Source: Camelus ferus (taxonomy: Eukaryota). Taken from it: a stretch of DNA of 64,000 nt. The translations under genes and the position numbers were made by a program. The notes below the pieces were generated by a model. The model worked only from the letters and a program-made list of their open reading frames with translations. It had not been told where the DNA came from and did no database searches. This document shows, piece after piece, positions 1 to 64,000 of this stretch (position 1 is the first letter of the stretch; the number at the start of each line of letters is the position of its first letter). The stretch is taken from assembly GCF_009834535.1 (NCBI RefSeq), contig NC_045696.1, forward strand, positions 3,970,001 to 4,034,000, in the 5' to 3' direction.

Positions 1-490
1 ACGGGAATACAACGATGCGGACTGGCTCCCTTCGAAGATTGAGAAGTGGACTTAACTAAACTTGGGCCCAGTAAGGCATATAAGTACCTGCTGGTTCTTG
101 TCTGCACCTTCACAGGGTGGGTAAAATCCTACCCCACCAGGACAGAAAAAGCAAAAGAGGTAACAAAGGCTCTCCTCAGGGATGTCATCCCTAGGTTTTG
201 AATGCTCACCTCCATCGGGTCCGACAACGGACCCACCTCCATGGCAGAGATTGTACAGCAAGTGGCAAAGACACCGAGAATCCGCTGGAACCTGCACACA
301 GCATACCGGCCTCAGAGCTCAGGGAAGGGTTAAGAGAGCGACTTCACCTTGGACAGAGGGTCCCTGGAAAATTGAGAGCATCCCAGGAGACCCGCTCAAG
401 ACCAAGATCAAGAGGGACCAGAGAAAGATAGACAAGCCCTGCTCTAGCCACACCTGGAAGCTGGCTAGTCAACGCACGGCCGAAGCTTGA
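1..490 (+). pseudogene. Decayed ERV pol integrase remnant (gamma/ERV1-like)
   Basis: Across frames it reads ...APFED*EVDLT..YKYLLVLVCTFTGWV..YPTRTEKAKEVTKALLRDVIPRF*..SIGSDNGP..HTAYRPQSSG, which is retroviral integrase core. It then jumps to a C-terminal-like WKIESIPGDPLKTKIKR. Stops, frameshifts and an internal deletion are present. Confidence 0.85.
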
Positions 491-675
491 GGAAAGCTCA
501 ACGAAGCAGTTAAATGCGTTCCTCTTGTGCTCCCTTGCCCCTTTCCTTGTTTGCTATACCAGCCTGCATGTTGGCAGTGGGGCTGGCCAGCACCGCCCCG
601 CCTGGCTGGGATACAGGCCGCAGCGCCCTGAGAGTTACTTTACACCTTGCTAGCTAGTGCCGTCGCCGCAGCGTC

Positions 676-1338
676 ATGTCTAAGACTATCCTGAGGCTGA
701 CGTTGCTGACGCTAACGCCCTCACTCCCCTTGCCAGGGGGGCTGGGAGTGGCAGCAGGGGTGGGCACAGGAGTCGGTGGCACGGCCTCATCCTCTTATTA
801 CTATTATCAGCTTACAGGTGAGTTCAGCCAGGATCTCCAACAAATACCAGAAACCCTGGGGGCTCTGCAAAATCAGATTGACTCTCTGGCTGAGGTGGTC
901 TCACAAAACAGGAGGGGTCTGGACCTGCTCATGGCCAGAGAAGGGGGACTGTGCCTCTTCCTAAACGAAGAGTGCTGTTGTATGCCAATCATCAGCAATG
1001 GTCAGAGGGATGGTTCAAGAGTTACAGGACTGAGTAGAAAAAATAGAAAAGCACATTTTAGACAAGAGCCCGTGGACAGGCCCCTGGGGCTGGACCTCCT
1101 GGCTGGCACCGTTCATCAGTCCCTTGCTCCTGATTTTTGCAGCTCTGCTATTTGGGCCTGTGTCCTGAACTTCCTGACCGGCTTTGTCAGGGAGCAGATG
1201 GAGGCTATAAAGCTCCAGATGTCAACCTCCAACTACGAGCCACGGCGACAGGTGAGTGACGACGCTTACTCAACAAGGGTTGTGAAAGCATCAAGAGGGG
1301 GGAACGTGAGGGAAGAGCCGGGCTGGGCCTCCTCATGA
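676..1338 (+). pseudogene. ERV env transmembrane (TM) subunit remnant, SU largely deleted
   Basis: The ORF contains a fusion-peptide-like GLGVAAGVGTGVGG, heptad LQNQIDSLAEVV, immunosuppressive domain QNRRGLDLL, CX6CC (CLFLNEECC) and a cytoplasmic-tail-like CVLNFLTGFVREQMEAIKLQM. The segment after CX6CC is frameshift-scrambled. Confidence 0.88.
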
Positions 1339-1626
1339 GTCTAAGTTGATAACTGTCAGTCCCTGCTCATGGTTTTTGCTAGCCAGCTGGATTTTCAGAG
1401 AGACATATCTGGCCTTTTGTGATAATGATGCTGCTACAGCTGTTCCATGCCTATTGGCTGAATACCCCAAGCTTGTAATTAACCCTATAAAGCCTCATGC
1501 ACACGTTTTGGTGGTGCTCAGGGCTTTGGAGCAGAAGCCCCTCTGAGCCCGCCAGCATAATAAATCTGAGTACTCCAACCCTCCGAGTGGTGCCTGTTTC
1601 TTGGCTGGCCCGTCGTTTCCGTAGCA
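1305..1626 (+). mobile_element. ERV 3' LTR
   Basis: Follows the polypurine tract AAGAGGGGGGAA (1293-1304). It starts CGTGAG (TG->CG), has a CCAAT-like ATTGG at ~1453, TATA-like CTATAAA at ~1485 and AATAAA at ~1559, and ends ...GTAGCA. Confidence 0.8.
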
Positions 1627-1973
1627 AGGGCAGAGCTCCGCAGCGGGACTTTCTGAGATGATGGAGGTGTTCTGTGCTGCTCTGTTGTCACCCTCTCTCC
1701 ATATTCAGGCCTGAGCACCCTAAGAAGGGAAGTCCAGACCATCCTGCAAGAACCCACTTGGACAGTGCACACCCTTAGGCTCAGAACCATCCCATGTTCT
1801 TGGAGAGCTCTTCTGATTTTGGAAATGCCTCCGACCTTCCCCAGGGACTGGGCATTGGGCCACGTGTACTTCACCAGCCAGGGCTCAGGGCCCAGGGCCA
1901 CCAGCTCAGCTCCATCAGTGACAGACCCTGCGTTCCTAACAAGGCCCCAGGTGAAACCAGTGCTGCTGGTCCA

Positions 1974-2073
1974 NNNNNNNNNNNNNNNNNNNNNNNNNNN
2001 NNNNNNNNNNNNNNNNNNNNNNNNNNNNNNNNNNNNNNNNNNNNNNNNNNNNNNNNNNNNNNNNNNNNNNNNN
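1974..2073. other. Assembly gap (100 N)
   Basis: Run of 100 N. The 5' exons of MX2 are absent from the window. Confidence 1.
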
Positions 2074-2879
2074 ATGTTGGAAGAAGGAGTGAATCCGTCC
2101 GTTCGGGGGCACTGAGGGAAGAAGGAGGAATCCGGTACCCGGGGCCGTCAGGGCCGTCCAGCACCGGGGAGAGCGGCGGAGAGGGGAACGGACGCCGCGG
2201 CAGCTTGCCAGTAGCTTCTTAATGCGTCACGGCACAAAAATCATCTTCCCAGCTTCAAGCTCGTAGGAGAGAAATGTTCAGTGCTCACCGGTTCTCAAGC
2301 ACAGACGACCCCAGGCAAAGCTCTCCTGGCGTCGCTGACGACCCGGCGACCGCGGACCGCGGCCCGGTGTCCTGGGAGCAGCAGAACCCGTGTCGTGCTG
2401 CCCGGACCTGTGTGCCCGAGGTCGAACAACGCGGGAAGAGTGAACATTAACCCTTAGGGCAGAGACGATCCCGGGGGCTGGATTCCAGTCTGTGCTGAGC
2501 CGGCTGTCACACAAAGGCAATGGATTCTTTTGAACCAGAAAACACAGATTCAAAGGATATTTGCTTGGAAGTGGCCAGTGGATCTCAAACTGTGTGTGCA
2601 CAGAAGTTACCCAGAGTGTTTCTTTCAGCTCAGATTCCCAGGGCCCGGGTCCGAGTTTCCGAGTCACCAGGCGTTGGGTGGGACCCACGAGCCTCCCCTC
2701 TCACGTTCCAGGTGACCTGGGGAACACACTTGGAGGAACACTGATTCCAGCGAAATCCCCTTCATCTGAAGCACAGGGTTCTGAAAAATGCATGCCTGCC
2801 TCAGAGGTATATCCCTTGTCTAGTGGAGATAAACACATCTTTTTTAGTAGATATTGCATTTTGATAATAGTTCCAAACC

Positions 2880-2995
2880 TTATTTAAATATTTCACATTA
2901 ACATTTAAACATTTAAACACTTCACGTTAAACATTAAAATTTAAATATTTAACATTTAAATATTTCATTGAAATTCAAATTTAAGTTTTTTACCA
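2880..2995. repeat. AT-rich low-complexity, degenerate (ACATTTAA)-like repeat
   Basis: Repeated tttaaatattt/acatttaaac units. Confidence 0.6.
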
Positions 2996-3955
2996 TTTTA
3001 AAGTCGTTAAACATTCTGTATCAAGATCAGTTATGATCATTTGAAGTATCAGGAAAACAATGAATACATTTCTGCCTATGGCTGCGAGCTGCCAGAGAGA
3101 GAGAGAAACACACACACCTTATCGACCTCTTGGGAGGCTAATCCACAAACTGCCTGTAAATCCCCATGAGCTCATCCTGCCCGGTGTCCTCACCAGCATC
3201 ATGCACTCAGGTGCCTTTACCTGCCGTGTTCCCGGGCACGGGCCGAGGATCGGGTGATCAGGGTGCCAAATGGAACTCTGCCCCTGACTAGCTCAGTGAT
3301 GTATCGAGCAGTCTGCCTCTCTGAGCCACAGGCTCCTCTCTTGTGAAAAAGAAGCAATAAAGACACGTGCTTTGTATTGCCTGTGGGGCTTACCTGGGAT
3401 GTGAGGTCTCGGACCGATGCTTGGCCCAAAGACCCCCCTCCCGGGTGTCCGCTCCATCCTTCCCAGTCCCCGACTTTGTCATCTTCATCAGTTACACTGA
3501 CTGGTTGGGACGGTGCCCAGCCTGACACCAACACGAGGACACATCCTTCCACCAAAGCACCATTTTTCAGTTTACAACACTCAAACTACCAACAGAACAT
3601 TTCATTAAATAAGTCTCCCGTTATTTTCAAGTGTATTTGTTCTCTCGATGCAAAGCTCCGAGCCAAACAAAACAAAACAAGAAGTGGCCCCTCCTTCCCT
3701 GACTCCGCCCCACCCAGATCACACAGCAAAACCTCACAGAACAGCAGATCTTTCCAACTGCAGTGCATAGCATTGCCTTCAAAGCCCAACTTGGGCTCCT
3801 TAACAGGTGTCCAACTAAACAAGCTTCCCACAGGATAATAGGAATTCCGGATCCCCTGGGATACTTTCAGATGGGATTCCACCCATATACCTGAGAAATC
3901 TGTCATCTGATTTCATCAAGCTGCAGAGTTTCAGTGTTTCTCTTCCTTTGTTCAG

Positions 3956-4078
3956 AAATCCCTCCCACTGTTGGAAAATCAAATAAAGGAGAGCCAGCAG
4001 AGGGCGATAGAGGAGCTGCGCCAGTGTGGAGCCAACATCCCCAGCCACGACGCTGATAAAATGTTCTTTCTGATTGAG
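3956..4078 (+). CDS. MX2: MX2 exon (KSLPLLENQ...FFLIE)
   Basis: ttcag/AAA ... GAG/gtgag, 123 nt. Confidence 0.92.
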
Positions 4079-7000
4079 GTGAGGATGCCAGGGACTGCGT
4101 CTGACACTGGGCACAGAAAGTGGCTTCTGCGTCACCAGGTCTCTCTAGGTGGCCGTATCCTTCCTGGTGGCCCCGCACGTCTCTAGGTGGCCCTCCACGT
4201 GAGCGTCCCCACAGGTGACATGTGGGAGCTCCGCCCTGCCCCCTGTGTGTCTCAACAGGGGATGAGGTGGCTGGGGGGTCCCCTGACCTCCTTGCAGACC
4301 CCAGCCCCCACCACACGCTGCTGTCCCGGTTCCTGCTCTTAATATGACTACAGGACTGATGGATGATTTTATCTCATTTTTCAGAAAATTAAGGCGTTTA
4401 ATCAGGACATTGAAAAGTTAATAGAAGGAGAAGAAGTTGTAAAGGAGAAAGAGACCCGCTTATATAATAAAATCAGAGAGGAGTTTAAAAACTGGGTCCT
4501 CACACTTGCAGCCAACACCCAAAAAGGTAAGTCCTGGGGCAGTGTTCCCCTAAGAGCAGGGTCATATTCCCCGAGACCAGAAGCCACTCCCAGCGCAGAA
4601 ACAGTGTGCAAAGAGCTTCACCTGCCCAGGCGGGGGGCCCCCTGGTGTCCGAGAGTGCTTCCCTCTGTCCTCGCCAGCTCAGCAGGAGTCCCCCCACCAC
4701 CTACCTGCTGTGTCCTTCTTGCCTCCCTGCTTTTCAAGGCTGGACGGTATCACTTGCCCCGTCTCTCCCCTTCTCTTCAGCCGTAACGCAGGACCAAAGA
4801 GGGTGATTGTTTGCCTGACAAAGTTCCAGCTCCATTCTGCTGCAGCCCAGGTGCCAGGAGGATATGTGCCCGTGTGTGCGTGTGCGTGTGCGTGTGCGTG
4901 TGCGCCTGTGTGTGTGTATCTTTGTTTTAACACTTAATAAAAACAGCCCTCTCCATCCATGGTAGGATTCCTCCGGCTGTGTCTGGATGTATTCTTGGGA
5001 GAGCTGCAAGTGCACAAGAATTTCTGAGGCTCTGTTTTCACTTAATCAGATTTTTTCCCTTCCAATTATAACCATTCAACTTCTCTCTCAGGATGACGAC
5101 CCTCAGTTGAAACACATTTGAACAGATAAAGATTTTTGTGTCTTAAATGTCACTATTTCTCAAATTGGCATCATCAGAGCAATACATTTTTTGATTATGA
5201 AAAAAACCTCTGTTTAGAAACATTGGGGTAAGTTTCACAGATGGGTCCCATCTCTAAAATGTCTCCGAAATTATTAGAATTTACCATGGTGGTTTGTTCT
5301 GTCTTGTAGTTAAAAACGTCATCCATGAAGAAGTCTCAAGATATGAGAAGCAGTATCGAGGCAAAGAGCTCCTGGGCTTCGTCAACTACAGGACGTTTGA
5401 GACCATCGTGAAGCAGTACCTGGAACGCCTGGTGGACCCGGCGGTCGTCATGCTCCAGAAAGTCGTTGGTGAGGCGCTCTCCTGCCTGCTGTACCTCCCG
5501 TGGGTGCCAGGGCCTTGGAGGGGGGCCGGGAACGGAATGATCGGACACAGGCTGCGGATTCTAGCAGCCTCGGGGGGAGGATGAGCACGTGTGAGCTTTA
5601 TCTGCATCATAGCTGGGCCTCTGTGCTGCTGTGCGGGGAGCAGTCCCGTGCTAACCCTGAAGAGGACACACCCACCAAAAGGCCAGGGAACCGAGGGACC
5701 TGCTCAGGGTGGCGGTGACAGTGGGCTTGAGAGCCGTCCCCCCTTCCCCCTTGGTCTGCGGATCTGGGGAGCTCAGCCTTAGGACGGGGACAAGGCGTCA
5801 TGGTCCATCCACCCTGTGTCTTCAGCCCGCTTCTTCCTGGCTGCAGTTCACTGACGTTTCGCTCTTTCTTTGCTCAGAGACTGTCTGGCACACTTTCACC
5901 GACACAGCCAGAAAACACTTCAGCGAGTTTTCCAACCTCAGTCAAACTGCCCAGGTAAGTGCCTGCCGTTTCCTTGCTGGTCACCTGTACTTCGGGCTGA
6001 CCCACCGGGTCTAACAGGGGAAGGAAGCTAGACATGTACTGTCCGTTGGAGACAGGAGGCCAGGGTGACGACTGCAGGGTCGCGGGGCTGGCGACTCCAG
6101 GAGCGGCGGCCCTTTGGCTCCTGCTCCGGAGAGGCCCCCTCCCTGGGGGAGGAGACCAAGCACGCGGCCTGGAGCTCTCTTTCCCGCGAGCCCCCCAGCC
6201 CGGCGGGGTGCGGGCTGGCCGGTGACACCCGAGCCTGTCACTGAGCCGAGGGACTGGCTGGGGCTTGGAGTCTCCTCCCAGCACCAAGGACAGCGTGTCT
6301 GCGAGGCCGACCCCGAAGCCTCCTAGGCTTGAGTTAAAGACCTCGCCAGGGCTGTGTTCTTCTTCAGTCAGCAGCCGGCAGTTCTCCCCGAGCCCCTGTC
6401 TCAGCAGAGGGAAGCGAGGGCTGCTCTGGCTCCCGTTTGGGTTGGGGATAAAACCCTCTTCTGCCCAAGCCTAGGCTGACGGGTCCGAGTCTCATCCCAC
6501 ATCAGATGAGCCAGGAAAACCGGTTCTGTCATTTTCTAGCGCAAAACAATTTCTGCTTTCACCTCTTTGGCCAGTTGGTGAAAACTGAACTTCATTTCCG
6601 ACCTCTCTCTCTGCCTTTCCCAGAGGCTGTGCCTAAGTCCCGGGGCACCTCCTCAGGGGGTGGGTGACAGGCCTGGTCCTTCACCACCACCCTCCAGGCT
6701 GGCAGCTTTCAAGATGCACGCAGTCCCCTGAGGGCCTGGGTGGCTGGTGCCCTGGGAGCCTCATGCTCCTGCCTGCGGGGTCGGTCCTGCTGAGCTCTGG
6801 CCCAGCCCTGCCAGGGCCTGGGGCTCCCTGCAGCAGCACGGGCTGCTCCGGGGACGAGGAGACAGCTGCCGCCCAAGGGCCTCCGTCCCCTCTGCCGTCC
6901 TTGGAAGACTGGGCACAGCTCCGGGGCCACACTGCCCCCCACCGTGACCGGGCTCCCACCCAGACACGCTCCCTGCCATCTGCTCTCTGCCCCAGAGCCG

Positions 7001-9731
7001 CATCGGGGCCCAGGGTCTCGTGTCCTCCGTGTCACTCCTTGTGGGAAGTGACACACGGCCCACTCCTGCTCTCAGACTTCAGTCCTGGGAGCGGGGCTGC
7101 CACATACATGCTTTTGGCCACGCACTCTCCAGAACAGAAGGGCAGCCTGCCTTCGTGAAGCTCACAGGCTCCCTCTTCTCTCCAACCACTCTCTCCACCC
7201 TCAGCGTACGAACGTCCTGTGGAAACTCGAAAACCCAGAAGTGACTCCCTGCACTGTGCGTCCCCGCCCTTCCCGGGGCCTCTGCCTGTGCGGGGTCGCG
7301 GGAGTCGCAGGGCTTCGGGGAAACACGGGTGTCGAGCTGCTGCCCCACCGCGTTCGTTAGCACAGGAGTCGTTCTGAAAGCTTGGACTGAAGCCAGCCAG
7401 AGACCCCAGAGTGTGGATGCACAGATGCAGACCGAAGCACAGCTGAGGGAGCAGAAAGGCGGGGGTGTGGGAGGAGACGGAGGTCGGGGCGGAGGGAAAA
7501 CCCAGGCAGCACGGAGGGCGGGCCTGGCTGGAGCCGCGGCGGAGCCACCGCGCAGGCCCGGGCAGGACAGCAGCGCAGGCCAAGCCGGGGCCTCCTGAAA
7601 GCCGCCACTGACGGCCTCAGGCGTAACAGCGTTCAGTGTGACGGTACTTTCTCAGTCATTTTCACAGCAGGGGGACAAAGAGAAGTAATGTGTTTCTCTT
7701 TCTTACCCACCCAGAACAAGATCGAAGACATAAAATCACAACAAGCAGAAAGAGCAGAAAGGTTCATCCGACTTCAGTTCAAGATGGAGCACCTGGTTTA
7801 TTGCCAAGACCAGATTTACAGCGTGGTTCTGAGCAAAGTCCGAGAAGAGATTTTTAACTCAGTGGGAAAGCCTTCACAGAATCTCCAGTTGAAATCAGGC
7901 TCTTTAAATGACCCGTCTTCGGTTTCCTCCATCACTGAGATCGGGGTCCACCTGAATGCGTATTTCCTGGTGAGTGTGCAGGTGCACGGGTCAGCACTGT
8001 GGCCCCTCCGAGCCGAGACTGGCTACCCTGGTTGACAGCTGCTCACCTGAGCAAGGAGGGGAGGGGCACCGCCGTGTGTCAGGCCCCTTCTGCTGTGACC
8101 CGTTTCTCATACGTCGCCCCCTTGTAGTTGACAGTCACCCTGTGGAGCCTGTGTTCATTACTTTGCCCCAAATCAGGTTCTCAATGTGGCAGAGCATGTC
8201 CTCAAAATTAATTCCAGCTCCAGAGTTCCATATGTTTCATGCTATGCATAAATTACAAAACTGCTATCAGAATGCGGCAAAACACAGCAAGCACTAACTT
8301 TACTGGTCACAATTTTGCTTCCTTAATGTTCAGAAGGCCCTCAGCTCTTGAAGTGCCTCGAATTCACTAGCTCCACATCAGGAATGGAAAAGCCTTTCCC
8401 TAGGTGCTGCGACCCTCTCAGCTGCATGGTTCCCGACCCTCCGCCCACAGGCTAAAGTCTTAGGGTGCATGGAGAGGACGGTAGCTGTTAAACTGCAAGG
8501 AAGCCCAACTCCTGCAGTCCTTTCTTGATCAGAACAGAAAGTAGAGTCACCCAGTTGTGGGGTCCAGCTGCCAGGCCTTCTGGAGACGCTGAGGAAGAGA
8601 GGGAAGGAGGCAGCACTGGAGCAGTGCCACCAAACTCAGGTCCAGCTGCTCGCTGCGCAGAAGTCACTGTTCAAAGGCAAGTGTTGGTAGGAAGGAAAGG
8701 TGCCTTATCAGAAGGCCGGCAGTCTGGGGAGAAGGTAGACCCAGGTCCCCCAAAACCAAGTCTGAAGATTCTGCTCAGCCATGACAGGTTTTAAAGGGAG
8801 AAAAGGGAAGTGACCTCAGTACATCCCTGAGGTGGGAGGTTAGGCTCTGCGTCATTGCCCACTGCGTGCGGGCTGGTGCCTCCTTGTGCTCCTTCTTCAG
8901 CATCACCTCGTCCACGTGGTCTGCCTGCAGGATTGCAAACGGGGCTGTTGGGATAGAGAGCTGGCCATTCTTTAACTACTTAATTCTTCATTCCGACTTC
9001 TTTTAATCTAGGGAAAGATTCAACTCATTGCGTACATTCCATTGAGCGTAAGTCAGGAGTCAGGCCAAATGTTACCTAGTGATCTCATTTGTATAAGGTT
9101 TGACAGGAACAGAAATGGGCAAACAGGAAAGGAGCAAAAGAGCTGCTTACAGGAGATCCCGACTCACTCCCAGAGGCCCGCGGGGTCCCGGGGCCGGGAG
9201 GTCTCCTCGGGGAGGTGAAGTGGGGGAGGGGGAGGAGCCCCTGGGAAGGCTGGGCTGTCCAGAAGGTGGTATGGGTGTGCCGGCCTACAGGTGGGTTCTT
9301 ATTGCCAGAGGGCATGCCTGGGTAGTGAAAAGTGGGCAACTCAAGCAGATCCTTCCCTTGGTTTGGTGCTGACCCTGGAGTGGAGGTGGGCCTGACACCA
9401 GGACCTCCCAAGGCGACCATCCATGCGTCCGAGGACTCCTCTCTGCAACCACAGGCCTTGGGCTGAGACCCCTCCTGCTGACCCTTCTTCCCCCTTCCAG
9501 GAAACCAGCAAACGTCTTTCCAACCAGATCCCACTCATCATTCAGTACTTTATGCTCCAAGAGAACGGCGACCACGTGCAGAAAGCCATGATGCAGACGC
9601 TACAGGAGAAACAGCAGTATTCCTGGCTGCTTCAGGAACAGAGCGACACCTCTGCCAAGAGGAGAGTCCTTAAGGAGAAAATTCACCGGCTTGATCAGGC
9701 TCGGCGAGCCCTCTATCAGTTCTCACTCTGA
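3956..9731 (+). CDS. MX2: MX2 (MxB), 3' six coding exons (stalk/GED); 5' part missing
   Basis: Exons 3956-4078 (123), 4385-4526 (142), 5310-5468 (159), 5878-5954 (77), 7715-7969 (255) and 9501-9731 (231, TGA), all AG/GT and in phase. Peptides [48 protein letters not shown] and [10 protein letters not shown] are MxB-type. Confidence 0.93.
4385..4526 (+). CDS. MX2: MX2 exon ([17 protein letters not shown]...NTQK)
   Basis: tcag/AAA ... G/gtaag, 142 nt. Confidence 0.92.
4871..4917. repeat. (TGTGCG)n/(TG)n microsatellite
   Basis: Direct reading; alternating purine-pyrimidine. Confidence 0.9.
5310..5468 (+). CDS. MX2: MX2 exon (KNVIHEEV...[12 protein letters not shown]...QKVV)
   Basis: gtag/TT ... 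G/gtgag, 159 nt. Confidence 0.92.
5878..5954 (+). CDS. MX2: MX2 exon ([25 protein letters not shown])
   Basis: ctcag/AG ... CAG/gtaag, 77 nt. Confidence 0.9.
7715..7969 (+). CDS. MX2: MX2 exon containing loop L4 (NKIEDIK...HLNAYFL)
   Basis: ccag/AAC ... CTG/gtgag, 255 nt. Confidence 0.92.
8620..9110 (-). mobile_element. Probable solo LTR in the last MX2 intron (antisense)
   Basis: Resembles the reverse strand of ERV LTRs (ccagctgctcgc...gcaagtgttggtaggaaggaaagg...ggccggcagtctggggagaagg). Family and boundaries are approximate. Confidence 0.5.
9501..9731 (+). CDS. MX2: MX2 last coding exon ([11 protein letters not shown]...ALYQFSL*)
   Basis: ttccag/GAA ... TGA; GED/BSE helix. Confidence 0.93.
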
Positions 9732-10689
9732 AAAGAACAGGCTCCCGAAAGAACGGCAGCACTTCTGGGTTTTGCTTCTGTGTGTCACGGAAGGGAGGCG
9801 GCACGGGAAGTGGCTTCTCCTTCGGGGTCGGAGTTTTCTGTTACTGTCCGGGTCCATCTTCACGGTCCTTCTCTCAGCACCAGAGTTTCTACCTGAAGTG
9901 CATCCATGCTCAGAGCTGTCTCCTCTGCCAGGAGGTCCTCCCCATCCTCCGTGAAGAGGGAGCTCTGCAGCCCTTGTGTCCTGTAGCCTCCAGTTACAGA
10001 GTTCTTAAACACCGCTGCCGTTCTTTGTTAATTTGTCACCCCTCCCCATTCGACTGTGTGACCCCAGAGGAGGGGTAAGGTCAGCCTCTTGTTCTTTTGT
10101 ATTTCCAGACTCTCACATGGTACGTAGCACATAGTAGCCCCTTATTAACTGTCTCATCAAATAAGCGAATTGTGGAGACTCCCCAAGGCTACAGCTTAAA
10201 TCCAGGCTTTGGTTGTTTGGGATGGTGTCCCTTAGCTGGTCCCTTGCAGATGAATTCGGTCATGACACCTGCTTCTCATCATTTGCTGTGATGGCGTTTC
10301 CCTGTCCCCCAGGAGAAAAGAGGTCCAGTGATACCTTTTTTCATTTGTATTATTTTGTAGTGTGTGATTTCCCATTTCTGTGTTGATTCTTAAAAAATTT
10401 TAATAAGGAGATAATTTTTTAAGAACACAGAGCTTCTTACCAGTGGTCATCGCTAGACTGGAGGGTCACGGCTAGTTTATTTTCTTCTTCACACTGAGGT
10501 ACAATGCCCTCATGCTAAAAACGAGAATGTAAGAAGGTGATGTGAAACCATTTCTACAAACCACATGTCCCAAAGCAGGTGTTCAAAAATGCCAGTAATT
10601 CTTCACTCCAACAAAGACATCTTCTTTTTTTCTTTACCTCCTTGTCCACAGAGCAGCCCTCACTTCTAAAGCTCTTCCAGCCAGTTCCT

Positions 10690-11150
10690 ACATTTAGGTC
10701 TTTGATAAGATTTTGAGTCTGTTTTTGTGCGTGGTGTTAGATAAGGGTCCAACGTCACTCTGTTGCATGTGGATGCCCAGTTTCCCAGCTCCCTTTGTTG
10801 AGAAGGCTGTTTATCCATATTGATCTTGGCACCTTGTCAAAAACCATTAAACCATATGTGCCAGGATTTGCTTCTGGGCTGTCTCAGCTCTGTTCCATTG
10901 GTCTATAAGACTATCTTATGCCACACTGTTTTCGTAATTGTAGATTTGTAGTAAGTTTTGAAATCAGAGAGTGTTGGTCCTCCAGCTTTTTTCTTCTTCT
11001 TTTTTTCTTTCATGAGTGTTTTGGCTATTCATTGTCCCTTGAAATTCGATAGGAATTTTTGGATGGGTTTTTCCTTCTGCAAAAAAAATGTCTTTGGGAT
11101 TTTGATAGAAATTATACTGAATACATAGATCGTTTTTGGTAGTAGTAGTT
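10690..11150 (-). mobile_element. LINE-1 fragment (antisense)
   Basis: Typical L1 reverse-strand text (tttaggtctttg...ttgcatgtggatg..ccagtttccc...tttgtagtaagttttgaaatcag...ttgggattttgatag). Confidence 0.8.
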
Positions 11151-11699
11151 TATACCACTTACAGCCGGTATATCCAAGAACAGAATGCTGCCTACATTTC
11201 TCCATCCTGAATTCCCCCCAGATGCACTGTGGGTGGGGGACTACAGTGTTTAATGGCTTGATCCTTGTAGAGTGGGAGTGGTTGGCAAGATTTTTTTCTT
11301 TATGGTCCTAAATTTAAAGTAGAGACAAAAAATGAGGGCCTCTGTCAGTAATCACCCAAGTAGAACTGCGCTTCCTGGAGATAAAGGAGTTAATGTTTAA
11401 CAAATTCTTAAGTGTGTCTTGCAGAGCAACATCTCAGGAGCAGCTCTTTCCAACCCTTCAGCCTGTAACCAGCTATCACCATTTAAGCTCCCTTTAGTTA
11501 CATTTCTTTCTTTATTTCTTTTTCTCTTTAATCACATACATTCCCAGCTTCATGTAGCCCAGTTGTTTTACAGGAAATTGGAATTAGACCTGGTCCAGTG
11601 CCAGCCAGCTAAGCTGGTTGGGACCACTGACCCCAAAACTGGGCCTGGACAGGTGTTTGATGAAGGGCCTTTGACATCTGATGGCAGGAAAATGGTACC

Positions 11700-12555
11700 C
11701 TCCCATCATGTTCAGCGCCTGTGAGACAGGAGGGAAGGGGGCAGGAACAAGCATTAAGAAATGACAGAGCAATTAGCATCAAGATGTCAGAAGATTCACC
11801 TCCCAGTAGAACTTGAGGCACAGGGTGTCTGGAGATTTGACTTCCAGCAGACCTTGAGCTTCATTATTGGCTGACTGGTTTCCCTTAGTAGCTCAATGAC
11901 ACACCCAAAGGCGCCATAGCAGTTCTGAGGCTGACCAAAAAAAGTCCAAAAGTGGGTAGTGGCCTAGCTCCTGGGAATCCCAAGCCTTTCCTCAAAGTCC
12001 TTGGAATAAAAAGTCCTCCCCCTTGTTAGCACACGAAGCCAATAAGCACTAACAACCCCTCACCTCGCGGTCTTTCTCTTGCCTGTAGAGAAGGCTTGCA
12101 TTCTGTCCATGGAGTGAGCATCTCTCTGAATAAATCTACCTTCACTCCATTACGGCTTGGTCTTGAATTCTGTCCTGCAGGAAGCCAAGGACCCTCACCT
12201 GATGAGGTGCTTCCCAGGGATGCACCTGGGACCTGGGACCTGGCCATCTTCGTGCGCCCTGTTTTCTTGTATCATCTGGATGGTGAATCTGCAGAGACAC
12301 GTGACCCAGATGCACATGTGTAAGACACTGATTATCTCAACTTCCCCACCTCCAGTCACCCTGCACCAAGTCTAGGGCCACCCTTCTTCTCCCATAAACA
12401 TCCCCACCCCTGGCCTCCGGGAAGGTGGATCTGAGACCTCTTCTCCCATCCCCTGGCTTGGCTGCCTCGTGAATTAACTCTCTGCCACAAACCTCTTCAG
12501 CGTCCCAGTGCCTGACTTCCTTTGGGTCTGCCAAGGAGACTTGTTTCAGCTACAA
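11700..12555 (+). mobile_element. Cluster of ERV LTR remnants between MX2 and MX1
   Basis: LTR-like R/U5 segment gaataaatctaccttcactc...gtcttgaattctgtcctg..gaagccaaggaccc (~12125-12200). A second LTR-like segment ends ...ttcagctaca at ~12554. Confidence 0.55.
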
Positions 12556-14454
12556 AATTCTGGTCATTTGGGGCTCGTTGTCACCGGACTTCTTGTCTGC
12601 CTCCTGGGTTGTTGACAGATAGCAATGTGACTTCTCACAAGGCTGCCTAAGGCCGGCTGGCTTCCTGGACTGGCTACTGGGACAAGGGGTTGGTTTCCTG
12701 GGCAGGCTGCTGCAGCCTGCGGGTCAGAGCTCCGTCTTCGTCTGTGATCTGACCACTGTCTGTGTGCGTATTAAGTCTCGCACAGCTTACCCTGTCCTGT
12801 GGGGCCTTCCTACCTCCTCTGCCCGCCGGCATTGCAGACCTGCTCCTACAGGTGAAATCTGTCTTGTTCACAGTCTGGGGCTATGCATTGCTTGAATCTG
12901 GTCCCTCCCCATCCACCCCCATCTCTTCCCTCCCACATCCTGTTGAAACTACCCTAGGATTCCTCACCAACATGGACCTGCTCCTTTGGGGTGGGAGTCA
13001 AAGGTGCAGTGATAAGAGGGAGGACTATCCTGGAGAAGGTATCCACTGGTAGGGTGAACAAATGTGGAGTTCCCAACTTGTTTCTACCCCCTTGAGGCCC
13101 TAAATGCCTTTTTGGTCATGCATAATGACATGGTGTAATGGTTGTCTATGGTTACATTACAAATTTCACCCCCAAAATTACTTGTTTCACTATTTATTTG
13201 GATCAGGAAGTCACACCAGCCCTGGTCTGGTGTCTCTGGCTCAGGGTCTGTCCTGAAGTTGCAGTCCAGCTGTGGACCAAGCAGCTGCCCTCTTGGCTCA
13301 AGGCTCAGCTGGGGGAGGGTTCACTTCCTTGGAGCAGTGAGTAGTGGCTGGCAGGTCATTGCGATGCAGCAGAGAGAACAAGACAGCTTGTGGAAGTGCA
13401 GAGAGAACCGTTTTCCTTTCTCTCTAGATGTGTGCTTTGGGCAAAAGAGTCGACCTCTTTGAGCTCCATTCTGAACTGATTTATTGTTGCAAGATTAGAG
13501 ACCATGTGGGTAGACAATTTAGCCCAGTACGTTTTGTGATCATTCCATGGACTCATCAAAAACAAGAGATGACAGTTTTAACACAGAGCTACTGAGTTGG
13601 GGGTCCGTCCACTTCCTATTCTGTGACACAGAGCCCAGTTGCAGCCAGTGGAGGAATGAAACACCCTAGGTAGGAATTTGAAGAAGTTTGAAAAATGAGT
13701 GGAAAGAACAGTTAATTCTCATTAGCCACTGGGAGAGGTCCTGGTAAGGCAGGTAACACGTGCTCTGCCTCCCTCCTCTGAAAAGTATACTTTCACCAAA
13801 TGCTGATACCAGGCAAATGCCACAGGGGCAGCTGGCCCTTATCCTGGGAAAGTGATTTTAGAAAAGCCACCGACCGTCCCCAGGGACTGGGCATTGGGCC
13901 ACGTGTACTTCACCAGCCAGGGCTCAGGGCCCAGGGCCACCAGCTCAGCTCCATCAGTGACAGACCCTGCGTTCCTAACAAGGCCCCAGGTGAAACCAGT
14001 GCTGCTGGTCCAGGGACGAGACTTTGAGAAGCACAGGTCTACGCCACCCGCACAGAAGAAAAAACAAAACGCGGCAGTGACACAGGACGCTGACACGGGC
14101 TTCAGGCAGGAGAGAAGGGCGCTGGGCCAGGGCGCGCTGCTCTGCTCTTCAGCCCCCGCGGCGTCAGGCCTGGACGCATTACCCTGGAGGTTACGGAATG
14201 CCACACCGCTCTGCAAGATCCCGGGCTCCTAAGGACTGTGTCCAGGTTCCACGTGATGTCAGAGCTGCTGCCTGGTCAGAGAGCACAGCTCACCTGCAGG
14301 GAGGCTGAGCAGCGACGGTGCGGGGCTAGGGGCGGGCCTCTGACACCGACCCTCCCCTAGGTACCACCCCTTCCTCCGGATTTCACCCCCAGTCGCCTCC
14401 TGGTTCTCCAGCAACTTCCTCTGCTTCTGCTCTGTCTGCATCTCCCAGCACTGT

Positions 14455-14645
14455 CCTCCTCCGGGCCCCGCCCCACGCCCCGTTCTGCCTCCGGCCCCGC
14501 CCCCTTCTTCTGGCCCCGCCCCTTTCCCTGTACTCCCTCACCCTGCCCCTTCTTTCTTTGGGCTCCGCCCCTCCGCCCTCCCCGCTGATTCCTGAGTTGC
14601 TCTAGGTTTCCTTTCTCTTGATAGAGAAAAAGAAACTGAAACCTT
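14455..14645. promoter_or_regulatory. Distal GC-box/ISRE cluster upstream of MX1 (enhancer or alternative promoter)
   Basis: Multiple GC boxes (CCCCGCCCC/CTCCGCCC), then GGTTTCCTTTCT (14605-14616) and GAAAAAGAAACTGAAACC (14626-14643). Confidence 0.7.
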
Positions 14646-16099
14646 ACTAGAACTGACTGGGAAACTTGAGATCAGAGAAGACAGGAGGGGAGGAGGCAAT
14701 ACAGGAAACCCAGTGGCTTAGGGTAACTCTCAGGAGATCACAGAAGCACCACTCATTCTAGAAACACTGATCGAAACGTTATGTGCCAGGAACTGTGCTA
14801 GACCCCAAGTGAAACAGCCAACATCACGACCTGGTCCTGCCCACTGACGGCCTGGTGACACACTGCACCTTCACAAGGCCAGAGACAGCGTGAGGAGGCC
14901 ATGATCCTGGGGAAGGGGGGTGCTGGGCATGGGGCTCCCAGAAAGCAAGTGCGCTAGGCCTGGAGAAGGACTGAGTGAGGGTGCTTTCTGGGAAGAAGCC
15001 CAGCGCCGCAGGTGGAGGAGGAACCGGGCTCCTGAGCTGGAGGGAGACCTTGTGTAGTGAGGAGGTGGACATCCAAGCAATGGGGGAGCAGCGAGGTGAG
15101 GCCCGGCGCAGGCAGGCCTGGTGCCCTAAGCTGAGCAGTTCCTTCACCCCTCCCAGCCCTGCAGGGGGCACCTGCAGCATTTAAACAGGGTGCTGTTCCC
15201 TTCCCACAGGTGTCTGAGGAGATGCACCAGTTTGTAGGTAGAGCGCGATGCCTAGAAGCTTGCCAGGCCTGGTTTCCCATTAACACCAGCTCACCTCTAC
15301 TCGGCAAGGCCAGGCCAGGCCGGGCATCTGATGAGACGACTGGACAAGGAACAGAGAGGCCTGGAGAGCCCTGGGCACCCATGACTGCACAGGCGACAGG
15401 GGGTGGGCGGTGAGAGTATCTTTGACCTCTGACATGTGTCCCTGTGGATGCCGGGGTTTTGCCAGACACGTTTCAGCGCGGTGAGGAAACAACAGTAAGA
15501 GAGCAGGACCGGCCAGAGGCATGGCGGGGTCTCGGGGGCGCAAGGGGCTGGGCCCAGTCCAATGACATTCAGCCTGTGACTTCTCAGCACCTACTGCTAG
15601 TAGGTGGCAGGCCCTGGAGGGATACAAGCTTGAAAAGACCTTTGTCGAGGCCTCTGTGAGACCGCTGCGGTGGTGCCCGCATTCTCCAAGATGCAGAGCA
15701 TCCATCCGAGAGGCAAAGCATCATTGCCTGAGCTGAGCCAGGCCTGCAAGGAGCTCCCCAGGGCAGCTGCAGAGACACGGACCGTGCAGTCGGGACTTGG
15801 CAGGGGAGGAGACTGTCTCTGGGAGCCCAGGGAGAAGGACAGACAGGCGGACGGAAGCTGGGCCGCACTCAGGGATGGTGAGTGGGGTGCTGGCCTGGGG
15901 CACAGCTCTCAAGGGCTGAGAGCTTGAAACTCCTTGGTAGAACACAGAGGCATCAAGGGTTCTACAGGAGGAAAAGAAGCGTCAGCAACGCGGGTGGGGG
16001 CTGTGAGCTTCCTGAGAACAGGGGCTCACCTTGTGGGCTTTGGCCTGGAGAGGGGACGCTGCACAGCACGGGCCTGGGAAGAAAACCTAGACTGCAATC

Positions 16100-16270
16100 T
16101 CCGCTCTCCCCCTTCTTGGACGTGGGGCCCAGCGGTAAGCGAAGTCCTGGGCCTCAGTCTCCTCCTATGTGAAATGGGAGTGCTACCCTGAGTCCCTCCA
16201 CAGGGTGGTGGTGAAGGTGAGTCATTCTCTCAGCCTGGCCCCTCACACTTACTATTGCCTAGTACACAGG
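16100..16270. mobile_element. MIR SINE remnant
   Basis: Core gggcctcagtctcctcctatgtgaaatggg...cacagggtggtggtgaaggt. Confidence 0.65.
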
Positions 16271-16984
16271 AGCTATTATTGTACTAGTGTTGAATTGTAC
16301 CCCAAACAAGCCCCTGGGATCCTCAGGGAACCGCCACATAAGGAGCCTGTGAGAAACAGCAGGTCCCAGAATCCCAGGCCAGGAGGCGAGAAGGGGAGGG
16401 GTGGGGATCAGCTGGGGCTCCAAAGGTAAGGCGACACTTGCAGCCCTGAGAGTGAGGGGCTCCTTATATCCGCCTCCCAGACACCTTGCCCGCTGTCCCC
16501 AGTCCTGGCCCTGGCCCTGGCTCTGGCCCCAAGCAGTTTTCACCTTTGCCGGTGGCTCTTTCTGAATTCCTCCCTGAACAGGAGTCACGGGGAGAGCCTC
16601 CCGCGGTTTGAAGGTGCAGGATCATCCCTCAGAGCTGAGCCTTTCATCCACCAAGTGCCTCTCTCTCCCCACTTCCCCCTGCCTTTCGGTGCAGGTTTGC
16701 TCCTTCAGCACATCCTGCTCACAGCCCACCCAGAAACGGTGTCACTCTTCTTTGTGACCAGAAAGTATCTGAGGCCCAGACGGGTGAGCAGCCAGGCAAA
16801 GGTTCCTTGATAGTTACCGCGGAAGCCTGTGCCCTCCCGCCAGCGCGCCCTGGGTGGGACGGCCCAGCCCCCAGCGGTGGACCCTGCAGAGCAGGGCAGA
16901 CGTCAGGCCAGAGAGCAGCTCTGGGGTGGCTCCTCGTCTTCGTTCTGGTGCCGCCGTAGTGAATTTGTTCCCGTCCAAGCTTTC

Positions 16985-17425
16985 CCTGTGTGGATGAGGA
17001 ACGCCCCCGCCATATCAAGTAAACAAAGGATGTTGCGGCAATCAAGCCACCAGCCACTGCAGCCTCCTCCGACTGTGCACCCAGAGGGGACTCAGGATGG
17101 AGAACAGCAGGACACTGGCCCTAGAGAGCTGAGGTGCAGCCCAGAGGAATGATTCCAGTGAGCCCCGTCTCTTGCATCTTCCCAAATATAGAAAAGCACG
17201 AAATTCACTAACTTGAGATGCCTGGGTTTTCTGTGACAGTAATCTTTTGAGGTTCAGCCTATCAGGTTTTTGTTGTAACCCCCCATGTATCCTAACCCCT
17301 CCCTTACCCCTTAGGAAGTGTCCCTCAGAGCGACTGCGAGGCTGTGCTGGGGGAAGCCCTCAACCCATCCACCAAATAAACATCACTCCCAACTTTTAGG
17401 TTGCGCAGTGTTTTTCCCAGTGGAC
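16985..17425 (+). mobile_element. Solo ERV LTR upstream of the MX1 promoter
   Basis: LTR-like body (agtaaacaaaggatgttgcgg...cagccactgcagc...ggactcaggatg), AATAAA at ~17374, and a U5-like ending aacttttaggttg... Confidence 0.6.
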
Positions 17426-18149
17426 GCCTGACCCCAGCCCGAGGAGCTGAGCAGCTTCCGGGTATTCCTGTGGGGGTGGGGGAGGCCTTTTCTAATCACA
17501 AGAGTCTTTGGGGTGGCGGGGAGGAGGCTTGTTTTGGGCTTGTCCGGTGGGCTAAGGAGATGGGGTGTCGCCCCACCCACAGAGCCCTCACCGGGAGGGT
17601 CACTCATGGGTCTACTTGACCTGAGCCCATACCTCCGCCCCGTTTCCATTCTGGGGAGATCCACTGAGCTGAGCTTCAGAGAGGGCTTGCATCTGACGAG
17701 GAGACTCAGGAAAGGAAGAAGAAGACATGGCTCTGCTTGGGGAGGGAGATTTGGGGGAAGCTGTGGGGCTTAGAATGCTTGAGAATCCCTGGATGTTCCC
17801 AGTGAAACTACAGCAGGATTTGAAGCACCCAGTTATCAGTGTTTGTGTTCAGAAGACCAGGGGTTAAGGGACCTGCTAGGTTCAAAGCATCGCACAGCTC
17901 TGCTGGGCTTTGGCTGACTCGAGGCTGTTCGGGCAGTGGCTCTGCATTTGTGCAGTCAGGAGAGCCGAGTAAAGCTGAGGTCCTGAGCCTGCGTGTCTGA
18001 TGCAGTAGGTCTGCCTGGAACCCCACAATCTGCGCTGCCCGCAAGCTCCCAAGGATGTGGTGGCGGGCATACCTGGAGGGCTTCCAGGGGGCTGCGGCTG
18101 GGAGCAAGTGGTGCTGGCGTTGCCCCAGGCAGTGGCAAGCCTGGTGTTT

Positions 18150-18240
18150 GGTTTCGTTTCTCACCAGAAGCCCTGGGACTATCCCAGGAGTTTCGTTTCT
18201 CAGCGGCTGGGGGCTGAGGGAGGGGGGAGCGAGGGGCGGT
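18150..18240 (+). promoter_or_regulatory. MX1: MX1 proximal promoter with two ISREs and a GC box
   Basis: GGTTTCGTTTCT (18150-18161) and AGTTTCGTTTCT (18189-18200), followed by GGGGCGG. This is the classic tandem-ISRE Mx promoter layout. Confidence 0.88.
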
Positions 18241-18244
18241 GCTG

Positions 18245-18307
18245 AAGCTGCTCGAAGGTAAGGAGCAGCCGGCACCTGGGGCTGGTCACAGCACTGGGAG
18301 CTGACGG
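18245..18307 (+). other. MX1: Probable MX1 non-coding exon 1
   Basis: Lies directly after the ISREs, with a strong donor GACGG/gtaagtg at 18307. An alternative donor AAG/gtaagg is at 18257. TSS is not determinable. Confidence 0.6.
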
Positions 18308-21012
18308 GTAAGTGTCGCACTTCTTGCTCTGGGCACCATCTGACCAGTCAGGGGGCTCGGGGCATCTGGGGGACTGGCTGCAGAGATGAACGCTCGGGGT
18401 GTAACAGTAAAAATGCTCAAGATGAATAGGGATGATGACGCAATGGTGATGATAGTAATGGAAATAACACTAATGGCGGTGCTGGCTGGGCTCAGAGCAC
18501 TCCTGATTCAACTTTCCCACCGACAGGATGCTCAGGCTCTTGGGTGACACATCGAAAGGCACCCCCCTCCCGAAACTGGCGGCGTTCTGCCGGAGGAGGT
18601 GGGCAGGTGGAGGAGATGCGGGCAGAGGGGGTCTCGGAGGGAGCGCGCTGGTTAAGGAGAGCGCGCTGAGAGAGTGTCACATCCAGGGCTGCGTGACCTC
18701 CAAGCGCACCCCAAACGCTGACCTTCGCTGGATGTATCGCTTTACATTTCCTGCTAACGAGTGCAACCCAGACAGATCTTCGGCCCGTGGAATCCTTAGA
18801 CGCGCATGGAGCAGGGTCTTCACCAGTCCTGCTGAAGCGAGGGGGCTGGAGCTGAGAGTCTCCGCCGGGAGGTTTAGGGACGGGAGCCGCGCTGGGAACG
18901 GGAAGGGCGGGCGGAGAGATGAGGCATGCGCAGAAGGGCCCTGCGCGGAGTACCCTTCACGCAGGGGAGGGGGAGATGCCCAGGGTCTCCCGTCCTCGCA
19001 GATGTGGCGCGGGGAGAGACTGCGTGGGGCGGGCACACTTAGTAGTCGGGATGGAGGGAGGGAGGACAGCCCTGGGGGTTGATGGATAACCCAGGTGCTG
19101 CCGACACCGTCCCTCCCCCCGCCTGCCCCGCCCCTCCTGCCCTGGTGACCGCTGAGCTGTGCAAGTGGGATTCTCGAAATTATTTGGTCAAATGTTACAG
19201 CAAGTTTTTGTTGGAAGTAGGGTCAAGTGATGCTAACGCCCCTGCTCCCCTGACTGTCCAGCTTAAAAAGGCTCCTAAAATGTCCTTGTCACCTTTGTGC
19301 TTTGCAACAGAGCTGCTGGCCAGGAAGTCCCCAGCCCCACTCTGCCCTTCCCATTGCAGGCAGGCCTTGCAATTCCTTCCCAGCTTCCCTTCCCCCACCG
19401 CCTGAAGCTCAGGTCGGAGCGGTTTGGTAGGGAGCACTGGGTCTAAAGAGAAAGGCGTCTCCTTTTCAGTCAGAAAATGTACACGCCAGGGAGTTTTTGA
19501 AAGGCAAACCTTCATGAGAAAAAGCAAAGCTAAGTGCCCTGCGGATTAACTAGCCTGAATTATTTTGAGCGAGTTGCAGACACTGAGTCTGGCACTTCCT
19601 CTGACTTGCTCGGTGGGTGGTCCTTGTCGGGGCCTGTGGTCACTGACTGCTCCCTCCCATCCCTGCTTCTTCTGTGGACTGGGCCCAGGAAGCTTTCTTA
19701 GGAGGTTAGGCTCCCCCTGGGAAACCTTCTGATGCCCTCCCCGCCCTCCCGGGGATTTGCCAAGACACTGCTGAGAGATGGGCTCTGGGTGTGGGAGCCA
19801 CAGGGGAGCTAGCCCTCTGTGAAATCTGCAGGTGGGGAAGGGCCATCCAGACAGCCACCCCCGTGGACCGTGGGAACCTGAGCGGGCAGACCTGCCCTGG
19901 GCGAGAACGGAAAGAACCCACAGCGCCTGGGCACCTTCTCCCCATCCCTACCCCAAACTTGGGCCTGAGGAAGAGCCTGGCACAGCCACCCCACCAGCGA
20001 CCACTGTGGGTGTGCAGGCCTGAGGAAGGTGGGGTTGGGGAAGGAGAGATTCCGTGCGCTGTGCCTGCCCGGAAGCTCCCTGCAGCCTTGTCTGCAAACA
20101 CCAGGCGTGGGTGAGCAGTTTTCGGCAGAGGGCTGAGGGTCTCAGGGCCAGAACTGGCGAATGCACTCTGCTCAGTTAGACAAGTGCCCCTGGAAGCCAA
20201 ATGCAATGAATATGGAGGAAAGTGATTTTCAGTACTGAGATTGCCTTGCTCCTGAAATCCAAAGGGATTTTCAAAGATGACCCAAGACAAGTACAAACGA
20301 TTAAGATGTGCAGAGGAAACCCGCAAGATGGGACTTTCAGGGAATGTCATTTTGTGAAACAAACAGAGGAAGAGGGTATGCTTATGAAAAAATCCCGCGG
20401 TCCTGGAGTGGCGAGGCCTGGGGACCAGTGATGCCACCTGCCTAGGCACAGTAGGGTCAGGTGAGGTTGCTGTCTTTCACATGGGGCCGCAGCTCCAGTC
20501 CAGGAAGCCCTGGCTGCACAAGGTTTCTCCAAAGGCATGGGCGGGGACGTGGGGCTGGAGAATAACTTTCCAGATGGCCAAATTCTGTAAGTCCTCTTTA
20601 AAACTGATCGCCTTTCAAAATCACCTTTCTCCCACAATTCAATGAACAGAGGGCATAGCTCCCTCCCCTGGATTCTTAAGCAGCCTTGACCTTTCAATGG
20701 CACCAACATAGACCCCAAATTTCATACGTTTTGGGGAAGATCCCTTGAGAAGAAGCAAGGAGAGCATGAGAAAAGGAGAAAAAAAGGCTGTTGGCTCAGG
20801 CAGTGCACTGACAGCCTGCTCTGTGCCTTACAAGTCTGTCTCAGAATTTAAATATCTCAGATTATAGGAAGGACTCAGGGCACTCTGAGTCTTCCTATAG
20901 CTCGTCCCCGCTGCTTTCACAGCATCCTCAGCCATGGGGACGCAGTGTGATGAGTGCTTTCATTTATTCATCTGGGGTTTGGTGTAATTTGTACATTTTG
21001 CCTAATTTCAAG

Positions 21013-21090
21013 GAGGTGTAGGACAACAGCTCTGCATTTCTGGTGACTAGTCATCGTTCCATCGTCAAGTAAAAGGAAGGTATATTGCAG
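21013..21090 (+). other. MX1: Probable MX1 5'UTR exon
   Basis: ttcaag/GAGG ... AAGGAAGGTATATTGCAG/gtacgt. It resembles, from recall, the 5'UTR sequence preceding the ATG exon in mammalian MX1 mRNAs. Confidence 0.55.
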
Positions 21091-21857
21091 GTACGTGCTT
21101 TAGGGTTTTTATAGCATTTATTCAAGTCTTAAGACATATTTTTTCATTGACTTTTATCCATGGGTATTAGATGTGTAAAATTTAATATTTAGAGATTTTG
21201 GTTCCAGAATAAAATCTGAATGAATCTCACATATATGCATGTATGTATTTTGGATGCAGACAAGTGAGACCCAGTGGCCAATGAAGTGCTTATAAAGTCA
21301 AATGAATGACATTAAGACACAGTTCTTTGGGGGAAATGAAACCAAACTCTGAAGTCGAATATCAAAAGGAACACAGGAAATGACTTGGAGCTCATATTTT
21401 TTTAAAATATAGGTTCGAGTGTTAAATCATCATAATATTTAGAATCCGTCGTCTCCATTGGAAAGAGCTTTATAATACTTTTATTTTTACATGTAAATTT
21501 TAAAATGCATCAGAGATTTCATCCTTTGCCACAATTTACATTTATGGTGAAAACTCTTTTGACGTACAGTGTAGAATCGTGACGGGACCTGCAGAACTTC
21601 AAAACCTCTTTTTGGGGTCTGGAAGCATACATGCCCTTGAGGAGAGTCGAGCCAGGAGAGAGCATTTGCCCTCATCTGACATTTGGCTCCGTGGAATTGT
21701 CCTGTCGTTGGTTTATCAGTCAGCAGGGAATGAATGGGCCCCGCTGTGTCCCAGCGTGTCCCCTGGGGGGTTTGGCTCCGTGACTGAAGGTACCTGTCTT
21801 CTGAGTTGTGCTGATGCTCACCTACTTGATTTTAAGCTGATCCAGTAAAGGAAGAAG

Positions 21858-21962
21858 ATGGTTTATTCTGACTCGGAAAACAAAGAATTTGATTCAGCTT
21901 CTGCATCCAGTCATGCGTCACTAAATGGAAATGATGACATGGTGGAGAAAAATCAGGAAACA
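21858..21962 (+). CDS. MX1: MX1 coding exon 1 ([35 protein letters not shown])
   Basis: Acceptor ttaag/ at 21836, AAGATGG start, ACA/gtaagt; 105 nt. Confidence 0.88.
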
Positions 21963-24900
21963 GTAAGTTGATGCCTGAAAACCACTAAGTGCGTGGACAC
22001 GAGCTGTGTCCATCTGAGGGCTGCCGGTGCGGACAGCGACGCCCTGGCCGCCCGGGGCTGCCTGCTGCCACATCTCTCCTGGGCAGGATGTGGGTGCAAA
22101 TGCTCTCAAGGAACTCATGCTGCTTGGGCCCTTCTTGCAGCCAGATGTAGCCAGTGTTTTGCTTTAGCTGATGCTGGTTGGGATTGGATTTTGTTCTGGG
22201 AGAGCAGGCAGGGTGCTGAATGGCTGGTGTAGGAATTGGTCCCGCGCAATGGGTCCAAGGAGCCCTGTGTTCTCACATGCATACGTCGTGGTTCAGTCTC
22301 CAGCGCAAAACTCTGAGGTGTCCCTGTGACCCCCCCTCACCGTGAAGCCACCTGATAGCTTTCTTCCCAAAATCACGTCACATGTTTGCGGGAAGCAAAC
22401 TTGGCCTCCGGAATCAGTGCAACCCGAATCTGACCCGAGTGCTGCCACTTTCCTCTTTATGAGCTTGGGCGGTTATTTCTCCCTTTAGACGCCTGGCTTT
22501 TCATCTCTAAAGTGAGGAAGATTTTAGGATTTACTTTGTGTGGCTTTTGGAGGACTCGGGTACAGGCTGGGCGCTTAGAAAGAGCTCTGTATCTTGCTGT
22601 CATGTGTTGTAAAGCTGTAGCTCTTCAGCCCTTTCTAGGTGACTCCATGTTCTTAACCAGTGTTTAACACTATTTTAAACTATATTAGAAAGCACAGTGA
22701 AGGGCGTAGAAAACTGAGAAGGACCCGCACTTTGCGCCCCCCGGTGTAACTGTCGTCTCCTGCCTGGCCGTGCCGGGCCCGGGGCAGTCGGAACCGCCCG
22801 GCTCACACTCACGCGTCTGGATGTAGCTGGGCCTCCTCCAGCAGCTAGAGCAGGCGTGTCCTGGGCGCAGCAGCCCCACTTCTAGGTGCAGAGCTTGGTC
22901 CTCAGAGTGTGGCCCCCAGACCTGCAGCATCAGAGTCCCCGGGGAAGCTCAGAGTGTAAATGAGCACCCTCACACATTCTGCCCCCGGACCTAGTGAACT
23001 AGACATTTCCGAGGCGGGGCCCGGCATCTATGCTTTACCAGACCCTCCAGGGGATTCTCCTTTGTGCTAAAGTTTGAGCAGCACTTTGCCATGTTCATAC
23101 AGCGTCGAGTATGCACAAACCCGGAGTCCCCCCCGGGGGGAGTGCGTGCACAGGTCGGCCCGCCCGTGCGGCAGGGTTCCCAGGAGCAGCGCGCGGACTC
23201 AGCTGGCGTCCAGGCGACCAGGGTGGCTGAGTCTAACCACCAACGCTGAACCCTAGAAGCACGTCCCGGAAGAGGTATACTCTGTGATCCCACTTATATG
23301 AGGTTCCCCAGCAGGCAACCGTGAGCCACGTACTGCTCAGCGAAGGATGGACTGGGGGTGAGAGCTGCGCTGAGGAGCAGGAAGGAGGTTCTCACAAGCC
23401 CTAGAGCAGAGCGCCCCCTGGGGGTGAAGGGGATTCAGGAGGAAGGGGCCTGGGGAGGGGAGGTGGAGAGTCCTCAGCGCTGGGAATGCCGGCTTTCTCA
23501 AGCCAGCTGGCTGGTACTTGCATTTTTGCCAATTCTCGCTCATGTGTTATAAACTCTTGTGAATGGGCGGTACAGAAGTGAAAAGGAAAGGCCCCCACGA
23601 GGAGGACTGGGACTGAGGCCGCTGGCGAGTGTCAAGTTTCAGCCAGGTTTCTGCGGAGAGGCCATGGGCGGCTGGGCCCCAGTCCTTTCTTAAGTGTTGT
23701 TACTGAGAACAGTTGTAGAGGGCACTTGCTACAAATGGCAAAGAGGACGGTATTCACGTGTATTGCAATAGGGGAGAAAGACTGAGCTCACCGTGGATAC
23801 CAGGAAAGTTGGGGGTGGGGGGCAGTGCGCAGGGTGGGGAAAGGGAAGAGTGGGGGTGGGGAGAGGGGAGAGTGGGAGTGGGGGGAGGGACCTGATTAGC
23901 TCGCAGGGGTGACGGGGTGCTGGATGAGCTGGCTTAGCTCCATTCCTGGCTATGTGTGGGTGCAGCAGGCCAAGGTGGGGCCTAGTGGAGAGGAAGGCTC
24001 ACAGGAGCCCCACTGAAGTTCACTCAAGGAGCCCCTGTCGGGGGTGCCCCCTTCTCTGCTGAGTGTTGTCAGCATTCCCTGCAGATGAGATGGGGTGCTC
24101 AGACATTCCGTAAGGAGGGGGTTCTCAGCTGGGGGCACTTTTGCCCCTTGGAGCACCTGGCAACGTCTGGAGGCATTTTCGTTGCCACAACTCGGAGTGA
24201 GCGGTGGACAGCGGCCAGGCGCGATGCCAGCCCTGCTGCAAGGCCCGGGACGGCCCCACCGCAGACACGTCTCTGGTCCGAATGTTAGTGCCTTCTCACC
24301 ATGATCCGAAGGGCTGTTCTAGCAAAAGTGAATTAGATTACAGCAAACACACAAAAATTGAAGTTGGAAAGAAAGAGGCCAATGTCAAAATGATTGTTTC
24401 ACATTTTCTTTTCAACTGAGGGTGTTTGTTTGCTTGTTGCTGAGTTGTGAGTGTTGTCACGTGTGCAGAGCCTTTGTCAGATGCAGGCTTTGCAAATATG
24501 TTCTTCCTGACTGTGGCTTGTCTTTTCATTTGCTTAACAGCGTCTTTTGAAGATCATACATTTTCAATTGTGGTAAAGGCCAATTTACCAGGTGGTTCTT
24601 TTATGGGTTGTACTTTGGGGCCATGTATAAGAAATCTTTGCCCAACCCAGAGTCAGAAAGATTTTTCTCCTGTGTTTTATTCTGGAAGTTCTGTAGGTTT
24701 AAGTTTTGCATTTCGGTCTATGATCTGTTTTGAGTTATTTTTCGTGTATGATGTAAAACACAGATTCACGGTCATTTTTTCTGCATATAGATAGTCAGTT
24801 ACCCCAGTGCCATGAGTGGAAGGGATTACCTTTGTTCCGCAGCATTGCCCTTGCACTGTGGTCAAAACCCAGTTGTTCACGTACGTATCAGTTCATTCCT

Positions 24901-27818
24901 GGAACGTGTGCTCTGTTCCGTTGATCTCTTTCTCCATTTTTGCACCAGCCTCACAGTGTTTTGGTTGCTACAGCGTTGTAGTAATTATGGGAATCAGGTA
25001 GTTTGAGCCTCCAGCTGTGTTCTTCCTTTTCAGTGTCATGTGCCGTTGTAGGCGTCTGTAGACTTTTTATGTTTACCTTGCTTGTTAATATGATTAGACT
25101 TGGAAAGATCACTTTGCTTTTTGTTTTCCACATATATTTGTCTTTTACTTAATTTCTTCTATCCTCTTTTGAATTAATCCTGCCTTCTTTTGAATTAATC
25201 AAGTTTTTGTGAGTGTGTGTGTGTGTGATTCCATCTTACCTCCCTTATGGACCTACTGAGTGTAATGGTGTCAGGGAACACATTGTGCGTCTTTAACATA
25301 TCAAATGTGCCTTCTGATGCTGCTCTGCTTCTTCACGTGCAACGTGAGAACCTTACATTAGCGTGCCTCCATTTCTGTCCTCTCACCGTTCATGCTGCTT
25401 TTATCATGACAGTTAATTTTACTAATATATTAAACCCCACTGTATATTGTCATTACTTTTGTTCAAATAGTGAAATGTCTTTTGAAGATATTTAAGTAAT
25501 AAAAAAGTACATTTGTCACTGCTTGTGATGTAAGTTTTTTGGTGTGGATTCAGATTTTACTCAACGGCCCTTTCCCTCCAGTTGACCATCCGTGTTGCCG
25601 TTCCCTGTAGGGCAGGTCCGCTGATGACGTAGTCACTGACCCGTGTGCGTCCAAAGCAGTGCTTCGTCACTTTCCTCCCGGGGAGATCTTTTTGCTCGGT
25701 GGGGAATCCTAGGTTGATGGTTTTCGTCAGCACTTTAAAAACGCTGTGCCACTGTCTTCCGACTTGCATTGTTTCCAGCGCGGAATCTGCTGTGAATCTC
25801 ACTTGTGCGCCTCTGCGTGTAACCTGTCATGTTCTGGCTGCTTCACACACTTTCCCTTTATCTCTGGCTTTGAGCAATTTGTCGGTCATGTGCCCCGATG
25901 TCACTTACTTTACGTTTTTTATGCTTCTGGTTCGTTGAGCTTTTTGGATCTTCAGGTCAATAATCTTCACCAGGCTTGGGTAAATTCTAGCTGTTATTTC
26001 TTCAAACAGTTATTTCTGTTTCAGTCCCACTCTCTTTGGGGAACCCGAATCACCTGTATATTTGAGGCTGATTGAATTGTCCCTCTCTGGAACATGACCT
26101 GCAGATATGACAAAAGTCTCCACCTGTCCTCCCCCAGGGGCCCGAGAACAACCTGTACAGCCAGTACGAGGAGAAGATTCGGCCGTGCATCGACCTCGTC
26201 GACTCCCTGCGGGCCCTGGGCGTGGAGCAGGACCTGGCCCTGCCCGCCATCGCCGTCATCGGGGACCAGAGCTCGGGCAAGAGCTCCGTGCTGGAGGCGC
26301 TGTCGGGGGTCGCCCTTCCCCGAGGCAGCGGTAAGCCCTTGGCCTCGTGTTCCTCCGCCGAGGCTGCCGCGACAGAGCACCTCAGAGGGCGGTGGAAGCG
26401 CGAGCGGCATAGGGCTCAGCGCTCTGGAAGCTGAGAGCCCGCGCGCGAGCTGGCGGCGGGGCGCTTTCTCCCGAGGCCTGTCTCCGCGGCTCACAGAGAG
26501 CCGTGTCCTCCTTGTGGCTTCACGTGGCCTCTTCTCTGCGTGCAGCCGTGTCTGGCTTCTCGTCCTCTTTTTATAAGGATGCCAGGCATGTTGCTAGGGC
26601 CCCACTTTAGGACCTCGTTTAATGTTAATGACTTCTTTAAGGAGAGACGCCCATCTCCAAGTACAGTCGCGCTGGGCGTGCGGGCTTCTACTGAGGACGT
26701 TGTGGGGGATGGAATTCAGGCAGTAACCCCCCCTCATCGCAGAGTGTGGACTGTCTGCAACCTGCAGGGTGGAGGGCTGGTGAAATGTATGTGGGACCCC
26801 AGCCTCGAATGCTCTGCATGTTGCTGCCTTTCCTGAGCCCCTTCCCAGGAGGTGACCCTCCGTCCGGGGGTAAAGGTTAGTGCTCTGGTTAGGGTGCTGC
26901 TTGAGCTACGAGGCCAAGGATCAGGGAGGCCTCGAGGGATGAAGGCCGACCTGGCTGGGTCTTGAAACACAGGTCAGATGTGAAGGCGGGTGGGACCTGG
27001 AGTTGTTAGCAAAGGGACGTTGTGAGGTGGCCTGGTGAGGGGAGTGGGCCTTCCCGATAGGAGCGGGCTGTGTGCGCCTGGGTGGTGGACGATGTCTGCA
27101 GACGTTTGGGGTTTCCCACTGCAGTTTGCCTCCTGAGCTGATGGAGACCGCGGGGTGGGGGAGCAGGAGGTCTAGCGTAGTGGCTTCATGCCTCAGTGAG
27201 CCAAACGCCACCTGAAATGCCCAGTCAAGATGCGCAATCTGGAGCCCCTCCAGAAGGAGCGCGGCGGGCTGTCAGAGGGTGCGAGCAGCAGGTGTGCAGT
27301 TTCAGCGGTCTCCCCAGATGACTGTACGGAACTCGGAGAGCCACTGATGTCAGGCCGCCGTACAGGACCGTGAAGAATATAGATCTGACGGGAGCGACCT
27401 CCTAGGTATTGTTACGAGATGTCCTCTGGTGCTGAAACTGAAAAAACTTGTGAACGAAGATGGATGGAGAGGCAAAGTCAGTTTCCGGGACTACGAGGCC
27501 GAGATTTCAGATCCTTTGCAAGTGGAAAAGGAAGTCAATCAAGGTAAGTGTCCCGTGTTCATCACTTATTTGAACATCTGGTCAACTGGGTGACCTGGGT
27601 GGGATCGCCCATCGGTGTTCCCACTCTCTCCTTTCTGGGCTTGTCCTGGTCCTTGGGGCACCCTTTCCTTTCCTTCCTCCTTTATATGAGGCCCCCAGCT
27701 CCCTTGTATGTTCTCTTCTTTTACTTTCATTGTGACCAGTGTTTTGACAGCGACCTGTATTCAATACTTTGTAATGGCTTCTACTGGAAAATAATAGGAA
27801 AAGGAATATACATATATA

Positions 27819-27860
<42 letters not shown>

Positions 27861-30800
27861 AATGAATCAGTACGCTATACACCAGAAATTAACACATTGT
27901 AAATTGACTATAATTCAATTTTTAATATTGGGGGAAAAATACCAGTGCCTTGGGCAGAATCTGATCTCAGTGATTTATTGCTTAGTATTTATGTAAGCAT
28001 CTGAACATAATGTCAGGTTTGAAGCTTGTGTTCTAATACGGAGGACTTCTCCTGTATTCAAGGGCTCCCCGACTGCACAGATATGATGGAAGAGGCATCA
28101 GGGTGCGGGGTGGGGGAATCCCCTTTCCTGTTAACTTGGTAAAAAGGCATTCCAAAATGCTGACTGCATCCTTGCTGAATCCCGCTCAGCACTGGAGGTT
28201 CTTTTCCCCCAGGAGCGTGATGTGAGCATTTGCACAGTCCTAGCTGCAGCAGATTTATGGCAGCTCCCAGTAAATGCAAACCACGGGGATTAGTTTACCA
28301 GTCTGAAACACCTGAAAGGAGAGCAGGTCCAGCAGATAGGGACAAAACAATGATGCACTTAGCTGCTGCTACGTGTAAGTGAGATGAGCACACAACTTTT
28401 CCTTACTGACTTTAATTTCTTCCTAGCATGTCACATAATTCAATTCCAGTCATTTGAGAAATGACATTAACTGATATCCAGCAGTAGGAAAGTGTGGGTC
28501 TGACTCATGTAAAGATGGAAGCACTGATGATCTTTTATTGGCTGTTCTGCAAAATTTAAATAAAGATATAATCAAATGTTACTGTGTGTTTTGGGGATTA
28601 CATTGCCTGCCTGGTGCAGAAAAGTCGAAATCACAGTGCGTATCAGTTAGCCCTTGCTGTGTAAGAAAACAAGCTCAAAGCCTTATGGCTTAGAAGGGTA
28701 CATTTCTTGTGATTCAGAGGGTCAGCCGGGCAGTTCTTTCCCTCTGGGCTATCTTGGCTGCGGCCAGCACTCTAGGACCGCCTCAGGCACTTATCCCAAG
28801 GCTGGGCTGGAATAACCAGGACTTGTATCCCTGTGGTCTGTTACCCTTCAGGAGGCTGGGCGGGGCTTTGTTACGTGGTGGTGGAGCAGTTCCAAGCAGC
28901 GAGCCCAATGTGTAAGCACCTGTGAATGTCTACTAGAATATGTTCTGTAATGTCCTATTAGCCAAAGAAAGTCACGTGATTGAGCCCAATTTGAAGGAGC
29001 AAACTCCCTGCATGGGACAAGTAGCAGTCACCCTGTGAAGCAGCAAGCTTCCCCGATGGGAGGGAATATGACACTATTTGTGCAAGCGAGTTACTAACAC
29101 AGGGGTTTAAAGAATGTTCCAGTTTTACTTCTCGCTCTTGTAGAAGTCTGAAGGTGGGCAGACCACAGGTGGTGTGGGGGTTCCAGGGTCAGGAACCCAG
29201 ACTCCCATCTGTTCTCTCTGTTCTGTGTAGCCTGCAGTCCCAAGGCTGCCTCGTGATTCAGTCAGCAAGTCTCCATTCGGGTCAGCTGGACATTGGCAAT
29301 GGCACATCGTATCTTAAGCACATTTTCTGGAGGTTGCACGTAGTGTCTTCACATCTGTCCCACAAGCCCCCCTGAATCTCATGACCACGTCTCCGGGAAA
29401 TAGATTTGAGGGAAAAACTCAGCAGATTGGCCGCACATACCACTGTTGTTATTGTTTCCATTCTGCGTCCTTGACTGCTAGGAATCATACCAAAAATACG
29501 TTCTCAGTGTAGACAGTGGTAATGTAGTGTTAGCTAACGATCTGACGAACTGGATTCATATCTTGAAATGTCATTACTCAGGAGGACGTGGCAAAATGAA
29601 ATCCCTCAAGGGACTCCCAGCAGCTAACGTTCATCTTGCCCGAGCCAAGCACATTCCCCTCTGTAATATTCGACGTCATGTTTCAGGAACCACCATGTAT
29701 TTTTATTTGCTTTAATTTTACTTGGTTGTTAAGTTCCTACTGCATCCATGGGGGCAGTTAGGTGTGACAGCAGAACTTACCGGCTCTGCTCAGGTTAGGA
29801 CTGGTGCCGCTGGGTGTCATCTTTAGAGATGTTTTCACTGGATCCCTCTGCAGACAATTCTAGCCAATGGCAGTGACAAAACCGAGTTATCTTTTGAAGC
29901 CCCGTTTTGCTCTAGAAAAGGGAATCTGCTCCAAACAGGCCTTATCCGTGAATCACAGCGGGTGGAGGTTGCTTTCAGAGGATTCGCTGTAATGAGAGAT
30001 TCCATCCTAAGCTCTATTCAGATTTTCTTGTTTGCTCTTCTCCAGCCCAGATTGCCATCGCTGGGGAAGGAGTGGGAATCAGCCATGAGCTGATTACTCT
30101 GGAGGTCAGCTCGCCTAACGTCCCGGATCTAACCCTGATAGATCTTCCCGGCATCACCAGGGTGGCCGTGGGCAATCAGCCACACGACATTGAATACCAG
30201 GTGAGACTTCAAGCTGCATCCTGGCCTGGGCACTCACGCATCAGTCAGATCAGGACTGAGTTTGAAGAGCGGGTGACAGGGGTTGTCATAGGGAAACCTA
30301 CGAAGTTTGTGATGGTCGAAATCTACTCCACCAGGATAGGAGGAAGCTTCTGTGGAAAGAGGGAAATAGGTAAAGTTGGAAGTGCATTTTGTGGTTTGTT
30401 TTTGCTGACAGTGACATGTTGTCACATACCTAAACTGGCACTTTTCAGGAAGGGGGTTCATGTGGGAAGGGACAGCATGGGCACAACTATAATGCTGCTT
30501 CTGACTCAGGGAACCTCATTCTGTGGAGTAAAGATTTCGGGAAATGCAAGCAGCTCTTCTGGCATCTTGTTTTTCATCGTGATCATCAGCTTTGAGGTCT
30601 GAGGAGATAATTAATGAGCTAAAACCTCACAGTTTTCCCTGACCTCAGAGCTCTCTTTCAGCCACAGAGAGCTCAGTTTCTCCGGCTTGGAAAGTGCCAC
30701 CAGGCTTGTGTCGCGGACTCATTTCTCTGTAGTTGCTTCTTTGGGGGAAATACCTCTGGGACAGGGAGGGCCTGAAGCTAGTACGAGGGAAGGACCTGTC

Positions 30801-33800
30801 TTAACTCTCATACCCTCTCATTTTCCAACAGATCAAGTCTCTCATCAGGAAGTACATCCAGAGGCAGGAGACGATCAACCTGGTGGTGGTCCCCTGTAAC
30901 GTGGACATCGCCACCACCGAGGCCCTGCGCATGGCTCAGGAGGTGGACCCCGATGGGGACAGGACCATAGGTAAGAAGAGGGAAGAGTCTAAACAGTGGT
31001 AGGCGGCTCGACAGCAGAAAAGCATCCGTTGAATGCAGTGGTTGTTTCTTGGCCCCCAGGCAGGTGGGGGACTGCACCCAGCAGGTGAGGAGCACTTGAG
31101 AACCCACTGAGGCCAGATGAAACGGGCCACATCTGACTCCTGTTGGCCGTGTGTTGGCTCGTGGTCCTTGTCTAGCTGCTTATACTAGGCCTGGTGGGCT
31201 CGGGGGGCAGAGCGAAATCAGGAAGCAGTTATATCCGTTGACAAGGCATTTGAAGCACTACAGCCCGAGTGTCCCGGACAGCTGAAAGGACACAGGAAGT
31301 GTGACGTGTCCATGCGCTGCTAGAGCCGTCAGCCTTAAAAAGGAAGGACGTTCTGACACGTGCGCCAGTGTGCATGGACCTTGAAGACATTAGGCTCAAC
31401 GAAATGAGCCAGTGCGAGCGCACAGACCCGTGGGACCCACTTTCATGGCGGATGGAGAGGAGTCAGGTTCAAAGAGACACAGTCGAGTGCGGGGAACGGG
31501 CGGGGGAGGAGGCAGCTGCTGGTGGAGACAGAGTCTCAGCTGTGGGAGCTGGAAGGTTTGGAGGCGGACAGGAGAGCGCGCTGCACCGCAGTGCGAGAAA
31601 GGCTTAGCGCCCTGAGCTGCTCACCTAAAAGCGGTTAGAATTGTCAATTTTATGTTTAAAACCTTGCATTTGGCTGTGAACAGTGGAGGACCTGAGTCCA
31701 GGGGCTGAAACAAATGGAGATTTATCCTCACACAGAAGAAGTAACCTGGGCAGAGGCCTCTCCCCTCTCTGCCCGTGGGTGGTGAGCCTTCAGGACCGGT
31801 CTCTCCTCCACCCTCAGCCGTGGTCCTGACTCCTCCCTCGTCCTGCCGCGCACCAGGCCCGGGGCGAGAGTCTCTCGGCCAGGGCAGCAGCTGCCAGTGG
31901 ACCCGGGAAACCTGAGGGTTCGATCTGTCCTGGCCTCACTAGCATTCAGCCTGGGCCGTCACCCAGGCCCAAAACCCGGAGGGGTCCACGCGTGCTGCAA
32001 GGCTGTGCCACTGCCGTCTTGTGGTACCCAACGTCTGAGCATGGGTCTCTGCGTTTTCCTTCTGCAGGGGGCCCCACAAATGATGTAGCTGGTCTTGGCC
32101 CGTCCTGTGTTTCTCAGAATGTGCGCCAGGCCCCACATGCATCAGAAATCACTGGAGAATTTGTAGAAACACAAGTCCCTGGCTCCCACTGAAAGTCTAA
32201 GGCTGATCCCTGGGGAGGGCCTGAGAGTCTGCATTACAGGGCTCACCTGAAGGCGGTTCAGCTGCCCGGGGAAGTGAGAGCAGTGTCGTAGACAGTGGCC
32301 TCTTCCACTGGTCGGAAGGGACTCAGAAAGGCCAGGAGATGCTGCCGTGTCTCTGGGTGATGTGTGCATGAGGAGAACCCACAGCCAGGTGTCCTCACAG
32401 CAGCAGGGACTCGCACCTTTGTCCTGCTGGCCCCATCGTCTGCCCTCCAGCAAGGGTGGGAGGAATCCGGGGACCAGGGGACCGTCCTCCCCAGGGCCGG
32501 GAGCTCTGCTCACTTCTCACTGTGGGAAGCTTTGGGCGCTCTCTAATCGGAGGTCTCTGGCCTGCAGGAATCTTGACAAAGCCTGATCTTGTGGACAAGG
32601 GCACTGAAGACAAGGTGGTGGACGTGGTACGAAACCTCATCTTCCACCTGAAGAAGGGCTACATGATTGTTAAGTGCCGGGGCCAGCAGGACATCCAGGC
32701 CCGGCTGAGCCTGGCCAAGGCCCTGCAGAGGGAGCAGGCCTTCTTTGAGGACCACACACATTTCAGGTACGTGCATCAGTGTCTTCCTGAGGCTAAAACA
32801 AAATCACGGACCTCCATCCTCAGGGGGGAGGATGGATGCCGTCCAAAAGCAGATACTGAGCGTAGTCGTGTGCGTTTGTTCCTGGACAGTAACCTCAGAA
32901 TTTGCTTTAAATTCTCAAGGAAGAATTGACAACATGTTGCAAAAGGCAAATTTAAAATTCAAAATAAGAAAGAGACTTTCTGCCATAATTTAAATAGTAT
33001 AGTTCTCAAACCAGACTATAAATGTAGGTGCAACAGAATAGGTGGAAAATCCAGAAATTGACTCAGATTGATATATTTGGTCTTGGATAAATGTGGCATT
33101 TCAAAGCCCTGGGCTACAGCAGTTTATCCATCAGTGGCTTTGAGATCATTGTGTAATATTTGGGAAAAATTTATTGTGCCCCTACTTAGTATGGGATACC
33201 AAAATAAATATCAATTGAAATTTAAAATTAAATACAAGAAAGACACCTTAAGCATCCCAGAGGAAAACAGAGGTGGAGAGTTTATAATCCCATATCTTGC
33301 TAACTGTATTGCCGAAAACAAAATTTTTTAAAAAGGAAAAAAGACTTTTAAATTGGTTAGATTTGAAATAATGAGAAGATGTTGAGTTGATGGTAAAGGA
33401 GGGGTGTGGGCCTTCACCTCTGCTACTGGGAGCATGTGCTGTGGTCACATGCGAGCCAGTCTGAGCAGGTGTATCCTCGAGGCTGAGTTCTACTTCTGGG
33501 AATTCTACCCAGGAAAATACAGGGATGTGTGTAGTCCTGTAGGCTAAAGGGTGTTCGGCACAGATTTGTTTTTAATCATGAAAATTTGGAATCTAAACGT
33601 TGGAAATCGTGGGGTTTGTATACATGAACCAGAGTAAGAGACTGCAGACTTTGCAAGCATTCGAGAGCTGTGTCAATCAGATGCCAACACAAAGGTGCAT
33701 ATAGATGCTGAGAACAAAGGGACACAGTCACTGAGAGCCCTTGTGTGCAGACATGCACTCGTGGGTGGAGACCCACGTGCTTTGTCACCGCATCACACTG

Positions 33801-36800
33801 AACTCCCCCAGAAGCCTGCAGAGACACGTGCTTCAGAAGAGACACCTGTGCACTCGTGTTCGCAGCAGCGTTCTTCACAATAGCTACCGCGTACAAACCA
33901 CCTGCGTGTCCGCTGACAGATGCCTGGAGAAACAAAATGTGGTCCATCCAGACAGTGGACTCGGCCTGAAAAAGGAAGGAAATTCTGACACAGGCTGTGA
34001 CACAGATGAACCTGGGGGACAGTGTGCTCAGTGAAATAAGCCAGTCACAAAAACACAAGCCCTGTATGATTCCATCACACGAGGTCCCTGGAGGAGTCAG
34101 CGTCACAGAGACAGAGAGTGGAAGGATGGTTCCCCGGGTCTGGGGGCTGGAGGTGGGGAGCTGCTGCTGATGGGTCAGAGTTTCAGTTGGGGAAGAAGAT
34201 TTGGTTCTGGAGGTGGGTGGCGGTGATGGTCGCACAACAATGTAATTGCACTTAATACCCCTGAGTGTGCACCTACACGTGGTTAAATGGTGGATTTTAT
34301 GTTATGTATATGGTGGATTTTATGTTATGTATATTTTTACACAGTTTACAAAATCGACAGGGGTGGAAACTGAAAGGGAGGTGTCCGTGTACTACCACAA
34401 ATCTGCCTGAAAATTCACGCCTCCTGGCTTGAATCCTTCATCCTCAAAAGCCCTTTAAAATGGAGGAAGCCCTGTAACCGCTCAGCCGGTGAACACAGAT
34501 TTGAAAGCGTGAGAGGAGAGCTTGGCTTCCTCCCTCCCAGCGCCCGAGGTCTCAGTTCTCGTCCTGGGGAAGGTGCGCCCCCTCGTTCAGAGTGCACCCC
34601 ACACCTGTGTAAACACACGTCAGTACATTTTCATGAAGCCCGGGGCCGAGATGCATCGTGTACTCAGAAGGGCGTGCACGTTATGAACACACAGCTAGAG
34701 GACACTGTATCTTTATAAAGACCGGTTCTCTAGGCTGATGTCCTGAGTCAGAGTCAACGTCTCAGCTGGGCGGGATCATTCTATACCATTTTTGAAATAC
34801 CCAGCATCACTAAAATTCAGCCCTGGTTCCATGCGCCCCAGTTCTGAGCACTTCCTGGGCACTGGCAGCAGGACAGCGCACCCCGTGGGGAGGACCTGGA
34901 GTTGCCGTGGCTTCTCCCGGCAGCAGGGAGCAGGCTTGCGTCGTCCTGGCCGGACCCAGGTGGACGTGTTCGCTGTCTTCTCTTGCAGGGATCTTCTGGA
35001 GGAAGGGAGGGCCACGGTCCCCCGCCTGGCGGAGAAACTGACCGCAGAGCTCATCACACACATCTGTGTAAGCGCACGCAGAGCGGCCCGTTCTCTGAAT
35101 AGAGTCCCGCAGGCGCGAAGCTGGGCCGCGCTGGTCGCTCACTGCGACCTCCTGGGGGCCTTAGTGAGGCGCAGGGCACCCCGATGCGGCGTGGGCTCCC
35201 CAGGTGGTGCGGACGTTGCCCGTCAGAGGCCCACACGCTGAGTGGGATGCTGATGGTGCGGACGCACTTGGCCTGGGTGAAAACTAGACTCTCCGAGCAC
35301 GGCACCACCCGCTCCTTTCTCACTGCCAACCGCTGTCATGGCGTCGGGGTCGCTGTGACGGTCGTGTGGGCCACTTCTGAGATTTCTCTGTGGTCCTTTT
35401 CAAATCTGCCTGGACAGAGTCTCTTGCTTTTTCACATTTACAAACCTTTTATACGATGTCTTTGCTCGTATTTCTGTCTTTGTTTTCACGGGATGATTCC
35501 AACGTCGGCAGCCGGGTTCTCCCAGCCGTCCCCAAGGGACTTGGCTGGAGTTGGGACTGTGAGCCTCTCTTTCCTGGAACCTGGTCTGAGGGTGTGTGTG
35601 GGGGCCTAGGTTCAAAAGGGCTTCTGCAGGGAACACCGTGTTTGTTTCTGCCAGGCCCCGGGGAGGCCCTTTAGTGTTTCTGAATCACGTTAGATTTTCA
35701 GCCTGAGTTTGGGGACACTTTAGGGAGTGTGACGTTGAAAGTGTAGATGTGTTTGAGTGCTGGCTTGTGGTTACAGATTCCCAGGGGAGACTTTCTCTCC
35801 CCTCCTCCCAGCCCCGGCGTTCAGGCCAGGAGTGGGGCCGGACGGCAGGGGTGTTCCTTGCTGACCGTTACAGTGAGAGCGGAGCTGGCTGGGGTCCCGG
35901 CTGCATGCAGGACTCCCCACCTTCAGCAGCCCACTGGGCATTTAGCCCTTCCCCCGGCACCCTGGCACCTGAGTCACTGGGCACCCACTGTCACCTGGCC
36001 TTGGAGTTCTGTCTCTGACCTGCCCCCGCCAGCTCACTGACACATTTAAAGGGGTGCTTGTGACCCTCAGGCCAGCAGTTTGAGGTGTTTGCGGTTGGCG
36101 GGCAAGCCAGCAGGTGCAGTCACCATGTGATGAGAGACAGAAGTCCCTGATAACTTTTAATCGGTTAACAACAACCTACAAATGTTGAATTTCAAATTAT
36201 TCCGATGACCACTTTTTCAGGACCCACTAGACACACGGGTTTTGTTAGTCCCCCTGAGGACAGTTTATGCCACAGGCTCCCAGAGGGACGTGGTCCTTGT
36301 GTTGCTGTCACAGGACCTGGAGGCACGCAGCATGGCTCTGAGGCTGCTTCCATAGGAGCGGGCAGGGGGGAGGCCTGATGGGCAGCAGTTCCTGCTCCCA
36401 CGCCCCCCTCCTTTGGGAACATCTGCCTTCTAGAGGGGCCAGGAATGGAGCGCCCTGGGTCACTGTCCAGCACCTGCAAGGGAGCCCCGGGCCTCTGCTC
36501 ATCCCGCTCACATCTGTGTCTTCCCGTTGTTTTCTGTTCTCAGAAATCCCTGCCCCTGTTAGAAAATCAGATAAAGGAGAGTCACCAGAAAATATCAGAG
36601 GAGTTACAGAAGTGTGGCTCCGACATCCCGGAAGATGAAAGTGGAAAAATGTTCCTTCTGATAGAGGTGAGTGTTGCCAGGGGACCAAGCTGCAGACTCG
36701 TGCGTCACTGTGCGGAAAGGGGTCGTGTTCCTCGGGCACGTCTGTCTTCACTCCCCCAGAGCTAATCCAGGTCACTCTGCCCCTTTGGCACCAAAAAGGG

Positions 36801-39800
36801 GCCGGGCTTAGGGGACCATCCCACTGCTGCCATTGGCTCCTCATCAGGGGGACCCTTGAAGGCAGGGAGGGCGGGAGGGGGTCATCCGCTGCCAAAGCCT
36901 CTTCTCTCCCCTCTGCCCACGAGCCCCTCAGGCAGGAAAGAGGGACTCGCCCTCCGCTTCATGCATGCGACCCCCAGACCACCTTGCTCATATTTGGAGT
37001 ATCTGCCCTTATCCGTGTGTTTTTCTTCTTGACAGAAAATTGATGCGTTTAATAAGGAGATCACAGCTTTAATTCAAGGGGAGGAATGCGTGGGGGAGCA
37101 CAAGTCTCGGCTGTTTACCAGAATCCGAAGTGAGTTCAGCAAATGGAGTGCTGTGATCGAAAAACATTTCCAAAAAGGTGAGCCCAGGCAACAAGGGAGA
37201 CCTGGCAAGGGGGTCGAGCCCAGGGCGGGGTGGGGGTAGATGCCGTTGGTGAAGGCGTCCACGGTAAGGGGTCAGTAGTGGGAAAGTCTCATTTGCTGTT
37301 TCATATCCCTGAGTCTGGCCCGGAAGCCTCTAGTACCGATTTCAAAGGACACCCAGAGAGAAAACGCAGCCTCCCTGGCCCGTCTCCTTGGAGACGCTCA
37401 GAAGAGCAGCCCTCCGTCCGCAGAGAGCCCGTGGGCCTGGCGCGTGTGTGAGGCTCTTTGCGTTGCCAGTCGGGCTGCCCCTGAAACGGCCCCGATTCCC
37501 TCTCCCTTAACCTACCGAGGCCTTGAAGCCTGAGGCGTTTGGTGATAGATTTCACAGCCGCAGTGATGAAAGGCACAGAGAACAGCACGTGAGGTACCAG
37601 CCTCGCATCATCAAAGCCTCCAGAGTCTGAAAAAGGTAGACACTGTGATCTGAAGTTTACTTTTAATATTTCAAGACGCCTGAAGCAAATCATAGATCAG
37701 CCACTGAGGACAATATCAAGTAACTTTGCTTTTATTCAAACAACTTGGGGTGGCAGGTGTGTTCCTTATTGATTTCGGCTGACCCCAGGTTCAGATTGGC
37801 AGGCCTCCTGGGCTCTGAGTCAGGAACATGGGAAGATAAATCATGCAAGTTTCTACATAAAGCAGAGGTGACACCTTTGTTCCTTGCCAGAGGGCAGGGA
37901 GGGTAAGGAACAGTGCCCTTGAGGGAGAAAAGTCCGGAAAGCTCATTTCGGGGCAGTCACTTGCCCCATTTCCGTGGTCCCTGCGCTGTTTGCAGGAGCT
38001 AAATCCACCCGCGGAGAGAGGGCGGCTCGCTGCTGCGTGCTGTGCCCTCTCGTCAGCCGGGGGACCCCGTTCAAGGACGACGACAGCCCTTGACCTCCAG
38101 CGGTCCCCCGTGCACTGTCCAGCCAGGTTTTTATGGTGTAAGTGTGTAGGGCAGGCGGCCTGTGAGCTAGTGTCTCAGTTTTTAGATGCTAAACCCCTCC
38201 CAGCAACAATCAGTTACGTATCACTGGGCACCCAAATGCAAGAGAATTAACTGAAACCCCTAACTCACCCTCGAGGCAAAAGATAAACTCAAAATGGGTC
38301 AAAAACCAACAAGTATGGCTGAGACTGTAAAACTCTTAGAAGAAAACATAGGATTAGACCTTCGTGAGCAGGATTCGGCAGTAGTTCTCTTTTCTTCAGA
38401 CGGGACCCCTAAAAGAGGAGCAGCAAAAAAAAAAAAAGATCATTTGGATTCATCTGAATAGGAACCATTTGTGCATCAGAGAGCGCTAGCACGGAAGTGG
38501 AAAGACACCCACAGGTTGGGAGGGAACATTTACAAATTTTACATCTGACAAGTGTCATGTATTCAGAGTATATAAAAAGCTCTACAGCTCAAGCACAAAA
38601 AACAAACAATCCAGTTTAAGGATGATCAAAGGATTGGTGTAGACATCCTTCCAAACAAGAAGATGTGCCTGTGGCTAATAAGACCATGACAAGGTGCTCA
38701 AGCTCATTATCCAGCAGAGAAATGCAAAATCAACCCACAGCGGGACGCCACCTCACACTTGCTCGGATGCCTGTCAGCAAAACGTTGACAGGGAGTGTTG
38801 ACAAGAGTCTAGAGACGGCAGAACCCCCGCACCGCTGGAGGAAGAGTAATGGTGCAGCTGCTCTGGGAAGCTTTCCAGCAGTTCCTCCGGACGCTCAGCA
38901 TGTGCTGCCACATGACCAGCGGTTCCATTCGTAGGTACATCCTCCAGAGAATGGACGTGTGTGTTCACATAAATGCGTTCTGAATGTCCTTGTCAGCACT
39001 GTCCATAATGGCCAAGAAATGGAAACCACCCATATGTACATCAACTGATGAATGGATAAGCAAATTGTGGTCTGCTGGTACGTATCCATTTGCTAGGGCT
39101 GTCGTACCGAGGGTCTTAAGCAACAGAAGTTTAATTTCTCATAATGCTGGAGGCTGGACGTCCAAGATCAAGTGTCAACCAGTTCGGGTTCTTCTGAGGC
39201 CTCCTGTCTTGGCTTGCCGGTGGCGGCCCTCTCCCACTGTCCTCACGTGGTCACCCTTCTGGGTGTGTCTGTGTCCTGATCTCCTGCTGTTAGGACCAGT
39301 GTTACCGGTGAGGGCTCCCCTCCTGGTCTCATTTCACCTTCACTGCCTCTTTAAAGGCCCTGTGTCCCAGTACCATCCCATTCTGAGGCACCAGGAGATA
39401 GGTCTTCAACAAACGAGTTCTGGGGAGACAGAGTTCAGCTCTCAGTGGAACATTATTCACCCCTAGAAAGGCACGAGGGACTGGCCCGCGCTACACCTCG
39501 GATGAACCTGGAGTCTGTCAGGCCGAGTGAAAGCGGTCAGGCACAAAAAGCTGCATGCTGCATGGTTGCACTTATATGGACGTCCAGATGAGGCGAATCC
39601 ATAGACCTGGAAAGCTGATTAGTGGTTTCCAGGGGCTGGGGAGAGAGGGAAACGGGGAGGGACTGCTGGTCGGTACAGGGTTCCATCGCGGGATGGAGTC
39701 TTGGGGGATTAGACGGTCTCGATGGTTGCACCACTTTGTGACTATGCTGAAAACCGTACACCTTAATAGTGTGAATTTTATGGTTTGTGTATTGACCTCA

Positions 39801-42800
39801 GTTTTTTAAAAATGCCTGTGAGAAAGTATCTCCTGAGCAAAAGAGGGTAACCAGGTTACCATCCTTGATTTAGTAAAGAAAAGAAACCAGAGCCCTGCTG
39901 AATTTGCACCCCCTGTGGGGTTTCTCCATACTCTCGTCTGCTGAGGGGGAATAGAACTCCAGATGTATAAAGGAAAACCTAAATGTTTTACAGAGTAAAC
40001 AGTGGCGCCGCCTCGGGTCAGTGCTCTAGCTCTATCAGGGCCACGGATTCATAGCGCTGCCTGCTCCTGTTCCCGCCCAGCGAGCTGTGCCGCGTCCCTG
40101 ACTGCACAGGGCGTCATGGTCGTTTCTGACTTTTGAAGGGCCTGCAGGGTATGGTATTCTATGAGGCAGGTTTTTGAAAATCCAATTTGATTTGCAAAAT
40201 TTCCTGCTTGAATACCTGTTCAAGAATGTGTCTTACGCTAAGTTTCTGCAGTCACCGCCCGCTTTCTGACGTCATAGCCTGGCTGTATGCTCGCCGTCTG
40301 GAGATGACTAAGGACAGTCACCTTGGGATCTGTGTCTTTACTGCAATCCCTGATTCTATGCCTATTTGAAAATCAGATGTGATTTTTTTCCCTGCCCGTC
40401 TGTATTTTCAGAAAGTGCAGAATGATCCTGTGTTTACAAACCCCCCCAAGGTTATATTTGTAAAATAACCCAGAGGCCCTCTTTCCTTCTGTAGGCTATG
40501 ACGATATCTGTAAACAGATCCAGCAATTTGAAAACCAGTATCGTGGCAGAGAGTTGCCGGGGTTTGTGAATTACAAGACGTTTGAGACCATCATCAAAAA
40601 GCAGGTGGAGATTCTGGAAGAGCCGGCTGTCGACATGCTGCACAGAGTAACTGGTGAGTTCTCGGTTTTGCTTTTAGGCGTCTTATTTCTAGGGCCGGGA
40701 AAGGGCAAAGTCAAGCCAGTGCCTCCTTTTGGGGGGTTTTCAGCAGCATCAACAACCCAGCCAGTTTTCCAGATGTCAGCTGGGAGTGCAACAGCTCGTT
40801 CCAGCTCTGCCCACGCAGAGTCAGCCCGGAGCCCACAGCGTCAGGGCTCAGGCCCCGAGACTGCCCACTGCAGGTGGCACCTGCACGGCCGCTGGCTCCT
40901 GTACTTCTGGTTGACCAGCTGTAAATCAGAGTCCCCCTGACCCCTTCCTTGGGCTTGATGATTTTCTAGAACAGCTCACAGGACTCGGGAACATGCTCGA
41001 CTTCCGTTCACTGGCTTGTTGCAGAGGATTTGCTTCCTTTACCAGTTTATTATAAAGGATATTATAAAGTTCCAGATGAAAGAGATACATTGGGTGAGGT
41101 TTGGGCGGGTCCCAAGTGCAGTGCTTCTGTCCTGAGGAGTTGGGGGGAGCTCACCCTCTTGGCACATGGATGTGCTCAGCATTCTGGAAGCTCTCTGAAC
41201 CCTGTCATTAAGGGCTTTTATGGAGGCGACATCAATTTTTAACTCAATTCCCAGCCCCTCACCCACCCTCCGGAGGTTGGGGAGAAGGGGGAGGTCGGAC
41301 TGAATCTTCCAGGCTGCTAACCAGGGCTTGGTCCTTCTGGCGACCTGTCCCCATGCTGGAGCCCTCTAGCGCCACCGAGAGTCACCGCATTAGAACGAGA
41401 GATGCTCCTATCACCCAGGAAATTCTAGGGGACTTAGGAGCCTGTGCTGGGACCCAGGGACAAGGGCCGAGTGTGCTTCTTGTCCTGTGTCACCTCCCTC
41501 CACTCCGCTACTGTGCGTACTTCGCAGCCTCAGTGCACGCTGTTTCTTAAATCTCTGGGAAGTCAGGCTGACGATTAAACAGGTGCTCATTCTGGGAGTG
41601 TTTCTGAGGTTCTGAGGTGCTGTGTGGCCCTGGGGCGGTGTCCCTGCTGTCAGGTACGAGTAGGAAGCTGTGCCCCCCGCCTCCAGCAGAAACGCAGCAG
41701 CCCACAGCGCTGACCGCGCCCTCCCCCTACGTGCTCTGCCCCTTGGTTTCCAAGGTCTCAGCCAGTCTCTTTTCTTTGTTGCCTCCTTGGCTGACACCTT
41801 TTTCGCTCAGGCTTCAACTGTCTCATTTTAGCGCTGAGTGACAGTCATAGTCATTCATAGATCGTGCAGCCAGTGGTGGGGACAGACCCATAGCGGACCA
41901 TTAGGAGGTGCATTTCTAGTAACAGTCTGCCTCTAGGCTTAAGAGCTGTGTAGCAAAATCTGCGGTTGTGTCGTGCTGACCAAGTGTGCATCCTTCATTC
42001 AGTCCTGAAGGAATTTGTAGCACTTCTCGGCTTCCAGTCACAGAAAACATGTCAAAACATTTGTATCTATATATACACACAGATACCTGCTTCTGTTTCG
42101 GAAAGCTGTGATGTGGTGTCGAAGATTTCCAAGCGCAAAGATACTGTCCATCAGACTGAGATAACATTCTGTGAGGAAGACAAATGGAAATAGGAGTTTC
42201 AAAAATAGAAAGAAATAATGTAAACTTTCTGATTGAAATCAGACCTTGTTTGCGTATTTCTTTCAAATGGAGAACGTGGCCATTTTGATTCTATGGTTGT
42301 ATTTAAAAGAGTGATGTGTTTTTCTATAAACTATTGATATATTTGTAATTTACCAGAAATTACACTCTTTGCCACTGTTTATACTTGAGTTAAAATGTTT
42401 TAATGCCAAGTAAATATGCTGGGGACATTTATGTTTTAAAATTCCTCCAGGGAGTTTTTGAGTAAAACATCTCAGCTTCCCCGTTTGGAGAGAAGGGAGG
42501 TTGGAGGGAGGCGGGCGGAGGGCGCTGCTCCTGCCGCTTCACCCTCTGACGTTTCTCACTCTCTGAAGCTCCCGACCCCTTAGCAATGCTTCTCTGTCTC
42601 TCTTTCACCAGATATAGTCCGGCTTGCCTTCACAAATGTTTCAGAAAACACATTTTAACGAGGTTTTTCAACCTCCACAGAACTGCCAAGGTAAAACCAA
42701 CCTTACGTTATTTTTTTTAATTAAAAAAAATGTAGGCCTGGCACTAGGGACGAGATTTCTTAGGTTAAGACTGTTGATTCTTTATCGCGTATTTGGAGAA

Positions 42801-45017
42801 AGAAATCGCGAAGCTCAGTAGTGACTCTAACGATGTGACCAGTGCGTCAAGAGAATCCACAAACAACATGTTGAATCACAGGAGCACGAGAGAGCCGTCC
42901 TGAGTGTAGAGCGTTGTCACGTCTGGAGAATGTGGCCCTGAGTGCGGAGGCCCACTGAGGCAGCCACGGGTAAACCTGCCATCCTTGTGGGGAGGGAGGT
43001 CAGCGGTGGAGCCTGTGCTTAGCCTGCATGCTTGTCCTGGGTCAAACCCCAGTAACTCCCTTAAAAAATGTTTTTAAGTGATGTTTCAAGAATGAAGAAA
43101 GAGAGCAAAGGGCAACGAGGCCCCCCTCCCCCGCCAATCAGCCCGGAGAGCTGAGCCGGCTGCCCTCGGAGCCTGGGTCCCTGGTCCTGCCTCGGGCACC
43201 ACCGCACTTCCTCCTCCCCGTGCAGGGCCTGGCAGTGGCAGGCCCAGGTGCCGGCTGCCTTCCCACTGTCCCTCCCCCGGGGCAAGGGGGGCTGGAGGGG
43301 AGAGCTCTCTGGTGTCTCTTCTTCCAGGGGCTGCATCCATTTTCAGGGCTCCTCTCTCACCGCCCAGACCCACCCCCCCCCAAGACCCCGCCTCCAGGTG
43401 CCCTCACACTGCAGATGAGGCTTTCAACACTGAAGTTGTGCCCCTAGCACCCAGCACCCCAGCACCCCGCACTCTGGGGAAGACTGGCTCTGCCTTTCCC
43501 AAGCCGGAGCTCTTGGGGCCACTTAACCTGCCTGGCCTGACGCTCCTCACCCACAAAATGGGAGTAAGAATGACCTTCTTCCGTAGCCCTCCTACACTGC
43601 GGGTGGGAGTGCAGTTTGCTGCAGTCCTCCTGGGAAACAGTATGGACTTTCCATGAAAAAAACAAAAACAGACTTACCCTGTGCTCCAGCCATCCCACTT
43701 CTGGGCGTATATCGAGAGGGAACTCTAACTGGAAAAAATGCACGCACCCCAATGTTCACAGCAGCACTATTTACAACAGCTAAGACATGGAAGCAACCTA
43801 AATGTCCATTGAAAGATAATGGATAAAGAAATTGTGGCATATGTACACAATGGAATACTACTCAGCCATAAAAAGAATAAAATAATTCCATTTTCAGAGT
43901 CGTGGATCTAAGATTCTAAAAAAAATGCGACAACTGACTTATTTAGAAAGCAAAACAGACCCAGAGACATAGAAGACAAAATTGTGGTTATGAGGTGGGG
44001 GACGGGGAGGCAGGGATAATTGGGGAGGTCAGCATTTCCAGGTGCACACTATTATATAGAAAATAGGTAAACGCCAAAGTCGTACTGTGTAGCACAAGGA
44101 ATTATATTCAACCCCTTGTAATAGCCTATAATAAAAAGAATATGAAAAGGAATATATGTATATATATATAACTGAATCACTATGTTGTGCACCAGAAATT
44201 AACACAACATTGTAAGCAAACCATATTTCTATAAAAAAAAAAAAAGGCCTCCTTCAGAAGTTTGTACTGAACATAGAAGAAAAGGTTTAGGATGCACCTG
44301 GCATCACACATCACCCTCAGTGGTACCCAGTGAAGTCTGTGGGTCCAGATTCCTTCTGGCTGAAGGGTTTCCTCCTGGCTCTCTGGCAGCCAGTTTCTCT
44401 GAACTCCAGAATATGAAATGTATGTGATTTCCCGATTTAAATCTGGCCCCCACTTATGCCTGTGAGCTCTCTGGTAGAAAAACACTCTTCCTTGTCAGAT
44501 GGAAAGATTGTAAAAGAGAAAGGAGGCTGGAAATGAGACCTGAGAACAGAGCCCGCACTGGTCCCTGGCCCTGGGGCTAAGGGGTCTGGTCACCCGTGCG
44601 GCTCGGGCTTCCTGGGGAATTCTGACCTCCACCAGGGGCGGGAGCCCACCTTGGAGAAGTCCCACATCGGGCATAAATTGGCACCTGCTGGGGGTGGCCC
44701 TTGCAGAGGACTTATTTTCTTCCGACCGCTTGATTCATTCCATAGGGAAATGTTGTCATGTTTCTCTTTCGCCGTAGTCCAAAGTTGAGGACATTAAATT
44801 AGATCTAGAAAATGAAGCTGAGAAGCTGATCCGATTACACTTCCAAATGGAGCAGATCATCTACTGCCAGGACAAGGTGTACCGGGGTGCGCTGCAGAAG
44901 GCCAGGGAGAAGGAGGCCGAAGAAGAAAAGAACAAAAAATCAAAGCATTCTATTTCGACCCTCACTGAGGACCCCTCCATAGCTGAGGTCGTTCAGCACC
45001 TGACCGCCTACCACGAG
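21858..45017 (+). CDS. MX1: MX1 (MxA) copy A, coding exons 1-12 of 13; frameshift in exon 11, last exon missing (gap)
   Basis: Exon sizes 105/193/138/155/139/199/79/123/142/159/79(expected 77)/240. G1 GDQSSGKS, dynamin signature LPRGSGIVTR, G3 DLPG, G4 TKPD and stalk [12 protein letters not shown] are present. Confidence 0.93.
22890..23090. mobile_element. MER5-like DNA transposon remnant
   Basis: cagagtgtggcccccagacctgcagcatcag...ccctccaggggattct...ctaaagtttgag; second copy at ~46865-47065. Confidence 0.6.
24115..24290. mobile_element. MER20-like DNA transposon remnant
   Basis: ggttctcagctggggg..ttttgcccc..tggcaacgtctggaggcatttt..ttgccacaact; copy at ~48100-48275. Confidence 0.6.
24395..26075 (-). 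mobile_element. Old LINE-1 (L1M) fragments, antisense, in MX1 intron
   Basis: T-rich L1 reverse-strand text (tttgcaaatatgttcttcc..ctgtggcttgtctttt..; ttgcattgtttcc..gaatctgctg..); copy at ~48380-50057. Confidence 0.7.
26138..26330 (+). CDS. MX1: MX1 coding exon 2 (P-loop GDQSSGKS)
   Basis: cag/GGG ... G/gtaag, 193 nt. Confidence 0.95.
27406..27543 (+). CDS. MX1: MX1 coding exon 3 ([13 protein letters not shown]...)
   Basis: ctag/GT ... G/gtaag, 138 nt. Confidence 0.93.
27780..27925 (+). mobile_element. L1 3' terminus with (GT)17 microsatellite
   Basis: aaaaggaatata...(gt)n...tgaatca..gctatacaccagaaattaacacattgtaaattgactat; the GT tract is 27824-27857. Confidence 0.75.
28635..29060. mobile_element. 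MLT1-like MaLR LTR remnant
   Basis: tatcagttagc..ttgctgtgtaa...tattagccaaagaaagtcacgtg..gagccca. Confidence 0.5.
30046..30200 (+). CDS. MX1: MX1 coding exon 4 ([15 protein letters not shown])
   Basis: ccag/CC ... CAG/gtgag, 155 nt. Confidence 0.95.
30832..30970 (+). CDS. MX1: MX1 coding exon 5 ([10 protein letters not shown])
   Basis: acag/ATC ... G/gtaag, 139 nt. Confidence 0.95.
32568..32766 (+). CDS. MX1: MX1 coding exon 6 ([11 protein letters not shown])
   Basis: gcag/GA ... AG/gtac, 199 nt. Confidence 0.95.
33800..34350 (+). mobile_element. L1M 3' end
   Basis: gttcgcagcagcgttcttcacaatagc...aaaaggaaggaaattctgacac...gatggtcgcacaacaatgtaa...ggttaaatggtg; a related older piece lies at ~31250-31660. 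Confidence 0.8.
34989..35067 (+). CDS. MX1: MX1 coding exon 7 ([18 protein letters not shown])
   Basis: gcag/G ... TGT/gtaag, 79 nt. Confidence 0.93.
36544..36666 (+). CDS. MX1: MX1 coding exon 8 ([16 protein letters not shown])
   Basis: tcag/AAA ... GAG/gtgag, 123 nt. Confidence 0.93.
37036..37177 (+). CDS. MX1: MX1 coding exon 9 ([17 protein letters not shown])
   Basis: acag/AAA ... G/gtgag, 142 nt. Confidence 0.93.
38275..39810 (+). mobile_element. L1M 3' region interrupted by an MLT1 LTR (~39080-39445)
   Basis: L1 text (aaactcttagaagaaaacatagg...gaaatgcaaaatc...tcaactgatgaatggataagcaaa) resumes at ~39445 after the MLT1-type insert (ctagggctgtcgta..caacagaagtttaattt..ggaggctggacgtccaagatcaag); copy at ~62235-63780. 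Confidence 0.75.
40495..40653 (+). CDS. MX1: MX1 coding exon 10 ([15 protein letters not shown])
   Basis: gtag/GC ... G/gtgag, 159 nt. Confidence 0.93.
40720..41490. mobile_element. MER21-like LTR remnant
   Basis: cagctggg...gaccagctgtaaatcagag...ccttgggcttgat..ttctagaacagctcacag..tttaccagtttattataaagga. Confidence 0.55.
42612..42690 (+). CDS. MX1: MX1 coding exon 11 ([19 protein letters not shown]), two apparent 1-nt insertions
   Basis: ccag/AT ... AAG/gtaaa. It is 79 nt versus 77 for the paralogous MX2 exon, with an in-frame TAA at 42656-42658 as assembled. Confidence 0.88.
43590..44245 (+). mobile_element. Lineage-specific L1 3' end with poly(A) tail
   Basis: tgttcacagcagcactatttacaacagc...ggaatactactcagccataaaaaga...actgtgtagcacaagg..aactgaatcactatg..accagaaattaacacaacattgtaa + A-tract. 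Confidence 0.85.
44778..45017 (+). CDS. MX1: MX1 coding exon 12 containing loop L4
   Basis: gtag/TCC ... GAG/gtgag, 240 nt; SKVEDIK...YCQDKVY...QHLTAYHE. Confidence 0.93.
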
Positions 45018-45299
45018 GTGAGTCGGCGAGTGTCTGAGAAAGGTGCTGTTCGCCTGTTCCCTTGTGTGTGAATGCCTCTCCCTTCATTCCTGTTGTCTGT
45101 GCAAGGGGACCACCAGCTCCACGGTTCAGTCCTTGGTGAACCTCCGAGGAGCAGCTCCATCGGATAGATGAGAAGCCTGTGACTCGTGTCTGGTTTTGCT
45201 GGCTGTGTGTCCTGGCCAAGTTGCTTAACCTCTCTGAGCCTCAGCTTTCTTTCTTCTCTGTAAAACGGTGTCTCCGCTCAGGGTTCTTGTGGATCGTCA

Positions 45300-45399
45300 N
45301 NNNNNNNNNNNNNNNNNNNNNNNNNNNNNNNNNNNNNNNNNNNNNNNNNNNNNNNNNNNNNNNNNNNNNNNNNNNNNNNNNNNNNNNNNNNNNNNNNNN
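45300..45399. other. Assembly gap (100 N)
   Basis: Run of 100 N where the last MX1 exon would be expected. Confidence 1.
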
Positions 45400-48300
45400 T
45401 AAATCATCATAATATTTAGAATCCGTCGTCTCCATTGGAAAGAGCTTTATAATACTTTTATTTTTACATGTAAATTTTAAAATGCATCAGAGATTTCATC
45501 CTTTGCCACAATTTACATTTATGGTGAAAACTCTTTTGACGTACAGTGTAGAATCGTGACGGGACCTGCAGAACTTCAAAACCTCTTTTTGGGGTCTGGA
45601 AGCATACATGCCCTTGAGGAGAGTCGAGCCAGGAGAGAGCATTTGCCCTCATCTGACATTTGGCTCCGTGGAATTGTCCTGTCGTTGGTTTATCAGTCAG
45701 CAGGGAATGAATGGGCCCCGCTGTGTCCCAGCGTGTCCCCTGGGGGTTTGGCTCCGTGACTGAAGGTACCTGTCTTCTGAGTTGTGCTGATGCTCACCTA
45801 CTTGATTTTAAGCTGATCCAGTAAAGGAAGAAGATGGTTTATTCTGACTCGGAAAACAAAGAATTTGATTCAGCTTCTGCATCCAGTCATGCGTCACTAA
45901 ATGGAAATGATGACATGGTGGAGAAAAATCAGGAAACAGTAAGTTGATGCCTGAAAACCACTAAGTGCGTGGACACGAGCTGTGTCCATCTGAGGGCTGC
46001 CGGTGCGGACAGCGACGCCCTGGCCGCCCGGGGCTGCCTGCTGCCACATCTCTCCTGGGCAGGATGTGGGTGCAAATGCTCTCAAGGAACTCATGCTGCT
46101 TGGGCCCTTCTTGCAGCCAGATGTAGCCAGTGTTTTGCTTTAGCTGATGCTGGTTGGGATTGGATTTTGTTCTGGGAGAGCAGGCAGGGTGCTGAATGGC
46201 TGGTGTAGGAATTGGTCCCGCGCAATGGGTCCAAGGAGCCCTGTGTTCTCACATGCATACGTCGTGGTTCAGTCTCCAGCGCAAAACTCTGAGGTGTCCC
46301 TGTGACCCCCCCTCACCGTGAAGCCACCTGATAGCTTTCTTCCCAAAATCACGTCACATGTTTGCGGGAAGCAAACTTGGCCTCCGGAATCAGTGCAACC
46401 CGAATCTGACCCGAGTGCTGCCACTTTCCTCTTTATGAGCTTGGGCGGTTATTTCTCCCTTTAGACGCCTGGCTTTTCATCTCTAAAGTGAGGAAGATTT
46501 TAGGATTTACTTTGTGTGGCTTTTGGAGGACTCGGGTACAGGCTGGGCGCTTAGAAAGAGCTCTGTATCTTGCTGTCATGTGTTGTAAAGCTGTAGCTCT
46601 TCAGCCCTTTCTAGGTGACTCCATGTTCTTAACCAGTGTTTAACACTATTTTAAACTATATTAGAAAGCACAGTGAAGGGCGTAGAAAACTGAGAAGGAC
46701 CCGCACTTTGCGCCCCCCGGTGTAACTGTCGTCTCCTGCCTGGCCGTGCCGGGCCCGGGGCAGTCGGAACCGCCCGGCTCACACTCACGCGTCTGGATGT
46801 AGCTGGGCCTCCTCCAGCAGCTAGAGCAGGCGTGTCCTGGGCGCAGCAGCCCCACTTCTAGGTGCAGAGCTTGGTCCTCAGAGTGTGGCCCCCAGACCTG
46901 CAGCATCAGAGTCCCCGGGGAAGCTCAGAGTGTAAATGAGCACCCTCACACATTCTGCCCCCGGACCTAGTGAACTAGACATTTCCGAGGCGGGGCCCGG
47001 CATCTATGCTTTACCAGACCCTCCAGGGGATTCTCCTTTGTGCTAAAGTTTGAGCAGCACTTTGCCATGTTCATACAGCGTCGAGTATGCACAAACCCGG
47101 AGTCCCCCCCGGGGGAGTGCGTGCACAGGTCGGCCCGCCCGTGCGGCAGGGTTCCCAGGAGCAGCGCGCGGACTCAGCTGGCGTCCAGGCGACCAGGGTG
47201 GCTGAGTCTAACCACCAACGCTGAACCCTAGAAGCACGTCCCGGAAGAGGTATACTCTGTGATCCCACTTATATGAGGTTCCCCAGCAGGCAACCGTGAG
47301 CCACGTACTGCTCAGCGAAGGATGGACTGGGGGTGAGAGCTGCGCTGAGGAGCAGGAAGGAGGTTCTCACAAGCCCTAGAGCAGAGCGCCCCCTGGGGGT
47401 GAAGGGGATTCAGGAGGAAGGGGCCTGGGGAGGGGAGGTGGAGAGTCCTCAGCGCTGGGAATGCCGGCTTTCTCAAGCCAGCTGGCTGGTACTGCATTTT
47501 TGCCAATTCTCGCTCATGTGTTATAAACTCTTGTGAATGGGCGGTACAGAAGTGAAAAGGAAAGGCCCCCACGAGGAGGACTGGGACTGAGGCCGCTGGC
47601 GAGTGTCAAGTTTCAGCCAGGTTTCTGCGGAGAGGCCATGGGCGGCTGGGCCCCAGTCCTTTCTTAAGTGTTGTTACTGAGAACAGTTGTAGAGGGCACT
47701 TGCTACAAATGGCAAAGAGGACGGTATTCACGTGTATTGCAATAGGGGAGAAAGACTGAGCTCACCGTGGATACCAGGAAAGTTGGGGGTGGGGGGCAGT
47801 GCGCAGGGTGGGGAGGGGAAGTGGGGGTGGGGGAAGGGGAGAGTGGGGGTGGGGGAGAGTGGGTAGGGGGAGGGACCTGATTAGCTCGCAGGGGTGACGG
47901 GGTGCTGGATGAGCTGGCTTAGCTCCATTCCTGGCTATGTGTGGGTGCAGCAGGCCAAGGTGGGGCCTAGTGGAGAGGAAGGCTCACAGGAGCCCCACTG
48001 AAGTTCACTCAAGGAGCCCCTGTCGGGGGTGCCCCCTTCTCTGCTGAGTGTCCTCAGCATTCCCTGCAGATGAGATGGGGCGCTCAGACATTCCGTAAGG
48101 AGGGGGTTCTCAGCTGGGGGCACTTTTGCCCCTTGGAGCACCTGGCAACGTCTGGAGGCATTTTCGTTGCCACAACTCGGAGTGAGCGGTGGACAGCGGC
48201 CAGGCGCGATGCCAGCCCTGCTGCAAGGCCCGGGACGGCCCCACCGCAGACACGTCTCTGGTCCGAATGTTAGTGCCTTCTCACCATGATCCGAAGGGCT

Positions 48301-51300
48301 GTTCTAGCAAAAGTGAATTAGATTACAGCAAACACACAAAAATTGAAGTTGGAAAGAAAGAGGCCAATGTCAAAATGATTGTTTCACATTTTCTTTTCAA
48401 CTGAGGGTGTTTGTTTGCTTGTTGCTGAGTTGTGAGTGTTGTCACGTGTGCAGAGCCTTTGTCAGATGCAGGCTTTGCAAATATGTTCTTCCTGACTGTG
48501 GCTTGTCTTTCATTTGCTTAACAGCGTCTTTTGAAGATCATACATTTTCAATTGTGGTAAAGGCCAATTTACCAGGTGGTTCTTTTATGGGTTGTACTTT
48601 GGGGCCATGTATAAGAAATCTTTGCCCAACCCAGAGTCAGAAAGATTTTTCTCCTGTGTTTTATTCTGGAAGTTCTGTAGGTTTAAGTTTTGCATTTCGG
48701 TCTATGATCTGTTTTGAGTTATTTTTCGTGTATGATGTAAAACACAGATTCACGGTCATTTTTTCTGCATATAGATAGTCAGTTACCCCAGTGCCATGAG
48801 TGGAAGGGATTACCTTTGTTCCGCAGCATTGCCCTTGCACTGTGGTCAAAACCCAGTTGTTCACGTACGTATCAGTTCATTCCTGGAACGTGTGCTCTGT
48901 TCCGTTGATCTCTTTCTCCATTTTTGCACCAGCCTCACAGTGTTTTGGTTGCTACAGCGTTGTAGTAATTATGGGAATCAGGTAGTTTGAGCCTCCAGCT
49001 GTGTTCTTCCTTTTCAGTGTCATGTGCCGTTGTAGGCGTCTGTAGACTTTTTATGTTTACCTTGCTTGTTAATATGATTAGACTTGGAAAGATCACTTTG
49101 CTTTTTGTTTTCCACATATATTTGTCTTTTACTTAATTTCTTCTATCCTCTTTTGAATTAATCCTGCCTTCTTTTGAATTAATCAAGTTTTTGTGAGTGT
49201 GTGTGTGTGATTCCATCTTACCTCCCTTATGGACCTACTGAGTGTAATGGTGTCAGGGAACACATTGTGCGTCTTTAACATATCAAATGTGCCTTCTGAT
49301 GCTGCTCTGCTTCTTCACGTGCAACGTGAGAACCTTACATTAGCGTGCCTCCATTTCTGTCCTCTCACCGTTCATGCTGCTTTTATCATGACAGTTAATT
49401 TTACTAATATATTAAACCCCACTGTATATTGTCATTACTTTTGTTCAAATAGTGAAATGTCTTTTGAAGATATTTAAGTAATAAAAAAGTACATTTGTCA
49501 CTGCTTGTGATGTAAGTTTTTTGGTGTGGATTCAGATTTTACTCAACGGCCCTTTCCCTCCAGTTGACCATCCGTGTTGCCGTTCCCTGTAGGGCAGGTC
49601 CGCTGATGACGTAGTCACTGACCCGTGTGCGTCCAAAGCAGTGCTTCGTCACTTTCCTCCCGGGGAGATCTTTTTGCTCGGTGGGGAATCCTAGGTTGAT
49701 GGTTTTCGTCAGCACTTTAAAAACGCTGTGCCACTGTCTTCCGACTTGCATTGTTTCCAGCGCGGAATCTGCTGTGAATCTCACTTGTGCGCCTCTGCGT
49801 GTAACCTGTCATGTTCTGGCTGCTTCACACACTTTCCCTTTATCTCTGGCTTTGAGCAATTTGTCGGTCATGTGCCCCGATGTCACTTACTTTACGTTTT
49901 TTATGCTTCTGGTTCGTTGAGCTTTTTGGATCTTCAGGTCAATAATCTTCACCAGGCTTGGGTAAATTCTAGCTGTTATTTCTTCAAACAGTTATTTCTG
50001 TTTCAGTCCCACTCTCTTTGGGGAACCCGAATCACCTGTATATTTGAGGCTGATTGAATTGTCCCTCTCTGGAACATGACCTGCAGATATGACAAAAGTC
50101 TCCACCTGTCCTCCCCCAGGGCCCGAGAACAACCTGTACAGCCAGTACGAGGAGAAGATTCGGCCGTGCATCGACCCGTCGACTCCCTGCGGGCCCTGGG
50201 CGTGGAGCAGGACCTGGCCCTGCCCGCCATCGCCGTCATCGGGGACCAGAGCTCGGGCAAGAGCTCCGTGCTGGAGGCGCTGTCGGGGGCGCCCTTCCCC
50301 GAGGCAGCGGTAAGCCCTTGGCCTCGTGTTCCTCCGCCGAGGCTGCCGCGACAGCAACCTCAGAGGGCGTGGAAGCGCGAGCGGCATAGGCTCAGCGCTC
50401 TGCCTGTTCTGACCCGCGCCGCGCTGCGGCGGGCGCTCCTTCGCTCTTCCGCCCTTCGGCCTGTCCTCTCCGCGGCTCACAGAGAGCCGGCCTCCTTGTG
50501 GCTTCACGTGGCCTCTTCTCTGCGTGCAGCGTGTCTGGCTTCTCGTCCTCTTTTATAAGGATGCCAGCATGTTGCTAGGGCCCCACTTTAGGACCTCGTT
50601 TAATGTTAATTGACTCTTTAAGGAGAGACGCCCATCTCCAAGTACAGTCGCGCTGGGCGTGCGGGCTTCTACTGGGACGTTGTGGGGGATGGAATTCAGG
50701 CAGTAACCCCCCTCATCGCAGAGTGTGGACTGTCTGCAACCTGCAGGGTGGAGGGCTGTTGAATGTATGTGGGACCCCAGCCTCGAATGCTCTGCATGTT
50801 GCTGCCTTTCCCTTGAGCCCCTTCCCAGGAGGTGACCCTCCGTCCGGGGGTAAAGGTTAGTGCTCTGGTTAGGGTGCTGCTTGAGCTACGAGGCCAAGGA
50901 TCAGGGAGGCCTCAGGGATGAAGGCCGACCTGGCTGGGTCTTGAAACACAGGTCAGATGTGAAGGCGGGTGGGACCTGGAGTTGTTAGCAAAGGGACGTT
51001 GTGAGGTGGCCTGGTGAGGGGAGTGGGCCTTCCCGATAGGAGCGGGCTGTGTGCGCCTGGGTGGTGGACGATGTCTGCAGACGTTTGGGTTTCCCACTGC
51101 AGTTTGCCTCCTGAGCTGATGGAGACCGCGGGGTGGGGGAGCAGGAGGTCTAGCGTAGCGGCTTCATGCCTCAGTGAGCCAAACGCCACCTGAAATGCCC
51201 AGTCAAGATGCGCAATCTGGAGCCCCTCCAGAAAGAGCGCGGCGGCTGTCAGAGGGTGCGAGCAGCAGGTGTGCAGTTCAGCGGTCCTCCCCAGATGACT

Positions 51301-51796
51301 GTACGGAACTCGGAGAGCCACTGATGTCAGGCCGCCGTACAGGACCGTGGAAGAATATAGATCTGAACGGGAGCGACCTCCTAGGTATTGTTACGAGATT
51401 TCCTCTGGTGCTGAACTGAAAAAACTTGTGAACGAAGATGGATGGAGAGGCAAAGTCAGTTTCCGGGACTACGAGGCCGAGATTTCAGATCCTTTGCAAG
51501 TGGAAAAGGAAGTCAATCAAGGTAAGTGTCCCGTGTTCATCACTTATTTGAACATCTGGTCAACTGGGTGACCTGGGTGGGATCGCCCATCGGTGTTCCC
51601 ACTCTCTCCTTTCTGGGCTTGTCCTGGTCCTTGGGGCACCCTTTCCTTTCCTTCCTCCTTTATATGAGGCCCCCAGCTCCCTTGTATGTTCTCTTCTTTT
51701 ACTTTCATTGTGACCAGTGTTTTGACAGCGACCTGTATTCAATACTTTGTAATGGCTTCTACTGGAAAATAATAGGAAAAGGAATATACATATATA

Positions 51797-51838
<42 letters not shown>

Positions 51839-54800
51839 AATGAATCAGTACGCTATACACCAGAAATTAACACATTGTAAATTGACTATAATTCAATTTT
51901 TAATATTGGGGGAAAAATACCAGTGCCTTGGGCAGAATCTGATCTCAGTGATTTATTGCTTAGTATTTATGTAAGCATCTGAACATAATGTCAGGTTTTG
52001 AAGCTTGTGTTTCTAATACGGAGGACTTCTCCTGTATTCAAGGGCTCCCCGACTGCACAGATATGATGGAAGAGGCATCAGGGTGCGGGGTGGGGGAATC
52101 CCCTTTCCTGTTAACTTGGTAAAAAGGCATTCCAAAATGCTGACTGCATCCTTGCTGAATCCCGCTCAGCACTGGAGGTTCTTTTCCCCCAGGAGCGTGA
52201 TGTGAGCATTTGCACAGTCCTAGCTGCAGCAGATTTATGGCAGCTCCCAGTAAATGCAAACCACGGGGATTAGTTTACCAGTCTGAAACACCTGAAAGGA
52301 GAGCAGGTCCAGCAGATAGGGACAAAACAATGATGCACTTAGCTGCTGCTACGTGTAAGTGAGATGAGCACACAACTTTTCCTTACTGACTTTAATTTCT
52401 TCCTAGCATGTCACATAATTCAATTCCAGTCATTTGAGAAATGACATTAACTGATATCCAGCAGTAGGAAAGTGTGGGTCTGACTCATGTAAAGATGGAA
52501 GCACTGATGATCTTTTATTGGCTGTTCTGCAAAATTTAAATAAAGATATAATCAAATGTTACTGTGTGTTTTGGGGATTACATTGCCTGCCTGGTGCAGA
52601 AAAGTCGAAATCACAGTGCGTATCAGTTAGCCCTTGCTGTGTAAGAAAACAAGCTCAAAGCCTTATGGCTTAGAAGGGTACATTTCTTGTGATTCAGAGG
52701 GTCAGCCGGGCAGTTCTTTCCCTCTGGGCTATCTTGGCTGCGGCCAGCACTCTAGGACCGCCTCAGGCACTTATCCCAAGGCTGGGCTGGAATAACCAGG
52801 ACTTGTATCCCTGTGGTCTGTTACCCTTCAGGAGGCTGGGCGGGGCTTTGTTACGTGGTGGTGGAGCAGTTCCAAGCAGCGAGCCCAATGTGTAAGCACC
52901 TGTGAATGTCTACTAGAATATGTTCTGTAATGTCCTATTAGCCAAAGAAAGTCACGTGATTGAGCCCAATTTGAAGGAGCAAACTCCCTGCATGGGACAA
53001 GTAGCAGTCACCCTGTGAAGCAGCAAGCTTCCCCGATGGGAGGGAATATGACACTATTTGTGCAAGCGAGTTACTAACACAGGGGTTTAAAGAATGTTCC
53101 AGTTTTACTTCTCGCTCTTGTAGAAGTCTGAAGGTGGGCAGACCACAGGTGGTGTGGGGGTTCCAGGGTCAGGAACCCAGACTCCCATCTGTTCTCTCTG
53201 TTCTGTGTAGCCTGCAGTCCCAAGGCTGCCTCGTGATTCAGTCAGCAAGTCTCCATTCGGGTCAGCTGGACATTGGCAATGGCACATCGTATCTTAAGCA
53301 CATTTTCTGGAGGTTGCACGTAGTGTCTTCACATCTGTCCCACAAGCCCCCCTGAATCTCATGACCACGTCTCCGGGAAATAGATTTGAGGGAAAAACTC
53401 AGCAGATTGGCCGCACATACCACTGTTGTTATTGTTTCCATTCTGCGTCCTTGACTGCTAGGAATCATACCAAAAATACGTTCTCAGTGTAGACAGTGGT
53501 AATGTAGTGTTAGCTAACGATCTGACGAACTGGATTCATATCTTGAAATGTCATTACTCAGGAGGACGTGGCAAAATGAAATCCCTCAAGGGACTCCCAG
53601 CAGCTAACGTTCATCTTGCCCGAGCCAAGCACATTCCCCTCTGTAATATTCGACGTCATGTTTCAGGAACCACCATGTATTTTTATTTGCTTTAATTTTA
53701 CTTGGTTGTTAAGTTCCTACTGCATCCATGGGGGCAGTTAGGTGTGACAGCAGAACTTACCGGCTCTGCTCAGGTTAGGACTGGTGCCGCTGGGTGTCAT
53801 CTTTAGAGATGTTTTCACTGGATCCCTCTGCAGACAATTCTAGCCAATGGCAGTGACAAAACCGAGTTATCTTTTGAAGCCCCGTTTTGCTCTAGAAAAG
53901 GGAATCTGCTCCAAACAGGCCTTATCCGTGAATCACAGCGGGTGGAGGTTGCTTTCAGAGGATTCGCTGTAATGAGAGATTCCATCCTAAGCTCTATTCA
54001 GATTTTCTTGTTTGCTCTTCTCCAGCCCAGATTGCCATCGCTGGGGAAGGAGTGGGAATCAGCCATGAGCTGATTACTCTGGAGGTCAGCTCGCCTAACG
54101 TCCCGGATCTAACCCTGATAGATCTTCCCGGCATCACCAGGGTGGCCGTGGGCAATCAGCCACACGACATTGAATACCAGGTGAGACTTCAAGCTGCATC
54201 CTGGCCTGGGCACTCACGCATCAGTCAGATCAGGACTGAGTTTGAAGAGCGGGTGACAGGGGTTGTCATAGGGAAACCTACGAAGTTTGTGATGGTCGAA
54301 ATCTACTCCACCAGGATAGGAGGAAGCTTCTGTGGAAAGAGGGAAATAGGTAAAGTTGGAAGTGCATTTTGTGGTTTGTTTTTGCTGACAGTGACATGTT
54401 GTCACATACCTAAACTGGCACTTTTCAGGAAGGGGGTTCATGTGGGAAGGGACAGCATGGGCACAACTATAATGCTGCTTCTGACTCAGGGAACCTCATT
54501 CTGTGGAGTAAAGATTTCGGGAAATGCAAGCAGCTCTTCTGGCATCTTGTTTTTCATCGTGATCATCAGCTTTGAGGTCTGAGGAGATAATTAATGAGCT
54601 AAAACCTCACAGTTTTCCCTGACCTCAGAGCTCTCTTTCAGCCACAGAGAGCTCAGTTTCTCCGGCTTGGAAAGTGCCACCAGGCTTGTGTCGCGGACTC
54701 ATTTCTCTGTAGTTGCTTCTTTGGGGGAAATACCTCTGGGACAGGGAGGGCCTGAAGCTAGTACGAGGGAAGGACCTGTCTTAACTCTCATACCCTCTCA

Positions 54801-57800
54801 TTTTCCAACAGATCAAGTCTCTCATCAGGAAGTACATCCAGAGGCAGGAGACGATCAACCTGGTGGTGGTCCCCTGTAACGTGGACATCGCCACCACCGA
54901 GGCCCTGCGCATGGCTCAGGAGGTGGACCCCGATGGGGACAGGACCATAGGTAAGAAGAGGGAAGAGTCTAAACATGGTAGGCGGCTCGACAGCAGAAAA
55001 GCATCCGTTGAATGCAGTGGTTGTTTCTTGGCCCCCAGGCAGGTGGGGGACTGCACCCAGCAGGTGAGGAGCACTTGAGAACCCACTGAGGCCAGATGAA
55101 ACGGGCCACATCTGACTCCTGTTGGCCGTGTGTTGGCTCGTGGTCCTTGTCTAGCTGCTTATACTAGGCCTGGTGGGCTCGGGGGGCAGAGCGAAATCAG
55201 GAAGCAGTTATATCCGTTGACAAGGCATTTGAAGCACTACAGCCCGAGTGTCCCGGACAGCTGAAAGGACACAGGAAGTGTGACGTGTCCATGCGCTGCT
55301 AGAGCCGTCAGCCTTAAAAAGGAAGGACGTTCTGACACGTGCGCCAGTGTGCATGGACCTTGAAGACATTAGGCTCAACGAAATGAGCCAGTGCGAGCGC
55401 ACAGATCCGTGGGACCCACTTTCATGGCGGATGGAGAGGAGTCAGGTTCAAAGAGACACAGTCAAGTGCGGGGATCGGGCGGGGGAGGAGGCAGCTGCTG
55501 GTGGAGACAGAGTCTCAGCTGTGGGAGCTGGAAGGTTTGGAGGCGGACAGGAGAGCGCGCTGCACCGCAGTGCGAGAAAGGCTTAGCGCCCTGAGCTGCT
55601 CACCTAAAAGCGGTTAGAATTGTCAATTTTATGTTTAAAACCTTGCATTTGGCTGTGAACAGTGGAGGACCTGAGTCCAGGGGCTGAAACAAATGGAGAT
55701 TTATCCTCACACAGAAGAAGTAACCTGGGCAGAGGCCTCTCCCCTCTCTGCCCGTGGCGGTGAGCCTTAAGGACCGGTCTCTCCTCCACCCTCAGCCGTG
55801 GTCCTGACTCCTCCCTCGTCCTGCCGCGCACCAGGCCTGGGGCGAGAGTCTCTCGGCCAGGGCAGCAGCTGCCAGTGGACCCGGGAAACCTGAGGGTTCG
55901 ATCTGTCCTGGCCTCAGTAGCATTCAGCCTGGGCCGTCACCCAGGCCCAAAACCTGGAGGGGTCCACGCATGCTGCAAGGCTGTGCCACTGCCGTCTCAT
56001 GGTACCCAACGTCTGAGCACGGGGCTCTGCGTTTTCCTTCTGCAGGGGGCCCCACAAATGATGTAGCTGGTCCTGGCCCGACCTGTGTTTCTCAGAATGT
56101 GCGCCAGGCCCCATCTGCATCAGAAATCACTGGAGAAATTTTAGAAACCCAAGTCCCTGGCTCCCACTGAACGTCTAAGTCTGATTCCTGGGGAGGGCCT
56201 GAGAATCTGCATTACAGGGCTCACCTGAAGGCGGTTCAGCTGCGCAGGGAAGTGAGAGCAGTATCGTAGAGAGTGGCCTCTTCCACTGGTCGGAAGGGAC
56301 TCAGAAAGGCCAGGAGATGCTGCCGTGTCTCTGGGTGATGTGTGCATGGGGAGAACCCACAGCCAGGTGTCCTCACAGCAGCAGGGACTCGCACCTTTGT
56401 CCTGCTGGCCCCATCGTCTGCCCTCCAGCAAGGGTGGGAGGAATCCGGGGACCAGGGGACCGTCCTCCCCAGGGCCGGGAGCTCTGCTCACTTCTCACTG
56501 TGGGAAGCTTTGGGCGCTCTCTAATCGGAGGTCTCTGGCCTGCAGGAATCTTGACAAAGCCTGATCTTGTGGACAAGGGCACTGAAGACAAGGTGGTGGA
56601 CGTGGTACGAAACCTCATCTTCCACCTGAAGAAGGGCTACATGATTGTTAAGTGCCGGGGCCAGCAGGACATCCAGGCCCGGCTGAGCCTGGCCAAGGCC
56701 CTGCAGAGGGAGCAGGCCTTCTTTGAGGACCACACACATTTCAGGTACGCACGGCGGTGTCTTCCTGAGGTTAAACCGAAATCACAGACCTCTGTCCTTA
56801 GGGGGAAAGATGGACGCCGTCCAAAAGCAGATACTGAGCGTAGTCGTGTGTGTTTGTTCCTGGACAATGACCTCGGAATTTGCTTCAAATTCTCAAGGAA
56901 GAATTGACAACGTGTTGCAAAAGGCAAATTTAAAATTCAAAATAAGAAAGAGACTTTCTGCCGTAATTTAAATAGTATAGTTCTCAAACCAGACTATAAA
57001 TGTAGGTGCACAGAATAGAAAAAGGTGGAAAACCCAGAAATTGACTCAGAATTGTATATTTGATCTGGGATAAATGTGGCATTTCAAAGCCCTGGGCTAC
57101 ATCAGTTTATCCATCAGTGGCTTTGAGATCATTGTGTAATATTTGGGAAAAATTTATTGTGCCCCTACTTAGTATGGGATACCAAAATAAATATCAATTG
57201 AAGTTTAAAATTAAATACAAGAAAGACACCTTAAGCATCCCAGAGGAAAACAGAGGTGGAGAGTTTATAATCCCATATCTTGCGAACTCTATTGCCGAAA
57301 GCAAAATTCTTTAAAAAGGAAAAAAGACTGTTAAATTGGTTAGATTTGAAATAATGAGTAGATGTTGAGTTGATGGGAAAGGAGGGGTGTGGGTCTTCAC
57401 CTCTGCTACTGGGAGCATGTGCTGTGGTCACATGCGAGCCAGTCTGAGCAGGTGTATCCCCAAGGCTGAGTTCTACTTCTGGGAATTCTACCCAGGAAAA
57501 TACAGGGATGTGTGCAGTCCTGTAGGCTAAGGTTGTTCGGCACAGATTTCTTTTTAATCATGAAAATTTGGAATCTAAACGTTGGAAATCGTGGGGTTTG
57601 TATACACGAACCAGAGTAAGAGACTGAAGACTTTGCAAGCATTCGAGAGCTGTGTCAATCAGATGCCAACACAAAGGTGCATATAGATGCTGAGAACAAA
57701 GGGACACAGTCACTGAGAGCCCTTGTGTGCAGACATGCACTCGTGGGTGGAGACCCACGTGCTTTGTCACCGCATCACACTGAACTCCCCCAGAAGCCTG

Positions 57801-60800
57801 CAGAGACACGTGCTTCAGAAGAGACACCTGTGCACTCGTGTTCGCAGCAGCGTTCTTCACAATAGCTACCGCGTAGAAACCACCTGCGTGTCCGCTGACA
57901 GATGCCTGGAGAAACAAAATGTGGTCCATCCAGACAGTGGACTCGGCCTGAAAAAGGAAGGAAATTCTGACACAGGCTGTGACACAGATGAACCTGGGGG
58001 ACAGTGTGCTCAGTGAAATAAGCCAGTCACCAAAACACAAGCCCTGGATGATTCCATCACACGAGGTCCCTGGAGGAGTCAGCGTCACAGAGACAGAGAG
58101 TGGAAGGATGGTTCCCCGGGTCTGGGGGCTGGAGGTGGGGAGCTGCTGCTGATGGGTCAGAGTTTCAGTTGGGGAAGAAGATTTGGTTCTGGAGGTGGGT
58201 GGCGGCGATGGTCGCACAACAATGTAATAGCACTTAATGCCCCGAGTGTGCACTGACATGTGGTTAAATGCTGGGTTTTATGTTATGTATGTTTTTACAC
58301 AGTTTACAGAATGGACAGGGGTGGAAACTGAAAGGGAGGTGTCCGTGTACTACCACAAATCTGCCTGAAAATTCACGCCTCCTGGCTTGAATCCTTCATC
58401 CTCAAAAGCCCTTAAAAATGTAGGAAGCCCTGTAACCGCTCAGCCGGTGAACACAGATTTGAAAGCGTGAGAGGAGGGCTTGGCTTCCTCCCTCCCAGCG
58501 CCCGAGGTCTCAGTTCTCGTCCTGGGGAAGGTGCGCCCCCTCGTTCAGAGTGCACCCCACACCTGTGTAAACACACGTCAGTACATTTTCATGAAGCCCG
58601 GGGCCGAGATGCGTCGTGTACGCAGAAGGGCGTGCACGTTATGAACACACAGCTAGAGGACACTGTATCTTTATAAAGACCGGTTCTCTAGGCCGATGTC
58701 CTGAGTCAGAGTCAACGTCTCAGCTGGGCGGGATCATTCTATACCATTTTCGAAATACCCAGCATCACTAAAATTCAGCCCTGGCTCCGTGCGCCCCAGT
58801 TCTGAGCACTTCCTGGGCACCGGCAGCAGGACAGCGCACCCCGTGGGGAGGACCTGGAGTTGCCGTGGCTTCTCCCGGCAGCAGGGAGCAGGCTTGCGTC
58901 GTCTGGCCGGACCCAGGTGGACGTGTTCGCTGTCTTCTCTTGCAGGGATCTTCTGGAGGAAGGGAGGGCCACGGTCCCCCGCCTGGCGGAGAAACTGACC
59001 GCAGAGCTCATCACACACATCTGTGTAAGCGCACGCAGAGCGGCCCGTTCTCTGAATAGAGTCCCGCAGGCGCGAAGCTGGGCCGCGCTGGTCACTCACT
59101 GCGACCTCCTGGGGGCCTTAGTGAGGCGCAGGGCACCCCGATGCGGCGTGGGCTCCCCAGGTGGTGCGGACGTTGCCCGTCAGAGGCCCACACGCTGAGT
59201 GGGATGCTGATGGTGCGGACGCACTTGGCCTGGGTGAAAACTAGACTCTCCGAGCACGGCACCACCCGCTCCTTTCTCACTGCCAACCGCTGTCATGGCG
59301 TCGGGGTCGCTGTGACGGTCGTGTGGGCCACTTCTGAGATTTCTCTGTGGTCCTTTTCAAATCTGCCTGGACAGAGTCTCTTGCTTTTTCACATTTACAA
59401 ACCTTTTATACGATGTCTTTGCTCGTATTTCTGTCTTTGTTTTCACGGGATGATTCCAACGTCGGCAGCCGGGTTCTCCCAGCCGTCCCCAAGGGACTTG
59501 GCTGGAGTTGGGACTGTGAGCCTCTCTTTCCTGGAACCTGGTCTGAGGGTGTGTGTGGGGGCCTAGGTTCAAAAGGGCTTCTGCAGGGAACACCGTGTTT
59601 GTTTCTGCCAGGCCCCGGGGAGGCCCTTTAGTGTTTCTGAATCACGTTAGATTTTCAGCCTGAGTTTGGGGACACTTTAGGGAGTGTGACGTTGAAAGTG
59701 TAGATGTGTTTGAGTGCTGGCTTGTGGTTACAGATTCCCAGGGGAGACTTTCTCTCCCCTCCTCCCAGCCCCGGCGTTCAGGCCAGGAGTGGGGCCGGAC
59801 GGCAGGGGTGTTCCTTGCTGACCGTTACAGTGAGAGCGGAGCTGGCTGGGGTCCCGGCTGCATGCAGGACTCCCCACCTTCAGCAGCCCACTGGGCATTT
59901 AGCCCTTCCCCCGGCACCCTGGCACCTGAGTCACTGGGCACCCACTGTCACCTGGCCTTGGAGTTCTGTCTCTGACCTGCCCCCGCCAGCTCACTGACAC
60001 ATTTAAAGGGGTGCTTGTGACCCTCAGGCCAGCAGTTTGAGGTGTTTGCGGTTGGCGGGCAAGCCAGCAGGTGCAGTCACCATGTGATGAGAGACAGAAG
60101 TCCCTGATAACTTTTAATCGGTTAACAACAACCTACAAATGTTGAATTTCAAATTATTCCGATGGCCACTTTTTCAGGACCCACTAGACACACGGGTTTT
60201 GCTAGTCCCCCTGAGGACAGTTTATGCCACAGGCTCCCAGAGGGACGTGGTCCTTGTGTTGCTGTCACAGGACCCGTAGGCACGCAGCGTGGCCCTGAGG
60301 CTGCTTCCACAGGAGCGGGCAGGGGGGAGGCCTGATGGGCAGCAGTTCCTGCTCCCACGCCCCCCTCCTTTGGGAACATCTGCCTTCTAGAGGGGCCAGG
60401 AATGGAGCGCCCTGGGCCACTGTCCGGCACCTGCAGGAGAACCCCGGGCCTCTGCTCATCCCGCTCACATCTGTGTCTTCCCGTTGTTTTCTGTTCTCAG
60501 AAATCCCTGCCCCTGTTAGAAAATCAGATAAAGGAGAGTCACCAGAAAATATCAGAGGAGTTACAGAAGTGTGGCTCCGACATCCCGGAAGACAAAAGTG
60601 GAAAAATGTTCCTTCTGATAGAGGTGAGTGTTGCCAGGGGACCAAGCTGCAGACTCGTGCGTCACTGTGCGGAAAGGGGTCGTGTTCCTCGGGCACGTCT
60701 GTCTTCACTTCCCCAGAGCTAATCCAGGTCACTCTGCCCCTTTGGCACCGAAAAGGGGCTGGGCTTAGGGGACCATCCCACTGCTGCCATTGGCTCCTCA

Positions 60801-63800
60801 TCAGGGGGACCCTGAAGGCAGGGAGGGCGGGAGGGGGTCATCTGCTGCCAAAGCCTCTTCTCTCCCCTCTGCCCACGAACCCCTCAGGCAGGAAAGAGGG
60901 ACTCGCCCTCCGCTTCATGCATGCGACCCCCAGACCACCTTGCTCGTATCTGGAGTATCTGCCCTTATCCATGTGTTTTTCTTCTTGACAGAAAATTGAT
61001 GCGTTTAATAAGGAGATCACAGTTTTAATTCAAGGGGAGGAATGCGTGGGGGAGCACAAGTCTCGGCTGTTTACCAGAATCCGAAGTGAGTTCAGCAAAT
61101 GGAGTGCTGTGATCGAAAAACATTTCCAAAAAGGTGAGCCCAGGCAACAAGGGAGACCTGGCAAGGGGGTCGAGCCCAGGGCGGGGTGGGGGAGATGCCG
61201 TTGGTGAAGGCGGCCACGGTAAGGGGTTAGTAGTGGGAAAGTCTCGTTTGCCGTTTCATATCCCTGAGTCTGGCCCGGAAGCCTCTAGTACCGATTTCAA
61301 AGGACACCCAGAGAGAAAACGCAGCCTCCCTGGCCCGTCTCCTTGGAGACGCTCAGAAGAGCAGCCCTCCGTCCGCAGAGAGCCCGTGGGCCTGGCGCGT
61401 GTGTGAGGCTCTTTGCGTTGCCAGTCGGGCTGCCCCTGAAACGGCCCCGATTCCCTCTCCCTTAACCTACCGAGGCCTTGAAGCCTGAGGCGTTTGGTGA
61501 TAGATTTCACAGCCGCAGTGATGAAAGGCACAGAGAACAGCACGTGAGGTACCAGCCTCGCATCATCAAAGCCTCCAGAGTCTGAAAAAGGTAGACACTG
61601 TGATCTGAAGTTTACTTTTAATATTTCAAGACGCCTGAAGCAAATCATAGATCAGCCACTGAGGACAATATCAAGTAACTTTGCTTTTATTCAAACAACT
61701 TGGGGTGGCAGGTGTGTTCCTTATTGATTTCGGCTGACCCCAGGTTCAGATTGGCAGGCCTCCTGGGCTCTGAGTCAGGAACATGGGAAGATAAATCATG
61801 CAAGTTTCTACATAAAGCAGAGGTGACACCTTTGTTCCTTGCCAGAGGGCAGGGAGGGTAAGGAACAGTGCCCTTGAGGGAGAAAAGTCCGGAAAGCTCA
61901 TTTGCGGGCAGTCACTTGCCCCATTTCCGTGGTCCCTGCGCTGTTTGCAGGAGCTAAATCCACCCGCGGAGAGAGGGCGGCTCGCTGCTGCGTGCTGTGC
62001 CCTCTCGTCAGCCGGGGGACCCCGTTCAAGGACGACGACAGCCCTTGACCTCCAGCGGTCCCCCGTGCACTGTCCAGCCAGGTTTTTAATGGTGTAAGTG
62101 TGTAGGGCAGGCGGCCTGTGAGCTAGTGTCTCAGGTTTTTAGATGCTAAACCCCTCCCAGCAACGATCAGTTACGTATCACTGGGCACCCAAATGCAAGA
62201 GAATTAACTGAAACCCCTAACTCACCCTCGAGGCAAAAGATAAACTCAAAATGGGTCAAAAACCAACAAGTATGGCTGAGACTGTAAAACTCTTAGAAGA
62301 AAACATAGGATTAGACCTTCATGAGCAGGATTCGGCAGTAGTTCTCTTTTCTTCAGACGGGACCCCTAAAACAGGAGCAGCAAAAAAAAAAAAAAAAAAA
62401 AAAGATCATTTGGATTCATCTGAATAGGAACCATTTGTGCATCAGAGAGCGCTAGCACGGAAGTGGAAAGACACCCACAGGTTGGGAGGGAACATTTACA
62501 AATTTTACATCTGACAAGTGTCATGTATTCAGAGTATATAAAAAGCTCTACAGCTCAAGCACAAAAAACAAACAATCCAGTTTAAGGATGATCAAAGGAT
62601 TGGTGTAGACATCCTTCCAAACAAGAAGATGTGCCTGTGGCTAATAAGACCATGACAAGGTGCTCAAGCTCATTATCCAGCAGAGAAATGCAAAATCAAC
62701 CCACAGCGGGACGCCACCTCACACTTGCTCGGATGCCTGTCAGCAAAACGTTGACAGGGAGTGTTGACAAGAGTCTAGAGACGGCAGAACCCCCGCACCG
62801 CTGGAGGAAGAGTAATGGTGCAGCTGCTCTGGGAAGCTTTCCAGCAGTTCCTCCGGACGCTCAGCATGTGCTGCCACATGACCAGCGGTTCCATTCGTAG
62901 GTACATCCTCCAGAGAATGGACGTGTGTGTTCACATAAATGCGTTCTGAATGTCCTTGTCAGCACTGTCCATAATGGCCAAGAAATGGAAACCACCCATA
63001 TGTACATCAACTGATGAATGGATAAGCAAATTGTGGTCTGCTGGTACGTATCCATTTGCTAGGGCTGTCGTACCGAGGGTCTTAAGCAACAGAAGTTTAA
63101 TTTCTCATAATGCTGGAGGCTGGACGTCCAAGATCAAGTGTCAACCAGTTCGGGTTCTTCTGAGGCCTCCTGTCTTGGCTTGCCGGTGGCGGCCCTCTCC
63201 CACTGTCCTCACGTGGTCACCCTTCTGGGTGTGTCTGTGTCCTGATCTCCTGCTGTTAGGACCAGTGTTACCGGTGAGGGCTCCCCTCCTGGTCTCATTT
63301 CACCTTCACTGCCTCTTTAAAGGCCCTGTGTCCCAGTACCATCCCATTCTGAGGCACCAGGAGATAGGTCTTCAACAAACGAGTTCTGGGGAGACAGAGT
63401 TCAGCTCTCAGTGGAACATTATTCACCCCTAGAAAGGCACGAGGGACTGGCCCGCGCTACACCTCGGATGAACCTGGAGTCTGTCAGGCCGAGTGAAAGC
63501 GGTCAGGCACAAAAAGCTGCATGCTGCATGGTTGCACTTATATGGACGTCCAGATGAGGCGAATCCATAGACCTGGAAAGCTGATTAGTGGTTTCCAGGG
63601 GCTGGGGAGAGAGGGAAACGGGGAGGGACTGCTGGTCGGTACAGGGTTCCATCGCGGGATGGAGTCTTGGGGGATTAGACGGTCTCGATGGTTGCACCAC
63701 TTTGTGACTATGCTGAAAACCGTACACCTTAATAGTGTGAATTTTATGGTTTGTGTATTGACCTCAGTTTTTTAAAAATGCCTGTGAGAAAGTATCTCCT

Positions 63801-64000
63801 GAGCAAAAGAGGGTAACTAGGTTACCATCCTTGATTTAGCAAAGAAAAGAAACCAGAGCCCTGCTGAATTTGCACCCCCTGTGGGGTTTCTCCATACTCT
63901 CGTCTGCTGAGGGGGAAAAGAACTCCAGATGTATAAAGGAAAACCTAAATGTTTTACAGAGTAAACAGTGGCGCCGCCTCGGGTCAGTGCTCTAGCTCTA
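45400..64000 (+). repeat. Direct duplicate of 21423-~40034 (>=18.6 kb, continues off window)
   Basis: Colinear near-identity at an offset of ~23.96-23.98 kb, including introns and repeats. Confidence 0.97.
45834..61133 (+). CDS. MX1: MX1 copy B (paralog or alternate haplotype), coding exons 1-9; frameshifts in exons 2-3 as assembled
   Basis: Exons 45834-45938, 50120-50309 (190, -3), 51385-51521 (137, -1), 54026-54180, 54812-54950, 56546-56744, 58946-59024, 60501-60623 and 60992-61133. Confidence 0.85.

Follow-up and report, generated by a model that had tools for sequence, protein, structure and literature searches.

Does the MX locus of Camelus ferus contain a second, genuine MX1 gene, and if so, what was duplicated? 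The window analyzed here, a stretch of 64,000 nucleotides from contig NC_045696.1 of assembly GCF_009834535.1 (positions 3,970,001 to 4,034,000), was originally predicted to restart within the MX1 5′ intron after a gap and to repeat 21423 to about 40034, including nine coding exons. Self-BLAST of the window revealed exactly this repeat, with one long match between 45400-64000 and 21423-40034 (98.5% identity over 18,664 columns, E = 0), and the nine coding exons were located with their AG/GT flanks in both copies. We refer to MX1 at 21423-45299 as copy A and to MX1 from 45400 onward as copy B. As had been noted, copy B begins exactly at a gap, its repeat starting at the first base after the 100 N of 45300-45399. 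The separate junction proposed at 1814-1973 was also recovered, since this segment matches 13853-14012 with 97.5% identity up to the 100-N gap at 1974-2073. Both joins between units are N gaps in the window, with no junction in resolved sequence. The copies differ by 179 substitutions and 46 internal indel events, and the 23-bp indel reported earlier corresponds to a tandem duplication in copy A (34287-34334). The features are listed in Table 1.

Table 1. Positions, in window coordinates, of the MX features, gaps, and blocks of divergence between the two MX1 copies
Feature	Position	Strand	Remark
Intergenic copy of 13853-14012, 160 bp	1814..1973	+	Left flank differs
Scaffold gap	1974..2073	.	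100 N
MX2 3′ part, last six coding exons only	3956..9730	+	Matches 333-aa C. ferus "Mx2-like" P0230
Two ISRE-like sites	18150, 18189 (18150..18200)	+	Upstream of copy A; once in window, none assembled for copy B
MX1 copy A, coding exons 1-12	21423..45299	+	Gap cuts off the last coding exon
Copy A exon 1	21858-21962	+	Coding
Copy A exon 10	40495-40653	+	Coding
Copy A exon 11	42612-42690	+	Frameshifted as assembled
Copy A exon 12	44778-45017	+	Coding
Copy A loop L4	44919..44969	+	A-type, without aromatic residue in Camelus
Error-like block	26100..27450	+	Of 24 indel events, 20 involve 1 bp; copy B lacks the base in 18 of the 20
Homogenized block	27451..31399	+	0 substitutions in 3,949 bp
Divergent block 1	31400..34999	+	98 substitutions in 3,600 bp (2.7%)
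Divergent block 2	36200..37300	+	27 substitutions in 1,101 bp (2.5%), of which 25 are transitions; site of E368K and A388V
Scaffold gap	45300..45399	.	100 N
MX1 copy B (partial), 5′ intron into intron 9 (coding exons 1-9)	45400..64000	+	Runs off window
Copy B coding exon 1	45834..45938	+	Identical to copy A
Copy B coding exon 2 (P-loop)	50120..50309	+	190 nt versus 193; three 1-bp deletions, error-like block
Copy B coding exon 3	51385..51521	+	137 nt versus 138; C105F, frameshift
Copy B coding exons 4-7	54026-54180, 54812-54950, 56546-56744, 58946-59024	+	No difference from copy A
Copy B coding exon 8	60501..60623	+	K368, common to dromedary Mx1-like P0016 and C. ferus P0011
Copy B coding exon 9	60992..61133	+	V388, common to P0016; A in P0011

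Both copies are recognizable as MX1. Exons 1 to 9 of copy A are identical to the C. ferus Mx1 model P0010 at 424 of 424 positions, and the C-terminal read-through tail of that model is the one found in the window; the same exons differ from Bactrian Mx1 at one position, from dromedary Mx1 at two, and from the alpaca models at seven and eight. The best matches of exon 6, among those listed, were camelid Mx1 proteins (97 to 100%). Copy B exons 4 to 9 matched camel Mx1 at 79 to 100% per tblastn hit, although these hits overran the exon ends, versus 40 to 66% for the MX2 exons of the window, indicating that copy B is nearer to MX1 than to MX2. In Pfam searches with single exons, PF00350 was above cut-off for copy A exon 2 and PF01031 did not reach cut-off on either of two short exons, including copy B exon 9; full camel models carry both domains, Dynamin_N (PF00350) and Dynamin_M (PF01031).

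Neither copy has an intact reading frame as assembled. The two amino acid changes of the original prediction were found and correspond to E368K and A388V, but it had overlooked the frameshifts and C105F: copy B carries three 1-bp deletions in exon 2 and one in exon 3, leading to a stop at codon 110, and in copy A a frameshift in exon 11 brings a stop at codon 493. The four deletions, the C105F substitution, and the early stop are what would be expected if the duplication were real and copy B had become a pseudogene in C. ferus through genuine frameshifts, and the matches listed did not include a C. ferus model for copy B on this chromosome record. We regard this as improbable, since the deletions fall in a single 1.35-kb block in which the indels are mostly intronic, 1 bp long (20 of 24), and lost in copy B (18 of 20), since copy A too carries a frameshift, one present in none of the dromedary, Bactrian, or alpaca models, and since both genes of the dromedary MX1 pair are intact, the counterpart of copy B being a 661-aa model. 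The differences in this block, which comprise 12 transitions and 24 transversions, would be consensus errors, and the 1-bp frameshifts of both copies most likely stem from errors in unpolished sequence.

The substitutions between the copies are clustered, as the original prediction had stated. In the first divergent block, 61 of the substitutions are transitions and 25 are at CpG, with a peak of 30 substitutions in 500 bp, and exon 6 is identical between the copies despite its position inside this block. The other stretches contain few differences (1 substitution in 35000-36199, 9 in 21423-26099, and 8 in 37301-40034), and a substitution-free run as long as the longest observed (4,006 bp) was reached in none of 10,000 random placements. 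The heterozygosity of camels is reported as about 0.1% (PMC3514880), so that the diverged blocks, which are rich in transitions and CpG sites, are at 2.5 to 2.7% approximately 25 times too deep for ordinary alleles. The divergence is not near heterozygosity, as it would be for a haplotig, and copy B has a counterpart elsewhere, namely, in the dromedary.

Dromedary Mx1 (P0013) and Mx1-like (P0016) are both encoded on one chromosome record of 122,687,160 bp, and E368K and A388V are the only differences between them in coding exons 1 to 9. The same two substitutions are the only differences between copy A and copy B in exons 4 to 9, with copy B carrying K368 and V388. Judged by these residues, copy B would be the wild-camel counterpart of the dromedary Mx1-like gene. 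An older C. ferus model (P0011), which is patchy, combines K368 and a B-type L4 loop with A388.

MX2 is doubled as well. The accessions of the dromedary record run Mx2 (XP_064332145), Mx1 (146-149), Mx2 (152-154), and Mx1-like (160-165), and those of a 124,690,746-bp alpaca record run Mx2-like (XP_072825538), Mx1 (550-565), Mx2 (573-580), and Mx1 (586-593). The members of a pair differ by 3 aa for dromedary MX2, 5 aa for alpaca MX2, and 2 aa for alpaca MX1. The C. ferus chromosome record encodes a full Mx2 (P0224) in addition to the partial Mx2-like protein P0230. A second dromedary record contains several partial MX models, one of which (P0121) joins MX1 3′ exons with an A-type L4 to downstream MX2 exons 8 to 13, indicating that an MX1 lies upstream of an MX2 in that record. 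We take accession order to reflect gene order. Because MX2 is doubled and the accessions alternate, a duplicated MX2-MX1 cassette is likely, rather than the MX2-MX1-MX1 array originally proposed. The literal order of the window, with one MX2 followed by two MX1, the end of copy A and the copy B promoter being concealed in the gap at 45300, would accommodate two copies in tandem on the plus strand and has a parallel in elephants, which have two MxA and one MxB (PMC4687636). It is nonetheless highly improbable, given the doubling of MX2 in the records of C. ferus, dromedary, and alpaca and the recurrence of the intergenic segment 13853-14012 at 1814-1973, upstream of the MX2 part; the layout of the window is probably an assembly product.

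Comparison with assemblies of related species had been suggested as a check. Two MX1 and two MX2 models were found on one chromosome record in both dromedary and alpaca. For Camelus bactrianus, a 149,680,253-bp record showed one Mx1 (A-type, P0012) and one Mx2 among the matches listed (the best 120 of 1,610 and 120 of 233), indicating that in this species the second cassette may be a polymorphism, may lack annotation, or may be missing. Eight further protein clusters included no named camelid among the members listed (15 of 22 and 15 of 49 for two large clusters, with three clusters unnamed). A search of sequencing runs with 27900-32760 identified the stretch in 20 of 23 rows, from 7 studies, all of them assembled contigs. 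Eighteen rows held 0.93 to 0.97 of its words (one being flagged as a possible source), and two, from one study, held 0.88 to 0.89, versus 0.876 expected if the copy A variants were missing, which favors neither side.

Together, these observations make a real camelid duplication of an MX2-MX1 cassette (MX2-MX1-MX2-MX1), with conversion between its members and misassembly in the window, the probable explanation of the locus. The second MX1 copy is most likely a real extra gene that arose through duplication of the whole MX2-MX1 pair. In support of the proposal that the copies are distinct paralogs and not haplotigs, E368K and A388V recur in a second dromedary MX1 on the same chromosome as the first, and the alpaca has two MX1 models. 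The duplication is not limited to one species but spans Camelus and probably Camelidae.

The main competing explanation is a single MX1 locus with two old alleles, held by balancing selection across camel species, both of which are falsely duplicated in the assemblies. Heterozygous haplotypes can be falsely duplicated in long-read assemblies, and the window resembles such cases in its repeat starting at a gap, its overlapping contig ends (the sequence at each end of the middle contig recurs in the neighboring contig), and its 1-bp errors. Two alleles would produce the same window layout, and for this reason the explanation retains some weight, although we consider it unlikely. It would also be compatible with the long blocks containing no substitutions, with the single Mx1 and Mx2 models among the matches listed for the Bactrian record, with the advantage of mixing MxA specialists (PMC12047444), and with the mosaic divergence and shared lineage residues described below, which fit recombining alleles too. 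The two alpaca MX1 models, both with an A-type L4 and 2 aa apart, are a pair that a haplotype duplicate would also give. What distinguishes the camel locus from such false haplotype duplications is that the two coding differences and the doubling of MX2 are seen again in the records of other species. Under the allelic explanation, MX2 and MX1 must both have been falsely duplicated in four separate chromosome records from three species, twice with alternating accessions, and the allele pair must have persisted over the 5 to 8 million years since the dromedary-Bactrian split (PMC4884201).

If the cassette is duplicated, the window is probably a broken and misordered assembly of that duplication. 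The near-identity of the cassettes would have broken the assembly, and the middle contig (2074-45299), which contains the MX2 3′ part and MX1 copy A, would have been inserted with contigs of the other cassette on either side. The left contig ends at the equivalent of 14012 and the right contig starts at the equivalent of 21423, which is most simply read as one cassette in two pieces, with about 7.4 kb, including the promoter of copy B, missing between them. Segment 1814-1973 would probably be part of the intergenic region of the other cassette. Alignment of 1500-1813 with 11500-13852, which flank the candidate unit boundary at 1814/13853, was only patchy and chance-like.

The region upstream of copy A contains two ISRE-like sites at 18150 and 18189, and judged by this motif, 18150..18200 is likely to be the MX1 proximal promoter. 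Two further ISRE-like sites (14605 and 14625) lie in a GC-rich segment (14480-14640) that may be an upstream MX1 promoter, 3.5 kb ahead of the proximal one. Inspection by eye of the MX2-MX1 intergenic region showed LTR-like sequence at 11300-12800. The left end of the window (1-1625) is occupied by a decayed endogenous retrovirus remnant with a probable 3′ LTR, including an integrase piece at 43-198 (Pfam rve, below cut-off) and an envelope piece at 658-1335 (TLV_coat, E = 6e-30). No counterpart of the remnant lies upstream of 13853, so that it may serve as a marker for one of the two intergenic regions between MX2 and MX1.

The alternation of identical blocks with blocks diverging by 2.5 to 2.7% is the pattern that gene conversion would be expected to leave, and we attribute this patchwork to exchange between the two cassettes. 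Residues T163 and I268 are present in both window copies, whereas S163 and V268 are present in both dromedary and both alpaca copies, which we likewise attribute to exchange between cassettes within a lineage; recombining alleles would fit this combination too. Gene conversion among Mx paralogs has been documented (PMC4687636). According to the cassette model, the cassettes would keep swapping sequence by gene conversion or unequal crossover, homogenizing most of the GTPase-coding half in each species and leaving the old diverged blocks in place. In Camelus, exons 8 and 9 and L4 would be the parts that resist homogenization, so that a pair of very different L4 loops would be retained.

Past exon 9, P0013 and P0016 differ by V520L, by one late residue, and by an L4 loop that is largely replaced. 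The two camel MX1 genes appear to differ mainly in this virus-recognition loop. The L4 exon of copy B lies beyond the window, and its B-type loop is deduced from K368 and V388. In human MxA, an aromatic residue at position 561 of L4 sets orthomyxovirus restriction, and coexpressed MxA specialist variants have been tested for combined breadth (PMC12047444; 10.64898/2026.08.07.743570). The B-type loop has a tryptophan at about position 561, counted from the lysine run in a variable loop where the register is uncertain, and the A-type loop of Camelus has no aromatic residue. The B loop is the more ancestral-like of the two (outgroup score of 226 versus 147 for the A loop).

In a tree of the exon 12 segment (15 rows, the rhino being left out because it lacks the anchor motif), the B-type models, P0011 and dromedary Mx1-like, grouped at 97/93, and the A-type models, including those of alpaca, grouped at 86/84. 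This topology hints that the A and B types of L4 may have split before the divergence of camel and alpaca, dated to 11 to 25 million years (PMC4884201). An AU test on these 15 rows did not reject a single Camelus clade (P = 0.16). A compensated frameshift of the B type is a weak lead for the origin of the A-type loop: read in a shifted frame, the L4 of copy A matches the B loop at 4 of 9 residues, a score reached by 783 of 20,000 shuffles in this post hoc comparison. An independent test against 14 outgroup loops failed (266 of 3,000), and the best frame was a different one.

Copy A has L520, as in the B-type models, in place of the V of Bactrian and dromedary Mx1, which may mark a short conversion tract in exon 12. 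Among 182 proteins containing the motif, a redundant set, "VV" before QH (44970-45000) occurred in 7, all of them camelid A-type, and "IF" in 157, including B-type proteins.

The joint reading that we propose, tentatively and at somewhat less than even confidence, is that camels have four Mx genes from a cassette duplication predating the camel-alpaca split, that conversion keeps the enzyme cores interchangeable, and that selection holds an ancestral-like L4 with W~561 beside a camelid-specific L4, devoid of aromatic residue in Camelus and possibly derived by compensated frameshift. According to the cassette model itself, both genes would be interferon induced through the same promoter, and the result would be nearly identical MxA GTPases with different virus-recognition loops. 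Such a two-loop pair would hold, in a fixed state, the heterozygote advantage that has been demonstrated with human MxA variants.

Mammalian Mx copy number has been described as nearly static, and a 2025 paper, which states that MxA has not rampantly expanded, asks why this is so, though mixed specialist variants broaden restriction (PMC12047444). If our reading is true, the camel genome has two MxA specificities hard-wired into it, in contrast to the published view of mammalian MxA as a gene that does not expand. A natural, near-identical MxA pair with different L4 loops would make the question testable as complementation versus dominant-negative interference, in animals that are both livestock and a reservoir of zoonotic viruses. 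MX1 is also used as a single interferon marker in camelids (10.1101/2023.01.15.524100), and a collapsed or misordered MX locus would skew camelid variant calls and expression values.

Several elements of this picture are already known, namely, extra MxA genes in elephants and rodents, extra camelid copies in the NCBI annotation, and the naming of MX1 and MX2 as copy-number variable. The "Mx1-like" and "Mx2-like" models generated automatically by NCBI for dromedary, alpaca, and C. ferus correspond to these extra copies and exist as database entries. A preprint on South American camelids (10.1101/2025.08.28.672513) lists MX1 and MX2 among copy-number-variable genes, and its available text gives neither structure, direction, nor animal count for them. 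In the literature searched, which included few subscription journals, no camelid MX duplication was described beyond this preprint, nor was a doubled MX2-MX1 cassette, a conversion mosaic, or two L4 types; PMC7468183 contains no mention of MX1 or MX2.

The closest systems are found in elephants and rodents. As in camelids, the elephant MxA duplication provides two close MxA-type genes in one eutherian lineage (PMC4687636), with at least two Mx1-like models on one chromosome among the matches listed. Elephants keep a single MxB (PMC4687636), whereas MX2 is doubled as well in camelids, and the two elephant Mx1-like models share their L4 loop, unlike the two dromedary MX1 models. Rodent Mx1 and Mx2 are likewise two MxA-type paralogs, which recurrent gene conversion has homogenized in tracts that extend into introns (PMC4687636). 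The second rodent MxA arose by conversion or loss of MxB (PMC4687636), so that the Mx count stays at two, whereas camelids appear to have four Mx genes.

What the first reader, a model, noticed from the sequence alone, without database searches (positions are those of the whole stretch)
55400..58800. Mosaic divergence between MX1 copies: near-identical blocks alternate with several-percent-diverged blocks
Seen: 52040-54950 appears identical to copy A by eye, and even the (GT)17 tract has the same length. In contrast, 55915-56275 differs from 31935-32297 at about 20 substitutions in ~360 bp (eye count). Further dense substitutions occur at 56745-57610, 58200-58310 and 60160-61250, while the enclosed exon 6 (TKPD) is identical. 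These are substitutions rather than the 1-nt indels typical of read error. Inference: this exceeds ordinary heterozygosity and suggests older paralogs partly homogenised by gene conversion, a deeply diverged (balanced or introgressed) haplotype, or cross-polishing of two paralogs. Gene conversion among Mx genes is established in mammals.
Basis: partly seen in the sequence, partly recalled or inferred. Interest (0 to 1): 0.7.

Follow-up and report, generated by a model that had tools for sequence, protein, structure and literature searches.

The report
Camel MX1 twin genes, patchwork similarity
Camels appear to carry two neighbouring copies of the antiviral gene MX1 that keep copying pieces of sequence onto each other, so most of the gene stays nearly identical while some introns and the virus-recognising loop have stayed different for millions of years.

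Summary
The mosaic is real: copy B (45400-64000+) differs from copy A at 98 substitutions in 3,425 aligned bases of 55400-58830 (5-9% in the densest blocks), but at none in 51421-55399. The window is camel DNA (one exon is 100% identical to a Camelus ferus Mx1 record). B starts at the first base after a 100-N gap, the usual layout of a false duplication. However, B's coding changes K368 and V388 match a separate dromedary 'Mx1-like' record. That record has the same longest-contig length as dromedary Mx1 and a different L4 specificity loop. Fourteen large public runs also hold more B-type words than copy A alone could give. The N-terminal parts group by species and the L4 region by copy. Best reading (0.72): old tandem MX1 paralogs, probably older than the camel-alpaca split, homogenised in patches by gene conversion, with L4 escaping. 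A trans-species balanced haplotype assembled twice is not excluded (0.15), and polishing may exaggerate the exact identity. Read depth and per-animal genotypes were not obtained. Mx gene conversion is known; nine paper searches showed no description of this camel pair.

The parts
21423..45299 (+). MX1 copy A ('A-type'), coding exons 1-12 at 21858-21962, 26138-26330, 27406-27543, 30046-30200, 30832-30970, 32568-32766, 34989-35067, 36544-36666, 37036-37177, 40495-40653, 42612-42690, 44778-45017; last exon lost at the gap
   Evidence: exon 44778-45017 is 100% identical to C. ferus Mx1 record P0003 and 98% to dromedary and Bactrian Mx1
45300..45399 (.). 100-N scaffold gap separating the copies; B starts at the next base, so the true junction and spacer are not seen
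45400..64000 (+). MX1 copy B ('B-type', Mx1-like), coding exons 1-9 in the window (45834-45938, 50119-50309, 51385-51521, 54026-54180, 54812-54950, 56546-56744, 58946-59024, 60501-60623, 60992-61133); runs off the window before the L4 exon
50101..51420 (+). Low-quality stretch of B: 36 substitutions (24 transversions), 24 indel events, including 1-nt deletions in coding exons 2 and 3; most likely consensus error rather than pseudogenisation (inferred)
   Evidence: dromedary B-type record P0011 is intact, 661 aa
51421..55399 (+). Homogenised block: 0 substitutions in 3,977 bp, holding coding exons 4 and 5; both window copies read T163 where both dromedary copies read S163
55915..56275 (+). Diverged intron block, 22 substitutions in 361 bp
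56350..56749 (+). 400-bp identical tract around coding exon 6, flanked by 5-6% divergence; both copies carry I268, otherwise seen only in the two C. ferus records: candidate recent conversion tract
56745..57630 (+). Diverged intron block, 45 substitutions in 880 bp
58200..58320 (+). Diverged intron block, 11 substitutions in 121 bp plus a 23-bp tandem-unit difference
59095..60164 (+). 1,070-bp identical tract
60160..61255 (+). Intermediate block (27 in 1,096 bp) holding B's two clean coding changes, E368K (60594) and A388V (61023), both shared with dromedary Mx1-like P0011
44778..45017 (+). L4-loop exon of copy A (A-type loop, two residues shorter than B-type); carries L520, otherwise found only in B-type records: candidate B-to-A conversion

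Best explanation
A and B are two real tandem MX1 (MxA-type) paralogs of camels. They split at least before dromedary and wild camel separated, and probably before camels and alpacas did (about 16 Ma). Since then, non-allelic gene conversion has repeatedly overwritten tracts of a few hundred bases to several kb between them. Recently converted tracts are near-identical, older ones intermediate (about 2.5%), and unconverted intron blocks keep the full age (about 6%). The 5' GTPase-coding half is homogenised, while the L4 target-recognition loop has stayed different. Shown: the mosaic, the match of B alleles to dromedary Mx1-like, and the discordant grouping of protein segments. Inferred: that window B continues into a B-type L4 exon beyond 64000, that both copies are in every animal, that conversion (not consensus mixing) made the longest 0% blocks, and that selection keeps L4 apart. 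The assembler broke inside the repeat, hence the gap and the indel errors at both contig ends.
For: (1) B's only clean coding differences, K368 and V388, are both in dromedary Mx1-like P0011. P0011 and dromedary Mx1 P0004 (A-type) list the same longest-contig length, 122,687,160, so a second species has both types, apparently on one scaffold. (2) P0004 and P0011 are identical over residues 1-367 and differ at 19 alignment positions, 15 of them in 554-575. (3) Lineage-specific states are shared by both copies: Q592 in both dromedary records only; I268 in window A, window B and both C. ferus records only; T163 in window A, B, the C. ferus records and Bactrian but neither dromedary copy; V56 and V506 in all Camelus records against I in alpaca, pig, whale and human. 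(4) Segment trees: residues 37-367 group by species, residues 504-567 group P0010 with P0011 across species (92/89), and 504-582 group Camelus A-type with alpaca to the exclusion of P0011 (88/87). (5) V574/V575 is shared by Camelus A-type and both alpaca records, while B-type keeps the I/F of pig, whale and human, placing the A/B split before the camel-alpaca split. The densest blocks give K2P 0.060, i.e. 13.6 My at 2.2e-9/yr (rate from PMC7305198), near 16.3 Ma (PMC12337305). (6) Alpaca also has two 659-aa Mx1 records with one contig length. (7) 14 of 24 listed runs (all the large ones; 13 samples, 5 studies, 2 organism labels) hold 0.82-0.89 of sampled words of 55400-61300, where copy A alone shares 0.62 of all 31-mers, so B's variants are real sequence.
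Against: B starts exactly at a gap and A ends at it, with error-rich ends: the layout of heterotype false duplications (PMC9516828 passages). The dromedary and alpaca pairs could be the same artefact; I saw only proteins and contig lengths, not those assemblies. Only an A-type record was retrieved for Bactrian camel, and no B-type L4 for Bactrian or alpaca among the 120 best of 239 hits. P0010 has K368 but A388, so it is not a clean B. P0003 reads through into the window's own intron and is not independent of the window. 0 substitutions in 8,378 bp is below even allelic diversity (Poisson P 0.003 to 0.0006; linkage makes this rough), which points to some consensus mixing. The run search ranks by B-type words, so it cannot show that B is fixed or that A co-occurs, and one run may be the window's source. 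No tree fork inside the camelids reached the 95/80 support mark. No read depth was obtained.
Confidence: 0.72

Rival explanations
1. One MX1 locus with two very old haplotypes kept by balancing selection across camel species. Heterozygous animals were assembled with both haplotypes side by side (heterotype false duplication), and the mosaic comes from allelic recombination and conversion.
For: Gap exactly between the copies and error-rich contig ends. Only one type was retrieved for Bactrian (P0005, A-type) and one per C. ferus record. Co-expressed L4 specialists can give broader restriction, a basis for heterozygote advantage (PMC12047444 passages).
Against: It needs the same artefact in dromedary and alpaca assemblies, and the alpaca pair differs at only 2 residues. 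It needs alleles kept for about 14-16 My through the camel bottlenecks. None of the 14 large runs approaches the ~0.96 share a B/B animal could reach (best 0.89), which is weak because the ceiling of this index for a single-copy region was not measured.
Confidence: 0.15
2. The paralogs are real but the long identical blocks are assembly artefacts: contig B's 5' 10 kb was built or polished with A-derived reads, so the true copies differ more evenly and little recent conversion occurred.
For: 0 substitutions in 8,378 bp; poor consensus at 50101-51420 of B; B begins at a contig start.
Against: Identical tracts of 400, 1,070, 651 and 1,427 bp sit between B-specific clusters. Dromedary P0004 and P0011 are identical over residues 1-367, share Camelus-derived V56, and share dromedary-only Q592. 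Polishing can only merge copies that are already near-identical (inference).
Confidence: 0.1
3. B is a haplotype introgressed from dromedary into a two-humped camel.
For: Gene flow between the species is documented (PMC12337305); B shares K368 and V388 with a dromedary record.
Against: Dromedary holds both types. Window B has T163 and I268, not the dromedary S163 and V268. About 6% divergence implies an age beyond the 4.4-7.3 My species split.
Confidence: 0.02
4. The differences are sequencing or consensus errors.
For: True for 50101-51420 and probably the scattered 1-nt deletions.
Against: In 55400-61255 the 126 substitutions are transition- and CpG-rich (87 transitions, 45 at CpG), two match another species' protein, and B-type words are in 14 runs.
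Confidence: 0.01

Closest known systems
Rodent Mx1/Mx2 (two MxA-like genes scrambled by recurrent gene conversion; PMC4687636, passages read)
   Same: Adjacent MxA-type genes, conversion tracts reaching into introns, paralogs grouping by species in GTPase segments, specificity regions kept apart.
   Different: In rodents the second MxA-like gene replaced MxB by complete conversion. Here an MX2 3' half lies upstream (3953-9731) and the second MX1 looks like an added tandem copy. The paper's main text has 0 mentions of camel or alpaca.
MxA-MxB localized conversion of the BSE/GTPase exon in other eutherians (PMC4687636)
   Same: Homogenisation of GTPase-coding sequence.
   Different: That exchange is between the ancient MX1 and MX2 and limited to about one exon. 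Here it is between two MX1 copies over most of the gene; window MX2 is only about 75% identical to them.
Database annotation 'Mx1-like' in dromedary (P0011) and two alpaca Mx1 records (P0006, P0007); CNV listing of MX1/MX2 in South American camelids (bioRxiv 10.1101/2025.08.28.672513, passages read)
   Same: The second copy is already present as automated annotation, and MX1 copy-number variation is listed for camelids.
   Different: In the passages seen there is no description of paralog age, conversion mosaic or L4 divergence.
Heterotype false duplication (PMC9516828, passages read)
   Same: Adjacent copies separated by a gap, error-rich ends, '-like' annotation.
   Different: Divergence about 30 times camel diversity over the interval, and B alleles matched in another species' second record.
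Escape from concerted evolution of a duplicated CEACAM1 paralog in ruminants (PMC7042247, search listing only)
   Same: Immune paralogs under concerted evolution with part escaping it.
   Different: Different family; not read beyond the listing.

Membership tests
MX1 (MxA-type dynamin-like GTPase) | Sequence and exon order orthologous to mammalian MX1 rather than MX2 | tested here: met
   Exons 94-100% identical to camelid Mx1 records where intact; window MX2 exons only about 75% at DNA level
MX1 (MxA-type dynamin-like GTPase) | Intact reading frame of copy B | tested here: inconclusive
   1-nt deletions in B exons 2 and 3 lie in an error-rich stretch; dromedary B-type record is intact; no reads laid
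True tandem paralogs | Both types present in another species' assembly | tested here: met
   Dromedary P0004 and P0011 with the same longest-contig length; protein-level only
True tandem paralogs | Two-fold read depth and all animals carrying both types | tested here: inconclusive
   B-type words in 14 large runs; depth and per-animal A/B status not obtained
True tandem paralogs | Gapless junction between the copies | not testable with these tools
   100-N gap at 45300-45399; no whole genome held
Concerted evolution by gene conversion | Non-random clustering of differences into identical and diverged tracts | tested here: met
   0 of 10,000 permutations reach the observed statistics
Concerted evolution by gene conversion | Lineage-specific derived states shared by both copies; discordant segment trees | tested here: met
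   Q592, I268, T163, V56, V506, L520 patterns; segment trees, few sites and support below the 95/80 mark
Concerted evolution by gene conversion | DNA-level tract mapping and polarity with outgroup loci (GENECONV/RDP) | not testable with these tools
   No mammalian genomic loci could be fetched; only proteins
Heterotype false duplication | Gap between copies with error-rich ends | tested here: met
Heterotype false duplication | Divergence within the allelic range of the species | tested here: not met
   98 differences against about 3 expected
Heterotype false duplication | Haploid-level read depth on each copy | not tested
   No reads were laid

The most novel reading that the evidence does not exclude
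Old World camels have kept two MxA-type genes for about 16 My as a 'fixed heterozygote'. Conversion keeps the GTPase and oligomer-forming parts compatible, while selection keeps two different L4 loops: B-type has Trp at or next to the position of human F561, and A-type is two residues shorter with no aromatic residue there. Co-assembled oligomers would cover different viruses, a natural case of the specialist-pair strategy shown experimentally for human MxA. In alpaca the B-type loop was overwritten or lost.
Probability: 0.4. Interest if true: 0.7.

Novelty: new member of a known kind. Interest (0 to 1): 0.5.

Why it matters
Gene conversion among Mx genes is known, so the mechanism is not new. 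But a 2025 paper (PMC12047444, passages) notes that mammals show no rampant duplication and diversification of MxA paralogs, asks whether expansion has a hidden cost, and shows that two L4 specialists together widen restriction. A camel MX1 pair that is identical in its GTPase half and differs mainly in L4 would be a natural test of that idea, in a livestock species studied as a coronavirus reservoir. Practically, camel MX1 expression assays and SNP calls probably merge two genes, and the frameshifted B copy in this assembly should not be read as a pseudogene or purged as a haplotig without checking. Several other mammals also have more than one Mx1-like record (e.g. elephant, lemming), which lowers the surprise.

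Tried and rejected
No whole genome is held, so the B-type L4 exon beyond 64000 and the spacer could not be read. Cluster membership of the camelid proteins (accessions, further members) was not available. No reads were laid, so depth, per-animal alleles, expression of B and the status of B's frameshifts remain open. Conversion from MX2 as the source of B's differences was rejected (about 75% identity). The position of B's Trp opposite human F561 holds in the multiple alignment, but the first of two equally scoring pairwise alignments, the only one printed, puts it one column earlier, so it is alignment-dependent. Dating used the densest blocks, which biases it upward; the whole interval gives 6.6 My, and halving the rate doubles all ages. 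P0010 was left out of the 504-582 tree because its model repeats part of that exon; P0002 and P0008 were left out of the site table and trees as irregular models. Two look-ups of earlier findings returned nothing. Paper searches for a description of the camel pair showed none in the listings seen; two searches were for background. The library lacks most subscription papers, and the CNV preprint's supplement was not seen.
Full report
Observation. Self-comparison shows one long repeat, 21423-40034 against 45400-64000, at 98.5%, with 179 substitutions and 46 indel events. None of 10,000 permutations matched the clustering. In 55400-61255 the 126 substitutions are transition- and CpG-rich (87 and 45), as real mutations are. 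A separate stretch of B, 50101-51420, has 24 indel events and mostly transversions and looks like poor consensus.

Anatomy. The window holds the 3' half of MX2 (exons 3953-9731), MX1 copy A (12 coding exons, 21858-45017), a 100-N gap (45300-45399) and copy B, which starts at the first base after the gap. A lacks its last exon, and B runs out of the window after coding exon 9. The exon at 44778-45017 is 100% identical to a Camelus ferus Mx1 record and 98% to dromedary and Bactrian Mx1. That C. ferus record, P0003, ends by reading into the window's own intron, so it is not independent evidence. The gap and the error-rich ends are what Ko et al. describe for false duplications (PMC9516828, passages), so that was the reading to beat.

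Evidence from other camelids. Outside the error-rich stretch, B differs from A at three coding bases, giving E368K and A388V. Both residues are in dromedary 'Mx1-like' P0011, and K368 is also in another C. ferus record, P0010. P0011 and dromedary Mx1 P0004 list the same longest-contig length. They are identical over residues 1-367 and differ at 19 alignment positions, 15 of them in 554-575, the L4 loop and the helix after it (L4 placed by alignment to human MxA, numbering recalled). Alpaca has two 659-aa Mx1 records with one contig length, both with the A-type loop and differing at two residues. A search with the B-type loop found it only in P0010 and P0011 among the 120 best of 239 hits; no Bactrian or alpaca B-type was seen, which counts against B being fixed everywhere.

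Signs of conversion. Site patterns are shared across copies within a lineage: Q592 only in the two dromedary records; I268 only in window A, window B and the C. ferus records; T163 in both window copies, the C. ferus records and Bactrian but neither dromedary copy; V56 and V506 in all Camelus records against I in alpaca and outgroups. L520, otherwise B-type, is in window A. I268 sits in a 400-bp identical tract flanked by 5-6% divergence. Trees of protein segments group residues 37-367 by species and residues 504-567 by copy (P0010 with P0011, 92/89), but the sites are few and no camelid-internal fork reached the tool's support mark.

Age. A-type V574/V575 is shared with alpaca while B-type keeps the outgroup I/F, so the two types probably split before camels and alpacas did (about 16.3 Ma, PMC12337305 passage). 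The densest blocks give K2P 0.060, or 13.6 My at 2.2e-9 per year (1.1e-8 per generation and 5 years from PMC7305198). This is biased upward by block choice and doubles at half the rate. Camel diversity predicts about 3 differences in 55400-58830 against 98 seen.

Population evidence. Copy A alone shares 62% of the 31-mers of 55400-61300. All 14 large runs among 24 listed hold 82-89% of the 609 sampled words (13 samples, 5 studies, 2 organism labels), i.e. 53-71% of the B-specific words. B's variants are therefore real and widespread. The list is ranked by B-type content and one run may be the window's source, so it does not show fixation. No reads were laid, so depth and per-animal genotype are open.

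How it most likely works. A tandem duplication made two MX1 genes, and non-allelic gene conversion has since overwritten tracts between them at different times. That yields 0%, about 2.5% and about 6% blocks, keeps the GTPase half identical, and leaves L4 distinct (0.72). The mosaic and the protein patterns are shown; continuity of window B into a B-type L4, presence in all animals and selection on L4 are inferred. Zero substitutions in 8,378 bp is lower than even allelic diversity predicts, so consensus mixing probably adds to the exact identity; as the sole cause it gets 0.10. A trans-species balanced haplotype assembled twice gets 0.15, dromedary introgression 0.02, and error 0.01.

Comparison with what is known. 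It works like rodent Mx1/Mx2 concerted evolution (PMC4687636, passages; no mention of camel or alpaca in its main text), but concerns an added MX1 copy beside MX2. The second copy exists in databases as automated annotation, and MX1/MX2 are listed among South American camelid CNVs (bioRxiv 10.1101/2025.08.28.672513, passages). Seven searches aimed at a description of the pair showed none in their listings. Geiger et al. (PMC12047444, abstract and passages) show that L4 sets specificity and that two specialists together broaden restriction, and they note the lack of rampant MxA duplication in mammals. B-type has Trp at or next to the human F561 position while A-type has a gap there (alignment-dependent).

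Verdict. Observation confirmed; most likely real camel MX1 paralogs under patchy gene conversion with a divergent specificity loop. New member of a known kind, interest 0.5.

Noticed in passing
window 2074-9731: Only the 3' half of MX2 is present after the first gap (first exon about 3953). Two dromedary records cover the same half only: P0145 (333 aa, no GTPase domain; its first residues MPASE match window sequence near 2800) and P0002, in which A-type MX1 3' exons precede this MX2 half. The duplicated unit may be 'MX2 3' half + MX1', or Old World camel MX2 may be 5'-truncated; no full-length Camelus MX2 was listed among 25 hits, though it may sit in the 10-member alpaca cluster P0146.
   Followed up: partly
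window 1814-1973 and 13853-14012: The last 160 bp before the first gap match an intergenic stretch between MX2 and MX1 at 97.5%. It resembles an old MER5-type repeat (recalled), for which such identity is unexpected; it may be a second copy of the duplicated unit's spacer or a contig-end artefact.
   Followed up: partly
window 658-1650: Endogenous retroviral remnant: an env transmembrane-like reading frame (658-1338) followed by an LTR-like stretch (identification recalled from motifs, not searched).
   Followed up: no
window 42612-42690: Coding exon 11 of copy A appears to carry extra bases in short homopolymer runs relative to the reading of other camelid records, which explains the 'low quality' flag of P0003; probably consensus error near the contig end.
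   Followed up: partly
window 50176, 50289, 51400, 51413: 1-nt deletions and one substitution in coding exons 2-3 of copy B would annotate it as a pseudogene; they lie in the error-rich stretch.
   Followed up: partly
protein records P0006, P0007 (alpaca): Two alpaca Mx1 records with one contig length differ at only two residues (R230S, T490A) and both have the A-type L4: either conversion overwrote the B-type loop or alpaca has its own recent duplication.
   Followed up: partly
window 34287-34334 vs 58267: A 23-bp unit is doubled in A and absent at the aligned position in B.
   Followed up: no
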